IMG/VR virus record: IMGVR_UViG_3300006103_001171
DNA: 64,000 bases
Source of the DNA: an uncultured virus (IMG/VR IMGVR_UViG_3300006103_001171)
Taxonomy: Duplodnaviria; Heunggongvirae; Uroviricota; Caudoviricetes
Strand: one strand, 5' to 3'
In this document: positions 1 to 64,000 of the stretch, in pieces
How positions within the stretch are numbered: the first letter of the stretch is position 1
Layout of the letters: each line of letters starts with the position of its first letter
Program-made: the position numbers and the translations under genes
The notes under the pieces: model-generated
Told to the model about the DNA's origin: nothing
Databases searched by the model: none
What the model saw: the letters and a program-made list of their open reading frames with translations, nothing else

Positions 1-3000
1 AGATTACTCTATGATAGGTATATAAATAGTTTAGATTATTGCGGTACAAAATCAAATAATTTTGATTATTTTAAAATGATTAATTTCACTAATCTTATTG
101 GTAATTATTGGGTTGACTTAATTGAACAAGTAATGCCAGCAACAACCATTTGGAATTCAACAAAGGTTTATGGTAATACAATATTTGATTCACAAAAATT
201 TCAATATAAACCAAATACATTATTTTTTGGTACCGCTAGTACTTATAATCAAGTATTAAGTCCATGTACAGGTGTAACTTGTGGTGTTGATGTTAAAACA
301 AGTGTAATCTTAAGTGGGTCAAGTAATATTTCAGAATTCTTAAGTCCAAAAACAAATAATGATTTTAGTAATGCTTATTTAATACAATATAATAGTGGTT
401 CAGAATTTATTGGTTCTGTAACTAAAACAGTTAATTTCACATGTAATATTGAATTATCAACAAACACTACAAATGCTTTACCTAATAATACAGGTGGTAT
501 TTGTAATACAATCCTAAGTAGTCCAAATGGTGCTGTTAACTATTCATTAAGTGCTAAATCATCAAATTCAATCATACAAAGTGGTCAGGGTGTAATGGTT
601 CTTCCAATATTTAATAATTTATCAGCTGATACTTACACATTAACTGTTACGGATATTTATGGTTGTCACCAAAACTCAACATTTGTTATTTCATATAACC
701 CTTGTGTATTAACATTTACATCGGTTAACACTAATTCATTTAAGGGTATGAATAATGGTTTCGTTACTATTTCAAATATTAACGATACTGGATTAGTAAC
801 TGGTTATACATTAACAAGTGGTGCGACAACAATAAGTGCTGGTACATTTAATAACCAAAACAATAACCAACAATTATCTTTAACAATTGCTAATTTATCA
901 GCTGGAACTTATTCACTAACACTAACTGATAATTATGGTTGTAACGTAACTAGTGGTGTAACAATTAATGAAAATCCTTGTATTTTAAGTACTACAGCAT
1001 TATCTGTACCATTTACACAATTTGATGATGGTACTGGAACTGGTTCCATAACTCTTAATGTTACTAATGCTTACGGTATACCTAGTTCAATACCAGCTGG
1101 TAACCCTCAACCAACATCAATCCAATCACCTAATTTAGGTGTATCATATACTGTAAGTGGTATAACAACAAATAAAACTGGGACAATTAATGATGTTAAT
1201 AATCATACCGAAGGTAATTTAAGTGCTGGTGCTTATAATGTTAAATTTATCGATAATTCAGCTATAGGTTGTTATTCTAGTACGACACTATCCATACCAA
1301 AAATAACATATAGTGGTTATGCTGGTTATTGTGAAATTGCAACCGCTGACTTTAAACTTAGGGAGTTTATAACTGGGTTTAGTTCACCAGTTTTATCATA
1401 TTGGTTTCCAACAACTAAAAATGGTGGTAAAAATAGAATTTATGTTTTATTTAACGTCAATTCTAATTCAACTAATACTATTACTTCTAATATTTATTAT
1501 CTTGACAATTCAAATGATTTTATTAAATCAACAACACCATACACACCATATTTTACTAGTTCAGATTTTAAACCAATTGGTACATATAATGGGAATACGG
1601 TTAATAATTTTTATAAAAACGCTATATTTGATGAAAATAATAACAATATATATTTTTGTGGCGAAAATAGCATAAATCCAAATAGTGGTGCTAATAGCAT
1701 AAATCCAAATAATGGTGGTTTGGATGTTTATGATATTGATACAGATACATGGGTTGGTACAATACCTTATGGTTCAAATGATACTAATGATAGACAAGTT
1801 TTATATTCATACTCAACAAATGTAAATAATAAAACAATTAAATTCATTGTTGTAAATAATTCAAAAATAGACCGTGGTGGTGGTGCTTATGGTGGTGGCT
1901 TTACCGTTTACCAAGCTAATACAATAAAACCTTATTTACAGAATCCAACAAAAAATAGTTTAGTATCATTTGATATTGTCTTAGATGCAGGTAATAATAT
2001 TACCTATAAGGATTATTTTTATAATGGTTCACTTTATCTTGGTTTGTTCATAAAAGTTGGTGACTATTACTGGAGTTGTCCTGGTGGTAGTGTTAATAAC
2101 GCTGGTATACTTATTTTCGCTTTAGAGGCTAGTGATAGTGCTAATAATATTAAACCAGTTAACCCAGCTGACCCAGCACTTCTCCCAAATCAATCAAAAT
2201 TTATAAATGGGAAGTATTGGGGTTCTATTTTTTATGATGAATCATACCATAAAGTTTATTTTTCTGATTTTGGCTCTCAAACAATATCAGTTTATGATGT
2301 TACAAATGGAAATAATATTGGTGGTGGTGGTAAACTTTTGAAAGAGATAGACATTAGTAAATATAATTCTGGTTATAATTCCGATTTCTCTAATCTTAAT
2401 TATGTTCCAATTACTTATGTAACTTTAGACCCAATTGATAATAATACTTTATATTGTACAGTTCAAATGAATGACCCATCAGATGAAGAAACTCCAAGGT
2501 GGAGTAATACATATGTAATTGATAGAGATAAATCAGTTTTTAAAAGACTTATCAAAGGTTTTTATGCTTTAAATACTTCAGTTGTAGATGATGGTTATGA
2601 TACTAAGAGTCTTATGTCTGTTAATAATGGTGAGGGTACATTAAGTATTTATAATAATAGATATAGTGGTTATACAACTGGTAATTATATTTATACATCA
2701 ATGATGAGGTATAAAAATGGTACACCAGATACTAGTCTTTCTGATAAGGGTATTCTTAATAAAATTAATCAAATAGATGCGTATGGTACAACAGCAACAA
2801 CTGTAAATACAAATATTTTTGAGGTTACTAATCAATATAAAAATAAAATTAGTGCACCAAAAGTCATAAGTGGTGCTTGTCTTACTACGTCTTTTGCTAG
2901 TGCAAGTACTAATACGATAGCTAATACTACTACTCAACAAAGTGTAAATTTCCAAATGCAATTTGACCCAACTGTTTACAATAATAGTAAAATATCGAAT

Positions 3001-3255
3001 TTTGTTGTATCACTATATGATGCTTCTAACGGACCAATCGGTTCCCCATCAACTGGTGTAACATACAGTTATTCAACAGTAAATTATAATGGTGGATATA
3101 TTGATGATATTCTAACTTCAAGTACACAATATTTTACATCGAATACAGTTGCTTATAAAATACATTTGGATTATTATAGTGGAAGTACTATTACACCTAG
3201 TAATAAAATAACTGGTTATACATATAATGGTCCGACAAATACCAAAAATCCATAA
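1..3255 (+). CDS. Large virion structural protein (tail/baseplate/fibre-like, SprB-like repeats); 5' end lies outside the window
   Basis: The frame is open from base 1 to the ORF at 76. The protein is Thr/Ser/Asn-rich with repeated 'NLSAGTYSLTLTDNYGC' motifs and sits in a structural gene block. Confidence 0.6.
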   Translation, partial: RLLYDRYINSLDYCGTKSNNFDYFKMINFTNLIGNYWVDLIEQVMPATTIWNSTKVYGNTIFDSQKFQYKPNTLFFGTASTYNQVLSPCTGVTCGVDVKTSVILSGSSNISEFLSPKTNNDFSNAYLIQYNSGSEFIGSVTKTVNFTCNIELSTNTTNALPNNTGGICNTILSSPNGAVNYSLSAKSSNSIIQSGQGVMVLPIFNNLSADTYTLTVTDIYGCHQNSTFVISYNPCVLTFTSVNTNSFKGMNNGFVTISNINDTGLVTGYTLTSGATTISAGTFNNQNNNQQLSLTIANLSAGTYSLTLTDNYGCNVTSGVTINENPCILSTTALSVPFTQFDDGTGTGSITLNVTNAYGIPSSIPAGNPQPTSIQSPNLGVSYTVSGITTNKTGTINDVNNHTEGNLSAGAYNVKFIDNSAIGCYSSTTLSIPKITYSGYAGYCEIATADFKLREFITGFSSPVLSYWFPTTKNGGKNRIYVLFNVNSNSTNTITSNIYYLDNSNDFIKSTTPYTPYFTSSDFKPIGTYNGNTVNNFYKNAIFDENNNNIYFCGENSINPNSGANSINPNNGGLDVYDIDTDTWVGTIPYGSNDTNDRQVLYSYSTNVNNKTIKFIVVNNSKIDRGGGAYGGGFTVYQANTIKPYLQNPTKNSLVSFDIVLDAGNNITYKDYFYNGSLYLGLFIKVGDYYWSCPGGSVNNAGILIFALEASDSANNIKPVNPADPALLPNQSKFINGKYWGSIFYDESYHKVYFSDFGSQTISVYDVTNGNNIGGGGKLLKEIDISKYNSGYNSDFSNLNYVPITYVTLDPIDNNTLYCTVQMNDPSDEETPRWSNTYVIDRDKSVFKRLIKGFYALNTSVVDDGYDTKSLMSVNNGEGTLSIYNNRYSGYTTGNYIYTSMMRYKNGTPDTSLSDKGILNKINQIDAYGTTATTVNTNIFEVTNQYKNKISAPKVISGACLTTSFASASTNTIANTTTQQSVNFQMQFDPTVYNNSKISNFVVSLYDASNGPIGSPSTGVTYSYSTVNYNGGYIDDILTSSTQYFTSNTVAYKIHLDYYSGSTITPSNKITGYTYNGPTNTKNP

Positions 3256-3289
3256 TAAAATAATTAAACTTAATACATATTTATAATAT

Positions 3290-3532
3290 ATGCCATTAGT
3301 AATAAAAAAAATAGAAGGTAAGTTTTTGGATAATTATGTAAGTAATATACCAATATATAGTATGTTATCCGCCACAATACAAAATAGCGATTATATAAAT
3401 GTTAATGGTGAAATATTTTTTTTACAAAACTATTCAAAAGTTAATACGTTAACACAAGGAAAAACCTTATTAAGTTATGGTTTAAAAAATAATTATAATT
3501 TACCAACCTCAGTTTTACAATTGTCATACTAA
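3290..3532 (+). CDS. Hypothetical protein
   Basis: 80-aa ORF preceded by the ATATTTATA motif; its stop overlaps the next start (TAATG). Confidence 0.6.
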   Translation: MPLVIKKIEGKFLDNYVSNIPIYSMLSATIQNSDYINVNGEIFFLQNYSKVNTLTQGKTLLSYGLKNNYNLPTSVLQLSY

Positions 3533-6207
3533 TGAGATATCAAGAAAGAATATATGAACAAACAAATACCTTTGCTAGAAATAAAAGCGTTAATATCGTT
3601 AATACTAGTTCAGATATTTCTGTATTTTATGCACCACAATTTGATATAAGTGGTGCAACTAAGGTACAATGCGGTGATGTTCAATTTACACTTAGTGGAT
3701 TCCCATATAATTCATATTTAACAGCTGCAACAAATTCATGTATTGGTGTAAATCTACCAATTAGTTGTTTCACGGGTTCTACTTGGAATACAAATATATA
3801 CACAGATAACTCACTAGCTTATAGTGGAACTTTTTATACAAGTAACACAATCACTGGTGTACCAACCGATAATCAATTCGTTCAATCCGTTCAGGATGGT
3901 TTTAATAGTTTAGGTTATCAATACACACTTAGTGGATACACATTTGACTTAGCTAAAATTTATGGTGTTCAAAACGTTAAAATAGACATAGATGTTTTCG
4001 CTAATTATAACTATGTGGCACCATTTACATGTCCATCAAATTATGTTACAAACCCTAGCAATGATGGTTGTCAACAAGTAAATGTCTATACAAATGGACC
4101 ATCATATAATGGTTCTGGTTCGACAATACAATCTGGTTCCACAGATGCAACATATTGTAGAGATGGTGCTTATTTTTATGATGATATTGCAAATTTAGGA
4201 CCATACCCATTATCATATAACCCTAGTGGTAATTTAATTAATAGTACTGGTGGTACAATTACGGCTTTAAATATTAGTAATGGTGTACAAAGTAACAGTT
4301 TTTGGTATAATTCTGGTAATCCAACAGATGGTAGACTTAATAAAATAGGTTTATCAGCAACAACTAATTCATTTGTTGGTTTCAGTAAGTGTTTAAATAT
4401 TCTTAGTGGTGGTACATACTATATTGGCCTTGCTGCCGATAATGATGCTCAATTTAGACTTAATGGTCAATTAATTGTTAATCTTACAGGTACAACACTA
4501 CAAAATTTTAAAAGGTGGAGTGTTTTTAAAGTTAATTTACTTTCTGGACAAAACATAATTGAGATGCTTGGTGAGAATCTAGATGCTGGTTCGGCATCTT
4601 CTTTTGGTGCTGAAGTTTATTACCCAACAAATTATGCAACTTTAACTGGTGCTACGACCACTGGTTCAACACAAGCAAATGCAATCTTTTCAACTAGTAG
4701 TTATGTTGGTAAAACTTGGGATATAGGCACTAATTTAGGTTATTCATGTCCAAGTGGTTTTGCTTTAAATACATGTGCAACCGCTTATACGTGTACTCAA
4801 ATTTTAAGGGCACCTTACTCACAGATATGTACTGGTAATTGTGCTGGTGATGAATTTCAAATATTAAGCCAAGATTTACCATCAATAAATAATGCGAGTA
4901 ATGGTGTTTATATTTTAGACCCAACAACTGGTACAACAATACCATTCACATTTAATTTTACTGGAAATACAAATACATTCATAACTAATAATGCAACATT
5001 TAATTATGAAATTTATCCATTCAACCCAACTTTAAATTTATTTACTGTACCACCAATTTATTCAAGCTCTAACATATCCTATTCAGCATTCTCTGGAACA
5101 AATGTTTTAACACAAAGTATAAACTTTAGTGCCTCAAGTGATGGTGATTACTTAGTTAAGGGTTATACAATTGGTGATGCTGGTACAAAATACTTAAATG
5201 CTTTAGGTAAAAAAATAAACACAATGGATTATGTTAGTAGCAAAACATCTAATTTTTATAATCCACAAGTTGATTTTTATTTTGTTGCAATTTATAATGC
5301 TGATACACCTAATTTTACACAATCACAAGCACAATTAATTGATAATGCGACCACTGGTAGTTTAGCATTATCACAACAAGTAATAATTGTTGGTCAAAAT
5401 AATAATAACTATACAAATACTGGTAGTACCTTTACATTAACAAATACTTATAATGGTCAACCAATTATTACATTAAATGGTTTAGTTTTAGCTAGTAGTT
5501 ATGATTACATACTTAGTGGTCAAGTTTTAACTTTTCTTGGTACTATATTAAATGGTGATGTTATTACAGTAACATATAACACAACTAACTCTATTGTTTT
5601 AACTTCAGATTCATTATACTTAAACACAACAATACCTAGTGGTAGAACTGGAAATCAAGGCAATAATAAATACTATTATAACACAACAACTGGTAAGTAT
5701 GAAATTTATACACAAAACGTTCCAGTTGTTGGTTCAACAATAATGGTTATACTAAATGGTGTCACATTAGTAAATAATATAGATTATTATCAATCCACAA
5801 CAAACCCAAATAGAATAATCCTTAATGGTATTATTATGAAAGGTGATTTAATTGTAATAATATATAATCCAAAGGCCAGTATTGTTAACGGAATTTACCA
5901 AAATAATAATATATTAAATTGGTCAATTGCACACGGCCCAATGGGTAATTATGGTCAATTTGATATACAATATAGTAGCAATATTACCTTTACAACATAT
6001 ACAACTAGTAGTACAATACCTTATAATACTAATGTAACAGCTTATAGTGGTGTTTTATCACTAACTGGTAATGCTGGTACTAATTTATATTATAGGGTTA
6101 AAAACACAAAGAGTTACCCATCTAAATGTGGTGACCCAATAGTTAGTGTTGCTTATAGTGAAACAGTACCAATAACAATTTTAAGTAATGGATTAAATAG
6201 TTACTAA
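3532..6207 (+). CDS. Virion structural protein (tail-associated)
   Basis: 891 aa, T/S/G/N-rich, with two 'LNG..L....DY' repeats typical of phage tail adaptor domains. Confidence 0.55.
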   Translation: MRYQERIYEQTNTFARNKSVNIVNTSSDISVFYAPQFDISGATKVQCGDVQFTLSGFPYNSYLTAATNSCIGVNLPISCFTGSTWNTNIYTDNSLAYSGTFYTSNTITGVPTDNQFVQSVQDGFNSLGYQYTLSGYTFDLAKIYGVQNVKIDIDVFANYNYVAPFTCPSNYVTNPSNDGCQQVNVYTNGPSYNGSGSTIQSGSTDATYCRDGAYFYDDIANLGPYPLSYNPSGNLINSTGGTITALNISNGVQSNSFWYNSGNPTDGRLNKIGLSATTNSFVGFSKCLNILSGGTYYIGLAADNDAQFRLNGQLIVNLTGTTLQNFKRWSVFKVNLLSGQNIIEMLGENLDAGSASSFGAEVYYPTNYATLTGATTTGSTQANAIFSTSSYVGKTWDIGTNLGYSCPSGFALNTCATAYTCTQILRAPYSQICTGNCAGDEFQILSQDLPSINNASNGVYILDPTTGTTIPFTFNFTGNTNTFITNNATFNYEIYPFNPTLNLFTVPPIYSSSNISYSAFSGTNVLTQSINFSASSDGDYLVKGYTIGDAGTKYLNALGKKINTMDYVSSKTSNFYNPQVDFYFVAIYNADTPNFTQSQAQLIDNATTGSLALSQQVIIVGQNNNNYTNTGSTFTLTNTYNGQPIITLNGLVLASSYDYILSGQVLTFLGTILNGDVITVTYNTTNSIVLTSDSLYLNTTIPSGRTGNQGNNKYYYNTTTGKYEIYTQNVPVVGSTIMVILNGVTLVNNIDYYQSTTNPNRIILNGIIMKGDLIVIIYNPKASIVNGIYQNNNILNWSIAHGPMGNYGQFDIQYSSNITFTTYTTSSTIPYNTNVTAYSGVLSLTGNAGTNLYYRVKNTKSYPSKCGDPIVSVAYSETVPITILSNGLNSY

Positions 6208-6257
6208 TATTTACAAATAAACAAAAACAAATATATTTATAATAAAAAAGAATAGTT

Positions 6258-8414
6258 ATGTCATATATAATACCAAGTACTTCACCATTTGTTTCAATTA
6301 AATTAACCGATGTTGGACGTTCACAACTAGCACAAGGTCAATTAACTTTTTCATCTTGGGCGATTGGTGATTCAGAATTAGATTATAGTAGAGAAGCATT
6401 AGTTAACGCAAACCCAAGTGACCCAATTCTATCATTACCTTCTAAAGTTTTTAGGACTTTTGATTTACAACCAAATATTAAATCTTTTATCACAACAGAA
6501 GGTGGTTCAAATTTAAATCCTATAACATCGGCAAACTTAAATGTTGTCGTTGCAACTGTTAATAATCAAGCCACAGAAAGAGGATTCTTTGTAAATAATA
6601 CGACATACTACTCAACACAAACTGGTTCACCATATACCCTTGATGTTACAACTATACCAAATTCTGGAATAACTGGTGGTACTTCTGTTATTGTGAATTA
6701 TGGTTTAAATATTTCAACTGGTAATTTTGTTAGACTTAAATTATCAACTAATATCGGTACAGCACAATATGATTCATTAACAAGAAATACGCACCCAGCT
6801 GCAAATCTATGGTATAAGATTCAATCAACTGGTATTACAAATACTGGTAATGTTATTTTAAATTTAGATAGAACTTTACCTAATTTTTCAATATATAGTG
6901 GTAATTCATTTGCTTATTTTTACCCTAATGGTGAAGTTGCTGATACTTTTGGTAGTTCAAATTCAACAGCTTATTGGGATAGTGGTACACTTTCTTTTGA
7001 TTCAGCAACAAACATTACATGTTCAGATGTTAAAGTTTGGAATATGAATAATGTTTGGACTGAAAATTTAGCTGGTGTAACTGGTCTTTCAACAACTCAA
7101 TTATATGAAGACTATACTAGGTTTGGTTCATATACATATACTGGAACTAAAAACCCATATTTAGAGTATTTAACAGTTACTAGTAATTCAACAACTAATT
7201 CGATTAACTGTAATGGTATAGGTAATAGTTATTTAGATACTATCAGTAAATCATTATCAATAATACATTACACAAATAATACGATTTCTAATTTATACGG
7301 TGACTTCTTTTTTATTGACACTATAAATAATAAAGTTGTTAATATTACAATACCAGATTTAATGTACCATAATATTGGATACAGTTCTGCCTCTGGTAAA
7401 ACAATGGGAATGTCATTTGTATCTAGTGGTACAACACAAACGATTGGGAATAGCGATATCCAATATATGACATTAATCGAAAACCCAACCTATCTTAGCG
7501 GTTCATCAGCACCACAAGTTGTTGGTAAAGTTTTCCCACAATTAAAAATGGTTGTAATTGATAATGATGAAATTGTCGCCGCATTATCCTATAAGTCAAA
7601 TAGAAACTGGACACTTCCACCATTAGCGGCCACACTTACAGCACCAGTTGGTGCCACAGGCGTATTAGGAATTGGTGAAACAATGTACTTAACATATGCA
7701 CTAGATAATACTTCTGGAAGTGGATATACACCAACATTACCATGTCAATCCTACATAAAGATTACAAATAGTACTACAACATCAAGAGACGTACAATTTC
7801 ATATTTCACAACAAGGTTTATTACCTTATATGAGAAAAATTGAAAATGCTGGATATGATGGTTTAGGTTTTTATGCAACAAACTTTAAGTTGGTTTATCA
7901 AATGATTGATGACCCTAATGCAAGACCTGACCCAGCAATGTGGCAAGTTTACGATTTCACATCAACAGCAATTACTAGTGTTGCAGGTCAAACAATTGAC
8001 CCAATATTATTAGAAAATCCAATACCGTTAGCTAATGGTTTTATATTAACCGCAGCAATTAATACGGCATCAACGACTTATGATATAACGCAAAGTCTAG
8101 GTATGGCACCAAATTCTAATTCAAATATTTTACAATTTGGTGATGAAAGATTCTTCTATGGTAATTTAACAACATATATTGGTTCAAATATATATAAAAC
8201 AATATTTGATATTAGCATAAATTCAGCACAATTTTCTGAAACTACGAATCCTACTAGAAGTAAGCTACCATCAACTAATCCACCACCAATTGAAGTTTCT
8301 GAAGTTGGTATATATGATAATAACAATAATTTGGTTGTAATTGGTAAATTAAGCGAACCAGTACAATTAACTAAAAACGATACAGTAATGTTCGAATTGT
8401 CGCTAGATTTCTAA
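6258..8414 (+). CDS. Tail/baseplate structural protein
   Basis: N-terminal 'KLTDVGR..LAQG' and C-terminal 'VSEVGIYD...LVVIGKL', resembling tail-collar/fibre modules. Confidence 0.55.
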   Translation: MSYIIPSTSPFVSIKLTDVGRSQLAQGQLTFSSWAIGDSELDYSREALVNANPSDPILSLPSKVFRTFDLQPNIKSFITTEGGSNLNPITSANLNVVVATVNNQATERGFFVNNTTYYSTQTGSPYTLDVTTIPNSGITGGTSVIVNYGLNISTGNFVRLKLSTNIGTAQYDSLTRNTHPAANLWYKIQSTGITNTGNVILNLDRTLPNFSIYSGNSFAYFYPNGEVADTFGSSNSTAYWDSGTLSFDSATNITCSDVKVWNMNNVWTENLAGVTGLSTTQLYEDYTRFGSYTYTGTKNPYLEYLTVTSNSTTNSINCNGIGNSYLDTISKSLSIIHYTNNTISNLYGDFFFIDTINNKVVNITIPDLMYHNIGYSSASGKTMGMSFVSSGTTQTIGNSDIQYMTLIENPTYLSGSSAPQVVGKVFPQLKMVVIDNDEIVAALSYKSNRNWTLPPLAATLTAPVGATGVLGIGETMYLTYALDNTSGSGYTPTLPCQSYIKITNSTTTSRDVQFHISQQGLLPYMRKIENAGYDGLGFYATNFKLVYQMIDDPNARPDPAMWQVYDFTSTAITSVAGQTIDPILLENPIPLANGFILTAAINTASTTYDITQSLGMAPNSNSNILQFGDERFFYGNLTTYIGSNIYKTIFDISINSAQFSETTNPTRSKLPSTNPPPIEVSEVGIYDNNNNLVVIGKLSEPVQLTKNDTVMFELSLDF

Positions 8415-8427
8415 ATAAATTAATAAC

Positions 8428-9621
8428 ATGGGATATAATAATAGTTCAACAAATTTAAGTTTAAACGCAAAATTAACACCGTTAGGTAGACAAAAAATAA
8501 TAACTAATGATAATGGTCTTATAACTTATTTTAGTCTTGGTGATTCTGATGCAAACTATAACGCAGCACTACCATTAGTGTCTGGTCAAGTACCAACATC
8601 TGGTGGTAATATAGGTGCAAATTCATCATCAACCAACAGTGTTGGTTTTAACTATATGATAAATAGCATGCTTATAGTTGATTCTACTGGTGCGACACAA
8701 AAAATGGTTGAACCACAATCTTCTGGTGTTACATTAACTTATAATTCAGTTGGTTTTAACACAATTACTTCTAATAATTTAACAACAAATATTATTAATA
8801 GAAATAATAATAACACCGACCCATTAGTTAATTTATATTATAGCTTTAATTTATCATTAAATTCTACAAGTGATACAACATTAACTGGCGTAACATCAGC
8901 TGATGGTGGTTACTCAGATACAGCATTAAGTGGTTTAGCGGTATCAAATATTTTAGCAATTGGAATTAATAATTCACAATATGGTGAAATGCTTGACGGT
9001 AAAGCAATTAGACTTACCCTAAATACACCATCCACAGCATTTACTATTTATAGTACTTTTGAAAATATAAATATTCCATTAGCTACTCAAGATGCTAATT
9101 ATTCAGACCCATCAAATGATGCCGAATTATTTGGTAATATTGCATTTTTAGTTTCTGATAATATTATGAAACCTAATGGTGGTAATTCATCATTAAGTTG
9201 GGCAACTGGTTTTAATACGGTAAAACCATTTAGTGTTAATAATAAGAGTCTTTTAAATAGAAGCACAAATACCAATATAAATTTAACTGCGGATACTATT
9301 GTTGGTATTGCTTATTTAGATAAGGGCTTTTTGGTTATTACACACCCAACAATAGTTAATAGTTTTAGTGCTGTAACATCAACAACGGTTAGTTTTAATA
9401 GTGTTTCAACATCTGTTCAGCAAAATATCACATGCATAGCTGGTAGAGGTGAATTTGGTGCTTCAAATAATACAACATTTACTATTGCGGATACACCTAG
9501 AATTACCGAAGTTGGGTTATATGATTTAGAAAATAATCTGATAGCTATAGCAAAAACAGATAGACAATTAGTTAAAAATACCAACGATTTCTTTGCGTTA
9601 TCAATAAATTTAACATTATAA
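8428..9621 (+). CDS. Tail/baseplate structural protein, paralogous in its termini to the upstream gene
   Basis: 'KLTPLGR' and 'ITEVGLYD...LIAIAK' motifs shared with 6258..8414. Confidence 0.55.
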   Translation: MGYNNSSTNLSLNAKLTPLGRQKIITNDNGLITYFSLGDSDANYNAALPLVSGQVPTSGGNIGANSSSTNSVGFNYMINSMLIVDSTGATQKMVEPQSSGVTLTYNSVGFNTITSNNLTTNIINRNNNNTDPLVNLYYSFNLSLNSTSDTTLTGVTSADGGYSDTALSGLAVSNILAIGINNSQYGEMLDGKAIRLTLNTPSTAFTIYSTFENINIPLATQDANYSDPSNDAELFGNIAFLVSDNIMKPNGGNSSLSWATGFNTVKPFSVNNKSLLNRSTNTNINLTADTIVGIAYLDKGFLVITHPTIVNSFSAVTSTTVSFNSVSTSVQQNITCIAGRGEFGASNNTTFTIADTPRITEVGLYDLENNLIAIAKTDRQLVKNTNDFFALSINLTL

Positions 9622-9663
9622 ACTTTATTTTTTTAAATAAGGTTTTATATTGACTTAAAAATT

Positions 9664-10317
9664 ATGCAAGAAAATATAAATGAAAACAATCTAATTCTTG
9701 GTTTAGATGTTTCAACTAAAACAATTGGTATAGCTCTTTTTGAAGATAAAGACGGTAAAGGTGATTTAAAATTATTACATCATGTAACCCCAAAAGTGAA
9801 ACTTGAAAAAGATTCAAAAATGGAAGAGTTATTTGAGAAAGCAAGAATTTTTGAAAAAGAATTCTTAAATGATTATGCCGATATGGGTATAACTAGGGTT
9901 ATTATTGAAGAACCTCTACTTCAGTCAAATAATGTTTACACAGTAGCAACACTTCTTAGATTTAATGGTATGATAGCTAGGTCGGTTTATGAAACCCTTA
10001 ATATTGTACCAGATTTTATTTCATCAAATGATGCAAGAAGATATGCTTTCCCACAACTATTAGCTGTTAGAACAACCAAAAAAGATGGAACAAAAAAATT
10101 AGATAAAGAAATTTCTAAGGGTACACCAGTATTATTTGGTGGTCATGATTTTGATGCTGATAAAAAGATGATTATTTGGGAACTAGTATCCGACCTTGAA
10201 CCACAAATTGGTTGGCTTTACGACAAGAAAAACAAATTAAAAAAAGAAAACTTTGATATGGCTGATGCTTTTTGTTCAGTACTTGGTTACATGAAAAGAG
10301 AAGGACTGTGGAAATAA
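9664..10317 (+). CDS. RuvC-like Holliday junction resolvase
   Basis: RNase H-fold motifs 'ILGLDVSTKTIG', 'VIIEEP' and 'DMADA'. Confidence 0.8.
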   Translation: MQENINENNLILGLDVSTKTIGIALFEDKDGKGDLKLLHHVTPKVKLEKDSKMEELFEKARIFEKEFLNDYADMGITRVIIEEPLLQSNNVYTVATLLRFNGMIARSVYETLNIVPDFISSNDARRYAFPQLLAVRTTKKDGTKKLDKEISKGTPVLFGGHDFDADKKMIIWELVSDLEPQIGWLYDKKNKLKKENFDMADAFCSVLGYMKREGLWK

Positions 10318-10368
10318 AAATACGCAAGTAAAAGAATCTTTTCTCACATTTTCGTATATTTATAATAT

Positions 10369-11157
10369 ATGGAAAATAAATTTTTAAGAATTTTAAGTAA
10401 AGAACCAATTTGTTGCGTGTATTCAGTAACTAATAAAATAAATGGTAAGATTTATATTGGCCAATCAATTGATGTTGAACGCAGATGGTCTCAACATAAA
10501 TATGGTAAAGGTAATTTAATATTAAAAAATGCTATAAAAAAATATGGTATTGATAATTTTGAATTTACAATTTTAGAGAAAGTTGATATTGATAATAAAA
10601 GTAAAAATGATATTATTGAACTATTAACAATCATAGAACAAAAATGGTTTGATTTAAAAAAACCTTACTTAAAGGAAAATGGTTATAATATTCAAAAGAC
10701 ATCCAAACCAAATTTAACACCTAATAAAGATTATAATTTTGGTCAAAAAATAAGTAAAATTAAAATCGACAATAACCATACTGGTAAACCTTTAAATCAA
10801 TATAATTTAAACGGTGATTTAATAAAAGAATGGAAATCAGCGGCTGAAATTGAAAGAGTCTTGGGGTTTAATGCTGAAAATATATCAGCATGTTGTTTAG
10901 GTAAAAGTAAAACATCAAATGGCTTTATTTGGAAATTTGTTGGTATTAAATTAACTGAACTTGAAATAATTAATTCAAAAGTTAAAATAAGAAAAAAGAA
11001 AAAAGTTGCAAAATATTCATTAACTGGTGAATTAATTGAAGTATTCGATTCATTAATAGATGCAGCTAAAAATGTTGGTTGTCCACAATATCAAATTTCA
11101 AAAGTTTGTACTGGTGTACAAAAAACATGTAGAAATTATAAATGGGTTTTTATATAA
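10369..11157 (+). CDS. GIY-YIG homing endonuclease with NUMOD1-like repeats
   Basis: 'CVYSVTNKINGKIYIGQS', plus two C-terminal 'QYNLNG..IKEW.S..E' repeats. Confidence 0.85.
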   Translation: MENKFLRILSKEPICCVYSVTNKINGKIYIGQSIDVERRWSQHKYGKGNLILKNAIKKYGIDNFEFTILEKVDIDNKSKNDIIELLTIIEQKWFDLKKPYLKENGYNIQKTSKPNLTPNKDYNFGQKISKIKIDNNHTGKPLNQYNLNGDLIKEWKSAAEIERVLGFNAENISACCLGKSKTSNGFIWKFVGIKLTELEIINSKVKIRKKKKVAKYSLTGELIEVFDSLIDAAKNVGCPQYQISKVCTGVQKTCRNYKWVFI

Positions 11158-11167
11158 TAAATCGGTT

Positions 11168-11227
11168 ATGGCTGATGCACTAACGTGTGTTGTTGGATAT
11201 ATGCGTAAAAATAATTTTTGGAAATAA
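11168..11227 (+). pseudogene. Displaced alternative 3' end of the RuvC-like gene
   Basis: Translates as MADALTCVVGYMRKNNFWK*, colinear with the RuvC C-terminus MADAFCSVLGYMKREGLWK* (10258..10317). Confidence 0.85.
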
Positions 11228-11263
11228 TTTGTTTTTATTTATTATTTCCCGTAACTTTGCCTT

Positions 11264-12232
11264 GTGGCATACTTAATAGATATATTTGAATCATTTTTAG
11301 GTGAATACAGAAAGTATAACGAAGATTCTCAGCAGGCATCTTTCGATTGTCCCTCATGTTCAATCGATAAAGGTATGCCAGATGGTGATGGTAAAGGCAA
11401 CCTAGAATTAAATTACCAAAAAAACGTATTTAAATGCTGGGTATGTAAGGACACTCACTATATGAGTGGTTCCATCATAAAATTAATTAAAAAATACGGT
11501 TCTGAAAAAAATCTAAGAGATTATAAACTCTTTAGACCAGATGCTTTTATAACTAATGAAGATAAAGAACACATTAGTATAACCCTACCCGAAGGATATA
11601 AAAAATTATCCGAATGCAATTCAAAAGACTTTAAGTCAACATTAGCCCTAAATTACTTAAAAGAACGTAATATAACCGATGATATTATCAAAAAATTTGA
11701 TATAGGTTATACTTATAGGGGTAAATTTTTTAATAGAATCATAATACCATCATATGATGAGGATGGTGTATTAAATTACTTTATAGCTAGATGGTTTGAT
11801 AAACAATACGGTGCTATGAAGTATTTAAACCCAACCGTTGAAAAACAATCAATTATCTTTAATGAACAAAAGATAAATTGGGATGCGAATATCTACTTAG
11901 TAGAAGGTGTTACCGACCATATTGTGGTACCAAATTCAATTCCAATGTTAGGGAAATTTATATCCCCAAATTTACATTATAAATTATACGAAAAAGCCAA
12001 AGCAAATATTATTATTCTATTGGATGGTGATGCTGTTGATGATGCGATTAATTTGTATAAAAAACTTGATTTTGGTGATTTAACTGGTAGGATAAGAATT
12101 TGTTTCCCACCAGAAGATTATGACCCAAGTCTTATTAATGAAAAATTTGGTAAACGTGGAATAATTAAACTTTTAAGCTATTCTGATAAGCTTGAAAAAG
12201 CTATCCAACTTGAAATACTTGGAAGTAAGTAA
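11264..12232 (+). CDS. DNA primase (Zn finger + TOPRIM)
   Basis: CPSC...CWVC zinc ligands; 'YLVEGVTD' and 'LDGDA' TOPRIM motifs. Confidence 0.85.
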   Translation: MAYLIDIFESFLGEYRKYNEDSQQASFDCPSCSIDKGMPDGDGKGNLELNYQKNVFKCWVCKDTHYMSGSIIKLIKKYGSEKNLRDYKLFRPDAFITNEDKEHISITLPEGYKKLSECNSKDFKSTLALNYLKERNITDDIIKKFDIGYTYRGKFFNRIIIPSYDEDGVLNYFIARWFDKQYGAMKYLNPTVEKQSIIFNEQKINWDANIYLVEGVTDHIVVPNSIPMLGKFISPNLHYKLYEKAKANIIILLDGDAVDDAINLYKKLDFGDLTGRIRICFPPEDYDPSLINEKFGKRGIIKLLSYSDKLEKAIQLEILGSK

Positions 12233-12265
12233 AAAATTTCGTATATTTGCAATAAATTTAAATAA

Positions 12266-13048
12266 ATGAGTAATGCAAAAGTTTGGGATTCGATAATTTA
12301 TCTTGAACCCATTCAACACAAATACCACCATAGAGTAACTGGTAAAATTTATAAATCAGTTACCACAACCCTTTCGTCAATAGAACCACACTTTGATGCT
12401 GAGGCTGTATCGTTAGCTATAACTAAACAATTAGATACCGTTAAGCAAGAAAGATACATCGGTATGAGCCAACAACAAATTCTTGATTATTGGCAAATGC
12501 TTAATGATGAAGCTAATGAGTATGGAACAAAGGTCCATAACATTATGGAAAATTACTTATTAGCCAATAAATGGTATTTTCCAAAGGATGATGAAGAAGG
12601 TAGATTTGAACAAAGAGTTATTGATTCATTTAATGAGTTAAAAATCGATGAAGGTCAAACTATGTGGCCAGAAAGAATCCTCTTCAGTGAACAATATGAA
12701 TTGGCTGGTATGAGTGATTTAATTGTTGATATTGATGATGTTTTTTTTGATATTGGTGATTATAAAACAAATAGGGTTTTTAATTTTTATAACCCATACG
12801 GTTACGAAACCCTACACCCACCTTTCCAATATATGCAAAACTGTCAATGGAGCATTTATACACTTCAATTATCTGTTTATGCTAGAATGTATGAATTAGA
12901 ATTCCCTAAACGTAAGTGTAGGCAAATCTATGTTATGTATTGGGATAAGGAAAAAATGACGTTCCAAAAAATACAAATAATGTATATGAGATTAGAAGCA
13001 CAGAAGCTAATCGAAATGCACCACTATAACTTAATGAAATCGATTTAA
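12266..13048 (+). CDS. PD-(D/E)XK family exonuclease
   Basis: 'SVTT', 'GTKVH', 'AGMSDL...IGDYKT' and 'LQLSVYA' motifs. Confidence 0.8.
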   Translation: MSNAKVWDSIIYLEPIQHKYHHRVTGKIYKSVTTTLSSIEPHFDAEAVSLAITKQLDTVKQERYIGMSQQQILDYWQMLNDEANEYGTKVHNIMENYLLANKWYFPKDDEEGRFEQRVIDSFNELKIDEGQTMWPERILFSEQYELAGMSDLIVDIDDVFFDIGDYKTNRVFNFYNPYGYETLHPPFQYMQNCQWSIYTLQLSVYARMYELEFPKRKCRQIYVMYWDKEKMTFQKIQIMYMRLEAQKLIEMHHYNLMKSI

Positions 13049-13051
13049 ACT

Positions 13052-13309
13052 ATGATAAAAAACAATAACCCTATTCTTGGTGAGGTTAAAGAAGAAAAAA
13101 TAATTGATAATAGAGGTGTTAGATATGACCCTTTTAATTTAAATGAAAATACACCAATGTTTAACCCAATTTCATTAAAATTAGTTAATGAATGGAAGGA
13201 TGGTTTTTATTTACATGATGATTTGATACATGGTTTAGAAAAACAAACATTAATGCGTGTTGTAAATAATGAAATAGTTGAATTTTATAAATTAGAGAAA
13301 GTAAAATGA
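13052..13309 (+). CDS. Hypothetical protein
   Basis: 85-aa ORF tightly packed in the operon. Confidence 0.5.
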   Translation: MIKNNNPILGEVKEEKIIDNRGVRYDPFNLNENTPMFNPISLKLVNEWKDGFYLHDDLIHGLEKQTLMRVVNNEIVEFYKLEKVK

Positions 13310-14124
13310 GTAAAATTAAAGTTATTATACATGTGGCTGATATTCACATTAGGACATATAGGTTCCATGATGAATATAAGACCGTTTTTAAGAGGTTTAT
13401 TGACCAAGTAAAGGATTTGGTCAAGGATTACACTAGAGACGAAATTAGGGTGGTTATTGCAGGTGATTTGGTGCATCAGAAGATTGTTATATCCAACGAA
13501 CAACTTATACTTGGTACTTGGTTTATAAGACAACTAGAAATGATTGCACCAGTTGTAATTATTGCTGGTAATCACGATTTGCTTGAGAATAATAAGGATA
13601 GGGTTGATAGTCTTACACCCATGGTACAGTTCTTACCAGATTCAGAAGTTAATTACTTTAAGGAAAGTAAATGTTACTTAGACAATAATATTGTTTGGTG
13701 TATTTATAGTATATTTGATGGTAATGCTAGACCAGACATAGAATCTGCTAAGGAACAATTTGGTAATGACAAGACTTATGTTGGCTTATTCCATGCACCG
13801 CTTTTAAATGCTAAAACAGACATCGGATATGAAATTGACCATGGTGCATCGTTAGAGATATTTGGGGGTTGTGATATGGCTCTTTTGGGTGATATTCATA
13901 AGAGGCAATCATTTAATCATAATGGTATTCAAATTGCTTATCCAAGTTCATTAATTCAACAGAATTTTGGTGAGAATGTATCAAAGCATGGATTCCTTTT
14001 ATGGGATGTTGAAAGTAAGCGGTTTACTGAGCATGATGTTGACAATGAAAATTCATTTTATAACTTTAAAATCAAATCCTTAGATGATTTGGATAATAAT
14101 GCTGAAATAATAACCAATTTATAA
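13306..14124 (+). CDS. SbcD/Mre11-like metallophosphoesterase nuclease (gp47-like)
   Basis: 'ADIH', 'AGDLVH', 'AGNHD' and 'LGDIH' motifs. Confidence 0.85.
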   Translation: MSKIKVIIHVADIHIRTYRFHDEYKTVFKRFIDQVKDLVKDYTRDEIRVVIAGDLVHQKIVISNEQLILGTWFIRQLEMIAPVVIIAGNHDLLENNKDRVDSLTPMVQFLPDSEVNYFKESKCYLDNNIVWCIYSIFDGNARPDIESAKEQFGNDKTYVGLFHAPLLNAKTDIGYEIDHGASLEIFGGCDMALLGDIHKRQSFNHNGIQIAYPSSLIQQNFGENVSKHGFLLWDVESKRFTEHDVDNENSFYNFKIKSLDDLDNNAEIITNL

Positions 14125-14126
14125 AA

Positions 14127-14498
14127 ATGGAAATACCTAAGGAACTTAGAAATGAGATATACATGTACTGTAATACAAATAAGATTACAGACTATGATGC
14201 TTTTATACTAAAGTGTATAAAACAAGGTTTCACGGTTGAAAAATATGGTGCTGCACCAGCCTTTAAAGAAAAAATAGTTGAGAAGATTGTTGAAGTAGAA
14301 GTTGAAAAAGTTGTTGAAAGGGTTGTTGAAGTACCTATTAATGTTATAGACTCAGAATTGGGTGAAAAGTATAAACAATTACTTGATGAATTTGAAAAGT
14401 TTCGTGAAGAAAGTGTTAAGTTATCAAATGAAAATGAATCACTAAAAGTTCAATTAACAGAAAAAAATAAGAAAAAAGCAGACATTTATGGAGAATAA
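14127..14498 (+). CDS. Hypothetical coiled-coil protein
   Basis: 123-aa ORF with EKIVE repeats, between the nuclease and the ATPase. Confidence 0.6.
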   Translation: MEIPKELRNEIYMYCNTNKITDYDAFILKCIKQGFTVEKYGAAPAFKEKIVEKIVEVEVEKVVERVVEVPINVIDSELGEKYKQLLDEFEKFREESVKLSNENESLKVQLTEKNKKKADIYGE

Positions 14499-16842
14499 GA
14501 TAAGTATATCACCGTATTCAAAAATTAAGGTTCAATGGTCTGATAGACCTGAAAACTATAGTAAAGAAGGTAAAAATAAAATAAAAAATCACTTTGCTAA
14601 GAAGTATGGGTTAAATAAAAATAATATTGATGTTATTTATAATCCTGTTAAGTTTAATGAATCTGGTGATGCAATTGAAATAACTGGTGCAAACATTGAG
14701 AATATCATGGACACAACTTATCAACGTGAGTTGATGAAAGAGTGGCTTAAACGTGAAAATAAAACTATTGATTTTAATAGGATATTGAATCTTGATGATA
14801 AAGTTAATGGTGAGTTAAACCTTGATGATACCAGCACTCGACATAACACTTGGTCCATCAAGTGGCTTATGATTAACAACTTCTTATCTTTTGGTGAAGA
14901 AAATTATGTTCCCTTTAACAAGTTAAGGGGTTTAACGGTTGTTAATTCAATCCCATCAAATACTGGTGGAAAAACTTCATTAACTATTGATTCATTAAAG
15001 TTCTTACTACACGGTAACACAACCAAAACAGATAAGAATGAAGAAATCTTTAATACCTATTCTGATAAGAATGACCTTGTTGTTAGGGGTATGATAGAAA
15101 TTGGTGGTGAAGAAATCATTATCGAAAGAAAAATGAAAAGAACCGCTAAAAAAGGTGGTGGGTGGACCGTAACCAATAGGGTTAATTACTATGAGTTGTT
15201 ACCAGATGGTGAGGAAAAGGCTCTTAATGAAGAGGATGCAACTAGAACAACAGCAAAATTAAGAGCTACTATTGGTAGTGAAAAGGATTTTGAAATGCTT
15301 GTATTAGCAACTGAGAAAAATTTGGATGACCTTATTGGCTTAACAACAACTGAAAGTGGTAAAGTACTTACTAGACTTATCGGTCTTGAGGTTATTGAAA
15401 TGAAAGAAGCTGTTGTTAGGAAGATGTATAATGAATTTGATAAAAAGAAAAAATCAAATGAACATGATGTTATTACATTAAATGATGATATTAACGAACA
15501 CCTTCAAAAAATTGAAATTTGTGAGGGTATTAAAGAAACATTAACCAATAGACATCAAGAAACGCTAGATAAGATTGAAAGCTTACGAACTGAAAATGAT
15601 AGACTTTTAAATAGTAAGATTACTGTTGATGTTGTCATAAGCGCATTAAACCCATCAAAACTTCAAAATGAGGTTGACCAAATAACTGAGTCTGGTAAAA
15701 CTATTAAATCTAAAGCGGATGATTTAAAAAATAGAATTAATGAGATTGGTAATCCAGACTTTGATGAAGATTATTATCATAAGTTAACACTTGAAAGAAA
15801 TAAGGTACTTATTGACTTAGGTTTAAAAAAAGGTGAAATTACTAGGTTAGAGAATAATATTAAGAATCTAATTGATGGTGGTATTTGTAAGTCATGTAAT
15901 CGTAAACTTGATGATGTTGACAACACAGAACACATAGAAGCACATAAGAAATCAATTGAAGATTTAACGATTGTTGTCAATGAGTTATTATCTAAAGAAA
16001 CGGTTGTTAAGGATGAGTTATCTGGGATGGTTGAAGTTAAGACTTTAGTTGATACTAAAATTAAACTTGAACTTGAAAAAGATAGGGCTGAAGTTGAGGT
16101 TGGTTCATTGAGAAATAAGGTTGTTGATAAGATGAATGACCTTAAAAAGTATAAGCTTAATGAACAAGCTATTGAATTTAATAGGAGTGTTGATGCTGAG
16201 GTATCAATGGTTAAAACCAACATTCAAGTTGAAGAAAAAACAAGAGATGATATTTTCTCTAAATTAGAGAAAATTAAGCAAGACATTAATCTTAACATCC
16301 AATCAATCGATGCTAAAAACAAATTAATAGAACAAATTAAGAAAGAAGAAGAAATTGATAAAATATTTAAGGTTTATATTGAACTATTTGGTAAAAAAGG
16401 CATTAGCAAGTTAGTACTTAGGTCAGTGTTACCAATTATAAATTCTGAGGTTGCAAGGCTTCTTGAGGATGTTTGTGAATTTGAGGTTGAAATATTTATT
16501 GATGATAAGAACGATGTACAATTCTTATTAATTAAAGATGGTGTGTCCAAATTGCTTAAATCTGGTAGTGGGTTTGAAAAGACAGCAGCTAGTTTAGCGT
16601 TAAGAGGTGTTTTAGGTAAGATATCAACATTACCAATGCCTAATTTTATAACGTTTGATGAGATTTTAGGTAAAGTTGCTAATGAAAACATTGACAAGTT
16701 AAAGCCACTATTTGACAAGATATCAAATATGTATGAGATAGTATTTTTAATTACACATAACGATATAATTAAGGATTGGGCCACTAAAATTCTAACAGTT
16801 ATTAAAGAAGGCAACATATCAAAGGTTAATTTATTAAAGTAA
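14488..16842 (+). CDS. SbcC/Rad50-like ATPase (gp46-like)
   Basis: Walker A 'NTGGKT', central coiled coil with CKSC zinc hook, signature 'SGFEK', Walker B 'FITFDE', and 'ITH'. Confidence 0.88.
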   Translation: MENKISISPYSKIKVQWSDRPENYSKEGKNKIKNHFAKKYGLNKNNIDVIYNPVKFNESGDAIEITGANIENIMDTTYQRELMKEWLKRENKTIDFNRILNLDDKVNGELNLDDTSTRHNTWSIKWLMINNFLSFGEENYVPFNKLRGLTVVNSIPSNTGGKTSLTIDSLKFLLHGNTTKTDKNEEIFNTYSDKNDLVVRGMIEIGGEEIIIERKMKRTAKKGGGWTVTNRVNYYELLPDGEEKALNEEDATRTTAKLRATIGSEKDFEMLVLATEKNLDDLIGLTTTESGKVLTRLIGLEVIEMKEAVVRKMYNEFDKKKKSNEHDVITLNDDINEHLQKIEICEGIKETLTNRHQETLDKIESLRTENDRLLNSKITVDVVISALNPSKLQNEVDQITESGKTIKSKADDLKNRINEIGNPDFDEDYYHKLTLERNKVLIDLGLKKGEITRLENNIKNLIDGGICKSCNRKLDDVDNTEHIEAHKKSIEDLTIVVNELLSKETVVKDELSGMVEVKTLVDTKIKLELEKDRAEVEVGSLRNKVVDKMNDLKKYKLNEQAIEFNRSVDAEVSMVKTNIQVEEKTRDDIFSKLEKIKQDINLNIQSIDAKNKLIEQIKKEEEIDKIFKVYIELFGKKGISKLVLRSVLPIINSEVARLLEDVCEFEVEIFIDDKNDVQFLLIKDGVSKLLKSGSGFEKTAASLALRGVLGKISTLPMPNFITFDEILGKVANENIDKLKPLFDKISNMYEIVFLITHNDIIKDWATKILTVIKEGNISKVNLLK

Positions 16843-16893
16843 ATTTTTTTATTTGATAAAAACATCTATATTTGCATCTTAAAATTTGATAAA

Positions 16894-17406
16894 ATGAAAT
16901 TTAGAGATTACTGTTTAGTGCTTATGGGTAAGAATGATAATTTTTTACCAGAAATTATTAAGGTTTCCGAATCTAAACCAAACGTTTTAGATGCTACTGG
17001 GATTGTTATAGCAACCTTTACATCAGCGATGGAAGTTGAAGAACTTACAGATTATTTTAAAACAAACGATAGGAATTTTTTATTGTTTGATTTAGATAAA
17101 AACCATTCTGGTTTTCACATTACGAAGGATAAAGTACATCAAGGCTTATTTGGTTTTTTAGGTGGTGATAGAGAACAGTATCTAAAGGAAAAAAGTGAAG
17201 AATTGCTTCATGAATTAGAAGTTAATGGTGATGGTGTTACTACATATACAAACGAAAATGATATAAAATTAAAACTGCCAATTGATAATATTGATGACTT
17301 GACACCCAAAGAAAAAGATGAATGGATTAATATCATAATAGATAAAGGTGTTGATAAACTCTCCGATTACGATAAGAAATTACTGGATAAATTATCGAAT
17401 GATTAG
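16894..17406 (+). CDS. Hypothetical protein
   Basis: 170-aa ORF after a TATATTTG promoter box. Confidence 0.65.
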   Translation: MKFRDYCLVLMGKNDNFLPEIIKVSESKPNVLDATGIVIATFTSAMEVEELTDYFKTNDRNFLLFDLDKNHSGFHITKDKVHQGLFGFLGGDREQYLKEKSEELLHELEVNGDGVTTYTNENDIKLKLPIDNIDDLTPKEKDEWINIIIDKGVDKLSDYDKKLLDKLSND

Positions 17407-17484
17407 TAAATAAATACCAGGAAAAAGTTTGACTTTTCATAATTTTTTCGTATATTTGCATATCTGTAAGATAATAATAATATA

Positions 17485-18330
17485 TTGAAATATGAAAAAT
17501 TAATGGTAAATAAGTTTGTGAATTTTGAAGATGAGGATTGTTTAGTAAAGTACTTTAAGGATGTTAGAAAATCTAAAATTTTAACTTTAGATGAAGAAGT
17601 TAAGATTGCTGAAGAGATAAAATCTGGGAATTTAGATTCGGTGGATATTTTGGTTAAGGCTAATTTAAAATTTGTTGTTTCTATAGCAAAAGAATACCAA
17701 AATCAAGGATTACCACTATCTGATTTAATTAGTGAGGGTAACTTTGGTTTAATAAAAGCGGCAACAAGATTTGACCACACTCGTGGGTTCCGATTTATAT
17801 CCTATGCCGTTTGGTGGATAAGGCAATCAATCATTCAAAGCCTTAACGATAATGCTAGAATGGTACGTTTACCAGCAAACATAATTAACAAATTGAATAG
17901 TCTTAAAAAAGAAATCGAAAAGTTTGAATCAGATAATGAACGTGAACCAATTTATGGTGATATATTAGATGAAAATTCTGAAGCTGTCGACTTAACCATT
18001 TATTCTAGGTGTTCATCATTAAACGATATTATCAACGAAGATGGTGATGAACTTATCGATTTAATATCATCACCTAACGATGATGATAAATTGATTGTTA
18101 ATGATAAACTTAAAAATAAAATCAATGAAACTCTTTCAATACTAAGTGAAAGAGAACGAATCATAATTGAAAATTATTATGGTATAAACACTGATTGTGA
18201 ACCAATGACACTTGAGGTCATAGGTGAAAAGTTTTCATTAACTAAAGAAAGAATCAGACAAATTAAAGAAAAATCCCTAAGAAAATTAAGACACAATGCT
18301 CATAATTTATACAACTTAATTAATGAGTGA
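17485..18330 (+). CDS. Sigma70-family RNA polymerase sigma factor (start probably ATG near 17503)
   Basis: 'ANLKFVVSIAKEY', 'DLISEGNFGL', 'FISYAVWWIRQ' and the region 4 motif 'TLEVIG..FSLTKERIRQI'. Confidence 0.92.
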   Translation: MKYEKLMVNKFVNFEDEDCLVKYFKDVRKSKILTLDEEVKIAEEIKSGNLDSVDILVKANLKFVVSIAKEYQNQGLPLSDLISEGNFGLIKAATRFDHTRGFRFISYAVWWIRQSIIQSLNDNARMVRLPANIINKLNSLKKEIEKFESDNEREPIYGDILDENSEAVDLTIYSRCSSLNDIINEDGDELIDLISSPNDDDKLIVNDKLKNKINETLSILSERERIIIENYYGINTDCEPMTLEVIGEKFSLTKERIRQIKEKSLRKLRHNAHNLYNLINE

Positions 18331-18342
18331 TATTTATATAAT

Positions 18343-19638
18343 ATGAAATTTAAGTTTAGCTTTTTAGTTGCTTTAGCTGCCACACTTGTTGCAGGCTGTT
18401 CCGCTTACTATTCAGTTTTTGGTCTTAGTCAATTATTCGCTGGTGCCAGTCTTTCAGTTATACTTATGGCATCTAGTCTTGAATTTAGTAAAGTAATAGC
18501 TGTTAGTATTTTAGAGAAGTATTGGAATAAAATTGGTAAAACCTTAAGAGTTTATTTAATTATTGGTGTTACCATTTTAGTTTGTATAACATCCGCAGGT
18601 ATCTATGGTTTTCTATCCAATGCCTATCAAAAAACAGCTTCTAATGTCGAAATGTCAGATGCTGCTTTAGGTGTTCTTAATAATAAAAAATCACTATTTG
18701 AAAAAAATATTACAGATAACCAAAAAATAATTGAAACAAAATCCAATAGAGTATCACAACTATCAAACCTTAGAAATGTTCAAGAAGGTAGAATTGATGC
18801 GGCTATTACAAATTCAAATAAAAACAAAGCTAGAGCAGATATTGATGCATCTTCCAAAGAGGTTCAATTATTAAATAGCGAAATTGACGTTTTAAACGCT
18901 AAAAACGCCGTGTTATCTGACTCAGTGAATGTTTATGCTAATAAGGCAATTGAGGTCAAATCTAAGGCTAATTCAACTAGTGAAATAGGTCCATTGAAGT
19001 ACCTTGCTCAATTGACTGGTTACCCAATGGATAAAATCATCAACTGGTTTATCCTTCTTTTAATTTTTGTATTTGACCCATTAGCGGTTGCATTGGTTGT
19101 TGCGACTAATAAGGTCCTAGAAATTGAAAAAGAAAATACTGAGACTAAAGAAGACGATGGTATATATGGTGTAGACTTACAACCATGGCCACCCACGCCA
19201 ATGCATGCGATACTAACAAAAAATACAACAAGAGAAGAACCGCCATTTGTAAGTGACGATTTTCAAATAGGTCCAGATGGTGCGTATGAATACATTGAAG
19301 AACCACCATTTGAAGAAGAAGCTATAGAAGAACCAATTATTGAAGAACCAATTATTGAAGAACCAATTATTGAAGAAGAAGCTATAGAAGAATTCATAGA
19401 AGAACCAACAATAGAACCAACAATAGAACCAATAATAGAACCAGCAATAGAGGAGCCAATTATTGAAACTAAAGTTGAAGAACCAGTGGTGTATAAGCCT
19501 GATTATGTCATTCCAAATGGTAAGATTAAACTTGAAGACATAAAAGAAAAAAAGTTAGAAACCAATAGAGGATTTTCTAAGGATATACCAACAATTAAAA
19601 ATACAGTAGAACACATTGGTGTTAATAAATATCGTTAA
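18343..19638 (+). CDS. Membrane protein with coiled coil and acidic EEP-repeat tail
   Basis: Several hydrophobic N-terminal helices, the 'FVFDPLAV' segment, and EEPII repeats. Confidence 0.7.
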   Translation: MKFKFSFLVALAATLVAGCSAYYSVFGLSQLFAGASLSVILMASSLEFSKVIAVSILEKYWNKIGKTLRVYLIIGVTILVCITSAGIYGFLSNAYQKTASNVEMSDAALGVLNNKKSLFEKNITDNQKIIETKSNRVSQLSNLRNVQEGRIDAAITNSNKNKARADIDASSKEVQLLNSEIDVLNAKNAVLSDSVNVYANKAIEVKSKANSTSEIGPLKYLAQLTGYPMDKIINWFILLLIFVFDPLAVALVVATNKVLEIEKENTETKEDDGIYGVDLQPWPPTPMHAILTKNTTREEPPFVSDDFQIGPDGAYEYIEEPPFEEEAIEEPIIEEPIIEEPIIEEEAIEEFIEEPTIEPTIEPIIEPAIEEPIIETKVEEPVVYKPDYVIPNGKIKLEDIKEKKLETNRGFSKDIPTIKNTVEHIGVNKYR

Positions 19639-19652
19639 AATTTATCTTATAA

Positions 19653-20267
19653 ATGGAAATTAATAATCAATATGTGTTACCAGATAATAATTACATAAAA
19701 ACCGAAACAACTAAAAAATCAATTATCCTTGGTAATTTTTCTGCGAGTCCAGATAAAAATTACGTAAAGTGGACGAGTAGATATAACAGTAATTATAAAA
19801 AGACTGCTGCATTTACGATAGATATTAGTGGTTGTGTTTATAATCACTTTGACCCAATTTATTATTCAAATATCCTTGGAAATATTGATTTAGATAAAAG
19901 AAATATTGTTATTTTACTGGAGAATGAAGGTTGGTTAACTAAAAATGTTAATGAAAATAAATTTATTGATTGGGTTGGTCATATTTATAATAGAGATGGT
20001 GTTATAGTTGAAAAAAAATGGCGTGGACAATCATATTGGGCCCCTTATTCTGATGAACAAGTAGTTTCAACTATAAAATTAATCACTAAATTATGTGCTG
20101 ATTATAACATAAATAAAGTTGCAATTCCACATAATACAAAAATAGATAACCCCGATGAATACGAAGGTATTTTTTATAAGAGTAATCTAGAAAAACATCA
20201 TACTGATTTAAGTCCAGCTTGGTCGTGTGAAGATTTCAAAAGTAAATTAGAAGAATATGAAAAATAA
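19653..20267 (+). CDS. N-acetylmuramoyl-L-alanine amidase-like protein (possibly degenerate)
   Basis: The layout 'AAFTID..G...I.LENEG...YSDEQV.S..KL...TDLSP' resembles amidase_2, but the usual His ligands are not evident. Confidence 0.5.
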   Translation: MEINNQYVLPDNNYIKTETTKKSIILGNFSASPDKNYVKWTSRYNSNYKKTAAFTIDISGCVYNHFDPIYYSNILGNIDLDKRNIVILLENEGWLTKNVNENKFIDWVGHIYNRDGVIVEKKWRGQSYWAPYSDEQVVSTIKLITKLCADYNINKVAIPHNTKIDNPDEYEGIFYKSNLEKHHTDLSPAWSCEDFKSKLEEYEK

Positions 20268-20709
20268 AGAATTGCTTAACGAGCATGAACAAACCAAAAT
20301 GATGCTTGAATTCATTAGAAGTAACAGTTCTAAAAGAATTATCCAAGAAAGTGACGATGTTATTTCACCATCAGAAAATGATTCAGTATACACTGATGAA
20401 TTAAAGAAATTATCTGATACGGTAGACCCAAGAGTTCAAATAAGTAAATTTAAAATTTACCCTAGAGATAGAGATGTTCAATTGGATGGTAGATTGGATT
20501 CTGGTGTTAATTTCTTCATGTCAACCAAGGCCATGAAATTAAAGATTTCAATAACAGATGACCAAGGTAAAACTGCTGAAATTTATTTAGATGATGAATT
20601 ACTTTCAACTATTCAAAAGTTAAATGGTTATTATGAAAATTGGACTAGAGAATGGGCGACAAAGTTAACTACTGAATATAAACCAAAGAATAATACCAAC
20701 CAAAATTAA
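20257..20709 (+). CDS. Hypothetical protein
   Basis: 150-aa ORF overlapping the upstream stop. Confidence 0.6.
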   Translation: MKNKELLNEHEQTKMMLEFIRSNSSKRIIQESDDVISPSENDSVYTDELKKLSDTVDPRVQISKFKIYPRDRDVQLDGRLDSGVNFFMSTKAMKLKISITDDQGKTAEIYLDDELLSTIQKLNGYYENWTREWATKLTTEYKPKNNTNQN

Positions 20710-20713
20710 TCTT

Positions 20714-21100
20714 ATGCAAAATTTAAATATTAAAAGGTTATTGGTTGACATAATACTCATAGTTGGTATTTTTATTGCAATTTTTATTGGGTATAAAATA
20801 TATAACAAATCTGATAATTCAACACCAGAACAACTTAAACAAACACTTATCGAAAATAAAAAAATTCAAGATAAGATAGATTCTATTAGTAGATATAATA
20901 AATCACTTATGAATAGAATATATAGTTTAGAGGTTGCTCAAACTGATGTTTATGATGTTATAAATCAAAATAATTCTTTAATAAAAGAAAATACTAATAA
21001 ATTAGATAAATTAAAAAAATCATATGAAGAAAAAATTGATTCTGTTAACAACTATTCTATTTACCAGCTTGATAGCTTTTTCACAAAGCGATACCCTTAA
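20714..21100 (+). CDS. Membrane-anchored coiled-coil protein (spanin-like?)
   Basis: N-terminal TM helix followed by coiled coil; overlaps the next ORF. Confidence 0.5.
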   Translation: MQNLNIKRLLVDIILIVGIFIAIFIGYKIYNKSDNSTPEQLKQTLIENKKIQDKIDSISRYNKSLMNRIYSLEVAQTDVYDVINQNNSLIKENTNKLDKLKKSYEEKIDSVNNYSIYQLDSFFTKRYP

Positions 21101-21440
21101 GATAACTAAGAGAGCTGGTATTGGTGCTATTAAAGACATATTAAAAAAAGATATGTTAGAACATGAGGTTAATTCTTTAAATAAAAATATAAGCATTTAC
21201 CAAGATAATTTAAAATTAAAGGATAGCATTATTACATCAAAAACAACTGAAATTAATCTATTTAAGTTAAGAGATACAATGTCTCAAAAAATTATTTCAT
21301 TGAACGATGAACAAAAAAACAATCTAAATAAATCAATTAAAGAATTGAATGATGAACTTAAAAAAGAAAAGAAGAAAGTTACCATAACAACAATTGGTGG
21401 TATCGCACTTGCTTTTTTAGTTTATATGATTGCGAAGTAA
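21024..21440 (+). CDS. Secreted coiled-coil protein with C-terminal TM helix (spanin-like?)
   Basis: Signal-peptide-like start 'MKKKLILL...AFSQ' and a hydrophobic C-terminus. Confidence 0.5.
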   Translation: MKKKLILLTTILFTSLIAFSQSDTLKITKRAGIGAIKDILKKDMLEHEVNSLNKNISIYQDNLKLKDSIITSKTTEINLFKLRDTMSQKIISLNDEQKNNLNKSIKELNDELKKEKKKVTITTIGGIALAFLVYMIAK

Positions 21441-21530
21441 TAATATTTACGAATAAACTATTAAATGGGACTTAAAAAGTCTCATTTTTTGTTTAAATAC
21501 GTATATTTATATAAAAACAAATATTTCTAA

Positions 21531-21767
21531 ATGAAAATTAAAGAAGATATAACAAAATCTGACATTGATAAGGGTATTAAAGTTTTTATTGATAGTTCTG
21601 CATTCAAATCAAAAATTGAGAAAATTGTTAAAGATAGACTTAAAAATGAAAAAGAATTGGAGGACAAAGTTGTTGAAATAACAAAAAATGTATTAACACA
21701 ATTATATAAAACACTTTGGACCAAACGTGGTTTCTGGAAAAGTGGTCTTTCAAATAAAGCAGATTAA
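21531..21767 (+). CDS. Hypothetical protein
   Basis: 78-aa ORF after the ATATTTATA motif. Confidence 0.6.
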   Translation: MKIKEDITKSDIDKGIKVFIDSSAFKSKIEKIVKDRLKNEKELEDKVVEITKNVLTQLYKTLWTKRGFWKSGLSNKAD

Positions 21768-21769
21768 AT

Positions 21770-23359
21770 ATGAAAAAGGTAAAAATAACCGAATCACAGT
21801 ATAATAAATTATTTACTAGTAATTTAGATGAATCAACAGAAGTTAAAGGTGGAATAAACAGAGTTAATAAACAATTTAAAAAAGCTTTCGCTGGTTCTGG
21901 TGTTAAGAATTTATCTGAAGATAACTTTGATATTAAAGCACCTATACCAGGTATTCCAAACTCAAAAATGAAAATGCAGAAAGAACCATCAAGTCTTGAT
22001 GAAAACATTTTAAATCCAGAGGTTCAACAAGCTGTTAGTCATCTTATCCATAACATATGGTTAAACCCATCACAACATGGCTTAAGTCCATTTTTTAAAC
22101 AAAATGGTATAACTTGGGGTGATATTATGGATTATTTAACAGCTGTTGGTGTTGTTAGTGGTGTTGCTGGTGGTGGAATTAAATTAAGAAATTATTTTAA
22201 TACAAAATTTAATAAAAACCCAAAAATCGCTGAAAAAGAAAAAGAACTTGAGGTTAAAAAAATAGCTGATGATATAGCTAAAGATAAAAAAGCACCTTGG
22301 AATAAAATAAATAATCAGGCTCCTTCTGCTAACACCTATAATCCAAATAGGTTTAAGCCACTTACATCAACATCTAATGATGAAAAAGCAGCAATGATGC
22401 CATACTTAGACCCAGATAATGAGGGTATGCCATTTTTGCCAGATGACCCAAACTATACAAATCGCTCAACCTCTAACGACCCAGAAGATTTAAAGCCATA
22501 CTTAGACCCAGATAATGAGGGTATGCCATTTAAAAATACTGACGAACAATTTAGTCCAGAATCGGAAAATAATCAAATGTTTAAACCAGTTGGGATGAAT
22601 AAGGATATTGTGATTTTAAATGGACCAGATGGCTTATATGTATTTGATTACGATAATCTAAAATTAGATGGGTTAAACGCTAATCAACTTGCACAATATG
22701 TTAATAAAAACTTTAAATCATTATCAAGAGGTAGAGGTTTAAAAGATTTAGATACTGGCATTGATTTAATTAAAATGGATGAAAAGTTAAGGGAAAAATT
22801 AGCTGTTATTTATGGTAAAGATAAACAATTCGTTCACTTATTAAATAGAGTTGAAGAAATGACTGGTGCTGCTAGTTCTGGTGCATTTACTGGTCCTTTA
22901 GGTGGTTCTGGCAACGGCCCAAAGATTGATAAAAATAATACACCAGCAAATGCTTTAATTTCAGATGAGGAAGAATTTCTTGGTGGTAAAAAAATCGAAG
23001 AAATGACAACAGCCTCTACTGGTAATGCACAATCTAGTGCCTCTGGACAATATGTTCAACCAGCTATTTGGGCTAAAAATGAAAAGAATTTTGCTGGTAA
23101 TAAAAAAACTCAGTACCCTAACGGTGAAATGGTTAAATTTGACCCATGTACTAGACTTAACAATAATAAATCAGCCCAAAATGGTAAGTGTAGTCAAGGT
23201 GCGGTAGATAATGTTGTTAAAACATATAAAACGAAGGATTCTGTAATTTCAAAAGCAAATACAACAGTATATGAAACAATTGCAAAGAAGACTGGTAAAA
23301 GTGTAAAAGAAGTTAAAAGAATTATTGAAACAAAAGTTCTTAAGAACAAACCTTTATAA
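21770..23359 (+). CDS. Hypothetical protein with an internal repeat (possible virion internal protein)
   Basis: 529-aa ORF starting 'KITESQY'. Confidence 0.7.
   Translation: MKKVKITESQYNKLFTSNLDESTEVKGGINRVNKQFKKAFAGSGVKNLSEDNFDIKAPIPGIPNSKMKMQKEPSSLDENILNPEVQQAVSHLIHNIWLNPSQHGLSPFFKQNGITWGDIMDYLTAVGVVSGVAGGGIKLRNYFNTKFNKNPKIAEKEKELEVKKIADDIAKDKKAPWNKINNQAPSANTYNPNRFKPLTSTSNDEKAAMMPYLDPDNEGMPFLPDDPNYTNRSTSNDPEDLKPYLDPDNEGMPFKNTDEQFSPESENNQMFKPVGMNKDIVILNGPDGLYVFDYDNLKLDGLNANQLAQYVNKNFKSLSRGRGLKDLDTGIDLIKMDEKLREKLAVIYGKDKQFVHLLNRVEEMTGAASSGAFTGPLGGSGNGPKIDKNNTPANALISDEEEFLGGKKIEEMTTASTGNAQSSASGQYVQPAIWAKNEKNFAGNKKTQYPNGEMVKFDPCTRLNNNKSAQNGKCSQGAVDNVVKTYKTKDSVISKANTTVYETIAKKTGKSVKEVKRIIETKVLKNKPL
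22399..22531 (+). repeat. 37-bp exact direct repeat within the CDS
   Basis: gccatacttagacccagataatgagggtatgccattt at 22399..22435 and 22495..22531 (PYLDPDNEGMPF twice). Confidence 0.9.
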
Positions 23360-23391
23360 AAAACTTAGATATTTATTATAAAATAACAAAC

Positions 23392-24981
23392 ATGGATAAA
23401 AACATAATCAAGGATTATTTATCAAGTACTTTCTTAAGTGAAGCAAAAAAAGATGCTAAACCAAAAGATAATAATGGTAAATCAACTAAAGTTGTTAATA
23501 TTGCTGAACCAACACAAGAAAAAAAAGCTGCTAAAGGAACACAAGGTGTACCTGGTGTTAAGGTTACTGATAAGTACAATAAACAAAGTGGTAAATCTAA
23601 TAAAGAAGGTGTTGGTGCTATTGCTAAGGATATGAAAGCTTACGAAGCCCCATTAACTAAGCCAGATGCTAACGCTAGTGAAATGTCACCTAACAAATTC
23701 AACTATAAAGACGATAAAGAAAAAACATATCATGATGAAGTCGAAATCATGAATGGTATGGAAATGCTTCAATACGATAGAACACCTGATGATAACTTTA
23801 GAGATAGAGCTATGGAAGCAATTGAAGGTAGTTCAAGAATGGGTAATAACCCAGATTGGGCTAACGTTGTTGTTAAGGGTTGGGGTGGTGATAAAGAATT
23901 TGGTAAGAATCTTGTTAAGAGAATCAAAGCTTCTTCTAAGAAACGTTCAGAACAAACTCCAACTGCTTGGATGCAAGGTAAAAGTAATGTTGTTGACGTA
24001 AAAGATAATGGTCATAAACCTTATGCACTTGAAAGTTTTAACAAAAAATCAACAATTAAAGAAGACATGAATAACCAATTACAAGCTTCTGAAATAGTAA
24101 CAAATAAAAATGAAAATGCTCTACAAGAGTCAAATAAAAATAAAAAACAACCAATGAAAAGACTTAAATTTAAAAAAGAATTTAACGGCGTAGGAAACGC
24201 ACTTAAATTAATCCCTGAAAGCTACAAAGTAGATAATAAGGTGTTTGAAATGACTGACGGTAACGAATCTTATAAAGTTCGTTGGGAAGGTTCATTAACT
24301 GAAGGTGCAGCTGTTATATTAACTGCTTCCGATAAAAAAGTTGTTAACGAAGACATTCAAAGAATGAAAGCTTTATTCAATTACAAATCTGAAGACACTC
24401 TTGGTGTTGTTAAGGGCAAAGCTAGAGTTGATGAAAATGCTAAATTTACCGATGTTTGGAATAAAACAAAAAACCTTCTTAGCGAATCTTTTAATGATGA
24501 TGAACTTGAAGGTCCAGAAGAATGGGAAGACGCTGTAAAACACGCCCCAGAAGCTAAAAAACACATGGTACAACCAAGTTCAATGGAAAATGGTCACCAA
24601 GCACCAGCACCAAAAGAAGGTATTTGGGGTAAAGAAAAAATGGCACATTCTCCAGAAGGTAAAAAACACATGGTACAACCAAGTTCAATGGAAAATGGTC
24701 ACCAAGCACCAGCACCAAAACAAGGTCATTGGGATGAAATCAAAATTAAAGGTACAACTGGTGTAAAAAATACTGCATCAAAAGAAATTACAAGTCAAGC
24801 TAAAAAACAAACAACAGCTGAATTTGGTAGTGCTTTAAAACATGCACCAGAAGCAACTAAAAATATTCAAGGTTCAGCCCCAAAAGATAAACAAGCATCT
24901 AAACCTAAAACAGGTGATTGGGATACAGCTAAAAAAGGTCAAGCTCCAGAAGCGAGTAAAAACTTAAAAAAAAAAGCATAA
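23392..24981 (+). CDS. Hypothetical Lys-rich protein with C-terminal repeats
   Basis: 529-aa ORF with repeated (H)APEA.K and G.WD units. Confidence 0.7.
   Translation: MDKNIIKDYLSSTFLSEAKKDAKPKDNNGKSTKVVNIAEPTQEKKAAKGTQGVPGVKVTDKYNKQSGKSNKEGVGAIAKDMKAYEAPLTKPDANASEMSPNKFNYKDDKEKTYHDEVEIMNGMEMLQYDRTPDDNFRDRAMEAIEGSSRMGNNPDWANVVVKGWGGDKEFGKNLVKRIKASSKKRSEQTPTAWMQGKSNVVDVKDNGHKPYALESFNKKSTIKEDMNNQLQASEIVTNKNENALQESNKNKKQPMKRLKFKKEFNGVGNALKLIPESYKVDNKVFEMTDGNESYKVRWEGSLTEGAAVILTASDKKVVNEDIQRMKALFNYKSEDTLGVVKGKARVDENAKFTDVWNKTKNLLSESFNDDELEGPEEWEDAVKHAPEAKKHMVQPSSMENGHQAPAPKEGIWGKEKMAHSPEGKKHMVQPSSMENGHQAPAPKQGHWDEIKIKGTTGVKNTASKEITSQAKKQTTAEFGSALKHAPEATKNIQGSAPKDKQASKPKTGDWDTAKKGQAPEASKNLKKKA
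24555..24720 (+). repeat. About 61-bp direct repeat within the CDS
   Basis: KKHMVQPSSMENGHQAPAPK is encoded at both 24555..24615 and 24660..24720. Confidence 0.9.
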
Positions 24982-24992
24982 GTGAAAACCAA

Positions 24993-25274
24993 ATGGATGA
25001 AGCTTATAGACACAAAGTAAATAAAAAATATAAATACTTTGCGGTTAGAAAAGCTGATAATAAAATCTTAACAGGGTTTGAATTGATTAGTGATGTTGAA
25101 AGCCTTAAGTACTATGCTAAATTAGATATAATCGACTTAGAACAAAATCCAAAAGATTACAAACTACTATCAAAAGAATTCTTATTAAGAAATGGTATTG
25201 ACCCATTTAATTGGGATAATTGGATTAAAACAGATGTTCCAAATAATGATGAAAATCCAGAAGTAACAAGTTAA
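24993..25274 (+). CDS. Hypothetical protein
   Basis: 93-aa ORF followed by a terminator. Confidence 0.6.
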   Translation: MDEAYRHKVNKKYKYFAVRKADNKILTGFELISDVESLKYYAKLDIIDLEQNPKDYKLLSKEFLLRNGIDPFNWDNWIKTDVPNNDENPEVTS

Positions 25275-25287
25275 AATATTTAAAATA

Positions 25288-25314
25288 AAAGCCCCAGAAT
25301 TTCTGGGGTTTTTT
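25288..25314 (+). terminator. Intrinsic terminator
   Basis: gccccagaa-t-ttctggggt followed by a T-run. Confidence 0.75.
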
Positions 25315-25381
25315 ATTTATTGTTGATATTTATTAAATGTATAGATATTGATTCTTTTTATGTCTGTAGTATACTAGTGTT

Positions 25382-25852
25382 ATGATAAATAAAAATAAAA
25401 CTTTAGAGCTCTTGAACTACATTAACAAACCGATGAGTAGAGAAAACATCGCAATACTATATACTAATAACAATATTAAGTATGAGAAATGCGAGTTATT
25501 TAACGATTTTATACAATCGTTAATGATGCTTATTTTTGACACTTATATGGGTGATGACATAACTAACCCAACGGAACAAAAAAACCATTTTAAATGGTGT
25601 TGGAATAAAAATGTGGATAACTTTAAAAAAGAAGGATTAATTATAGGTGATTACAAATCCTATAGTTATTTTATGGAATTTATGTGTGATGTTTATTATC
25701 CAATAACCAAAAAAGAAAATCCACAATCAACTAAAAATTTACTAAAATTATGGGCCTTTATATTTGATTATAATAACCTTAAGAGTAAATCAGATATTGA
25801 TACACTAATCGAGGTTTATAAAATGTTAGATAATTCAATAACATTAAATTAA
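25382..25852 (+). CDS. Hypothetical protein
   Basis: 156-aa ORF. Confidence 0.65.
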   Translation: MINKNKTLELLNYINKPMSRENIAILYTNNNIKYEKCELFNDFIQSLMMLIFDTYMGDDITNPTEQKNHFKWCWNKNVDNFKKEGLIIGDYKSYSYFMEFMCDVYYPITKKENPQSTKNLLKLWAFIFDYNNLKSKSDIDTLIEVYKMLDNSITLN

Positions 25853-25899
25853 CCTATATAAACACTTGATTTTTTAAAATGTTTTAATAAATTGTATTC

Positions 25900-26133
25900 A
25901 TGGATGCAAATAGAATTATTCAAATCGTGATAACAGAATTATCACTAGAAAACCTAAAACTTCAAGAATCTCTTGAAGTTGCAATAAATAATGCTGAAAC
26001 TATTGATGACAAAGTTAAAACTGTCAAAGAAATACTAGAAAAGATAGTAATTAATGAATCATCGTTAGTTAAGTTTCAAGCATTAGTTTCAAATAAAAAT
26101 GATTTAAACCAAAAAGAAGATGGAAAAATTTAA
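25900..26133 (+). CDS. Hypothetical protein
   Basis: 77-aa ORF. Confidence 0.55.
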   Translation: MDANRIIQIVITELSLENLKLQESLEVAINNAETIDDKVKTVKEILEKIVINESSLVKFQALVSNKNDLNQKEDGKI

Positions 26134-26305
26134 AGAATTAGAAGCAGCGGTTGCTTCAATGAAAGATGACGTAACTAAGTTTTACGAAAAGAATAACAGT
26201 TCAGCTGGTGTTAGAGTTAGAAAAACTCTTCAACTAGTTAAAGAACTTTCACAAGAAATAAGAAAGGAAATTTCTGAACAAAAAAGAGAAACAAAAACTG
26301 TATAG
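26120..26305 (+). CDS. Histone H1-like Hc1 family small DNA-binding protein
   Basis: 'KFYEKNNSSAGVRVRK.LQ.VK.LSQEIRKE' matches the Hc1 core as recalled. Confidence 0.7.
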   Translation: MEKFKELEAAVASMKDDVTKFYEKNNSSAGVRVRKTLQLVKELSQEIRKEISEQKRETKTV

Positions 26306-26307
26306 TA

Positions 26308-26520
26308 ATGTTAATTAATGTTTTTGATAGAATACTAATAATTTTGTTTTTTATGGCATTTTTTAATTCTGTAAGACACACATATTATTTTATTCAAGCT
26401 TGGGTGACCTCAACAAATGAGGAACCCGTTAAATATAAAATATCCGATAAATCATTGTTTTTGTTAGGTGTATCAATTGCTTATATACTTACAACAATTT
26501 TTACTGGTATAAAACTCTAA
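26308..26520 (+). CDS. Small membrane protein
   Basis: 70 aa with two hydrophobic segments. Confidence 0.55.
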   Translation: MLINVFDRILIILFFMAFFNSVRHTYYFIQAWVTSTNEEPVKYKISDKSLFLLGVSIAYILTTIFTGIKL

Positions 26521-26529
26521 AAATTAAAA

Positions 26530-27282
26530 ATGGCAAAAATACAACAAACCCTAGATGCACTGCAACCTTATGTTATTGGTATTAGATACATAGATGGTAT
26601 GACGGTTGTTGATACAATTTTTAAAACTGGTTGGACACTTCCAGAATCTAAAACAATTAAAAAGGCTAAGGGTAATGATGAAAGTCTTAATTATTTTATG
26701 ATTTTCAGTGATTTAAATGGTATCGGTCTTGATGAGATTTTAGATTATGTTTCAAACGTTATAAAAATAAATGTTGACCGTGAAAAGAAACATGAACTAT
26801 TAAAGACTAAAGTAAACGAACTTAAAGAATTCTTCAAGAAACATACACTAGAAGATTTATCAAGGTTAAAATTTATCTTAAAAGAAGAAGAATTGATGCC
26901 AGAACTAAATGATTTCGATGTTGATGAACCAATTGAAGAATTAATCGAAGAAACAGTTTATACATCACCAGGTGTTTCAGTTATGGAATCTGACGGTGAT
27001 ATGATTAAATACAACGCTGGGGAACAAGAAGCTATTCAAAATCACGTTGAGAATTTAACTGAAGAAGATAAAGAAATACTCGCTGAAGAAGCTAGAGCCG
27101 CTAATTATAGAAAGATGAAAGAAGCTGAAAAATTAGATGGTAAAATAAAGACAAAACAAAGGGTTGAATTACCACCAAGAAAAAAGATAGCTGAAGCGAT
27201 TATGTCAAATACACTTATGCCAGATTGCGATTGCGGAGAATTAGAAGCTTGTGAAAAATGTATAGAATTTAAAGACCTATAA
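26530..27282 (+). CDS. Hypothetical protein
   Basis: 250-aa ORF with C-terminal CxC...CxxC. Confidence 0.65.
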   Translation: MAKIQQTLDALQPYVIGIRYIDGMTVVDTIFKTGWTLPESKTIKKAKGNDESLNYFMIFSDLNGIGLDEILDYVSNVIKINVDREKKHELLKTKVNELKEFFKKHTLEDLSRLKFILKEEELMPELNDFDVDEPIEELIEETVYTSPGVSVMESDGDMIKYNAGEQEAIQNHVENLTEEDKEILAEEARAANYRKMKEAEKLDGKIKTKQRVELPPRKKIAEAIMSNTLMPDCDCGELEACEKCIEFKDL

Positions 27283-27284
27283 CT

Positions 27285-27312
27285 AAAAACCCCAGATTTA
27301 CTGGGGTTTTTT
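27285..27312. terminator. Bidirectional intrinsic terminator
   Basis: aaaaaccccag-attta-ctggggttttt between convergent genes. Confidence 0.8.
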
Positions 27313-27638
27313 TATTCATTATTAAAAGCTCTTTCTAAAGTTTCTTGTGCCGTATGTGTTACCCATACACCACCTGTTGATAACAATCCGTGTAAAAATA
27401 CACTTAAATAAAAATTATTAATTGATAATGGGGTTTGATTCTTAGTTATAATCAATATACTTGAGATTACAAAACCCATCCAAGTACCTAAACACATTGG
27501 ACAAGTAAATAACTTATATAAGCTGTAACCACCAGTTCCAAATCTAGCTAATGTATTTCTGAAACCTTCAAAAATTGAACCGTAAATTAAATTGTTACAA
27601 GCACCGTAACAAACCAAAATAAACATTAATGTATTCAT
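27312..27638 (-). CDS. Small membrane protein (DUF1360-like)
   Basis: 'LFTCPMCLGTW' motif plus TM helices; start taken at MNTLMF. Confidence 0.6.
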   Translation of the reverse strand: MNTLMFILVCYGACNNLIYGSIFEGFRNTLARFGTGGYSLYKLFTCPMCLGTWMGFVISSILIITKNQTPLSINNFYLSVFLHGLLSTGGVWVTHTAQETLERAFNNE

Positions 27639-27714
27639 ATATTTTTTTAAACAATTATAGTGTTTTACTTGAAAAAATAAATACTTGTGCGTATATTTGT
27701 AAAAAATCATAAAA

Positions 27715-27939
27715 ATGAAATTAAAAGATGATATTATATCTAAAGAGGTTTTATTAGTTGAACAAGAAAATCAAAAAGAAATGTATAAAACTGCAACCAA
27801 AAAGGTTCAGTTTATTAATCAAATAAAAAATGGGTTGGGTGAGGAAATTAAAAATAACCCAAATCAAATAAAAATAATTGAGAAATCATTTGGTGAAAAA
27901 GTTAAATTATTTTTTAAGAGAATTTTTACAAAATTTTAA
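27715..27939 (+). CDS. Hypothetical protein
   Basis: 74-aa ORF after a TATATTTG box. Confidence 0.55.
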   Translation: MKLKDDIISKEVLLVEQENQKEMYKTATKKVQFINQIKNGLGEEIKNNPNQIKIIEKSFGEKVKLFFKRIFTKF

Positions 27940-27940
27940 A

Positions 27941-28168
27941 ATGACATACGATATACTAATAAATACAATTTCTGAAATTGTTAATAACGATAATATAAAT
28001 AAGGATGGGCTTATATTAACATATATGCTTCCAGATGATATTCATAAAAGTCTCAATAAAGAATTATTCTATAAAACAAGAGAGGTTGGGGTTAACTTTA
28101 CACAACCAGATGAATATGAAGTTGAAATAGCTGGGATAATTATAAAGTTTTTTAAAAAAAGTTTATAA
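27941..28168 (+). CDS. Hypothetical protein
   Basis: ORF beginning MTYDIL directly after the previous stop. Confidence 0.55.
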   Translation: MTYDILINTISEIVNNDNINKDGLILTYMLPDDIHKSLNKELFYKTREVGVNFTQPDEYEVEIAGIIIKFFKKSL

Positions 28169-28238
28169 AAAAGTTGCAAAATCCAATTTAATGTCGTATA
28201 TTTGTAATCTAAGAATAAAAAACAAAAAAAATACGATT

Positions 28239-28730
28239 ATGAGTACTTTATTAAAAGCTTTACAAACTAATGACACCATTACAACTAATGGTATGGCAAC
28301 TAACAGTTCGTCATTGAACCATTGTGTAAACCTATTCTTCCAAATAGGTGCGATGAGAGGTAAGGATAAACAAGTACTTATTAATACATTCGTTAAAGCA
28401 TACAACGAAGATGCATTAACCGCTATGAAGTTATTGTTCTGGTCTCGTGACATCCGTGGTGGTGCTGGAGAAAGACAAATCTTCAGAGATGTTATCAAAT
28501 ACATGGCTGAAAAGCATACTGAATCCTTAGCTAAGAACCTTTCATTAATTCCAGAATACGGAAGATGGGATGACTTGTTACAATTAATTGGTACAAAGCT
28601 TGAGAACCAAGCGTTGACCCTTATTAAGGGTGGTCTTGAAGCTGGTAAAAAAGCTAAGGATTTATTATCTATAATAGATTCATTATCGGATTCTGAATGT
28701 GCTAAATTAATTACTGACTTTTCGGTTTAA
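28239..28730 (+). CDS. Ro60/TROVE-like (DUF2828) protein, N-terminal half of a split gene
   Basis: 'NLFF.IGAMRG', 'RDIRGGAGER' and 'IPEYGRWDDL' motifs; ends in a short non-homologous tail. Confidence 0.8.
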   Translation: MSTLLKALQTNDTITTNGMATNSSSLNHCVNLFFQIGAMRGKDKQVLINTFVKAYNEDALTAMKLLFWSRDIRGGAGERQIFRDVIKYMAEKHTESLAKNLSLIPEYGRWDDLLQLIGTKLENQALTLIKGGLEAGKKAKDLLSIIDSLSDSECAKLITDFSV

Positions 28731-29436
28731 AATTATTGAAATTATTAGAATTTAATTGTGTTAAATAAGATTTTCTAGTAATTTCTGAACGTTCTTTTAA
28801 AATGTTTGGGTTAATATTAGGGTTTAATTTACAATTATCCCCATGAAATCTTTTAAAATTTCCACCATCACATTGTTTATTACAATGTTCACATGTTAGT
28901 TTTGGTGTTAATTTTCTAGAATTACTGATAGATATTTTTCTTTCATCGGTACATGGACCAGTTGATTTACATTTTTTACCCTTATTATGTGCAGGTTTAC
29001 CCTTACGAATTAACGACAAAGCATTCGAGTATATATCAGAAATCCCAATAATCCAACCGTTAGGTATTGGTAGCTTAGGGTCATGATAAATTTGGGTATT
29101 AGTCATTGGATGGTTAATTAATATTAAACCTTCATTACCAAATAATGCTTTAGAAATTGTTTTATTTATAAATTTACCATTTCTATTAGCGTTTGTTCGT
29201 GTTAGAACAGAATGTTCATGGTTTATTGCGTCAATCTTATTATTAAATATTTTAGTTATTTTTATAATAAATGAATTTAAACCATATTCCTTTATAAGTT
29301 TATGGATATGTTTTGAGGATGTAAAGTATTTGTTCCATAAATCATTAGGGTTACAACCTTTGGCATATCTTACTCCGTAATAATATTGACCAGTTGGTTT
29401 AAAAATAAGTTTGTAAGTATAAGGTATAGTTTCCAT
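28711..29436 (-). CDS. Free-standing GIY-YIG-like homing endonuclease, antisense inside the split DUF2828 gene
   Basis: 'PYTYKL...GQYYYGVR...YFTSS', NUMOD-like 'HNKGK' and C-terminal 'CEHC...NFKRFHGDNCK'. Confidence 0.8.
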   Translation of the reverse strand: METIPYTYKLIFKPTGQYYYGVRYAKGCNPNDLWNKYFTSSKHIHKLIKEYGLNSFIIKITKIFNNKIDAINHEHSVLTRTNANRNGKFINKTISKALFGNEGLILINHPMTNTQIYHDPKLPIPNGWIIGISDIYSNALSLIRKGKPAHNKGKKCKSTGPCTDERKISISNSRKLTPKLTCEHCNKQCDGGNFKRFHGDNCKLNPNINPNILKERSEITRKSYLTQLNSNNFNNFKPKSQ

Positions 29437-29508
29437 ATTTAAGTTTTAAGTGGATGCCGTAATTATCTATTAATAAATATAACAATATTTAGTTAAAACT
29501 AAATAAAT

Positions 29509-30603
29509 ATGATAAATAAAGAAAAATTAAGAAAAATCTTACAAAAAAAAGTTTTAGACTCGTCTTTGCTCGCCAAATGGTTGCCACGTCCAAACATTGG
29601 CAACCGTGAAAGAAAAGCACAATCTCGTGTTGTTAGAAATTTCTTGGGGTTAACACCTAAAGAATACAGAAAGACACTTGTTGAATTATCTAACACAGTT
29701 GAACAATTGATGTGTGCTAAGGAATGGTCTAAAATCGAGTACTCTAAGTTGCCATCAAAAGCAATGTCAGATTACATGAAGGCTTTCTCTAAGAATGACT
29801 TGGCTCGTTTCCAAGCTTATTTGACTTCACTTGAAAAGGGTGAAACTAAGATTAACGCTGCGGCTTTGTTCCCATACGATGTTACAAAGAACATGACACA
29901 TGGTAATTCAAGAGGTGCTGATGCACAATGGAATGCGTTGCCAAACTACATGGAAAACAACAACGAAAGAGTGTTGCCAGTAGTTGACGTATCAGGTTCA
30001 ATGGGTGACCCAGCTGGTCAAAATGCGACTGTTACATGTCTTGATGTTGCGATATCTTTAGGCCTTTACATTTCCGAAAGAAATGCTGGTATATTTAAGG
30101 ATGCATTCGTAACATTCTCCAACCACCCAACGTTGCAAATTCTTAATGGTACCTTATCAGAAAGGTATAACCAATTGGCTCGTGCTCAATGGGATATGAA
30201 TACTAACTTAGAAGCAGTATTTCAATTGATTTTGTCTAAAGCAAAAAAATCAAACGTTCCAGAAAACGAGATGCCAACAATGATAATGATATTATCAGAT
30301 ATGCAATTCGATGTAGCTACTCGTTCTGGTTGGGGTAGTACAAGTACATGGAACCCTAATGCTCAACAAATGATTGAGAAGGAGTACGCAGATGCTGGTT
30401 ATACAACTCCTAAGATTGTTTATTGGAATCTTAACAGTAGAAATACTGATACCCCAGTACATTTTGATAAGGTTGGTACGGCCTTGGTTTCAGGGTTCAG
30501 TGGTTCCTTATTAAAGAACTTATTGGGTGGTAAAGACCTTACACCATTAAGTATGATGTTTGAAGTAGTAAATAGCGAACGTTACGAAGCTATTAAAATA
30601 TAA
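29509..30603 (+). CDS. Ro60/TROVE-like (DUF2828) protein, C-terminal half with vWA domain
   Basis: 'AKWLPR', MIDAS 'DVSGSM', 'ILSDMQFD', 'VYWNL' and 'VSGFS'. Confidence 0.85.
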   Translation: MINKEKLRKILQKKVLDSSLLAKWLPRPNIGNRERKAQSRVVRNFLGLTPKEYRKTLVELSNTVEQLMCAKEWSKIEYSKLPSKAMSDYMKAFSKNDLARFQAYLTSLEKGETKINAAALFPYDVTKNMTHGNSRGADAQWNALPNYMENNNERVLPVVDVSGSMGDPAGQNATVTCLDVAISLGLYISERNAGIFKDAFVTFSNHPTLQILNGTLSERYNQLARAQWDMNTNLEAVFQLILSKAKKSNVPENEMPTMIMILSDMQFDVATRSGWGSTSTWNPNAQQMIEKEYADAGYTTPKIVYWNLNSRNTDTPVHFDKVGTALVSGFSGSLLKNLLGGKDLTPLSMMFEVVNSERYEAIKI

Positions 30604-30616
30604 TTGCTTATATATA

Positions 30617-30757
30617 AAGATGTTTCCAGCAACTTAAAAATCTTAAACTGTTAAAAAAGGAAACGTGGGCGTTTTAGTATTGTTTCAACCCTTTAAAATT
30701 TTTTTTATTTGAAACAACCTTCCGAACTGAGTTAGAAGTAAAATGCTCCTACATCTT
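30617..30757 (+). ncRNA. Structured RNA of the stem-CAGCAA family (Y-RNA-like candidate)
   Basis: Outer stem aagatgt/acatctt, then ttcCAGCAA; inner stems gggcgtttta/taaaatgctc and ttgtttcaa/ttgaaacaa; directly downstream of the TROVE-like gene. Confidence 0.55.
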
Positions 30758-30855
30758 GTTATAAGCTATAAAAAAGAATCATAGTAATATGGTTCTTTTT
30801 TAATTTATACTATTTACACTTTAAAATAAAAGTAGTATTTTTAATCAAAACATAT

Positions 30856-31044
30856 ATGATGACAGTTGTAGTTAAACCAATTGATGAATACAAGAGTAAG
30901 AAATTTAAAGGTAAAGTACTAAGTGAATATATAGTTTATCAAATGATAAATGGTATGCCAATAAAAGCTGATACAGCATTAGGTGATAACGCTAGAGATA
31001 TTCTAATCGCTAAATACTTAAAAGAAAATAAAAATAAAAAATAA
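30856..31044 (+). CDS. Hypothetical protein
   Basis: Short ORF in a tightly packed operon. Confidence 0.55.
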   Translation: MMTVVVKPIDEYKSKKFKGKVLSEYIVYQMINGMPIKADTALGDNARDILIAKYLKENKNKK

Positions 31045-31244
31045 TGAAAACACTTAAGAATTTAAAAAAAGGCACGTTTGTTAGAGTATCAGACGTTGAA
31101 GCCGAATCAAGAGTTAAGCTAAAATCTGAATGGGCTTACGCACCAAAAAGCGAATGGAAAAAATCCGATAATCAACCTGAAGAAACAACAGAAACTGTGC
31201 AAACGGTTGAATCTTCAACTAAAAAAACTAAAAAGAAAAAGTAA
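31044..31244 (+). CDS. Hypothetical protein
   Basis: TAATG overlap with the upstream ORF. Confidence 0.6.
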   Translation: MKTLKNLKKGTFVRVSDVEAESRVKLKSEWAYAPKSEWKKSDNQPEETTETVQTVESSTKKTKKKK

Positions 31245-31246
31245 AA

Positions 31247-31579
31247 ATGGAAACAACAGAAAAATCGTACCCACTAGTGTTAGTGTTTTACGTTGATAGA
31301 GAAACAATGAAAAACTATGAATTAATGAAAGAATTTTCAGAATCGGTCAATTATATGATTGAAGCTAAAAATTTTAAAGTAATGGCATTCTTTTTACCAA
31401 CAGATGGTGAAGAAAGAATTGAATGTATCAATCCTTTAGTTGCACCAAAAGAACAAATGGATAAAGTCGATAAATTAATAACCGATATTTCTAAGAATTT
31501 TGGTATTGGTGATGAAATAAATTTTGAAGAAATTCAATCAGGAGATGAACCAGAAAATACAAAACAAGAAAATCTATAA
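31247..31579 (+). CDS. Hypothetical protein
   Basis: 110-aa ORF. Confidence 0.6.
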   Translation: METTEKSYPLVLVFYVDRETMKNYELMKEFSESVNYMIEAKNFKVMAFFLPTDGEERIECINPLVAPKEQMDKVDKLITDISKNFGIGDEINFEEIQSGDEPENTKQENL

Positions 31580-31817
31580 TATAGATTTAAATTTAAAACA
31601 TTTATCAGCGGAAGAGCAAAAAGGAAAAATTGATGAACTTATAGATAACCTAAAAAATAGATTTGAAAAGATTGATAGTTCTAGATATAATGCATTAACT
31701 GGCTCATCCATAAATGAGGATGTATTCTTTCCAAAAAGAGATATACCAAATAAGTAGTTTTACATCTTCAATCGAATAAACTCTTCCTTCGATTGAGGTA
31801 CTGGCCCATACAATTGT

Positions 31818-32033
31818 ATGGACCATCTGGAGGATATTAAAAATATGACAAATCAAGAAAAAGCGGTTTTATATGACCAACTAATCCGTGAAAGCGATGC
31901 ATTACAACGTGAGAATTCAAAATTAAAATCTGAGTATGTAACTAACATACCGCCAGAGGTTCAACAAAAAATTGATAAAAACAATAAAAGAATATCTATT
32001 CTAGTTGGTCAATTTGAAAATTTATTACGCTAA
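31818..32033 (+). CDS. Hypothetical coiled-coil protein
   Basis: 71-aa ORF. Confidence 0.55.
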   Translation: MDHLEDIKNMTNQEKAVLYDQLIRESDALQRENSKLKSEYVTNIPPEVQQKIDKNNKRISILVGQFENLLR

Positions 32034-32689
32034 GGTCTAGTACTGGTTTTCCAAATCTTTCGATATGGCCAACCAGTTTTTTTATGTATGAGTTCATACA
32101 TCAGAGATGCTGTAGCTGGGCTTGCCGTACCCATAAACATAAGACTCTTTATTTTTTGTTTATGTGATATTTTAGCGAGTGTATGGTGAAGCCTTTGCGC
32201 ATCTTTAATATTCTTACAAATCACCATATCAAATTGTTCTTCATTATGAATCAACAGTTTATTATGTACAACAATTATTTGTTTAACCATGTTCTTTTTA
32301 AACGCATTTGTAAATAGTTTTTTTACGACAGCTTCAATTGTTGGTCTTTTAGCCTTAGGATTGTTCCCATATATCCAAAATTCTTCCTCAACTTGATAGT
32401 CTTCAGATGCTAAAATTGTCCAATCACCAAGTGGTTTTTCCGTGTAAGTTCTACCAAAATTATCCCTAACAGTCCTAAATACATCATCAGGTTCTGTTGG
32501 CTTAGTTACACATATTCTAAAATTAACTGGCACAATTTTTTCAGTGTTTATGTATTTCTTTGGAAATTTAACTGATTGATTCTTATCAATTAAATTATGA
32601 TAATGCTTAAAACAAGTTTCTTTTTTTCCACTTCTATGAAGTGTTTTTTTATACTCACCGTTACTTAATAACACAACTCTATAAACCAT
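32030..32689 (-). CDS. Hypothetical protein
   Basis: Long minus-strand ORF; start taken at MVYRVV. Confidence 0.65.
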   Translation of the reverse strand: MVYRVVLLSNGEYKKTLHRSGKKETCFKHYHNLIDKNQSVKFPKKYINTEKIVPVNFRICVTKPTEPDDVFRTVRDNFGRTYTEKPLGDWTILASEDYQVEEEFWIYGNNPKAKRPTIEAVVKKLFTNAFKKNMVKQIIVVHNKLLIHNEEQFDMVICKNIKDAQRLHHTLAKISHKQKIKSLMFMGTASPATASLMYELIHKKTGWPYRKIWKTSTRP

Positions 32690-32741
32690 TTTTTGTTTTT
32701 TAAACAAAATAGCGTATATTTGCAAAAAATAAATAGGTACT

Positions 32742-33752
32742 ATGTCGAAAAGAGATTATTATGAAATTTTAGGACTTACAAAAACAGCAACAGCTGATGA
32801 AATTAAAAAGTCTTATAGAAAATTAGCTATGACACATCACCCAGATAAAGGTGGTGATGCTGAAGCCTTTAAAGAAATTACCGAAGCATACGAAGTTTTA
32901 TCTGACGATGAAAAGAAACAAAAGTATGATAGGTACGGTCACGCTGGTCCACAACAAGCCTATGACCCAATGACTGACTTTATGCGAAAAACTGGTTTCG
33001 GTTTTGGTGGTAAACAACAAAATAAAGGTCAAAATATGAACTTAACAGTTAAATTGACCCTTGAAGAAATATTTAATGGAACAACCAAAAAGTTTAAATA
33101 CACAAAAAAAACTGATTGTAAACCTTGCTCTAATAAAGGTGGGTTAGGTGTTAAACCTTGTAGCCATTGTAATGGTGCTGGGGTTGTGATGGAAGTCTTT
33201 AGAACACCATTCGGTGAAATAAGAAACGCATCACCATGTTCTGTTTGTCAAGGTGAAGGAAACACCTATGAAACAACATGTATTACATGTGGTGGTAACG
33301 GTACAATAAACGGTGACGAACATATTGATGTAAATATTCCAATGGGTGTTGCTGAAGGAATGTCATTTGTAATGCAAGGAAAGGGTCATTCCGTTAAGAA
33401 TGGTGTGGCTGGTGATTTAATCATAACAATCGTTGAATCCAAACATGATAAGTTCTTTAGAGTTGGTAATGATTTAAAAATTAAACTATCATTAGACTAC
33501 TATCAATTAGTTCTAGGTGATAAAGTTGAGATTCCAACAATTGATGGTGGTAAAATAAGAGCCACAATTAATCCATATACTAAGGTTAATGAAATACTTA
33601 GAGTACCAACTAAAGGTATGAGACAACTAAATAGCAATAATAGAGGTGATATGCTTATTGAAATTGATTTAAATATCGATGATAAGATTAGCACTGAGGA
33701 ATTGGATATTATCAAACAATTAAAAAATATTAAAGAAAAAGTTGTTAGTTAA
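32742..33752 (+). CDS. dnaJ: DnaJ chaperone
   Basis: J-domain with HPD, four CxxCxGxG-type repeats and a C-terminal domain. Confidence 0.95.
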   Translation: MSKRDYYEILGLTKTATADEIKKSYRKLAMTHHPDKGGDAEAFKEITEAYEVLSDDEKKQKYDRYGHAGPQQAYDPMTDFMRKTGFGFGGKQQNKGQNMNLTVKLTLEEIFNGTTKKFKYTKKTDCKPCSNKGGLGVKPCSHCNGAGVVMEVFRTPFGEIRNASPCSVCQGEGNTYETTCITCGGNGTINGDEHIDVNIPMGVAEGMSFVMQGKGHSVKNGVAGDLIITIVESKHDKFFRVGNDLKIKLSLDYYQLVLGDKVEIPTIDGGKIRATINPYTKVNEILRVPTKGMRQLNSNNRGDMLIEIDLNIDDKISTEELDIIKQLKNIKEKVVS

Positions 33753-33794
33753 TAATTTTTTTTGTATATTTGCAGAAATTAAATTAAAAATAAT

Positions 33795-34223
33795 ATGGCA
33801 AAATTTGAAGAAGTGTTTGAGGACACAAGAGCGTTATTTACCGATTTTATTGCTAAGATTGATTCATTAAATGAAGTTAATGTAAACATCCTAGCGGTGA
33901 ACAAACTAAAAGAAATTGGTAAGATTAGTAAAACTAACGACTTACTTAAGTATGAAACTGATTACGATGTTTACATCTTTTTGAACGAAAGAGTATTTGA
34001 ACAATTGGATGAAGAACAAAAGTTGATGGTTGTTGAAGAATTGATAGCACAAATTTACTTTGATGCTGAGAAGGGTAAAGTAACCCTCATTAAACCAGAC
34101 TTTACCACCTTTAGTCTTTTACTACAAAAGTATGGTTCTGAGAAGTGCTTGAATCTAAAGAACCTTATAAAGGAAATCTTTGGTAGCGATGCTCAAACTG
34201 ATGCTGAAAATAACGTTGAATAA
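33795..34223 (+). CDS. Hypothetical protein (phage metallopeptidase-like fold?)
   Basis: 142 aa; 'F..L..EQK..V.EE.I.....KPD' pattern without catalytic His. Confidence 0.5.
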   Translation: MAKFEEVFEDTRALFTDFIAKIDSLNEVNVNILAVNKLKEIGKISKTNDLLKYETDYDVYIFLNERVFEQLDEEQKLMVVEELIAQIYFDAEKGKVTLIKPDFTTFSLLLQKYGSEKCLNLKNLIKEIFGSDAQTDAENNVE

Positions 34224-34474
34224 TGACACGAGAAGAAATACAAGAAATAAACCCAGATGCATTACTTTGTGATGGGTTTGACGAAGCGATAATCGGTATG
34301 GCTGAGCGACCTAATCTTGGCCCTATCGTAGCTTACTCGGTTGAAAAGATGCTAGACATTATGATAGCACGTGACGGTATGACATACGAAGAAGCTCTTG
34401 AGTACTTCGATTATAATATCGCTGGTGCTTGGTTAGGTGATAATACACCAATTTACATTAAAACTGAATTTTAA
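34223..34474 (+). CDS. Conserved phage hypothetical protein
   Basis: 'DGFDEAIIG...MTYEEALEYFDYNI.GAW.G..TP'. Confidence 0.65.
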   Translation: MTREEIQEINPDALLCDGFDEAIIGMAERPNLGPIVAYSVEKMLDIMIARDGMTYEEALEYFDYNIAGAWLGDNTPIYIKTEF

Positions 34475-34477
34475 AAA

Positions 34478-35173
34478 ATGATAACACAAGATTTTAACGA
34501 ATACGCAAAGAAACACTTTGGCGTATCAGATACCCAATTACGTGATTGGGAAGTTTTACAAAGTAAAATTTATGGTGGTGCAACAGCATCATTAACCCCT
34601 TACGTTCTTGAGGAAAGAGAACTTAGGGTAACACAGATTGATATTTTTTCCAGAATGATGATGGACAGAATCCTCTGGTTAGCTGGCCCCGTAAATGACA
34701 GAATGTCAACAATCGTTCAAGCACAACTTATGTTCTTGGATAACTTGGAAGTAAAAGACATTATATTGCATGTAGACTCACCAGGTGGTTCGGTTAAGTC
34801 AGGTCTTTCAATTGTTGATGTTATGAATTACGTTTCATCTGAGATAGTAACAATTAACACTGGTATGGCCGCTAGTATGGGTAGTATCCTTTTAGGTGCT
34901 GGTACAAAGGGTAAACGTTATACATTACCATCCAGTCGTGTAATGCTTCACCAAGTGTCATCTGGAGCTGAGGGTACGTTAGCCGATATTAAAATATCTA
35001 TTGCTGAGGCTGAAAAATATAATAATAAGTTATTTGGGATGCTTGGCGAATATACCAACAAGACACCAGAACAAGTTATGAGTGATGCTAGTCGTGATTT
35101 TTGGATGGATAGCAATGAGTCAGTTGAATATGGGATAGTTGATGCGGTAATAACATCTAAAAAAAGAAAATAG
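34478..35173 (+). CDS. clpP: ATP-dependent Clp protease proteolytic subunit
   Basis: 'DIFSRMM.DRI', 'DSPGGSV', 'GMAASMGS' and 'MLHQ'. Confidence 0.95.
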   Translation: MITQDFNEYAKKHFGVSDTQLRDWEVLQSKIYGGATASLTPYVLEERELRVTQIDIFSRMMMDRILWLAGPVNDRMSTIVQAQLMFLDNLEVKDIILHVDSPGGSVKSGLSIVDVMNYVSSEIVTINTGMAASMGSILLGAGTKGKRYTLPSSRVMLHQVSSGAEGTLADIKISIAEAEKYNNKLFGMLGEYTNKTPEQVMSDASRDFWMDSNESVEYGIVDAVITSKKRK

Positions 35174-35321
35174 TTATTTAAATAAGGTTAGTAATAGTTA
35201 CTAACCTTATTTTAAAAAATCAACATAACTAAAATTTTCATAAAAACGTTCTGGTTTTTTTGCACTATAATTTGGATTTTACTTAAAAGTCTAATATTTA
35301 TTTATAAGTTCTTTAAAATAT

Positions 35322-35671
35322 GGGGATACAATGTATTGATTAGGTATAGTCGTACAGTGTAAGCATGTAGTGCTAGATGGAAGCACTTAAATCTCGCTAT
35401 TAAAACAAGAAAAGACAACGATTTAATCGTATCTGAAAATTTCCTTGATGAGGCTGTTTACAGCTTCGGTGGAGAGTTAGCTGTAGCCTAAAACAGCAAT
35501 AGTGGTAATCCACTTGATGATGGTAAATCCATTAAATAGTGTTAGAACACTGGTGAGACCAAATTCACCTTAAAAAGTAAGGAAAGATTCGCTGGGTTAT
35601 AAAACCTAGATAAACATGTAGAAAGCTCTAGAAGAATACTTAAGACACGGACTCATTCTCCGTTATCTCCA
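35322..35671 (+). ncRNA. ssrA: tmRNA
   Basis: Acceptor stem GGGGATA/TATCTCC-A, gcatgtag/acatgtag helix motifs, and an internal tag frame 35414..35491 (DNDLIVSENFLDEAVYSFGGELAVA*). Confidence 0.85.
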
Positions 35672-35793
35672 CTCTCATCAAGATTCCACCTAACTCACCT
35701 AGGGATTGGAACTAATAACCCCTCGCAAGTCGCTTTGTTGGGGGTTTAACTTATTAAAATAAAAAAGGGCCTTTAAAAGCCCTTTTAATTTTT

Positions 35794-35940
35794 TTAATTA
35801 CCTTGTTGTACTGTTGGAACTGTTACGTTTACTTGTGCTGTTGGTTGGTTAACAATAGTGGTTGTTGTAGTTGTTGTAGTTGCTACATCTTTTTTACCAC
35901 CTTTACATCCACATCCGAAGAGTTTTTGTTCTAATTTCAT
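35794..35940 (-). CDS. Small GCGCK-motif protein (48 aa), not in the ORF track
   Basis: MKLEQKLFGCGCKGGKKDVATTTTTTTIVNQPTAQVNVTVPTVQQGN*, with an A-rich leader and a hairpin terminator at about 35763..35790. Confidence 0.6.
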   Translation of the reverse strand: MKLEQKLFGCGCKGGKKDVATTTTTTTTIVNQPTAQVNVTVPTVQQGN

Positions 35941-36025
35941 AGTTCTTAATTTTTTAAATTTGTTATTTATCTATAAATAGATTTACTTTAAAAATAAATC
36001 GATAATATTTTAATAAATATACATA

Positions 36026-36235
36026 ATGTTTTATAAAAGGAAATACTCAGTAACAATACTTGATGAAAAATGGTCCCAAATGCAGGATTCATTAAAGCTC
36101 TTTGTAATACCTAGGATAGATGAAATGGTCTATATGGAGAATCATAAGAAGTACTTTAAGGTTATAAATGTGATTCATTATCTAAATAATAAACAAGGAA
36201 TTTTTATCATAGTTAAACCCTTTGAAAATAAATAA
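36026..36235 (+). CDS. Hypothetical protein
   Basis: 69-aa ORF. Confidence 0.55.
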   Translation: MFYKRKYSVTILDEKWSQMQDSLKLFVIPRIDEMVYMENHKKYFKVINVIHYLNNKQGIFIIVKPFENK

Positions 36236-36254
36236 AAAATATTTTTAAAAAAAC

Positions 36255-36285
36255 TTGACAAATTAAAAAACTTTTCGTATATTTG
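36255..36285 (+). promoter_or_regulatory. Conserved tRNA-array promoter, copy 1
   Basis: TTGACAaattaaaaaacttttcgTATATTTG, containing the Bacteroidota-type TAnnTTTG -7 box; near-identical copies precede all four tRNA arrays. Confidence 0.8.
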
Positions 36286-36330
36286 CATATAATTATTAAA
36301 GTAGTTCTTATACATAAAAATATTTCTAGA

Positions 36331-36502
36331 AAAATGGTTACGGCAACGTAAAAAAAAAATTCTACTATTGAAGGGGCTTGGCCACTCCCACGTCACCATT
36401 TATGGTGGATAAAAGCTGAAAAGTAAGTGGCACCTGTTATGATGGCAGTTTAAATCTAATCCTTGTAGTGGTAGCAAGCCAAAATAACACAAAAACCATT
36501 TT
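36331..36502 (+). ncRNA. Structured RNA of the stem-(C)GGCAA family
   Basis: Outer stem aaaatggtt/aaccatttt followed by acggcaa; inner ggcttg/caagcc and ccact/agtgg pairings. Confidence 0.5.
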
Positions 36503-36516
36503 GAGAAACTTATTAA

Positions 36517-36576
36517 AGAATCAGTTCAGCAAATTAAACAATTTTTTTATCTGAAACAAAAAAACAAAATGATTCT
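36517..36576 (+). ncRNA. Minimal stem-CAGCAA RNA
   Basis: agaatca/tgattct stem, gttCAGCAA, and an inner T-run/A-run hairpin. Confidence 0.5.
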
Positions 36577-36582
36577 GAAATT

Positions 36583-36656
36583 TACGTCATTGGTGTAATG
36601 AGCACGTGCCCCCACATGGGGGGGGTTTAGACCAGTATCAAATCTGGATGACGTAC
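36583..36656 (+). tRNA. Atypical tRNA-like element (CAT in loop)
   Basis: Acceptor tacgtca/tgacgta, C-rich/G-rich anticodon stem around acat, and a degenerate T arm. Confidence 0.4.
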
Positions 36657-36701
36657 TTGCGAGGTGGAGCAGTAGTAGCTCGCTAGGCCCGTAAAATACA
36701 T

Positions 36702-36773
36702 TGCGCTGTAGAGAAGTAGTATCTCGCAAGCCTCATAAGCTTGAAATCATTGGTGCAAATCCAATCGGCGCAT
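36702..36773 (+). tRNA. tRNA-Met (CAT), initiator-like
   Basis: caagc-CTCATAA-gcttg arm; acceptor tgcgctg/cggcgca. A truncated 5' half of a similar tRNA lies at 36658..36696. Confidence 0.75.
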
Positions 36774-36778
36774 CATAT

Positions 36779-36864
36779 CGTGGGATGATGTAACGGTAAC
36801 ATTTGTGGCTCATAACCACAGTAGGCTTATAACCCTTGTATCAGTTCGATTCTGGTTCCCGCAA
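36779..36864 (+). tRNA. tRNA-Met (CAT) with C1:A72 mismatch and long variable arm
   Basis: tgtgg-CTCATAA-ccaca; T loop GTTCGATT. Confidence 0.7.
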
Positions 36865-36871
36865 CAAAAAA

Positions 36872-36924
36872 AGAATGAATTCCGCAATTTAAATTTTTTA
36901 TTTGGAAAAAAACAAACTCATTCT
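36872..36924 (+). ncRNA. Minimal stem-CCGCAA RNA
   Basis: agaatga/tcattct stem (covarying with the 36517 copy), attCCGCAA, and an inner T-run/A-run hairpin. Confidence 0.5.
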
Positions 36925-37167
36925 GAAAAAATTAAAAGATTTATCGAAAGATAAGTCTTTTTTTATTTGTATTATCCTTAAGAATTTCGTATATTTGCAT
37001 TATGGATATTAATAAAATTAATGGTAATGAAATCATAGACTTTTTAAATAGTCTTGATATGGATTCAGATAAAGAAGCTGGTGAATTTATTGGTGTTACT
37101 GGTGGTGCAATACAATATGCATGTTTAAAATCTAAAAACAATAAATGTAAAAATTATATATTTAAAT

Positions 37168-37677
37168 ATGAAACAAAATAATATAAGACTCAATATTGTG
37201 GGTTCAGCTAGGCATGGGAAAGATACACTTGCTGAAATTCTTAACGAACACTTCGGACTTAAATTTATATCATCATCTCAAGCATGTGCCGATATATTCA
37301 TTTACGATGCGTTAAAAGACAAGTATGGTTATAAGACACCAGAAGAATGCTTTGACGATAGGGTTAATCACAGGTCAGAATGGTATCAAATGATATGTGA
37401 TTATAATAAAGATGACAAGGCTAAATTAGCGAAGGAGATTCTTAAGTATAATAATACATATGTTGGTATGAGAAACCACGATGAAATTGAAGAATGTCGT
37501 AAACAAGGCTTATTTGATTTAATTATCTGGGTGGATGCCAGTGAAAGACTTCCAAAAGAAGATTCAACATCTTTCAATATTACTAAGGCTGATGCTGATA
37601 TTATAGTTGAAAACAATCAAGATTTAAAGACATTTAAAAATAAAATTGATAAATTAGGTAAATTATTGTTTAAATAA
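37168..37677 (+). CDS. Deoxynucleoside monophosphate kinase-like P-loop protein
   Basis: 'GSARHGKDT' P-loop; 'ADADIIVENN'. Confidence 0.7.
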   Translation: MKQNNIRLNIVGSARHGKDTLAEILNEHFGLKFISSSQACADIFIYDALKDKYGYKTPEECFDDRVNHRSEWYQMICDYNKDDKAKLAKEILKYNNTYVGMRNHDEIEECRKQGLFDLIIWVDASERLPKEDSTSFNITKADADIIVENNQDLKTFKNKIDKLGKLLFK

Positions 37678-37761
37678 ACTTTCTAATTTGTTAACAATAA
37701 TATCGTATATTTGCATCAGAATAAACAAAAAGGGTCGTTAAAAAAAAAGTTTTAAAAAAAC

Positions 37762-37804
37762 TTGACAAATTAAAAAACTTTTCGTATATTTGCATATATT
37801 TATT
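37762..37804 (+). promoter_or_regulatory. tRNA-array promoter, copy 2 (host-type box plus TATTTAT box in tandem)
   Basis: TTGACA...TATATTTGcaTATATTTATT. Confidence 0.8.
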
Positions 37805-37827
37805 AATAACGAACAAAAATTATCACA

Positions 37828-37929
37828 ATGATAGCAAACATAAACAATATGATTAATTCGATAAATTGGAGACATAATAGTCGCTCAATTAATCAAGTCA
37901 TGCTATCTAGTGATGTTAATAAAATATAA
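37828..37929 (+). CDS. Putative attenuator leader peptide 1 (Ile/Asn/Met/Ser/Trp/Arg/His/Asp)
   Basis: MIANINNMINSINWRHNSRSINQVMLSSDVNKI*, between the promoter and a terminator upstream of the tRNA array. Confidence 0.75.
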   Translation: MIANINNMINSINWRHNSRSINQVMLSSDVNKI

Positions 37930-37950
37930 CAAATTAAATCACAAATAACG

Positions 37951-37988
37951 AAAAGCCTCTGACTCATACGAATCAGAGGTTTTTTTTT
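37951..37988 (+). terminator. Intrinsic terminator/attenuator of tRNA array 2
   Basis: gcctctga...tcagaggt followed by a T-run. Confidence 0.85.
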
Positions 37989-37992
37989 ACCC

Positions 37993-38166
37993 ATGTCAGA
38001 AGAAATACGATATAAGAAATTAGGTGTTGTAAAACAAAAAGACTTGGATGCTGATTTTGATTCGATATACGATAAGTATAAGAGTATTGCTTTAGAACTT
38101 GGTTTAACAGGTGATTTAAAGTTTGTAAAAGAAAAGGGTAAAGTAATAATTTACATAGCTATTTGA
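37993..38166 (+). CDS. Small hypothetical protein (57 aa) inside the attenuated transcript, not in the ORF track
   Basis: MSEEIRYKKLGVVKQKDLDADFDSIYDKYKSIALELGLTGDLKFVKEKGKVIIYIAI*. Confidence 0.55.
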   Translation: MSEEIRYKKLGVVKQKDLDADFDSIYDKYKSIALELGLTGDLKFVKEKGKVIIYIAI

Positions 38167-38182
38167 CATTTAGGAAAAACAC

Positions 38183-38283
38183 ACGTAAATGACCGAGTGG
38201 TCGAAGGTGGTAGGCTCCAACCCTACTGAGATATATAACATTTATGTTAGGTCTCCGCATAGGTTCAAATCCTATTTTACGTG
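38183..38283 (+). tRNA. tRNA-Trp (CCA) with long variable arm
   Basis: gtagg-CTCCAAC-cctac; T arm atagg-TTCAAAT-cctat; acceptor acgtaaa/tttacgt. Confidence 0.7.
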
Positions 38284-38293
38284 CAAAATATAT

Positions 38294-38460
38294 TGGTAGG
38301 TGATGAAATTAGGAATTATATTCCGATGGCAGACATGCCCAATTGTCTCTTGGGTGGTGATAACGAGATAGATAAACAATACAGGGTTGACCACTAGCTT
38401 GCAAGCGTTAATGTTGTTTATTGAATCGCACCGTGGATGGTTCGAATCCTCCTCTACCAG
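38294..38460 (+). tRNA. Expanded tRNA-Asp (GTC)-like RNA (about 167 nt)
   Basis: Acceptor tggtagg/tctacca, cccaa-TTGTCTC-ttggg arm, GGTTCGAATCC T loop, and large inserts. Confidence 0.5.
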
Positions 38461-38504
38461 CAATAGTTTACTTGGACAACGTTCTTAAAATCGGAGTCCG
38501 TCAT

Positions 38505-38587
38505 GGAGAGTGGCACCCAAGGTGGGTAACTAGACTTGAAATCTAGGCCAAGGTAAAAACTTGAGGTTTCGATTACTTCACCATCCG
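38505..38587 (+). tRNA. tRNA-Ser (TGA)
   Basis: ctaga-CTTGAAA-tctag; long variable arm. Confidence 0.7.
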
Positions 38588-38615
38588 CAATTTTGGTTGT
38601 TTTTTACTTTTTTTT

Positions 38616-38704
38616 GGAGAAATAAGGAGGGTAATGGTGGACCCCGTCCGTTTGCTAAACGGAAACCCATTAAGTTGGGCACGTTTCGATTACGTATTTC
38701 TCCG
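38616..38704 (+). tRNA. tRNA-Ser (GCT)
   Basis: tccgt-TTGCTAA-acgga; acceptor ggagaaa/tttctcc-G. Confidence 0.7.
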
Positions 38705-38706
38705 CT

Positions 38707-38794
38707 GGATATATTGGCAGAGTGGTTTAATGCAATTTGCGTGAAGCAAATGGTCCTTAAAGGGCCCACAGGTTCGAATCCTGTATATTATCTC
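38707..38794 (+). tRNA. tRNA-Ser-like (TGA), atypical loop
   Basis: atttg-CGTGAAG-caaat, long variable arm, GGTTCGAATCC. Confidence 0.5.
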
Positions 38795-38801
38795 TAAATA
38801 T

Positions 38802-38875
38802 GGGTTTCGAAGCTTTAAGGTGAAGCGCAAGTTTGTGGCACTTGAGAACTCGGTTCGATACCGTGCGTTACCCCA
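38802..38875 (+). tRNA. tRNA-His (GTG)
   Basis: caagt-TTGTGGC-acttg. Confidence 0.7.
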
Positions 38876-38907
38876 AAATTGTTTTAAGTAATTAACTGTT
38901 AAAAAAT

Positions 38908-38980
38908 GGGTAGTTAGTTCAACTGGTAGAGCACTGTTCTGATACGACAGCCGTTACAGATTCGACTTCTGTACTACCCA
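38908..38980 (+). tRNA. tRNA-Ile (GAT)
   Basis: ctgtt-CTGATAC-gacag; acceptor gggtagt/actaccc. Confidence 0.8.
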
Positions 38981-38985
38981 CAAAT

Positions 38986-39058
38986 TGGTCTTTAGCTCAA
39001 TTGGTAGAGCAAGATACTCATAATATCGAGGTAATGGGTTCGATTCCCGTAGGACCAA
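38986..39058 (+). tRNA. tRNA-Ile2/Met (CAT)
   Basis: gata-CTCATAA-tatc; canonical D and T arms. Confidence 0.8.
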
Positions 39059-39082
39059 CATAATATTCTTCCATGGTGAAAT

Positions 39083-39154
39083 GGCTTGGTAGCTCAAAGG
39101 TGGAGCATTCGTTTGTTAAACGACAGGTTGAGATATCGTAATTCTCCCAAGCCG
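39083..39154 (+). tRNA. tRNA-Asn (GTT)
   Basis: tcgt-TTGTTAA-acga; acceptor ggcttgg/ccaagcc. Confidence 0.75.
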
Positions 39155-39222
39155 CAAATTAACTTTTTTTGTTAATTATTTGACTTTTTGTTCGAACTGT
39201 GTATATTTATAATAAAGAATAT

Positions 39223-39969
39223 ATGAAAGAAAAAATATTAGAATTAAGGAAAAATGGGTTATCAATAAATGAAATAGTTGAAGAGTTAAAGTGTGCTAAA
39301 AGTACTGTTTCATACCATATAAATAAAAACGGTTTAGGTGGTATTAGAAATAGGTTCTTAAAAGGTGTTAGTGATGAAACGATAAATAAAATTAAAATTT
39401 TTAGATTAGAGTCTAAAACATATAATGAAATTTTAGAGTTAATTGACATAAGTGAGGATAAATTAAAAAAAATTTGTCGATTATTTGAGATAAATAATAG
39501 TACTGGTGGTTTTAAACTTAAAGATGTTGATAAAGATGAGGTTATAAAGTATTATTTATCTGTAAAATCAATACGAAAAACTGCTGATTATTTTAATATT
39601 AGTAGAGACACAGTTAAAAAATATATACCTGACAATCTTATCTTAATTAAAGATAAAATAACCAAATCACAATCAGTTATTAATTGGCGTAAAAGAACAA
39701 AAATTAAATTAATTGATTATAAAGGTGGTTGTTGTGAAAAGTGTGGTTATAATAAATCTACATCAGCATTACAATTTCATCATTTAAACCCTAAAGAAAA
39801 GGATTTTCAAATTGGTGGTTCAAGTTATTCATTTGAAAATCTAAAAAAAGAAGTTGATAAATGTATATTAGTATGTGCAAATTGTCATATCGAAATACAT
39901 GAAGAATTAAGGATTTGTAGCTCAGAGGCAGAGCATTCGTTTGTTAAACGACAGGTCGAGATATCGTAA
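39223..39969 (+). CDS. HNH homing endonuclease with N-terminal HTH domains
   Basis: 'YKGGCCEKCGY...LQFHH...KCILVCANCHIEIH'; the C-terminus runs into a tRNA remnant. Confidence 0.85.
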   Translation: MKEKILELRKNGLSINEIVEELKCAKSTVSYHINKNGLGGIRNRFLKGVSDETINKIKIFRLESKTYNEILELIDISEDKLKKICRLFEINNSTGGFKLKDVDKDEVIKYYLSVKSIRKTADYFNISRDTVKKYIPDNLILIKDKITKSQSVINWRKRTKIKLIDYKGGCCEKCGYNKSTSALQFHHLNPKEKDFQIGGSSYSFENLKKEVDKCILVCANCHIEIHEELRICSSEAEHSFVKRQVEIS

Positions 39970-39982
39970 TTCTCCATTAGCG
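39911..39982 (+). pseudogene. Disrupted second copy of tRNA-Asn
   Basis: Nearly identical to 39083..39154 from the D arm onward, but the 5' acceptor strand does not pair with the 3' cattagc. Confidence 0.75.
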
Positions 39983-39987
39983 CACAT

Positions 39988-40057
39988 TGCGTAGGTTATC
40001 GGAATACAACCATCTCTCATAAGGAAGGTCAAGGCGGTTCAGCTCCGCTCTACGCAA
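39988..40057 (+). tRNA. tRNA-Met (CAT)-like, reduced D arm
   Basis: Acceptor tgcgtag/ctacgca, CTCATAA loop, gcgg-TTCAGCT-ccgc. Confidence 0.5.
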
Positions 40058-40060
40058 CAT

Positions 40061-40133
40061 GGTTCCATAGTTCAATGGATTAGAACAGATGATTACGAAT
40101 CATCCGATAAGCGTTCGAGTCGCTTTGGGACTA
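40061..40133 (+). tRNA. tRNA-Arg (ACG)
   Basis: gatga-TTACGAA-tcatc. Confidence 0.8.
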
Positions 40134-40249
40134 CAGTATAGTAAATGTGATATAAGAAGAACTAATATCAGGTGGAGTTAGTGTCCGTACCACGTTAAAA
40201 AATTGTGATGATTATACAAGGTGTTGTCGAGTACACAACTATACTATTT

Positions 40250-40276
40250 GGTCTTGTCGTTCAATGGATTAGGACT
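40250..40276 (+). pseudogene. 5' half of a disrupted tRNA-Arg
   Basis: ggtcttg-tc-gttcaatggattaggac; ggtcttg pairs with cgagacc at 40962..40968. Confidence 0.75.
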
Positions 40277-40283
40277 ACTATAA

Positions 40284-40356
40284 GCTTCTATGGTGTAACT
40301 GGATAACACTTTTGCCTTCTAAGCAAACTTTCTGAGTTCGAATCTCGGTAGGAGCA
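40284..40356 (+). tRNA. tRNA-Arg (TCT)
   Basis: tttgc-CTTCTAA-gcaaa; acceptor gcttcta/taggagc. Confidence 0.8.
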
Positions 40357-40409
40357 CTAGTTAAATGGATATTTTTTTTCTTTTTCCATTTAACGATATA
40401 TTTATTAGT

Positions 40410-40946
40410 ATGGAAAAAGAATTTTTAATTGATTGTATTAATAAAGGGTTAAGTCTAAAAAAAATAAGTAAATTATGTGGTAAAGCACCTAGTACAATAA
40501 CATATTGGTTAAATAAATTTAATTTAAAAACTAATAATTTGTCGTTTAAAGTTAAAGGAAAAATTGATTATAATAATCAAAGATGTTGCCCAAAATGTAA
40601 AATTACTAAAGAATTAAATGAATTTTATAATAGACGTGATAAAATAGGTAGTTCAGTTTATTGTAAAACTTGTACCAATAAACAAGTTTTAGATAGACAA
40701 CGGGAACTTAAGCAACAAGCTGTTGATTATAAAGGTGGGTATTGTATAATATGTGGTTATAATAAATGTAATGCGGCGTTAGAATTTCATCATTTAGAAC
40801 CAGATAAAAAAGATTTTAGCATTAGTCAATTAAAAAAATATGCCTTTACTGAAAATATAAAAAAAGAATTAGATAAATGTATTTTGTTATGTTCTAATTG
40901 TCATAGAGAATTTCATTCTGGTATTTTAATTCTAAGCAAACTATAG
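40410..40946 (+). CDS. HNH homing endonuclease
   Basis: 'YKGGYCIICGY...LEFHH...KCILLCSNCHREFH'; start taken at MEKEFL after the ATATTTATT box. Confidence 0.85.
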   Translation: MEKEFLIDCINKGLSLKKISKLCGKAPSTITYWLNKFNLKTNNLSFKVKGKIDYNNQRCCPKCKITKELNEFYNRRDKIGSSVYCKTCTNKQVLDRQRELKQQAVDYKGGYCIICGYNKCNAALEFHHLEPDKKDFSISQLKKYAFTENIKKELDKCILLCSNCHREFHSGILILSKL

Positions 40947-40969
40947 CAGTTCGAATCTGCTCGAGACCA
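40930..40969 (+). pseudogene. 3' half of a disrupted tRNA-Arg (TCT)
   Basis: TTCTAAgcaaac...gcag-TTCGAAT-ctgc-t-cgagacc-A. Confidence 0.75.
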
Positions 40970-40979
40970 CATTTTTTAT

Positions 40980-41067
40980 GGAGAGCAAACCCTGACGGTG
41001 AGGGGGTCCGCCTGCTAAGCGTGAAGTTCGGCGAAAGCTGGATTCGGTTCAACTCCGATGTTCTCCG
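40980..41067 (+). tRNA. tRNA-Ser (GCT)
   Basis: cgc-CTGCTAA-gcg, long variable arm, acceptor ggagagc/gttctcc-G. Confidence 0.7.
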
Positions 41068-41088
41068 CATTTTTCATTTGTTGTTTTT

Positions 41089-41112
41089 AAGGGTACTTCG
41101 GTACCCTTTTTT
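41089..41112 (+). terminator. Terminator closing tRNA array 2
   Basis: aagggtac-TTCG-gtaccctt followed by a T-run. Confidence 0.85.
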
Positions 41113-41135
41113 ATTTTATGGGATATTTATAAAAT

Positions 41136-41780
41136 ATGCAAAAAGCTAAATTTATACTTCACGAACAAATGAATCGTATTCATGAATTATCTGGAAACAA
41201 TATGGTTTCAGGTAAACATCTAGTTGTTGTTGATATTCAACCAGAATACGAACAATGGTGCAGTCACATTCTCCCAGAATTTGTTGATTTTTTAAATGAA
41301 AACTATGAAACCCTTTCCAGATTAACTTTCCTATATAATGGTGATAGTCTTGGTATGGTTTCTGAGGGTAACTATCAAAATTGGTGGTTCGATAATGGCT
41401 TAAGTGAAGATGTAATTTACAGTTCAAGGTTTTATGATAAAGGCTACGCATTTTTTAGGTATTGTATTGATGAGGGTATAGATGATGAAACTATTGTTAA
41501 CCTAATAAAGTACATGCTTGAAAAGGATGTATTTGATACTAGAGAATTAGATGAGGAATTCTGGGATGAGTATGTCGAAAGATATGGTGCTGCGCATATC
41601 AGAGAATTATTAGAATTTGCTGGGGACTCAATGAATATACCAGACCTTATGGATGAATTAAAAAATTATACAAACATAATATTATGTGGTGGTGGGATTG
41701 ATGAGTGTCTTAAAGAGGTTGAAATAGCTCTTCAAGTACTTAACAAACACTATACTGTTTTAACAAAATATACATACTAA
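41136..41780 (+). CDS. Isochorismatase/cysteine-hydrolase-like protein
   Basis: 'LVVVDIQ' and 'ILCGGGIDECL' motifs. Confidence 0.45.
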   Translation: MQKAKFILHEQMNRIHELSGNNMVSGKHLVVVDIQPEYEQWCSHILPEFVDFLNENYETLSRLTFLYNGDSLGMVSEGNYQNWWFDNGLSEDVIYSSRFYDKGYAFFRYCIDEGIDDETIVNLIKYMLEKDVFDTRELDEEFWDEYVERYGAAHIRELLEFAGDSMNIPDLMDELKNYTNIILCGGGIDECLKEVEIALQVLNKHYTVLTKYTY

Positions 41781-42442
41781 TGAAAATTTTAAACATATTT
41801 AAAAAACTCATATTAGAAAATGAAATACCTCTTGATGAGGAGTATCCATTAAGTTGGAGTATCGAAGAATTTAAGAAGTTAAGAAATTTTAGTCAAAGGG
41901 TTAAGTATTGTGAAACGCATCTAAAGCGTATATCATCAGGTTCTGGTAGAATTGCTTATAAGATTGATGAAGAAAAGGTTCTTAAATTGGCTAAAAATGA
42001 AAAGGGTGTTTCACAGAATCAAGCTGAAATTCAACAATCTGATGATTATTACTTACAACCAATACTAGCAAATGTATTTGAATACGATGAGAATGGGTTA
42101 TGGGTTGAAATGGAACTAGCGAGAAAATTAACTGCTGGTGATTTTAAAAGACTTGTTGGTTTTAATTTTAAAGACTATGCAGAATTATTACATAATCACG
42201 GTGTTGTAGCCAATCTTGGTCGTGGTTTTAAATACTCAATAGATAAAGAATTATCAGATGCTATGTGGGATAATGATTTTATATCTAGTATACTAGATTA
42301 TATTGGTAGTTGGGGTGTTCCATCGGGTGATTTAGAACGTCTTAATACATATGGTATAGTTAAAAGAGATGGTAAGGATACTATTGTAATTGTTGATTAT
42401 GGCTTAACTGAAGAAGTTCTTAATAAACATTATAAAAGATAA
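41780..42442 (+). CDS. Protein kinase-like protein
   Basis: 'SSGSGRIAY', 'VLKLAK', 'GDL....YG' and 'VDYG'. Confidence 0.6.
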   Translation: MKILNIFKKLILENEIPLDEEYPLSWSIEEFKKLRNFSQRVKYCETHLKRISSGSGRIAYKIDEEKVLKLAKNEKGVSQNQAEIQQSDDYYLQPILANVFEYDENGLWVEMELARKLTAGDFKRLVGFNFKDYAELLHNHGVVANLGRGFKYSIDKELSDAMWDNDFISSILDYIGSWGVPSGDLERLNTYGIVKRDGKDTIVIVDYGLTEEVLNKHYKR

Positions 42443-42491
42443 ATTTGTTTAATTAAAATTTATGTCATATATTTGCTTTTTAAAAACAATT

Positions 42492-42809
42492 ATGGACATA
42501 CATAAGAAAATTAAAGACTTTGAAGATAGTTTAAAAATCTTTGCACACAAATTGGCTGAGCAAGGTAAAGAAACTGAGGTCGCAGCTAAAATTCTTGAGA
42601 AACACATAAAGGGTATTGATGTTACACCTGAAGAAGATGTGTTATTAAAACAAAACATTTACGATACCTTAAAAATAGCTGGAATTGGTATACCATTTAT
42701 GCTGATACCAGGTGCTAGTGTCATATTACCAGCGTTAATTATACTAGCGAAAAAAAACAATATTAATTTATTACCGTCAAAATTTATTGAAGATGAAAAA
42801 AGTAATTAA
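42492..42809 (+). CDS. Hypothetical protein with a hydrophobic segment
   Basis: ORF from MDIHKK, after a TATATTTG box. Confidence 0.55.
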   Translation: MDIHKKIKDFEDSLKIFAHKLAEQGKETEVAAKILEKHIKGIDVTPEEDVLLKQNIYDTLKIAGIGIPFMLIPGASVILPALIILAKKNNINLLPSKFIEDEKSN

Positions 42810-43725
42810 GCAAATCTTAAGAGAAAACACTGAGAAGAATATTTTAGGTATTACCGTAACAAGACCTAATCAAGAGTTGATTATTATGAGAGGAATCTCT
42901 GGTAGTGGTAAAAGCACAATGGCTAAATCATTAGTTAAGGGTGGTGTCATACATTCAACCGATGACTTAATAGAAGCAACTGGTGATTATAATGGATTCT
43001 TTGCTAAAATGATAGAAGCAAATAACTTTGCTGATTTAAGTCGTATGCACTCTAATAACCTCAAGAATGCGATGAAATCTATGGATAATGGTATAAGTCC
43101 AGTCATAATAGATAACACGAATTTAAGACCTAGTGAGGCTAAACCATACGTAATGTATGCGTTAGAGATAGGCTATGCTGATGATAATATTAAAATTGTT
43201 GATGTTGGTACTGGTGGGTTAAGTGCTGAAGCTTTAGCGGCTAGAAATTCTCATGGTGTTCCATTAGAGAATATTCAACGAATGATTAATACTTATAATG
43301 GTGTCGGCCCTTTAACTCTCAATAAAATTATTGAGGCTAGTGACATGTATAAATCATCTAATGTTTTATATTCTTGTGTTTTATTAGATGATAATTCACG
43401 TAATTTATTATTATTAACATTTGCCGATGTTATACCGAATGGATGGAAAACGATAGCACATCATATGACAATTGTTTTTGGTAAGGGTATTGACGATAAA
43501 AATGAGTTGGGTAAAGAAGTTGTATTAACAGTTACAAACGTTGGATGGAATGATAAAGCAATAGCTGTTTTGGTTGATGGTTATCCATCTAAAAATGCTA
43601 ATCCACATATTACATTAGCTATTAATCCAGATGGTGGTAAACCTAAGGATTCTAATGAAATTACAGATTGGAAAAAAATTAGACCATTTAAAATAAATGG
43701 TGTTGTGACAGAAATTAAAAAATAA
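42793..43725 (+). CDS. Polynucleotide kinase (P-loop) fused to a 2H cyclic phosphodiesterase
   Basis: 'RGISGSGKST' and 'IIDNTN'; C-terminal 2H motifs 'HMTI' and 'HITLA'. Confidence 0.8.
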   Translation: MKKVIKQILRENTEKNILGITVTRPNQELIIMRGISGSGKSTMAKSLVKGGVIHSTDDLIEATGDYNGFFAKMIEANNFADLSRMHSNNLKNAMKSMDNGISPVIIDNTNLRPSEAKPYVMYALEIGYADDNIKIVDVGTGGLSAEALAARNSHGVPLENIQRMINTYNGVGPLTLNKIIEASDMYKSSNVLYSCVLLDDNSRNLLLLTFADVIPNGWKTIAHHMTIVFGKGIDDKNELGKEVVLTVTNVGWNDKAIAVLVDGYPSKNANPHITLAINPDGGKPKDSNEITDWKKIRPFKINGVVTEIKK

Positions 43726-43771
43726 ATTTGTTTGTTTGGTTTCTATTCTGTATATTTGCAAAAAGTTTTTT

Positions 43772-44146
43772 ATGACAAAAGAAGAAAGAAGGCTTGACCT
43801 AAGCGGTAAGCTATTAAAAATGGGTGAGTCTTTAATATTAGAGGGTCGAGATTCTATGGATGGTTGTGTCATGGAAACTGGTAGTGCGTTAATTTTATTG
43901 GCTAATATCATTGAATCAGAAGATGATATGTTTGTTTTTGGTGAATTTGTATCTATGTTTTCAGCTAAGAAAGTATTAGAGGAAATGGAAAATAAGAAAA
44001 AACCTAATACAACTGAAGATTTACTAAAGGAAATTCTTGATTCATTTAAGAATGTCGGTAGTGATTTACCAAAAGAAACACCCAAAAAGACTCGTAGACC
44101 AAGAAAAAAAAGAAACGACAATGATGAACCAGAATCTGGTTCATAA
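43772..44146 (+). CDS. Hypothetical protein
   Basis: ORF from MTKEER. Confidence 0.55.
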   Translation: MTKEERRLDLSGKLLKMGESLILEGRDSMDGCVMETGSALILLANIIESEDDMFVFGEFVSMFSAKKVLEEMENKKKPNTTEDLLKEILDSFKNVGSDLPKETPKKTRRPRKKRNDNDEPESGS

Positions 44147-44169
44147 TTTTTAATATTAAAAAATAAAAT

Positions 44170-44760
44170 ATGTTAGCAATAGTAGAATACATAAAGAAAA
44201 ATGGTTTAGATAATGCTATCGAAACTTTTAATTTAAAGGCTAAATTATACGAAAATAAGGTTCACATTAAATATGACCAAATAGGTTCGGATATGTCTCT
44301 TAAGGAGGTTCAAGAATGTCGTGGACTTATCCTAGATAGAAATACATTTGATGTAATCTCAATGTCCTTTTTCAAGTTCTTTAATAACGGTGAAACTAAT
44401 GCTGCTAAGATAGACTGGGATACAGCTCATGTATTTGAAAAAGTTGATGGTTGCCTTGATGAAAATACGTTGATAACGACTAATGAAGGTGTTAAAACGA
44501 TTAAGGAAATTTGTGAAGAAAAACTTAATTGTAAAGTCTTGTCATATTGGGTTAATAGTAATGAGATTATCTTTGATGATATAATTGGATGGTCAATTAA
44601 GGATAATATTAATGATTGGTATGAAATTAAATTGGATGACGAAACTTCAATTAAACTGACTGGTAATCATAAGGTTTGGTTACCAAAGCTAAATTGTTAT
44701 AGACAAGTTTCAGATTTAACGGAAGCGGATGAATTCTTATTAAGTACTAAAAAAAATTAA
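44170..44760 (+). CDS. T4 Rnl1-like RNA ligase N-extein fused to split intein N part
   Basis: 'ECRGLIL', 'KFFN', motif I 'EKVDG', immediately followed by intein block A 'CLDENTLI' and block B 'LTGNHKV'. Confidence 0.88.
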   Translation: MLAIVEYIKKNGLDNAIETFNLKAKLYENKVHIKYDQIGSDMSLKEVQECRGLILDRNTFDVISMSFFKFFNNGETNAAKIDWDTAHVFEKVDGCLDENTLITTNEGVKTIKEICEEKLNCKVLSYWVNSNEIIFDDIIGWSIKDNINDWYEIKLDDETSIKLTGNHKVWLPKLNCYRQVSDLTEADEFLLSTKKN

Positions 44761-45146
44761 ATTCTGGCAGCAATGTTTCAAATTTAGAAAAACGAATTGG
44801 TTATACTTTAGATAATTTAAATATTAAATTTGAAACTCAATATTTAATTAATAGGTTTTCTTATGATTATTATATCAATGATATAAATTTATTAATAGAG
44901 GTTAATGGTGATTTTTGGCGTGCTAACCCAATAAAATATTTACCTGATGATATATTACCATTTCCGAAAAGTATTGAAATTAAAGCCAAAGATTTATGGT
45001 TAAAGGATAAACGAAAGAATGAATTAGCGATTAAAAATGGTTTTAATATAGTTACAATTTGGGAAATGGAGATTAATAATTTAAATAGTGTTGAACTTGA
45101 AATATTTTTGTTAAATAAATTAAATAACTTTATAAATGGAGACTAA
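44751..45146 (+). pseudogene. Start-less Vsr/DUF559-like endonuclease frame between the intein halves
   Basis: -1 frame open from the A8 run: ..SNLEKRIGYTLDNLNIKFETQY..YDYY..LLIEVNGDFWRANP..KDKRKNELAIKNGFNIVTIWE..; no upstream ATG. Confidence 0.75.
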
Positions 45147-46098
45147 CGTAGTTAAAATAAAATCAATTAAAAAAATTGATTCTAATTCGAAAAGATATGA
45201 CATACAAACAAAATTAACTAATAACTTTTTCGCTAATAATATTCTAGTTCATAACTCGATGATGCAAGTTTATTGGGACCCTTACGCTAATAAGTGGTTT
45301 GCTGGAACTACAGGTACTGCCGAAGGTGAGGGTGAAGTAAACAATAAGTCTGGGACAACGTTTAATGATTTGTTTTGGCAAGTTGTAAACGACAAAGCTC
45401 CAAATATGCTTAGGTGGTTAAATAAGTTAAAGCATTGCACGTTTGTGTTTGAATTAACAACACCTTATAACATTGTGGTTAAGCCGCATGGTGAATCTAG
45501 TATTACACTTTTAGCTGCAAGAGATAATCAAACACTTAAAGAGTTAAGGTATATTGATTTAAAGGTATTAGCAACAACTTTTGGTGTGCCAATAGTTAAA
45601 TTATTCGACTTAAAAGCTAAGAACTTTGGTGACTTGATTAGAACATTTGAAGGAATGCCATGGTCTGAAGAAGGTTATGTCGTAATGGATGAAAACTTCA
45701 ATCGTGTTAAAGTTAAGAACCCAGCATACTGCGCTGTACATTTACTAAAAGGTAAATCAGCTGAACATAACATTTTAACAATCGTTAAGTCTAACGAAAT
45801 TGAAGAATTCGCATCAACTTTCCCAGAAAGAAAAGAAGAATTATTTAAGCTTAAGGCCAACTACGATTTGTTGAATGCAAAGTTAAATTCAGTGTGGGAT
45901 GAACTAATACCAAGAAAGCCTAAAAACATAACAGCTAATGAAAAGAAGTTGTTTGCGGCTGCTGTATTTGAAGTTTGTAAGAAGCATAAGGTTGATAATT
46001 TCACTGGGTTATTCTTCCAATTGGAAGCTGGTAAAATAGAATCAGTTGATGAGTATTTGATGGAATATGACAATAAAAAGTTGTACCATATACTTTAA
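45136..46098 (+). CDS. Split intein C part fused to RNA ligase C-extein
   Basis: 'VKIKSIKKI..RYDIQT..NNFFANNILVHN|S', followed by ligase motifs 'FEL', 'EGYVV' and 'RVKVKN'. Confidence 0.88.
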   Translation: METNVVKIKSIKKIDSNSKRYDIQTKLTNNFFANNILVHNSMMQVYWDPYANKWFAGTTGTAEGEGEVNNKSGTTFNDLFWQVVNDKAPNMLRWLNKLKHCTFVFELTTPYNIVVKPHGESSITLLAARDNQTLKELRYIDLKVLATTFGVPIVKLFDLKAKNFGDLIRTFEGMPWSEEGYVVMDENFNRVKVKNPAYCAVHLLKGKSAEHNILTIVKSNEIEEFASTFPERKEELFKLKANYDLLNAKLNSVWDELIPRKPKNITANEKKLFAAAVFEVCKKHKVDNFTGLFFQLEAGKIESVDEYLMEYDNKKLYHIL

Positions 46099-46158
46099 AA
46101 AATAAATTTGGTGGAATGAAAGTTCCACCTTATTTTTGCACTCTAAATAAAATAAACA

Positions 46159-46890
46159 ATGACAATTAAGCAAATTTTCGATGAAATCGCAAGCGAATCA
46201 TCTACGAACAAAAAAGTTGAAATCCTTAACAAGTATAAAGACAATGACTTATTAAAGAGGGTTCTGTATTTGGCTAATTCACCTCGTATTAAGTTTTATA
46301 TCAAGCAAATTCCAGAGTATGAATCTGGTCCATTTAATCAAGACTTATCAGTTGGTTTGGATAGCTTGAGTCCATTATCCTTAAGGCAATTAACTGGACA
46401 TGCTGCCATAAATCACTTAGCTGCAACTCTTGAGTTTTGTAGCGAAGATGATGCTTATATCATCGAGCGTATCATCGAAAAGGATTGCAAAATTAATTTG
46501 GGTACTTCACTTATTAATAAAGTATTTCCTAAACTAATTGAAGAAACACCTTACATGGGTGCTAAGGCTTTTGATGAGAAATTAGCTAAGGCTATATTTA
46601 AAGATGGTTCAGCTTTAAGCCAAGTTAAGATGGATGGTCGTTATTGCAATGCTGTAATAGCGAATAATTCAGTTGATATGGAAAGCCGCCAAGGTGAACC
46701 AACGCTATTAGGTGATGCGTATTTTATAAGCGAATTAAATCAGCTTAAGGATTGCGTTTTAAACGGTGAGTTGACAATGAAGTGTATTGAATCTAAATTT
46801 ACTTTTAATAAAGACGATTTAATCGAAATTGACGGTATTAAATATACCACCAAAGAAATAAAAAATAAATTTTTACCATTAATTGAATAA
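46159..46890 (+). CDS. ATP-dependent DNA ligase, N-terminal half of a split gene
   Basis: Motif I 'KMDGRY', motif III 'VLNGEL', then a 35-aa non-ligase tail. Confidence 0.85.
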   Translation: MTIKQIFDEIASESSTNKKVEILNKYKDNDLLKRVLYLANSPRIKFYIKQIPEYESGPFNQDLSVGLDSLSPLSLRQLTGHAAINHLAATLEFCSEDDAYIIERIIEKDCKINLGTSLINKVFPKLIEETPYMGAKAFDEKLAKAIFKDGSALSQVKMDGRYCNAVIANNSVDMESRQGEPTLLGDAYFISELNQLKDCVLNGELTMKCIESKFTFNKDDLIEIDGIKYTTKEIKNKFLPLIE

Positions 46891-46928
46891 AATGAAAGTT
46901 CAACATATTTATAAATAAATATAAATTT

Positions 46929-47825
46929 ATGTATGTAACTTATTTAATTATTTATAATGGTGATAAATTACCACCATTATATATTGGGTCAACTAGTTTA
47001 GAAAAAATAGAGAATGGGTATCGAGGGTCAATCTCATCGAAGAAATATAAAAATATTTTTAAAGAAGAGTTAAAAAGTAATTTTAACCTATTCGATGTTA
47101 TCATTCTATCAAAACATGAAACTAGAATTGAAGCATTGGAAATGGAATTAGATTTACAAAAAAAGTTTGATGTGGTAAAATCAAATAAATTTATGAATCA
47201 ATCCTTAGCATCAGTTAATGGCATGTTTGGTATGGATGTAAATGGTAAAAATAACCCAATGTTTGGTAAGAAACATTCAGACAAAACAAGAAATGTACTA
47301 AAGGAAAAACGTGGAAATAATAAACGATATGAATTAACCGATAAACATAAAGAAATTATTAGTAAAACACACGCTAATAAAGTTATTTCTGAAAACACAA
47401 AAAAATTAATTTCAGATAAATTAAAGGGTAAATACATAGGTAAAGATAATCCTATGTTTGGTAAAAAACATAGTGAAGAGACTAAAATTAAAATATCTAA
47501 AAGTAACAGTGGTAAAATTAGAACAGATGAATTCAAACAAAGAACATCCGAATTAAATAAGGGTAAAATTATTTCTGAAGATACCAAGATAAAAATATCT
47601 AGGGCTAAAATCGGAAAAAAACGTACTTCTTTTAGTAAAGAGTGGCGAGAAAATATATCTAAAGCTAATAAAGGTAGAATTCTTAGTGAAGAAACTCGAA
47701 AAAAACTGAGTAAACCAAGAGAATCAACAAAATCGGTATGCCCATATTGTGGGTTTATTGGTGGTGGCGGTAATATGAAACGCTATCATTTTGAGAATTG
47801 TAAAATAAATAAAAATAAGGTATGA
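46929..47825 (+). CDS. GIY-YIG-like homing endonuclease with NUMOD3 repeats
   Basis: 'YVTY...LYIGST', repeated 'NPMFGKKHS.ET', and C-terminal 'CPYC...MKRYHFENCK'. Confidence 0.85.
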   Translation: MYVTYLIIYNGDKLPPLYIGSTSLEKIENGYRGSISSKKYKNIFKEELKSNFNLFDVIILSKHETRIEALEMELDLQKKFDVVKSNKFMNQSLASVNGMFGMDVNGKNNPMFGKKHSDKTRNVLKEKRGNNKRYELTDKHKEIISKTHANKVISENTKKLISDKLKGKYIGKDNPMFGKKHSEETKIKISKSNSGKIRTDEFKQRTSELNKGKIISEDTKIKISRAKIGKKRTSFSKEWRENISKANKGRILSEETRKKLSKPRESTKSVCPYCGFIGGGGNMKRYHFENCKINKNKV

Positions 47826-48652
47826 ACATTAATTCTAATGAAATAAAAAAAATAATAGTTAATAACGATGGTAGTCTTGAAATATTGACAATGAAGGGTA
47901 TATCTCGTTACGAGAGCAACGGCATCATAGCATCTCTTATTTCAATTAGAAAGAAAGAATTAGATGGTAAGGATGTACGCAAGGAAATACTTGAGTTTGA
48001 AAAAGAACACATGGTTTATCAAACAGCGTTGGATTCAATTATTTTCACTGCTTGGGATATGATAACACTTGAAGAATATACTGCCGCTAAATCAGTTAGA
48101 CAATATCGTGAAAGATACGCTGAATTGGTTGCGCTATTAAACGCTAATAATTTTACCAATCTTTCAGTTGTTGAAACAAAAGAGGTTAAGACTTATGAAG
48201 AAGCTATTGAACACTTTCAAGAGGTTTTAGCTAGAGGTGAAGAAGGTACAATACTTAAATCATCTAAGGGTGCTTGGAAAGACGGTAAACCTAACCATCA
48301 AATTAAGCTAAAAAAAGAAATTAATCTTGATTTAAAAATTGTAGGTTTTAATTACGGAACGGGTAAAAATAAAGACGTTATATCATCCATTGATGTTGAG
48401 AGTTCAGATGGTTTACTTAAAACGAGCCCGACAGGAATTAATGAATCTATGATGAAATTTATCACAGAAAATCAGGATAAACTTTTGAACACTATTATTG
48501 AGGTAAAGTGTTCTGGGTTGTCAAAGGATTCAGATGGTAATTATTCTTTGTTACACCCAGTATTCAAATCTTTACGTACTGATGAAAAGAGTATTGCTGA
48601 TTCATTAGATGAGTGTATTAAAATAGATAAAGCTGCTATGGGGTTATCTTAA
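47822..48652 (+). CDS. ATP-dependent DNA ligase, C-terminal half
   Basis: 'RYESNG', 'WDMI', motif IV 'EEGTILK', motif V 'KLK', and OB-fold 'HPVF..LR.D'. Confidence 0.85.
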   Translation: MNINSNEIKKIIVNNDGSLEILTMKGISRYESNGIIASLISIRKKELDGKDVRKEILEFEKEHMVYQTALDSIIFTAWDMITLEEYTAAKSVRQYRERYAELVALLNANNFTNLSVVETKEVKTYEEAIEHFQEVLARGEEGTILKSSKGAWKDGKPNHQIKLKKEINLDLKIVGFNYGTGKNKDVISSIDVESSDGLLKTSPTGINESMMKFITENQDKLLNTIIEVKCSGLSKDSDGNYSLLHPVFKSLRTDEKSIADSLDECIKIDKAAMGLS

Positions 48653-48830
48653 CGGCGTACCAACCAATATACATTTTATTAGCAATTAATACTTCTTTTT
48701 TAATTGTATTTCCTTGGTATATTGGTTTACCATTATTGTAATAAGATTTTCTTAATGCCTTCGTTGGTAAACCATTTGTTTTACATATTGTTTCAAAATT
48801 ACCGTTACACATGAACATAAGTAAGTTTAT

Positions 48831-49247
48831 TTGTTAAAAAAACAATGGGTGAAGAATAATCATCAAGGTGTAAATGAATATCGTAAAAATTACTATTTAA
48901 ATAATAAAGAAAAAATACTAACAAAAAATAAAGAATGGAATAAAAAAAATGCGCATATTGTATCTTGGCGCACCATTTTGAAATCGCAACTTAGGAGAAT
49001 GGGTAATAGTAAAGAAGGAAAAACAATTGATTTATTAGGGTATTCAGCGTTAGAACTGAAAAACCATATCGAATCCTTATTTACTGAAGGTATGACTTGG
49101 GATAATCATGGTGAATGGCATATTGACCATAAAATACCCGTAACTAAATTTGAAAAAAATGTTCCTCCACATATTGTAAATGCGTTAAATAATTTACAAC
49201 CATTATGGGCGAACGAAAACAGAAGTAAATATAATAAAATTTTATAA
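48831..49247 (+). CDS. HNH-type endonuclease (possibly truncated)
   Basis: 'GMTWDNHGEWHIDH..P...NLQPLWA.EN..K'. Confidence 0.7.
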   Translation: MLKKQWVKNNHQGVNEYRKNYYLNNKEKILTKNKEWNKKNAHIVSWRTILKSQLRRMGNSKEGKTIDLLGYSALELKNHIESLFTEGMTWDNHGEWHIDHKIPVTKFEKNVPPHIVNALNNLQPLWANENRSKYNKIL

Positions 49248-49263
49248 ATTAAAAATAATTGAA

Positions 49264-50097
49264 ATGACAAGTAAACGACATATCGGGTTTCCATCTATTG
49301 ACCAGTTTAAGACAGTTGTCTCCAACATCAATAGAAGACACAATTTTGTTGGTTTGGATGCCAACGGTGATGCAATTTATGACCCATCAAAACCTAAGCC
49401 AAAGCTTAAGTTTAAGGGTACGGTAAAACTACATGGTACCAACTTCGGTGTATGTTATAATGACATCGCTGGATTATGGGCACAATCTAGGGAAAATATA
49501 ATCACCTCCCAAAAAGATAATGCTGGCTCCGCTTTTTTTGTTGAGTCCAATACAGAAGCTTTCTTGGATTTATTTAACCAAGTAAAGAATAAGTTAAATT
49601 TGGATTTGACTCAAAACACAATTTCAATTTATGGTGAGTGGGCTGGTAAGGGTATTCAAAAGTCTGTTGCGATTTCCAATTTGGATAAGTCTATGTTTAT
49701 TTTTGGTGTTAAGATTACACCTCATCCAAAGGATGAAGATGATAAGACACCAGCTTATTGGGTTGATTCGTCATACCTAAGGAACCATGAGCATAGGATT
49801 TACAATATTGAGGATTATGAGACTTATGAGATTGAAATCGATTTCAATTATCCTCAATTGGCTCAGAATAAGCTAATTGAAATGACTATTGCTGTTGAGG
49901 ATGAATGTCCTGTTGGTAAAGCCTTTGGTCATGTTGCGTTAACAGACAATACAGCATATGAAGAAAATGGTAAAATTTGGTTTGAACGAGAAAATAGTTT
50001 TACAGATATATTAAAAAATCAATTAATTGATGAATTTAGAATACTTCGTAATAAATATCCGATAGGTATAAATAAAATATTTTTTACTATTCTATAG
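49264..50097 (+). CDS. Rnl2-like RNA ligase, N-terminal half of a split gene
   Basis: Motif I 'KLHGTN', 'QSR', 'IYGEW' and 'FIFG', then a roughly 55-aa non-ligase tail after 'CPVGKAFG'. Confidence 0.8.
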   Translation: MTSKRHIGFPSIDQFKTVVSNINRRHNFVGLDANGDAIYDPSKPKPKLKFKGTVKLHGTNFGVCYNDIAGLWAQSRENIITSQKDNAGSAFFVESNTEAFLDLFNQVKNKLNLDLTQNTISIYGEWAGKGIQKSVAISNLDKSMFIFGVKITPHPKDEDDKTPAYWVDSSYLRNHEHRIYNIEDYETYEIEIDFNYPQLAQNKLIEMTIAVEDECPVGKAFGHVALTDNTAYEENGKIWFERENSFTDILKNQLIDEFRILRNKYPIGINKIFFTIL

Positions 50098-50140
50098 TCT
50101 TTTATACAATACCCAGATATTTATAAATAAAGATAAATAT

Positions 50141-51136
50141 ATGGAAAAAAAATTTGTTGTGTATCGAACAATTTATTCTGGTGATAGATTACCGAAATAT
50201 TACATTGGTTCAACTAGTTTAGAAAAGATAAAATCTGGTTATTATGGTAGTGTCAGAAGTAAAAAATATAAAGATATTTTCTATTCTGAATTAAAACTAC
50301 ATCCTAATTTATTTAGTATTGAGATTTTGTCATACCATGATTCTAGGAATGATGCACTTTCAGAAGAATTATTACAACAAATTAAACACAATGTTGTTGA
50401 GTCGGACGAATACTTTAATGAAAGTTTTGCTAGTATAAATGGTTATTTTGGTAGACATGTCAAAGGCATTAGCCATCCAAAATTTGGTTTATCAAATTAC
50501 AAAATTTGGATTAATAAATATGGTTTAGATATTGCTAATGAAAAATTAAAAGTTTATTTAACGAAACAAAGTATATCTAACGGCGGTAAGAATAATCCAA
50601 TGTTTGGTAGAAATAAAGAAGTTGTTGCAATTGATGTAAATAGCGGTCTGAAGGTTCGTGTAAATAAAGTCGAGTTTGATAATCGAATTGATTTATCTGG
50701 TCATACACTTGGATATGTTACGGTTATTGATAAATCAACTGGTGAAAAAATAACGATTAATAAATCTAATTATAACTTAGAAAAACATTTACATCATAAC
50801 ACAAATAGAAAACATAATGATACAGTTAAAGCTAAACTCTCAAAAATTAGAAAGGGTTTAATAACCGCTAAAGATTGGGATGGTAATTATTATCGGGTGA
50901 GTAAAGATGACCCTAGATTTGAATCAGGTGAATTATCAAATATTTTTAGTAAACGTTGGATAGTTGTTGATAATTTTGGTAAGAAATATAATGTTATGAA
51001 TATTAAAAAATTTATGAAAAGTAAAAATATTCATTTTAATGAAAAAATTATAATTAACTCTGATGGTAGTGTAACAAATCATAATGTTAAAAAATATAAT
51101 TCATTAAATGGTTGGAATTTAAAATGTTTAGATTAA
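50141..51136 (+). CDS. GIY-YIG-like homing endonuclease
   Basis: 'VVYRTIYSG...YYIGSTS'; N-terminus paralogous to 46929..47825. Confidence 0.85.
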   Translation: MEKKFVVYRTIYSGDRLPKYYIGSTSLEKIKSGYYGSVRSKKYKDIFYSELKLHPNLFSIEILSYHDSRNDALSEELLQQIKHNVVESDEYFNESFASINGYFGRHVKGISHPKFGLSNYKIWINKYGLDIANEKLKVYLTKQSISNGGKNNPMFGRNKEVVAIDVNSGLKVRVNKVEFDNRIDLSGHTLGYVTVIDKSTGEKITINKSNYNLEKHLHHNTNRKHNDTVKAKLSKIRKGLITAKDWDGNYYRVSKDDPRFESGELSNIFSKRWIVVDNFGKKYNVMNIKKFMKSKNIHFNEKIIINSDGSVTNHNVKKYNSLNGWNLKCLD

Positions 51137-51148
51137 AAATAAAATAAA

Positions 51149-51631
51149 ATGTATAAAATTAAATTAATTAGTGGTGGTTCGTCTGAACATCAAGAAGAAA
51201 TTAACAAGGTTATTGATTTGGATATAAATACAATCGGTGAGGGTATTGTTTTCTCTTATTATGCTGAGGATGGTGAGGTTTATCGGTTCAAATCTAAGGG
51301 AACTAAACACTCAAAGGCTTCTAAAGTTACAACACTTAAGCCAGTTGATGATGCTAAAATCAATAACATTATTGAAACTGTTAATAAGGTTTGTGTTTCT
51401 TGGAGACTTGAGCAAATGCTTGACAAGACCTTTGACCTTATGAATGGTGGTACCATTGACATCAAAAGGCTTGGTGATTTTATTAGAAATGTTATCGCCG
51501 ATATTCTTAAAGAAGAATTGGAAACAATAGCTGAGGCTGGCCTTGAACCTAAAGACATTAATGCTAAGGTTTCTGAGAGATGTCGAAATTACTTTTTTCA
51601 AAAACAAAATGAAGAAGTTGGGCTTGTTTAA
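51149..51631 (+). CDS. Rnl2-like RNA ligase, C-terminal half
   Basis: Motif IV 'GEGIVF' and motif V 'FKSKG', preceded by a roughly 28-aa non-ligase head. Confidence 0.8.
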   Translation: MYKIKLISGGSSEHQEEINKVIDLDINTIGEGIVFSYYAEDGEVYRFKSKGTKHSKASKVTTLKPVDDAKINNIIETVNKVCVSWRLEQMLDKTFDLMNGGTIDIKRLGDFIRNVIADILKEELETIAEAGLEPKDINAKVSERCRNYFFQKQNEEVGLV

Positions 51632-51690
51632 AGCCTGACTTTTACTTTATTTACTAATTTAAAAGATTTATTATATTAAAATAAAAAATT

Positions 51691-51903
51691 ATGATACAAA
51701 ACAAAGTTTTAAAACTAAAACAAGCCGCAACACTTGCGAACGGTGTTAATTTTCCAGCTGGTCAAGAGATTGAAATAGTTATGGATGTGGTATATATTGG
51801 TGGATTTCCATTACCCCCAAACATGCAAGGTAATATGCTAAACTGGATTAACAATAATCCAAATTTATTCACAGAAACAACAATGAAATGGAGCAAAAAT
51901 TAA
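51691..51903 (+). CDS. Hypothetical protein
   Basis: 70-aa ORF. Confidence 0.55.
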   Translation: MIQNKVLKLKQAATLANGVNFPAGQEIEIVMDVVYIGGFPLPPNMQGNMLNWINNNPNLFTETTMKWSKN

Positions 51904-52565
51904 AGACTGGTTATGAGTGGTGTTTAGAGGAAAGACTTAGACTTCTAAGATTATCTCAATGGCCAACACAAGAAGCATTCTTTGCTGATTCATATTATGA
52001 AGAGAAAATAACCTTTGCTGATTTTTCTGAAAGGATTAAAGAATGTGATGTTAAACCTAATTCTATACCGAGAAAAACTGAGATGTATTTGGAATATCGT
52101 ATGTATGGATTAGTTGCGTATCAATTATCTGGAACGATACATGCTGGTATTCAGTTCGGTCATGCAGTTGTTGAATATGGACAATACGTAAAGGACATTC
52201 CACTATTTGAAGCAGTTTATGATAAATTCGCTAATAAGGATAAGACTTTTATAATTCTTAATGGTGGAACTACTAATGAGAATCCAGAAAGACTTGGCAC
52301 TCTTCAACAACATGCGCAAGCTCTAAAGGATAATCTTGTATTATTTGCTGAGTTTAGGGAACCAGATTTAAATGATGCTTTAACAGCTATTGTTTTCTTA
52401 GTGGATGAAAGAGTCTTTAAAAAAGACTTGTATCCAGATTTTGTTAGAGATGAAAAGGCTAGTTGGTCAAGAAATGAAATTCAATATCGTGAATGGCTTG
52501 AAAAAATTGGGGGTGAAAGAAATGTTTTCTTAAGAAGTTTCTTACCAAACTTTAGATTAGCATAA
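51888..52565 (+). CDS. Peptidyl-tRNA hydrolase type 2-like protein
   Basis: 'GIQFGHA', 'IILNGG' and 'F.EPDLNDALTA' resemble phage Pth2-like proteins. Confidence 0.55.
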   Translation: MEQKLKTGYEWCLEERLRLLRLSQWPTQEAFFADSYYEEKITFADFSERIKECDVKPNSIPRKTEMYLEYRMYGLVAYQLSGTIHAGIQFGHAVVEYGQYVKDIPLFEAVYDKFANKDKTFIILNGGTTNENPERLGTLQQHAQALKDNLVLFAEFREPDLNDALTAIVFLVDERVFKKDLYPDFVRDEKASWSRNEIQYREWLEKIGGERNVFLRSFLPNFRLA

Positions 52566-52602
52566 TATTGATTTATTTTTTAGTATTCGTATAGTTATTT
52601 AT

Positions 52603-53160
52603 ATGGGTATTATTGAAAATCAAGTTTTGGATTATCTCAAAAAGAATTATAGTGTTAAGAACTTTAGGTTTTTACATGAGGTTAATAAAGAATATGAGTT
52701 TGGTGTAAACATTGTTGATTCAAATTGTTTAATATTTGATATAGACTTTGTAACATCTGAAAATACTTTTGTTAAATGGGCTGAAATGTTTGATTTTAGT
52801 CGTAAGGACTTAGAATGGCTCACAGCTTATTTACCAAGAAAACTTAAAACAAAATGGTCTGTTGAATTAGCTCAAGATTTATCATGGCATACTACTTTTG
52901 ATGTTGAATCATTTAATAAGATTTTAGATATGCTAATGCTTGAGTTAAACACTAAAGTATTTGATGATTTAAAACCCAAGATAAAAACACCTGAGGAATT
53001 ATTGAGCGTTATGAGGTGCATTGGTTATGGGTTAACAGCAACGTATTACGACCCAAACAACTTTTTACCCTTTAAAAATTTTATATCGTTACCATTCACG
53101 GAAGTTTTAAATGAGCGAAAAATTAACCATAACTGGCAAGATTGGGTTCGAACCAATTAA
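52603..53160 (+). CDS. Hypothetical protein
   Basis: 185-aa ORF. Confidence 0.55.
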   Translation: MGIIENQVLDYLKKNYSVKNFRFLHEVNKEYEFGVNIVDSNCLIFDIDFVTSENTFVKWAEMFDFSRKDLEWLTAYLPRKLKTKWSVELAQDLSWHTTFDVESFNKILDMLMLELNTKVFDDLKPKIKTPEELLSVMRCIGYGLTATYYDPNNFLPFKNFISLPFTEVLNERKINHNWQDWVRTN

Positions 53161-53632
53161 CAAAACCAAGAAGCATGAATCACAGGCCTCTTGGAAACGT
53201 ATTGCCATGGTTTTCTTCGGTGGTGACATTTCTGATTACTATGCTTGGTTTATAAACAAGCGATATAATTTAGAGCTTGTAAAACCGCTTAGGGGTGGCC
53301 ATATTTCGTTTATAAATGACCATGTGAGGGATATGATTAAAAATTGTAATTGTGATGAGGAAGAGGCTAATATTGCTTGGGATAACGCAAAGGCTAAGTG
53401 GGATGGAATTTATATTCCAATAACACTTGATTTATCACCTAGAACTAACGAAAAGCACTGGTGGTTAAATATACCAACAGATTCTTGTGAAATTTTTAAT
53501 ACTATCAGGCGAGAGGTAAATTTAGGACCACCGACATATAGGTACCACATGAGTATTGGTTATGCGAACGAAAAATGGTTGTCACATTCACGTTACATAC
53601 ATAGTTGTGTAAAATCTGGTTTAATAAAATGA
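53111..53632 (+). CDS. 2H phosphoesterase family protein
   Basis: Two HxS motifs, 'HISF' and 'HMSIG'. Confidence 0.6.
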   Translation: MSEKLTITGKIGFEPINKTKKHESQASWKRIAMVFFGGDISDYYAWFINKRYNLELVKPLRGGHISFINDHVRDMIKNCNCDEEEANIAWDNAKAKWDGIYIPITLDLSPRTNEKHWWLNIPTDSCEIFNTIRREVNLGPPTYRYHMSIGYANEKWLSHSRYIHSCVKSGLIK

Positions 53633-53746
53633 ATAAAGTAACACCAATTACACCACAAGAGGCAAAAGATGAAATTGAAAAGAATTTTCCAGATTTTGTT
53701 ATTGAAGGTAAAAGAAAATAATAATAATTAAAAAAAAAGAGAAAAA

Positions 53747-54469
53747 ATGAAAAAAACGCTTATCACATTAATGTTAGTATTCAGTGCATTACTAACATTT
53801 GCACAAAACACAATTACAATTAAGCACACGTATTATACAATTGAAGCGTATGATACCGCACACAGGTCTGAACTTATTGGGTTTTATATTCAGACTAAAG
53901 AGCATGCTCTTATATCGATGGATAAGACAAGTGCTATTGACAGGTCATCAGTTGGTGTTTTTAAACAAGACCCTTTAATTCCACTTTATATCCAAGAAAT
54001 AGTAACTAATGATGTTTATTCTGATTGGAATAAAGCTCATAAGAATCAAAAAGTAGATAAGGGGCATCTAGTACCTTATTCAGCGATGGATTTTAATTTA
54101 ACAGCAGCTTTAGAAAGTATGTATCTTGAAAATACATGCCCACAGGCACCCAGATTCAACGAACATCAATGGGAACAAGTTGAAATGTACGTTCTAAAGA
54201 CTGTATCACCACAATATGGTGATGTTAAAGTTTGGACTGGCGTTTTAATTGATGATAAAAAAGCGTTAAGGATTGGGCCATTATATATGCCAGATTTTTA
54301 TTGGAAAGTTATTGAGTATGTAAAGGATGGTAAAAAGGTTCAAGAAGCTTGGCTTGGCGTTAACAATTGGAGTAACGCTGATACTGACCCAACACACATC
54401 GCAACTAGTGTCGCAGCTGTAAAACAAAAGGTTTCACAGTATTATCCAAAAATAAAGTTGGATTTCTAA
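53747..54469 (+). CDS. Secreted DNA/RNA non-specific endonuclease
   Basis: Signal peptide; 'DKGHL', 'N.CPQ...FN...W..VE' and 'PDFYWK'. Confidence 0.85.
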   Translation: MKKTLITLMLVFSALLTFAQNTITIKHTYYTIEAYDTAHRSELIGFYIQTKEHALISMDKTSAIDRSSVGVFKQDPLIPLYIQEIVTNDVYSDWNKAHKNQKVDKGHLVPYSAMDFNLTAALESMYLENTCPQAPRFNEHQWEQVEMYVLKTVSPQYGDVKVWTGVLIDDKKALRIGPLYMPDFYWKVIEYVKDGKKVQEAWLGVNNWSNADTDPTHIATSVAAVKQKVSQYYPKIKLDF

Positions 54470-54646
54470 AATAAATCCATATATTTGCATAAATGATTTG
54501 GGTAATTTAAATTAGTATTGAGATTGAAACATTAAAAAAACTAAGGTTTATTGAGCGAAAATCAATAAGGGAAATAATGAGTATAATGAAAATAAATCAA
54601 ACTAAATATTACCATTATATCAATTTATAATTAAATAAAAAATAAA

Positions 54647-55669
54647 ATGGGCGGTAGGGCATTAAAAGGTGGTACTTTTACTAGAAGGTATGAAAGACAA
54701 GAGTTCGATGATATAAGTAAGGAATTAACAGAAAGACTTAAGTTAACTTTCAAGCGTGTTGATGTTCCATTGTTTTATAAAAACAAGGGAACATTTGGTG
54801 ATGCTGATATTCTTGTTTCATTAGATGGGTTAGAAAATGGGTTTAATATGCGTGAATTTATAGTAAATGAATTTAAACCTAATGAAATATTTCATAACGG
54901 TAATTGTTGGTCCTTTGACTATAAGGAGCTACAGGTAGATATAATCACAGTTTCTGTTGAACATTATGACTCAACGTTCAACTATTTATCATACAATGAC
55001 CTGGGAAATTTAATTGGGAGACTAGCGCATGGATTTGGGTTGAAATATGGCCAGACTGGTTTATTTTATGAACATGAATTTAAGGGTAGTAATATTGGTA
55101 CTATTATGGTATCTAAGAATTATCCTGAAATATTCAAATTTCTTGGTCTGTCATATGACAAATTTGTTGATGGTTTTGAGTCACTTGAGGAAATCTTCAT
55201 TTATATTGCTGAATCACCATACTTCAATTGGAAAAAGTATCAGTTTGAAGAACTTAACAAGATTAACCGTGACCGTAACAAGAAAAGAGCTTCTTACACA
55301 GCCTTCTTAGAATGGGTTGATTTACATGCCGCTGATGAAAATCACGAGTATAAGTTTGCTGAGGATAAATCAACATACTTCAATATGATTAACGATGCGT
55401 TCCCAGAAGCGGACATCGTAACACAAGTTAGAAGACTTGAATACTTAGAGTGCAGAAAGCTTTATGTTCAATCTAAATTTAACGGTGGTGATGTAATGAG
55501 AAAGTATGGCCTTGAAGGTAAGAAATTGGGTGATGCGTTAAGTGGTTTTAAAAACTATATAACCGCTGAGTATGATTCATATAATGATTATATTATACAT
55601 ACCGATGCTTTCGATATTTATATGGAATTTGAAGGGTATTTGAGTAAACATGAATTGGAAGTTAGATGA
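54647..55669 (+). CDS. Pol-beta superfamily nucleotidyltransferase-like protein
   Basis: 'FGDADIL' and 'QVDII' motifs. Confidence 0.6.
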   Translation: MGGRALKGGTFTRRYERQEFDDISKELTERLKLTFKRVDVPLFYKNKGTFGDADILVSLDGLENGFNMREFIVNEFKPNEIFHNGNCWSFDYKELQVDIITVSVEHYDSTFNYLSYNDLGNLIGRLAHGFGLKYGQTGLFYEHEFKGSNIGTIMVSKNYPEIFKFLGLSYDKFVDGFESLEEIFIYIAESPYFNWKKYQFEELNKINRDRNKKRASYTAFLEWVDLHAADENHEYKFAEDKSTYFNMINDAFPEADIVTQVRRLEYLECRKLYVQSKFNGGDVMRKYGLEGKKLGDALSGFKNYITAEYDSYNDYIIHTDAFDIYMEFEGYLSKHELEVR

Positions 55670-55920
55670 GAATAATATATATAGATAAATCGTTACAATG
55701 TGATACAACACATGATAATATTCAATTAATTGATGGTAAAATATATCATTGGTGTGTTAAAACAGAAATGTTAAAACATAATGAAACATTGCAGTTATTC
55801 TTAAAACGAAAAACAGCTTATGTGAATTTAAAAAAACCAGAAATTAATACTATATTAATTTATGATGTGGTACCAATTGAATCAGCCTTAATGGTAAGGT
55901 ATGCTTTAATTACTACTTAA
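55666..55920 (+). CDS. Hypothetical protein
   Basis: 84-aa ORF overlapping the previous stop. Confidence 0.45.
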   Translation: MRIIYIDKSLQCDTTHDNIQLIDGKIYHWCVKTEMLKHNETLQLFLKRKTAYVNLKKPEINTILIYDVVPIESALMVRYALITT

Positions 55921-56239
55921 AAAATGGGTTATCTCGCAATAAGAGTTCGATGGTTTCATCGAGCTTTTTGCATGTTTGTTGGAACCCAATTACTTCTTCA
56001 TCACTTAACCTAAAGAATTCATTCTTTGCAAGCGTTTGTTTATAGTTGTATTTTGCGTGAAGCATTGCTTCAACTTTCTTATAGTTTTTAGATTCATAAG
56101 TATTAAGAATTGAAAGCTTATTCGAATTTCCAGTTTGCAAATTCTTAAGTCTTTGTTCTGCTGGATTCTTTGAAACACCAATCTTATGCGCTTCATCGCC
56201 ATTCTTGTCCACCTCTAATATCAAGTATACATAACCCAT
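55913..56239 (-). CDS. T5orf172/GIY-YIG domain protein
   Basis: 'GYVYLI...KIG.SK...RL..LQTGN...E..LH...EFF'. Confidence 0.8.
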   Translation of the reverse strand: MGYVYLILEVDKNGDEAHKIGVSKNPAEQRLKNLQTGNSNKLSILNTYESKNYKKVEAMLHAKYNYKQTLAKNEFFRLSDEEVIGFQQTCKKLDETIELLLRDNPFFK

Positions 56240-56284
56240 ACCAAATAATATGGATTTATGTTTAAATTGTAAATATTTATTGGT

Positions 56285-56872
56285 ATGAGAAAATTAATAA
56301 AAAAACTCTTAAGGGAAAATTTGTATGAAGCTATCACACAAAAACCAATGTTTGCTAGAGGTGTTGAACATCAAATTTATTTATCAAAGTCAGACCCAAA
56401 TATAGTCTTTAAAGTTGGATACCCTAAATCTGTTGATAGATTCGTATCGGTGTTTACATCTAATCCTGAGTATTTTCCAAAAATTTTTAAAGTTGGTAAT
56501 TTAACATGGCAGGGTAAACCATTTAAATATGCTAAAATTGAAAGACTAAATACTGAAAGAGTCATTAGTGAGTGGAATTATATTACTGGTAAATTAGATG
56601 AAGTTGGTATATTAGATACTGACTCAAATTTATTAGAAGATGTTAGCGATATTTTTAAATCGGCCATAACTGAAGATTCAGAATATGAAACGTATATTAC
56701 ATCTAAACTACAACAGCATGATAAAAAAGCCTACAAGTTATTCATAGATTGGCTTAATTTTTTACATCATGTAAATTCGATAGTTGAACCAGTAAAACAT
56801 AAAATTCTTGATATTCATAAGTATAATTTTGGTTATGATTCCAGTGGTAAAATGAAGTGTTTAGACATATAA
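56285..56872 (+). CDS. Kinase-like hypothetical protein
   Basis: 'IVFK', 'DIHKYNFG' and 'CLDI'. Confidence 0.5.
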   Translation: MRKLIKKLLRENLYEAITQKPMFARGVEHQIYLSKSDPNIVFKVGYPKSVDRFVSVFTSNPEYFPKIFKVGNLTWQGKPFKYAKIERLNTERVISEWNYITGKLDEVGILDTDSNLLEDVSDIFKSAITEDSEYETYITSKLQQHDKKAYKLFIDWLNFLHHVNSIVEPVKHKILDIHKYNFGYDSSGKMKCLDI

Positions 56873-56894
56873 AAAAATATTTTTAAAAAAAAAC

Positions 56895-56937
56895 TTGACA
56901 ATTCAAAAACTTTTCGTATATTTGCAGTATATTTATT
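56895..56937 (+). promoter_or_regulatory. tRNA-array promoter, copy 3
   Basis: TTGACAattcaaaaacttttcgTATATTTGcagTATATTTATT. Confidence 0.8.
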
Positions 56938-56961
56938 AAAAGAGATTAAAAGATAACAAAA

Positions 56962-57042
56962 ATGAGAAATTTAAACAACATATTGGTCCTTGTGTTATGT
57001 GTGCTAGTGTTAACTAGTTCTACTGGGTATTCCATGTTTTAA
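56962..57042 (+). CDS. Putative attenuator leader peptide 2 (Leu/Cys/Val)
   Basis: MRNLNNILVLVLCVLVLTSSTGYSMF*; codons 8-17 are ttg gtc ctt gtg tta tgt gtg cta gtg tta. Confidence 0.75.
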   Translation: MRNLNNILVLVLCVLVLTSSTGYSMF

Positions 57043-57066
57043 ATTTAACATTTAAAAATAATTGAG

Positions 57067-57097
57067 AAGCTCAGTCCGAAAGAACTGAGCTTTTTTT
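57067..57097 (+). terminator. Intrinsic terminator/attenuator of tRNA array 3
   Basis: aagctcagt-ccgaaaga-actgagctt followed by a T-run, ending just before tRNA-Cys. Confidence 0.85.
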
Positions 57098-57099
57098 AT

Positions 57100-57171
57100 G
57101 TGCCTTTGTCCGAGCGGTTTAGGTAGAGTTCTGCAAAAGCTCTTACGGCGGTTCAAATCCGTCAAGGCACT
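57100..57171 (+). tRNA. tRNA-Cys (GCA)
   Basis: gagtt-CTGCAAA-agctc; acceptor gtgcctt/aaggcac-T. Confidence 0.85.
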
Positions 57172-57398
57172 CTTTAAAATTAAAAACAATGGAAAAAAAA
57201 TGACATCAAAAAAGCATTGTATAAGGAAAAGCCATTAGCCACCTTATCACATTATGAAGAAGGATGGAATTGGCATAACCGAAACCTACCCAACCATAAG
57301 TGGAGAGAGTATAAGAGTTGGAAGTATAATAGAAAAACTAAGTGGAAATGAAAAAGAGATTTGATGCCTTGTAACACTCTAATGTGTAACAATGCAAA

Positions 57399-57668
57399 AT
57401 GAAAAAAATGAACAAGAAGCTGTATGATAGAACAGTTGACAACAAAACGTACAAGTTATGCCATTATCAACAAGAAAATATTTGTTGTTTAAGATGTGCG
57501 AAAAGAAGAAGAAGAAATTATTTTTATTATGACTATGACGGTGGGAAACATTGTTATCCAAGTTGGAAATTAGTAAGTAAAAATAAGAAGCAATGGATGC
57601 CAAAAAAACTTAAGATTGAGGAAGAAAAACCCAATCGTTGGTATAGTAGAGGTGACATTACTTGGTAA
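57399..57668 (+). CDS. Hypothetical basic protein
   Basis: 89-aa ORF with CxxC and 'PSWK...K.QW'. Confidence 0.55.
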   Translation: MKKMNKKLYDRTVDNKTYKLCHYQQENICCLRCAKRRRRNYFYYDYDGGKHCYPSWKLVSKNKKQWMPKKLKIEEEKPNRWYSRGDITW

Positions 57669-57764
57669 TTGCGACATCAAGACATATTAAAGTGTCGTGA
57701 TAGGTTTAAAAGTTACAAATTGTTGCAATAATTGCGACATTTCACCAGATAAATGGTGAAATAT

Positions 57765-57849
57765 GGGGGTGTGGTGGAATGGTAGACACGCAGGTCTTAA
57801 AAACCTGTGGACCGTAAGGTCCGTGTGAGTTCGACTCTCATTGCCCCTA
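57765..57849 (+). tRNA. tRNA-Leu (TAA)
   Basis: caggt-CTTAAAA-acctg; long variable arm. Confidence 0.85.
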
Positions 57850-57961
57850 CACAACTGTGTTTCTGATAGGGTTGCTCAGTAGGAGCTCCAGTAAACCTTA
57901 TCCGTTGATGAATAGTGGTCATGACATGAGTTCATTTTTCTGGTACGACAATCCAGAATAC

Positions 57962-58049
57962 GGCCCTATGAGCAAATTGGTAAAGCTTGCGGTCTAAGAA
58001 ACCGTGGAAAACATTAGAAACGTTCTCAGTTCAAATCTGAGTAGGGCTA
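57962..58049 (+). tRNA. tRNA-Leu (AAG)
   Basis: gcggt-CTAAGAA-accgt; long variable arm; acceptor ggcccta/tagggct-A. Confidence 0.75.
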
Positions 58050-58051
58050 CT

Positions 58052-58273
58052 ATGAGTTTTAATTTTGATGAAAAGAAAATTGGTGATATAGTTCAGATGA
58101 CGGATTATTTTATAAGTATAAATCCTAGTGAACATATTCAGGAATTTAAAGATTGTGAAGGCGAAGTTATTGGTTATAGTGATGAAGGTTATACTGATTA
58201 CTTAGATGTTAGATGGCAACCTAGTGGGTTAAGATATGGTTATCATTGGGTACATTTAAAACTAGTCCAATAA
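58052..58273 (+). CDS. Hypothetical protein
   Basis: Start moved to MSFNFD because the track start lies inside tRNA-Leu. Confidence 0.55.
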   Translation: MSFNFDEKKIGDIVQMTDYFISINPSEHIQEFKDCEGEVIGYSDEGYTDYLDVRWQPSGLRYGYHWVHLKLVQ

Positions 58274-58446
58274 TGGCTAAAAAAGTATCAAAAGAAGTTC
58301 AGATTAAACATTCTGAGGATTATGTTGAATTTCTAATTAAGCGGTTAAATTCTAACAACTATAAGTTAGCAGCAACTAAGGAAGAGTATGCGGCAACTAA
58401 AGCTAAATTAGATAAAGAGCGATTGATACTTAAGTTGTTAAAATAA
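58273..58446 (+). CDS. Hypothetical protein
   Basis: MAKKVSK..., with TAATG overlap. Confidence 0.55.
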   Translation: MAKKVSKEVQIKHSEDYVEFLIKRLNSNNYKLAATKEEYAATKAKLDKERLILKLLK

Positions 58447-58447
58447 T

Positions 58448-58529
58448 GGGGGTATGCTGGAAATGGTATACAGCTACGGTTTAGACCCGTAGGTCAAAAG
58501 ATTTGCAAGTTCGAACCTTGTTACCCTCA
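58448..58529 (+). tRNA. tRNA-Leu (TAG)
   Basis: tacgg-TTTAGAC-ccgta; acceptor gggggta/taccctc-A. Confidence 0.8.
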
Positions 58530-58531
58530 CA

Positions 58532-58614
58532 AAGATGATTTCAGCAAATAAATAGGATAAAAATTTACACTTAAAATGCAAATCGAAAGGGTTCAAATCC
58601 CTAAAAATCATCTT
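58532..58614 (+). ncRNA. Stem-CAGCAA RNA containing tRNA-like arms
   Basis: aagatgattt/aaatcatctt stem, CAGCAA, CTTAAAA loop, and T arm aggg-TTCAAAT-ccct. Confidence 0.55.
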
Positions 58615-58687
58615 GTTTTTTATTAACATATTAAATAATAGTAGAGTTTATATTTACATTTTCATAAACTCTACTATATTTATTAAT

Positions 58688-59356
58688 ATGAGAAAAGATA
58701 TTATAGAAAAAGAAAATGATGTTTTACAAATGATTGCAAATAATGACCCTAAAGCAATGATTTGTAGGTTTTTAAATTGTAGACCAGAGGTTCTTGAAAA
58801 ATATTTAAAATTAAAGGGTATTAAATATAGTGGTAATCGTAGAATGGTTGGTCGGAGAAATCATCCGCATAAAAAATCTGTGGATGAATATTTGGCTCAA
58901 GATAGGATATCAATACATAAATTAAGAATTAAACTTATAGAAGAGGGTATTAAAAAAAATGAGTGTGAAAATTGTAAATTAACTGAATGGTGTGGAAGTA
59001 AAATTCCTTTAGAGTTGCATCATATAGATGGAAATAAATTAAATAACGATTTAAATAACCTACAAATCTTATGTCCAAATTGCCATGCGTTAACACCAAA
59101 TCACGCTGGAAAAAAGAATAAAAAGAAATTTGAAGATAAAGCTATCCATAAAAGAATAAAACTTTGTAAATGCGGCAAGACAATAAAAAAAACTAGTAAT
59201 GAATGTCTTAGTTGTTATCATGAAAAACAACGTAAGATTAAAAATGCTAATTTAACGGAATTAATAGATAGTGTTAATAAAATTGGTTATTTAGCGACTG
59301 GTAGAAAATATGGTGTTAGTGATAACACAATTAGAAAATATATAAACAAAAAATAA
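58688..59356 (+). CDS. HNH homing endonuclease
   Basis: 'CENC...LELHHIDG...N...NLQILCPNCHA'; start taken at MRKDII. Confidence 0.85.
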   Translation: MRKDIIEKENDVLQMIANNDPKAMICRFLNCRPEVLEKYLKLKGIKYSGNRRMVGRRNHPHKKSVDEYLAQDRISIHKLRIKLIEEGIKKNECENCKLTEWCGSKIPLELHHIDGNKLNNDLNNLQILCPNCHALTPNHAGKKNKKKFEDKAIHKRIKLCKCGKTIKKTSNECLSCYHEKQRKIKNANLTELIDSVNKIGYLATGRKYGVSDNTIRKYINKK

Positions 59357-60157
59357 ATGTTTTACGTTATTCAAGAGAATGTCTTTAGGGAAGAACATTA
59401 TGATATGTTAATTGATTTAATCAAACGACATAAGTTTGAATATGATATAGTTAAATATCGACCATTTTTAAATGAGATAGTTGCACTTCCAGTTGAAAAT
59501 GATGGTGAACAACAAGAAGACGTTATTTATAAAACAGACCGTAAAAATGTTTTTTGTTTCGGTGCTGTTTCAATGGCCAAAGCTGCCACAAAGTATGGTT
59601 GGAACCCTGGTTCAATGATGAATAAAAACCATGACTATGAAGTATATGGAAAAGCATTTGGATTTGAAAACATGTTAAATGGCGAGGGTCATGTTATCAA
59701 TTTTATTGATAAAATACCTATTGATAACTTTTTATTCTTCGCAAGACCAACAAGAGATACGAAGGTTTTTTCAGGACAAATATTTACACAAGATTCTTGG
59801 AAAGAATACGTTGCTGCTGTTAGACATATCAGTGATGAAACAAAAATTCTTATTTCTCCCTTAAAACAGATTCAACAAGAAGTTAGATGCTGGGTTATTG
59901 GTGGTAAGATAGTAACTGCAAGTTCATATAAGATAGGTACTCGTGTAGTTTATACCAACTATGATGATGAAACATTCTTTACAGACTTCGCACAAAAGAT
60001 GATTGATGTATATCAACCAGCCGAAGCATTCGTTATTGATATTGCCTTGGCTAACGACAAATTGAGTGTCATTGAAATTAATAATATCAATTCAGCTGGA
60101 TTTTATGATTGTAATATGGTAAAACTCATAACAGCGTTAGAAAATCATTTTAATTAA
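59357..60157 (+). CDS. ATP-grasp protein (R2K/DUF4343-like)
   Basis: 'FARP...K.FSG', 'EVRCWVI.G' and 'VIDIA...VIEIN..N.AGFY'. Confidence 0.7.
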   Translation: MFYVIQENVFREEHYDMLIDLIKRHKFEYDIVKYRPFLNEIVALPVENDGEQQEDVIYKTDRKNVFCFGAVSMAKAATKYGWNPGSMMNKNHDYEVYGKAFGFENMLNGEGHVINFIDKIPIDNFLFFARPTRDTKVFSGQIFTQDSWKEYVAAVRHISDETKILISPLKQIQQEVRCWVIGGKIVTASSYKIGTRVVYTNYDDETFFTDFAQKMIDVYQPAEAFVIDIALANDKLSVIEINNINSAGFYDCNMVKLITALENHFN

Positions 60158-60179
60158 GCTACTTTCGGGTAGCTTTTTT
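60156..60179 (+). terminator. Intrinsic terminator
   Basis: aagctact-TTCG-ggtagctt followed by a T-run. Confidence 0.75.
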
Positions 60180-60212
60180 ATTTTATAGAAATATTTATAT
60201 AAAAGTCGTTTA

Positions 60213-62531
60213 ATGAAATTATATAAATTATATTCCCAATTACTTAACGAGGATTTTAAATCACAAACTGTTAATTTTATCAGACAAGGATTTGAACCAG
60301 ATATTGTTAAGTCATACATTGATAAATTCAAACACATACGAGATAATAAATACAAAGAAATCTTTGATGAAAATTTAAAAGTATCTGTACCTTCAAAAGA
60401 AAGGTTAAATATTGATGCTTATAAAAATTTCCATGATTTGGAGGTTGTTGTTGATTATGTATCTGGTAAAAGAGCCGTCAATACCAATATGACAAAAGGC
60501 GGTAAAGAAAATATTGAAGTTGATGGAACCCCAATTTATGATGATAAAAATTATGAAGTTTATTATGCTGATACACCTAGAGCTTGTATAAAGTATAAGG
60601 GTAAATTTCCGTATTCTTGGTGTGTTGCTAGGTCGGATTCAGCGAATATGTTTTACACTTATCGTTTTAAACCCTACGAACCAGCTTTTTATTTCATTAA
60701 GAATAAAAAGGAAACTGATAAGGAATTTAGTCTTTGGAACATGGGTAAGAATGTGTTTCAAGGTAAATTTAGTAACCCTTATCACTTTTTTGTTATTCAA
60801 GTTCCAAAAAATGCAAATATTGATGATAACAAAACACAACAGTATATTGTAACATCAGCAAATAATGATGGTGATAAACAAATGAGTTGGGATGAAATTA
60901 TTGCTATAAATCCTAATTTAAATTCAATTAAAGAAGTCTTAGTACCTAAACCACTCAGTGAAGGTGAAAGAAAGAAAATTGAAAGATTTAAAAATGGTAT
61001 TAATGATAAGGAATTTGCTAAGTTAACCTATGAAGAAAAAAGAGATTATCTGGATATATACCCAACAATTGGTAGACCAATAACATCAAAACAATTAAAG
61101 GAGTTACCAGATGACCTACTAAATTTATATGTTTCTTTTGGTATTGGTTTAGATGATGAAGGTTTTGAATTTATAAAACCTAAAAAAGACATTCTTAAAA
61201 GATATGCTCAAATAAGCAAAAGAAAACTTGAAGAATACTTAAAAACAGACAATTATCAGAGAAAACAACTTAAGATGATGTATAGTGAGTTAATTGTTTT
61301 ATCCGATGAAGACATTAAGAGTTATTTGGAAAGTTTAAAACCTTATGAGATAAAACAATTTATACGTTTAAATGGTGAAGATAAATTTGAATTATTAGAA
61401 AAGCATTTACCTGATAAATTTGGTGCTCAGTTTCAATCTAATAAACAGCTTATTTTAATGGCCCAGTCTGGTGATGAAGAAGCATTAAACAAATTAGCTT
61501 CATTAATACCAGAAGATATCGAATTTGATTTTTATGGTAAGTACATAGTATTTGAATTTGACAATACTGATAGTGAAAAGTTAAAAAGAGAATTAGATAA
61601 CGATACATTGGATTTTTATAGTAGACTAGATTATAACGAATGGAATAGCAGTTATAATAATGATTATTATTTTGATGATGAATCTTCCCTAAATGATACT
61701 TACGATTTTCATATTGAATCGGTGTTAAAAGATGATGAAACACTAAGAGATGATTTACTTAGAATTGGAATCCAACCAGATTTAGAGTCTGTTAAGGATT
61801 TATTAGTAACATATAAAAAAGATTCATCAATTAAAGAATACATGGAAGAAAAGTATTCAGAAGGTAGAGATAATGCTCAAGAAAAAACATGGGAAAAACT
61901 TAGGGATGGTATAAAATCAATAGCTTATATTGATGATTATCGTAATTATAGTGTTTATATTAATGTTGCTTCTTTTGTATTTTACTTGAACGATAATGAA
62001 TTTTTAACATCGGATATTGATAATTTTATTACAAAAATGGCATATTTACTTGAAAATATAATGGAGGATAACGACCAAATTAGTTATGTTGAAAGCATGT
62101 ATGATGAGGTAAATGAAGGTGGTTATGATTTTACCGTTGGTAATGAAGTAAATGAAAGAGTTAAAAGTGAGATTCAAGATGCCATATATGAATTTACATC
62201 TCAAGATGATGAAGATGAAACAGATTATGCGAATAATTTAGATTCATCAAAAATTCATAAACTTAAAGGTGAGGTTATTAAATTATTAAATGATACACTT
62301 CGTAATCTAGGTCAATCAGAAACTGCGTCAACAATTGAAAATGACATTGTAAGAATTGATATTGATAGACAAAGATTCCATTTAGATGGTAAAGTATTTG
62401 TTAGTATAACTGACAAACAAAATAATAAAAAACATGATGGTTATGTTTATATAAAAGACTTACCAACTTACTTTAAAAATTATAAATTGTTTGAAACAAT
62501 ACAAAGAATAAAATCAATAATTAAGTATTAA
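60213..62531 (+). CDS. Large hypothetical protein
   Basis: 772-aa ORF with 'ACIKY...SWCVA' motif and an acidic C-terminal half. Confidence 0.75.
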   Translation: MKLYKLYSQLLNEDFKSQTVNFIRQGFEPDIVKSYIDKFKHIRDNKYKEIFDENLKVSVPSKERLNIDAYKNFHDLEVVVDYVSGKRAVNTNMTKGGKENIEVDGTPIYDDKNYEVYYADTPRACIKYKGKFPYSWCVARSDSANMFYTYRFKPYEPAFYFIKNKKETDKEFSLWNMGKNVFQGKFSNPYHFFVIQVPKNANIDDNKTQQYIVTSANNDGDKQMSWDEIIAINPNLNSIKEVLVPKPLSEGERKKIERFKNGINDKEFAKLTYEEKRDYLDIYPTIGRPITSKQLKELPDDLLNLYVSFGIGLDDEGFEFIKPKKDILKRYAQISKRKLEEYLKTDNYQRKQLKMMYSELIVLSDEDIKSYLESLKPYEIKQFIRLNGEDKFELLEKHLPDKFGAQFQSNKQLILMAQSGDEEALNKLASLIPEDIEFDFYGKYIVFEFDNTDSEKLKRELDNDTLDFYSRLDYNEWNSSYNNDYYFDDESSLNDTYDFHIESVLKDDETLRDDLLRIGIQPDLESVKDLLVTYKKDSSIKEYMEEKYSEGRDNAQEKTWEKLRDGIKSIAYIDDYRNYSVYINVASFVFYLNDNEFLTSDIDNFITKMAYLLENIMEDNDQISYVESMYDEVNEGGYDFTVGNEVNERVKSEIQDAIYEFTSQDDEDETDYANNLDSSKIHKLKGEVIKLLNDTLRNLGQSETASTIENDIVRIDIDRQRFHLDGKVFVSITDKQNNKKHDGYVYIKDLPTYFKNYKLFETIQRIKSIIKY

Positions 62532-62587
62532 AACTAGTTCTTAAAGTCACTAAAAAAAAAATTTTTTAAAAATAATTCAAAAAAAAC

Positions 62588-62629
62588 TTGACAATTCAAA
62601 AACTTTTCGTATATTTGCATATATTTATT
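62588..62629 (+). promoter_or_regulatory. tRNA-array promoter, copy 4
   Basis: TTGACAattcaaaaacttttcgTATATTTGcaTATATTTATT. Confidence 0.8.
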
Positions 62630-62653
62630 AACAACAAGTAACAATTAAAAGAT

Positions 62654-62752
62654 ATGAAAAAGGCATATACATATTATCAACCGAAAACGCAAGGGGGCAA
62701 AACTCCTAATAGGCTGGGTGTATCTTTTTCTGATGAAGATGATTGTAAGTAA
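62654..62752 (+). CDS. Putative attenuator leader peptide 3 (Tyr/Thr/Gln/Pro/Gly/Lys)
   Basis: MKKAYTYYQPKTQGGKTPNRLGVSFSDEDDCK*. Confidence 0.75.
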   Translation: MKKAYTYYQPKTQGGKTPNRLGVSFSDEDDCK

Positions 62753-62772
62753 ACAATTAGTAAGATATAAGT

Positions 62773-62809
62773 AAACCCCAGTCTGATGAAAATTCAAACT
62801 GGGGTTTTT
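62773..62809 (+). terminator. Intrinsic terminator/attenuator of tRNA array 4
   Basis: aaaccccagt...actggggttttt, ending just before tRNA-Pro. Confidence 0.85.
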
Positions 62810-62815
62810 AATTTT

Positions 62816-62890
62816 CGGGAAGTTCCACAGATGGCTATATGGGCTTGTTTTGGAGACAAGTGTTCGCTCGTTCGAATCGAGTTTTCCCGA
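62816..62890 (+). tRNA. tRNA-Pro (TGG)
   Basis: cttgt-TTTGGAG-acaag; acceptor cgggaag/tttcccg-A. Confidence 0.75.
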
Positions 62891-62939
62891 CACAGATTGG
62901 TTGGTACCGTAGACAGCAAAAATAAGGAACGGTATAAAA

Positions 62940-63027
62940 CTAAGTGTGTAGTCAATCGAAGACGACTCCCTTTGGAGCGGAGAATAGCTGTAAAAGGCTT
63001 ATGCAGGTTCGAGCCCTGTCACTTAGA
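62940..63027 (+). tRNA. tRNA-Pro (TGG)-like, long variable arm
   Basis: Acceptor ctaagtg/cacttag, TTTGGAG loop, gcagg-TTCGAGC-cctgt. Confidence 0.55.
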
Positions 63028-63034
63028 CTAAAAT

Positions 63035-63106
63035 TGGGTTGTGGTGTAATGGTAACTACGTGTGGTTTTGGTCCACAAGTTTGGGGTTCGAGTCCCTACA
63101 ACCCAA
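63035..63106 (+). tRNA. tRNA-Gln (TTG)
   Basis: tgtgg-TTTTGGT-ccaca. Confidence 0.85.
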
Positions 63107-63191
63107 CAAAGTAAAGAAGTAATTGGGTTAGCTGTTTTCCGTGGCTGGTCTGATGAAGGTTAAGTCCTTATGATTAAATAACGGATAAATT

Positions 63192-63263
63192 GGGATAGCC
63201 AGCAGGGTTCTGAAGACAGTCTGTAAAACTGAACTTCGTGTGTTTCGAGTACACCCTATCCCA
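63192..63263 (+). tRNA. tRNA-Tyr (GTA), atypical short form
   Basis: cagt-CTGTAAA-actg; acceptor gggatag/ctatccc-A. Confidence 0.55.
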
Positions 63264-63268
63264 CATTT

Positions 63269-63350
63269 GGGTCAGTCGCATAGAGGCAATTGCCGCGGAC
63301 TGTAAATCCGCTCTCTTCGGAGTTCACAGGTTCGAGTCCTGTTTGGCCCA
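63269..63350 (+). tRNA. tRNA-Tyr (GTA)
   Basis: gcgga-CTGTAAA-tccgc; long variable arm. Confidence 0.85.
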
Positions 63351-63358
63351 CAAAAAAT

Positions 63359-63429
63359 GCCTCCAAAGCATATATGGTGATGTACCTGACTTGTAATCAG
63401 GGAAGTTGATTCGAGTTCAACTGGAGGCT
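63359..63429 (+). tRNA. tRNA-Thr (TGT)
   Basis: cctga-CTTGTAA-tcagg. Confidence 0.8.
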
Positions 63430-63450
63430 CAAGAGTCTTATATAAAAAAT

Positions 63451-63522
63451 GCGGATATAGCACAGTGGTTAGTGTTGGGGTCTTCCAAACCTCAGACGTC
63501 AGTTCGAATCTGACTATCCGCT
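63451..63522 (+). tRNA. tRNA-Gly (TCC)
   Basis: ggggt-CTTCCAA-acctc; acceptor gcggata/tatccgc-T. Confidence 0.85.
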
Positions 63523-63681
63523 CATTGGCTAATTTATTTTATAAAATAAATTTGTTTTGATTATGGAAAAAAATTGACTTTTATTGTATTTATATGTATA
63601 TTTGTGACGTAAAAAAGTTTTATAAATAGTGCTTTTGAAATATCTAAGCCACACATAACAAATAAAAATTAATTAATTAAA

Positions 63682-63954
63682 ATGGATTTAAAGTCTGGTA
63701 TCAGAAATCCCGAACAGTTACGGGTTGCAATTGAGATTGCTAAGTTAAATAATGAATTTTATTCTGATGCTGTATGGGCAATCCATAAGTATAAGTGGTA
63801 TAATTGGTATCAGAATCTGCACATTAAAGAAAATAGTCTAGAGGATATTGAGAATACTAAAATCTTTAATCAATTAGAAACTGAATATCCGAGTATTCAT
63901 GTGGATATTGAAAAAAATATTGATTATGAGATTATTAAAGCTAGTGCAAATTAA
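63682..63954 (+). CDS. Hypothetical protein
   Basis: 90-aa ORF followed by a hairpin and T-run. Confidence 0.55.
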   Translation: MDLKSGIRNPEQLRVAIEIAKLNNEFYSDAVWAIHKYKWYNWYQNLHIKENSLEDIENTKIFNQLETEYPSIHVDIEKNIDYEIIKASAN

Positions 63955-64000
63955 TTTAAGATTTAAAAAGACGTAGAAATACGTCTTTTTTTATTTAGTT

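Follow-up and report, generated by a model that had tools for sequence, protein, structure and literature searches.

The enterobacterial attenuators include multivalent ones, such as the thr leader with its Thr and Ile codons or the ilvGMEDA leader with its Ile, Leu and Val codons, as well as trpL, hisL, leuL and pheL. T-box riboswitches, which sense tRNA, serve as leaders to aminoacyl-tRNA synthetase genes and amino-acid genes in Firmicutes; they bind uncharged tRNA directly, through a specifier codon and through the T-box sequence, and involve no translation. The control of tRNA genes themselves is usually placed at the promoter, through growth rate and the stringent response. As for phage tRNA arrays, their purpose is debated, with compensation of codon usage on one side and escape from tRNA-targeting defences on the other; the tRNA genes of T4 and T5, and the Pnk/Rnl1 repair of T4, counter the host's depletion of tRNAs or its anticodon nucleases. 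To our knowledge, there is no earlier case of tRNA genes being switched according to how fast their own codons are decoded, and our literature searches returned no description of phage tRNA clusters gated by a codon-matched leader or a terminator.

The DNA studied here, called the window below, is a stretch of 64,000 nucleotides from an uncultured virus (IMG/VR IMGVR_UViG_3300006103_001171). Judging from its sequence, a tiny ORF and a switchable stop probably stand ahead of a tRNA cluster in this lake phage, and slow reading of the ORF would turn the cluster on. We consider it likely that a phage tRNA operon is gated here by a multivalent leader-peptide (ribosome-mediated) transcription attenuator, with feedback on tRNA supply. 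The parts of this element, all on the + strand, are laid out as follows:

62587..62631, + strand: strong conserved promoter with the likewise conserved first transcribed bases, TATATTTATTAA
62654..62752, + strand: leader ORF (leader 3) from the ORF list, 32 codons, MKKAYTYYQPKTQGGKTPNRLGVSFSDEDDCK
62657..62707, + strand: putative regulatory block, codons 2-18, Lys/Tyr/Thr/Gln/Pro/Gly throughout with Ala-4 as the sole exception
62692..62707, + strand: local hairpin in the 3' part of the block, AGGGG/CTCCT, -6.6 kcal/mol, z -3.32
62710..62718, + strand: predicted antiterminator 5' strand, codons 19-22, TAGGCTGGG
62719..62775, + strand: inner helices of the predicted antiterminator, comprising the ORF 3' end, the stop codon and a 23-nt spacer
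62776..62815, + strand: intrinsic terminator, between the leader ORF and the first tRNA

The promoter is made of TTGACA (62588-62593), a 16 nt spacer and TATATT(TG) (62610-62617), and it scores 11/12 in a sigma-70-type scan. Its 33-mer is found again, identical, at 56894; its -10/-7 box, TTCGTATATTTGCA, has nine copies in the window, on the + strand without exception, and the related modules described below are all headed by the same promoter. A Bacteroidetes-style spaced promoter with a 19-nt spacer was also tried; it matched at chance level only, and the actual promoter sequence was used instead. The leader ORF starts 35 nt past the promoter box. Further down, the terminator is composed of a 5' arm (62776-62786), a loop (62787-62793), a 3' arm (62794-62804) and a T-rich tail (62805-62815), and the fold of 62773-62815 has an energy of -17.7 kcal/mol (z -4.61). 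A motif scan reported the terminator hairpin on the - strand only.

Codons 2-18 of leader 3, KKAYTYYQPKTQGGKTP, comprise three Tyr, three Thr, two Gln, two Pro, two Gly, four Lys and one Ala. The preliminary description had assigned 12 of these 17 codons to Tyr, Thr, Gln, Pro or Gly, and our recount gives an identical tally, which becomes 16/17 with Lys counted. It had also drawn attention to GC-rich codons unexplained by AT bias, and this holds on the sequence: the block includes the rare codons CCG (4% of Pro codons), ACG (7%), GGG (6%) and GGC (6%). The codon rarity of the block was matched by 240 of 20,000 codon draws for the same peptide.

These five amino acids had been said to be those of the tRNA genes lying downstream, which we list here with the site closing the unit:

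62816..62891, + strand: tRNA-Pro(TGG) with an unusual D arm by ARAGORN, without an Rfam match at E<=10
62940..63028, + strand: 89-nt tRNA-like gene of uncertain identity, Pro(tgg) by ARAGORN, Rfam 20.9 bits for a cut-off of 29
63035..63107, + strand: tRNA-Gln(TTG) by ARAGORN, Rfam 53.9 bits
63269..63351, + strand: tRNA-Tyr(GTA) by ARAGORN, Rfam 48.3 bits
63359..63430, + strand: tRNA-Thr(TGT) by ARAGORN, Rfam 48.2 bits
63451..63523, + strand: tRNA-Gly(TCC) by ARAGORN, Rfam 66.9 bits, last gene of the unit in the phage
63574..63605, + strand: next promoter-like site, TTGACT, 17 nt, TATATT(TG)

By eye, the stretch before this last site looks homologous to the one that follows three tRNA-Lys genes in a relative, G002.

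Gln, Tyr, Thr and Gly are called by ARAGORN and Rfam alike (48-67 bits), which bears out the earlier assignment for these four. Neither Pro gene is confirmed by Rfam, so the Pro identity in the window is that given by ARAGORN only; the gene at the equivalent (second) array position in L002 is called Ser(gga) by ARAGORN. The four Lys codons had been noted as a caveat and, indeed, neither a tRNA-Lys for these 4/17 block codons nor a tRNA-Val for the Val codons of leader 1 (see below) was found in the ~200 kb of the phage's known genome. The arrays of relatives, where a search for tRNA-Lys had been suggested, proved to contain it: G002 and G003 have two to three tRNA-Lys(ttt) genes after tRNA-Gly, and in G002, the one checked, these genes share the promoter-to-promoter interval of the array, with no promoter box between. 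The Lys codons of leader 3 are thus explained by the unit of the relatives, and the caveat falls.

We propose the following course of events. The strong promoter would yield a transcript with the 32-codon ORF within its first ~190 nt, and we infer that this ORF is translated and its translation coupled to transcription. Codons 2-18 would be decoded with the products of the downstream tRNA genes (Pro, Gln, Tyr, Thr and Gly; in relatives, Lys as well). In the off state, decoding would be fast and the ribosome would reach the stop codon after crossing codons 19-22 and then the ORF's 3' end. Its passage would melt the antiterminator, a long hairpin with imperfect pairing (62708-62787); the terminator (62776-62815) would form and transcription would halt 5 nt before the first tRNA. 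In the on state, a cognate tRNA being scarce, damaged or uncharged, decoding would be slow and the ribosome would stall in the 5' part of the block; the free 62710-62718 segment and the inner helices would capture the emerging terminator 5' arm, and RNA polymerase would continue into the tRNA array. The outcome would be a negative feedback, in which a tRNA set is made when its decoding capacity runs short. The hairpin at 62692..62707 is a possible RNA polymerase pause hairpin; in folds of the other leader types, hairpins are found at the equivalent place.

The window holds four near-identical promoter modules, and in three of them the leader fits the module's own array (Cys/Leu; Trp/Ser/His/Ile/Met/Asn/Arg; Pro/Gln/Tyr/Thr/Gly). 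The two sister modules of leader 3 are:

56894..57097, + strand: Leader 1 module, before tRNA-Cys and three tRNA-Leu
56894-56926, + strand: promoter of Leader 1
56962-57042, + strand: ORF of Leader 1, MRNLNNILVLVLCVLVLTSSTGYSMF
57069-57097, + strand: terminator of Leader 1
37761..37988, + strand: Leader 2 module, before a 57-aa ORF and a Trp/Ser/His/Ile/Met/Asn/Arg/Arg/Ser array
37761-37794, + strand: promoter of Leader 2
37828-37929, + strand: ORF of Leader 2, MIANINNMINSINWRHNSRSINQVMLSSDVNKI
37956-37988, + strand: terminator of Leader 2

A promoter module at 36254-36287, before two tRNA-Met genes, has a leader of ~400 nt; the short ORF of this module, MVTAT, shows no conservation among relatives.

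Three collection scans of public viral and metagenome contigs brought the number of distinct promoter modules to 38. A leader is present in 33 of them and belongs to one of four types, namely A (CVL, 10 modules), B (WSHIMNR, 8), C (PQYTGK, 9) and D (FEDA, 6); the remaining five modules lie before tRNA-Met genes and have no matched ORF. The four sets are disjoint, jointly make up all 20 amino acids and separate chemically similar residues (K/R, T/S, Y/F, Q/E/N, and L,V from I,M). Leader 3 itself has homologues of like composition in eight further distinct modules, type-C leaders reading KKAYTYYQPKTQGGKTP, MTTKTYQKQYQPKGGTPQGTTGY, NTYTTYQYKQPQGGTT or RTYNTYQPKQKTQGGKTP; as far as their sequences tell, diverged leaders conserve composition while sequence and residue order drift. 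The preliminary description had considered that relatives might keep the array and lack the ORF. We found the ORF in every type A-D array behind the promoter, and the proposed combination of a codon-matched leader, GC-rich rare codons and a segment competing for the terminator 5' arm recurs in the two sister modules and in the 33 modules of public contigs.

This competing segment had been described as aggctggg (62711-62718) facing cccagtct (62777-62784). These eight pairs, one of them G-U, are present, and RNAduplex adds a ninth (62710-62718 with 62777-62785, -14.6 kcal/mol); such an energy was reached by 0/300, 3/200 and 4/500 mononucleotide shuffles of the upstream region, the arm being extended by 5 nt in the 500-shuffle run. 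The complete antiterminator hairpin (62708-62787) has an energy of -21.5 kcal/mol (z -3.58), is likewise obtained in truncated and ribosome-masked folds, and is stabler than the terminator (-17.7 kcal/mol); in masked folds, it forms with stalls modelled at codons 8-16. The best partner of the terminator 5' arm lies at codons 19-25 in 9/9 type-C modules and at codons 18-25 in every type A and type C module. As for shuffles that attain the observed energy, their share does not exceed 0.054 in 9/9 modules of type C; it is 0.078-0.222 in type B and 0.092-0.828 in most of type D (0.054 for L093). Partners and arms change jointly (ACTGGG/CCCAGT, GATGGG/CCCATT, AGTCAGG/CCTGATT, AGTCGAG/CTCGACT, GGACTGG/CCTAGTCC), and own arms surpassed permuted arms in 2000/2000 permutations, a count that overstates independence since the sequences are related. 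In alignment A1, 91.7% of the antiterminator cells are paired, against at most 51.4% with the partner slid, and 100% of the terminator cells are. Covariation in type C, where there is little variation, was not significant, with one pair changed on both sides and a score reached by 44/500 shuffles. From these folds and alignments, the predicted antiterminator is well supported for the type of leader 3 (C) and for the Cys/Val/Leu type (A), and the case for one is weak in types B and D.

One has to ask, at this point, whether a translated and array-matched ORF might act otherwise, either with the opposite polarity (read-through favoured by efficient translation, hence positive feedback) or on precursor processing or stability (RNase P/E entry). 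Types B and D, without a convincing antiterminator, would fit such an action, as would the full-length minimum-energy folds, in which the terminator prevails in nearly all states modelled (a stalled ribosome on L068 gives the one exception in view); moreover, the direction of the switch is itself one that we infer. This dominance of the terminator implies that the switch would need to be largely kinetic. We nevertheless regard such other actions as unlikely, as types A and C have a conserved 5'-arm partner just past the block, where stall-induced read-through would want it, and as a hairpin with a T-run follows the stop codon by 23-31 nt in 33/33 leaders, a distance at which the terminating ribosome itself cannot block the hairpin. 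A ribosome sitting on the type C stop codon would cover the inner helices and not 62710-62718, which is ~5 codons further upstream; the off state of the proposed attenuator would thus have to rest on the melting of the inner helices. The folds gave no convincing candidate for an anti-antiterminator, that is, a partner for 62710-18 inside the block.

The attenuator might also sense amino-acid starvation, as in trp, his and thr, and not tRNA supply. A limited amino-acid supply would stall the ribosome too, given that stalling is a readout of charged tRNA, and the architecture is that of the amino-acid attenuators. Yet, the regulated genes are tRNAs, which would bring no relief to an amino-acid shortage; the leaders seem to sample isoacceptor-specific codons, such as AGA and CGC or GGG and GGC; and the RNA-repair genes located between the tRNA arrays (a kinase/phosphoesterase and RNA ligases) would designate tRNA integrity as the variable. 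We hold starvation sensing to be quite improbable, the supply of the tRNAs themselves being the more likely signal.

A broader reading, which we offer only tentatively, is that four autonomous feedback regulons spanning the 20 amino acids constitute, together with the RNA-repair genes, an inducible counter-defence. Each regulon would be gated by a “test track” ORF sampling the codons of its own tRNAs, so that, once host tRNAs were cleaved or depleted (anticodon nucleases, shut-off), stalling ribosomes would signal the loss and the phage would respond with a burst of tRNAs replacing precisely the set that was hit. A 2026 paper reports that Septu cleaves tRNA-Tyr.

In order to evaluate the match between leaders and arrays, we measured a block as the longest run with at most one residue outside an amino-acid set and compared it with random peptides drawn with the window's own amino-acid composition, as well as with the 254 six-frame ORFs of 20-40 aa found in the window. 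The P/Q/Y/T/G block of leader 3 is 11 residues long; 3 of 100,000 random peptides get there, and leader 3 is alone among the 254 small ORFs, the runner-up having 7. With Lys in the set, as in the arrays of relatives, this block extends to 17 residues, and leaders 1 and 2 have own-set blocks of 10 and 21; each of the three was reached by 0/100,000 random peptides and has no equal among the rest of the 254 small ORFs. Leaders 1, 2 and 3 have 11/25, 25/32 and 18/31 residues in the set of their own type (these sets include Val, Trp and Lys, uncalled by ARAGORN in the arrays of the window), against at most 9/25, 3/32 and 6/31 in the sets of other types. When leaders are confronted with the tRNAs actually found downstream, the block is reached by at most 20/20,000 simulated peptides in 16 of 32 distinct pairs; the other 16 are individually not significant, many of them having short units or few called tRNAs. 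Under strict wobble rules, the relatives' own units can decode 10/25 to 19/32 of the codons in the ORF, as against 8 or fewer for units of another type. As a negative control, we used the distant 595-kb phage LR756511.1, which has 60 tRNA hits and lacks the promoter; it is the only named phage match, via a 772-aa neighbour with 46% identity, and positions 61000-64000 had no near-identical match in the phage collection. Among the small ORFs upstream of the 35 arrays or singletons of LR756511.1, no block exceeds 4. As a further control, a lone tRNA-Phe of the phage studied here has a plain promoter without a leader. That the ORFs are ordinary small phage genes with their own terminators, matching the arrays by chance or compositional bias, is hardly credible: LVLVLCVLVL in leader 1 does resemble a hydrophobic helix (signal or membrane peptide), and codons for Ile, Asn, Lys and Tyr are favoured where a genome is AT-rich, but 0-3 of 100,000 random peptides attain these blocks, the leaders are unique among the 254 small ORFs, four disjoint sets amount to 20 amino acids with an own-array match across 33 modules, composition is kept where order is not, rare GC-rich codons are used, and nothing similar exists in LR756511.1.

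If the proposed attenuator is real, phage tRNAs would be handled as inducible spare parts, and the debate on phage tRNA arrays would become directly testable. With up to seven amino acids per sensor and the whole code in four sensors, it would also offer a compact natural blueprint for translation-capacity sensors.

How does this element compare with known systems? Over 35000-64000 and 62560-63560, cmscan found no match to the Rfam leader families Trp_leader, His_leader, Thr_leader and Leu_leader at permissive E-values, nor to the T-box riboswitch; the sole weak leader match was L10_leader, with 23.7 bits for a cut-off of 44. The phage element has in common with enterobacterial attenuators a promoter, a short leader where “sensor” codons abound, and an intrinsic terminator, together with a segment past the sensor codons that can pair with the terminator 5' arm, and it would likewise sense ribosome speed, with several amino acids per leader. 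It differs from them in preceding tRNA genes instead of biosynthetic enzymes, with a product that would feed back directly on decoding; its downstream genes being tRNAs and not genes of amino-acid biosynthesis or transport, it is no plain member of the classical attenuator family. Moreover, each phage leader holds at most seven amino-acid types and four leaders split the whole code, the sensor codons are interleaved and not set in homopolymeric runs, the element is phage-borne, and it has no identified anti-antiterminator (1:2). With T-boxes, it would share a choice between terminator and antiterminator that depends on the state of a particular tRNA pool; unlike them, it has an ORF and would sense several tRNAs together. 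Finally, as in clusters of the T4/T5 type, tRNA sets adjoin RNA-repair genes in this phage, but the arrays described here appear to be inducible units.

The window has a G+C content of about 30%, is phage-like DNA, and carries 20 tRNA genes called by ARAGORN. The element studied here, Leader 3, stands before one of its arrays with the following layout:

Leader 3, its promoter, and its terminator
62588-62615, strong promoter (TTGACA, 16 nt, TATATT; score 11/12)
62654-62752, Leader 3 ORF, 32 codons, MKKAYTYYQPKTQGGKTPNRLGVSFSDEDDCK
62776-62815, terminator, hairpin and T-rich tail (-17.7 kcal/mol, z -4.61)

The hairpin lies 23 nt from the ORF, and the T-rich tail stops 5 nt short of the first tRNA. 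By ARAGORN, the array that follows reads Pro, Pro, Gln, Tyr, Thr, Gly; the last four are backed by Rfam, the first Pro gene has no Rfam match at E<=10, and the second scores 20.9 bits, below the cut-off of 29. Between tRNA-Gln and tRNA-Tyr, 160 nt (63108-63268) without any ARAGORN or Rfam call show by eye an acceptor stem, a T arm, and a GTA anticodon loop, and may be a decayed tRNA-Tyr copy.

Codons 2-18 of the ORF (62657-62707, the block) had been described as rich in the amino acids of this array, and the count is right: Tyr (3), Thr (3), Gln (2), Pro (2), and Gly (2) make up 12 of 17 codons, the rest being Lys (4) and Ala (1). The longest stretch with at most one residue outside P/Q/Y/T/G is 11 residues, a length found in 3/100000 random peptides drawn from the amino-acid composition of 49 long ORFs in the window; with Lys included in the set, the block reaches 17 residues, as do 0/100000 random peptides. 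Of the window's 254 ORFs of 20-40 aa (all six frames), Leader 3 alone attains 11 or 17, the runners-up reaching 7 and, with Lys, 9. AT bias, discounted in the preliminary description, does not explain the block, a view upheld both by these statistics and by its use of rare synonymous codons: CCG, ACG, GGG, and GGC represent 4%, 7%, 6%, and 6% of their own families, and equal rarity occurs in 240 of 20000 codon draws for the same peptide.

The promoter core box TTCGTATATTTGCA is present in nine copies in the window, all nine on the + strand; one, at 17447, lies directly 5' of a sigma-70 family gene (17485-18330; regions 1.2, 2, and 4). Four units (36254, 37761, 56894, and 62587) begin with an extended form of this promoter, some 60 nt long, and three of them continue with a short ORF, then a terminator, then a tRNA array. 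Besides Leader 3, these are:

Sister leaders in the window
56962-57042, Leader 1 ORF, MRNLNNILVLVLCVLVLTSSTGYSMF, before Cys, Leu, Leu, Leu
37828-37929, Leader 2 ORF, MIANINNMINSINWRHNSRSINQVMLSSDVNKI, before Trp, Ser, His, Ile, Met, Asn, Arg, Arg, Ser

Each leader fits the amino-acid set of its own type and not those of the other types: 11/25, 25/32, and 18/31 residues of Leaders 1, 2, and 3 belong to their own set, and at most 9/25, 3/32, and 6/31 to foreign ones. The sets used for scoring include Val, Trp, and Lys, three amino acids for which the window's arrays have no ARAGORN call.

The fourth unit (36254-36700) has its extended promoter copy before two tRNA-Met genes and, in place of a matched leader, about 400 nt containing hairpins and tRNA-like elements; its short ORF MVTAT is not kept in relatives. 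The tRNA-Trp of the Leader 2 array (38183-38283, 101 nt, Rfam 53.4 bits) was missed by ARAGORN; by eye, it has a CCA anticodon loop and an insertion 3' of the anticodon arm, relatives having a normal tRNA-Trp there. Between the Leader 2 terminator and this gene lies a conserved 57-aa ORF (37993-38166) with no Pfam match, and relatives show by eye an ORF with the same start place and a similar N-terminus. Two HNH/HTH endonuclease-like ORFs inside the same array look like homing insertions into tRNA genes: the first (39199-39969) ends in a second, partial tRNA-Asn-like copy (39911-39974, Rfam tRNA 30.7 bits) and the other (40365-40946) beside a copy of the tRNA-Arg(tct) 3' half (about 40925-40970, by eye).

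Scanning viral and metagenome contigs, the window included, with the promoter gave 38 distinct modules (promoter, leader, and tRNA unit). Five stand before tRNA-Met genes without a matched ORF, and the other 33 have a leader of one of four types:

Leader types among the modules
Type A, rich in C/V/L, 10 modules
Type B, rich in W/S/H/I/M/N/R, 8 modules
Type C, rich in P/Q/Y/T/G/K, 9 modules
Type D, rich in F/E/D/A, 6 modules (including L093, a locus listed as B by our crude classifier), e.g., MRTLTNIFDFAFFAAEEDY... before Glu, Asp, Ala, Phe

The four sets do not overlap and add up to all 20 amino acids. Few array genes depart from these sets, all by ARAGORN call: two type-B arrays hold a long “Val(cac)”, the second type-C gene can also be read as “Ser(gga)”, one type-D array has Met(cat), and another has Thr(agt). 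In long arrays, the fit is complete: in records G002 and G003, Cys, Val x3, and Leu x5-6 follow the leader ILVLCLCVLVL, and Pro, a position marked “?”, Gln x3, Tyr, Thr x2, Gly, and Lys x2-3 follow KKTYTYYQPKTQGGKTP; in G002, no promoter box was found from the leader promoter through to the last Lys gene. When leaders were scored against the tRNAs of their own locus only, 16 of 32 distinct pairs had blocks attained by at most 20/20000 simulated peptides; the other 16 are mostly short units or units with few called tRNAs, many cut by contig or locus ends.

Relatives also settle a caveat raised earlier, namely four Lys codons without a tRNA-Lys in the window. As Lys genes are present in the array of G002 and G003, the caveat reflects an absence in this phage and not a flaw in the idea. 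The window joins the end of IMG/VR record G001 to the start of G005, and across the about 200 kb of this phage that these two records represent, ARAGORN calls no Lys, Val, Glu, Asp, or Ala tRNA; the type-D (Phe/Glu/Asp/Ala) array found in relatives is likewise absent from them (loci L028 and L112-L120). Leader 1 still has its Val codons and Leader 3 its Lys codons; in this lineage, leaders may therefore be mismatched to their arrays.

Leaders keep their composition, not their sequence, diverged type-C leaders being permutations of the same residues (KKAYTYYQPKTQGGKTP, MTTKTYQKQYQPKGGTPQGTTGY, NTYTTYQYKQPQGGTT, RTYNTYQPKQKTQGGKTP). The sets also split chemically similar residues (K/R, T/S, Y/F, Q vs. 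E and N, L/V vs. I/M), as expected if selection acts on tRNA identity, and not if it acts on a folded or membrane peptide. Synonymous codons matching different isoacceptors of the arrays are mixed: TTA, TTG, CTT, and CTA for Leu, AGA and CGC for Arg, GGG and GGC for Gly, ACA, ACG, and ACT for Thr. Under strict wobble rules, a leader's own unit reads from 10/25 to 19/32 ORF codons and units of other types at most 8.

Our control was the uncultured phage LR756511.1 (595 kb), reached via a 772-aa neighboring protein of 46% identity. It has 60 Rfam tRNA hits and no copy of the leader promoter was found; across the 35 arrays or singletons examined, no small ORF upstream has a matching block of more than 4. 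The lone tRNA-Phe of our phage has a plain promoter immediately 5' and no leader. Plain promoter boxes also precede the anticodon-CTA tRNAs (amber-reading, labelled Pyl by ARAGORN), possible stop-codon suppressors, found in relatives (L023:18578-18653) and in this phage (L112 near 16359, i.e., G005:56359).

The pairing between 62711-62718 and 62777-62784 noted in the preliminary description is real and grows to nine pairs (-14.6 kcal/mol), an energy attained by 0/300, 3/200, and 4/500 shuffles. A hairpin and T-run begin 23-31 nt past the stop codon in 33/33 leaders, and in all type A and C modules the best upstream partner of the terminator 5' arm lies at codons 18-25, immediately 3' of the block (shuffle fractions at most 0.054 in 9/9 type C and 0.000-0.146 in the 10 type A). 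No convincing antiterminator was found in type B (0.078-0.222) or in most type D (0.092-0.828). Partner and arm vary jointly (ACTGGG/CCCAGT, GATGGG/CCCATT, AGTCAGG/CCTGATT, AGTCGAG/CTCGACT, GGACTGG/CCTAGTCC), and in 30 modules the 3' part of the ORF fits its own arm better than 2000/2000 arm permutations, a figure that overstates independence as the modules are related. In the type-C alignment (9 sequences), 91.7% of antiterminator cells pair, vs. at most 51.4% with the partner slid, and 100% of terminator cells are paired; only one antiterminator pair is altered on both sides, with a covariation score attained by 44/500 shuffles.

The window antiterminator (62708-62787; -21.5 kcal/mol, z -3.58) forms a long, imperfectly paired hairpin, with inner helices that cross the 3' end of the ORF and its stop codon. 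Folding with the ribosome mask placed at codons 8-16, before the 3' arm is made, yields this antiterminator structure. Folded at full length, the leader gives the terminator almost every time, and the choice must therefore be largely kinetic; a local hairpin within the block (62692-62707, -6.6 kcal/mol) could, speculatively, be a pause site.

The order promoter, codon-matched ORF, terminator, tRNAs is thus present and conserved, and the two pairings compete. The Leader 3 ORF would be translated close behind RNA polymerase. With fast decoding, the ribosome would run through the antiterminator 5' strand (62710-62718) to the stop codon, melting the antiterminator and letting the terminator form; if any block codon were decoded slowly, the ribosome would be parked upstream, the antiterminator would take 62776-62786, and the array would be transcribed. 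Such a circuit would be a negative feedback on decoding capacity, because its products are the tRNAs reading the block. The initial observation is confirmed, and its interpretation is supported; sequence comparison strongly supports the codon match between leaders and arrays, and support for the proposed switch is good but incomplete.

An RNA-repair cluster (42787-50097) lies between the tRNA arrays, and a second group of genes lies beside them:

Neighboring genes
42787-43725, AAA_33 kinase (kinase/phosphoesterase) with tRNA-ligase CPD domain
44170-44760 and 45136-46098, T4 Rnl1-like RNA ligase, apparently intein-split
47822-48652, ATP-dependent ligase domain
49264-50097, second RNA ligase
35322-35674, tmRNA-like gene (46.1 bits vs. 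Rfam cut-off 47), directly 3' of the ClpP protease gene
34478-35173, ClpP
32742-33752, full-length DnaJ, near the tmRNA-like gene

The repair genes would fit a setting where tRNA damage matters, and the last three constitute a predicted phage-borne ribosome-rescue/proteolysis set.

The Rfam leader models and the T-box model do not match the window's leaders, and full-text literature searches on leader-peptide or ribosome-mediated attenuation and tRNA genes, those of phages included, showed no such control of tRNA genes. Multivalent leader-peptide attenuators control amino-acid operons, and the leader modules follow the same logic, with tRNAs as the regulated genes instead of amino-acid operons. 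Unlike in those attenuators, one phage leader would sense as many as seven amino acids, the code is divided over four leaders, and the codons are interleaved whereas those of amino-acid operon attenuators come in runs.
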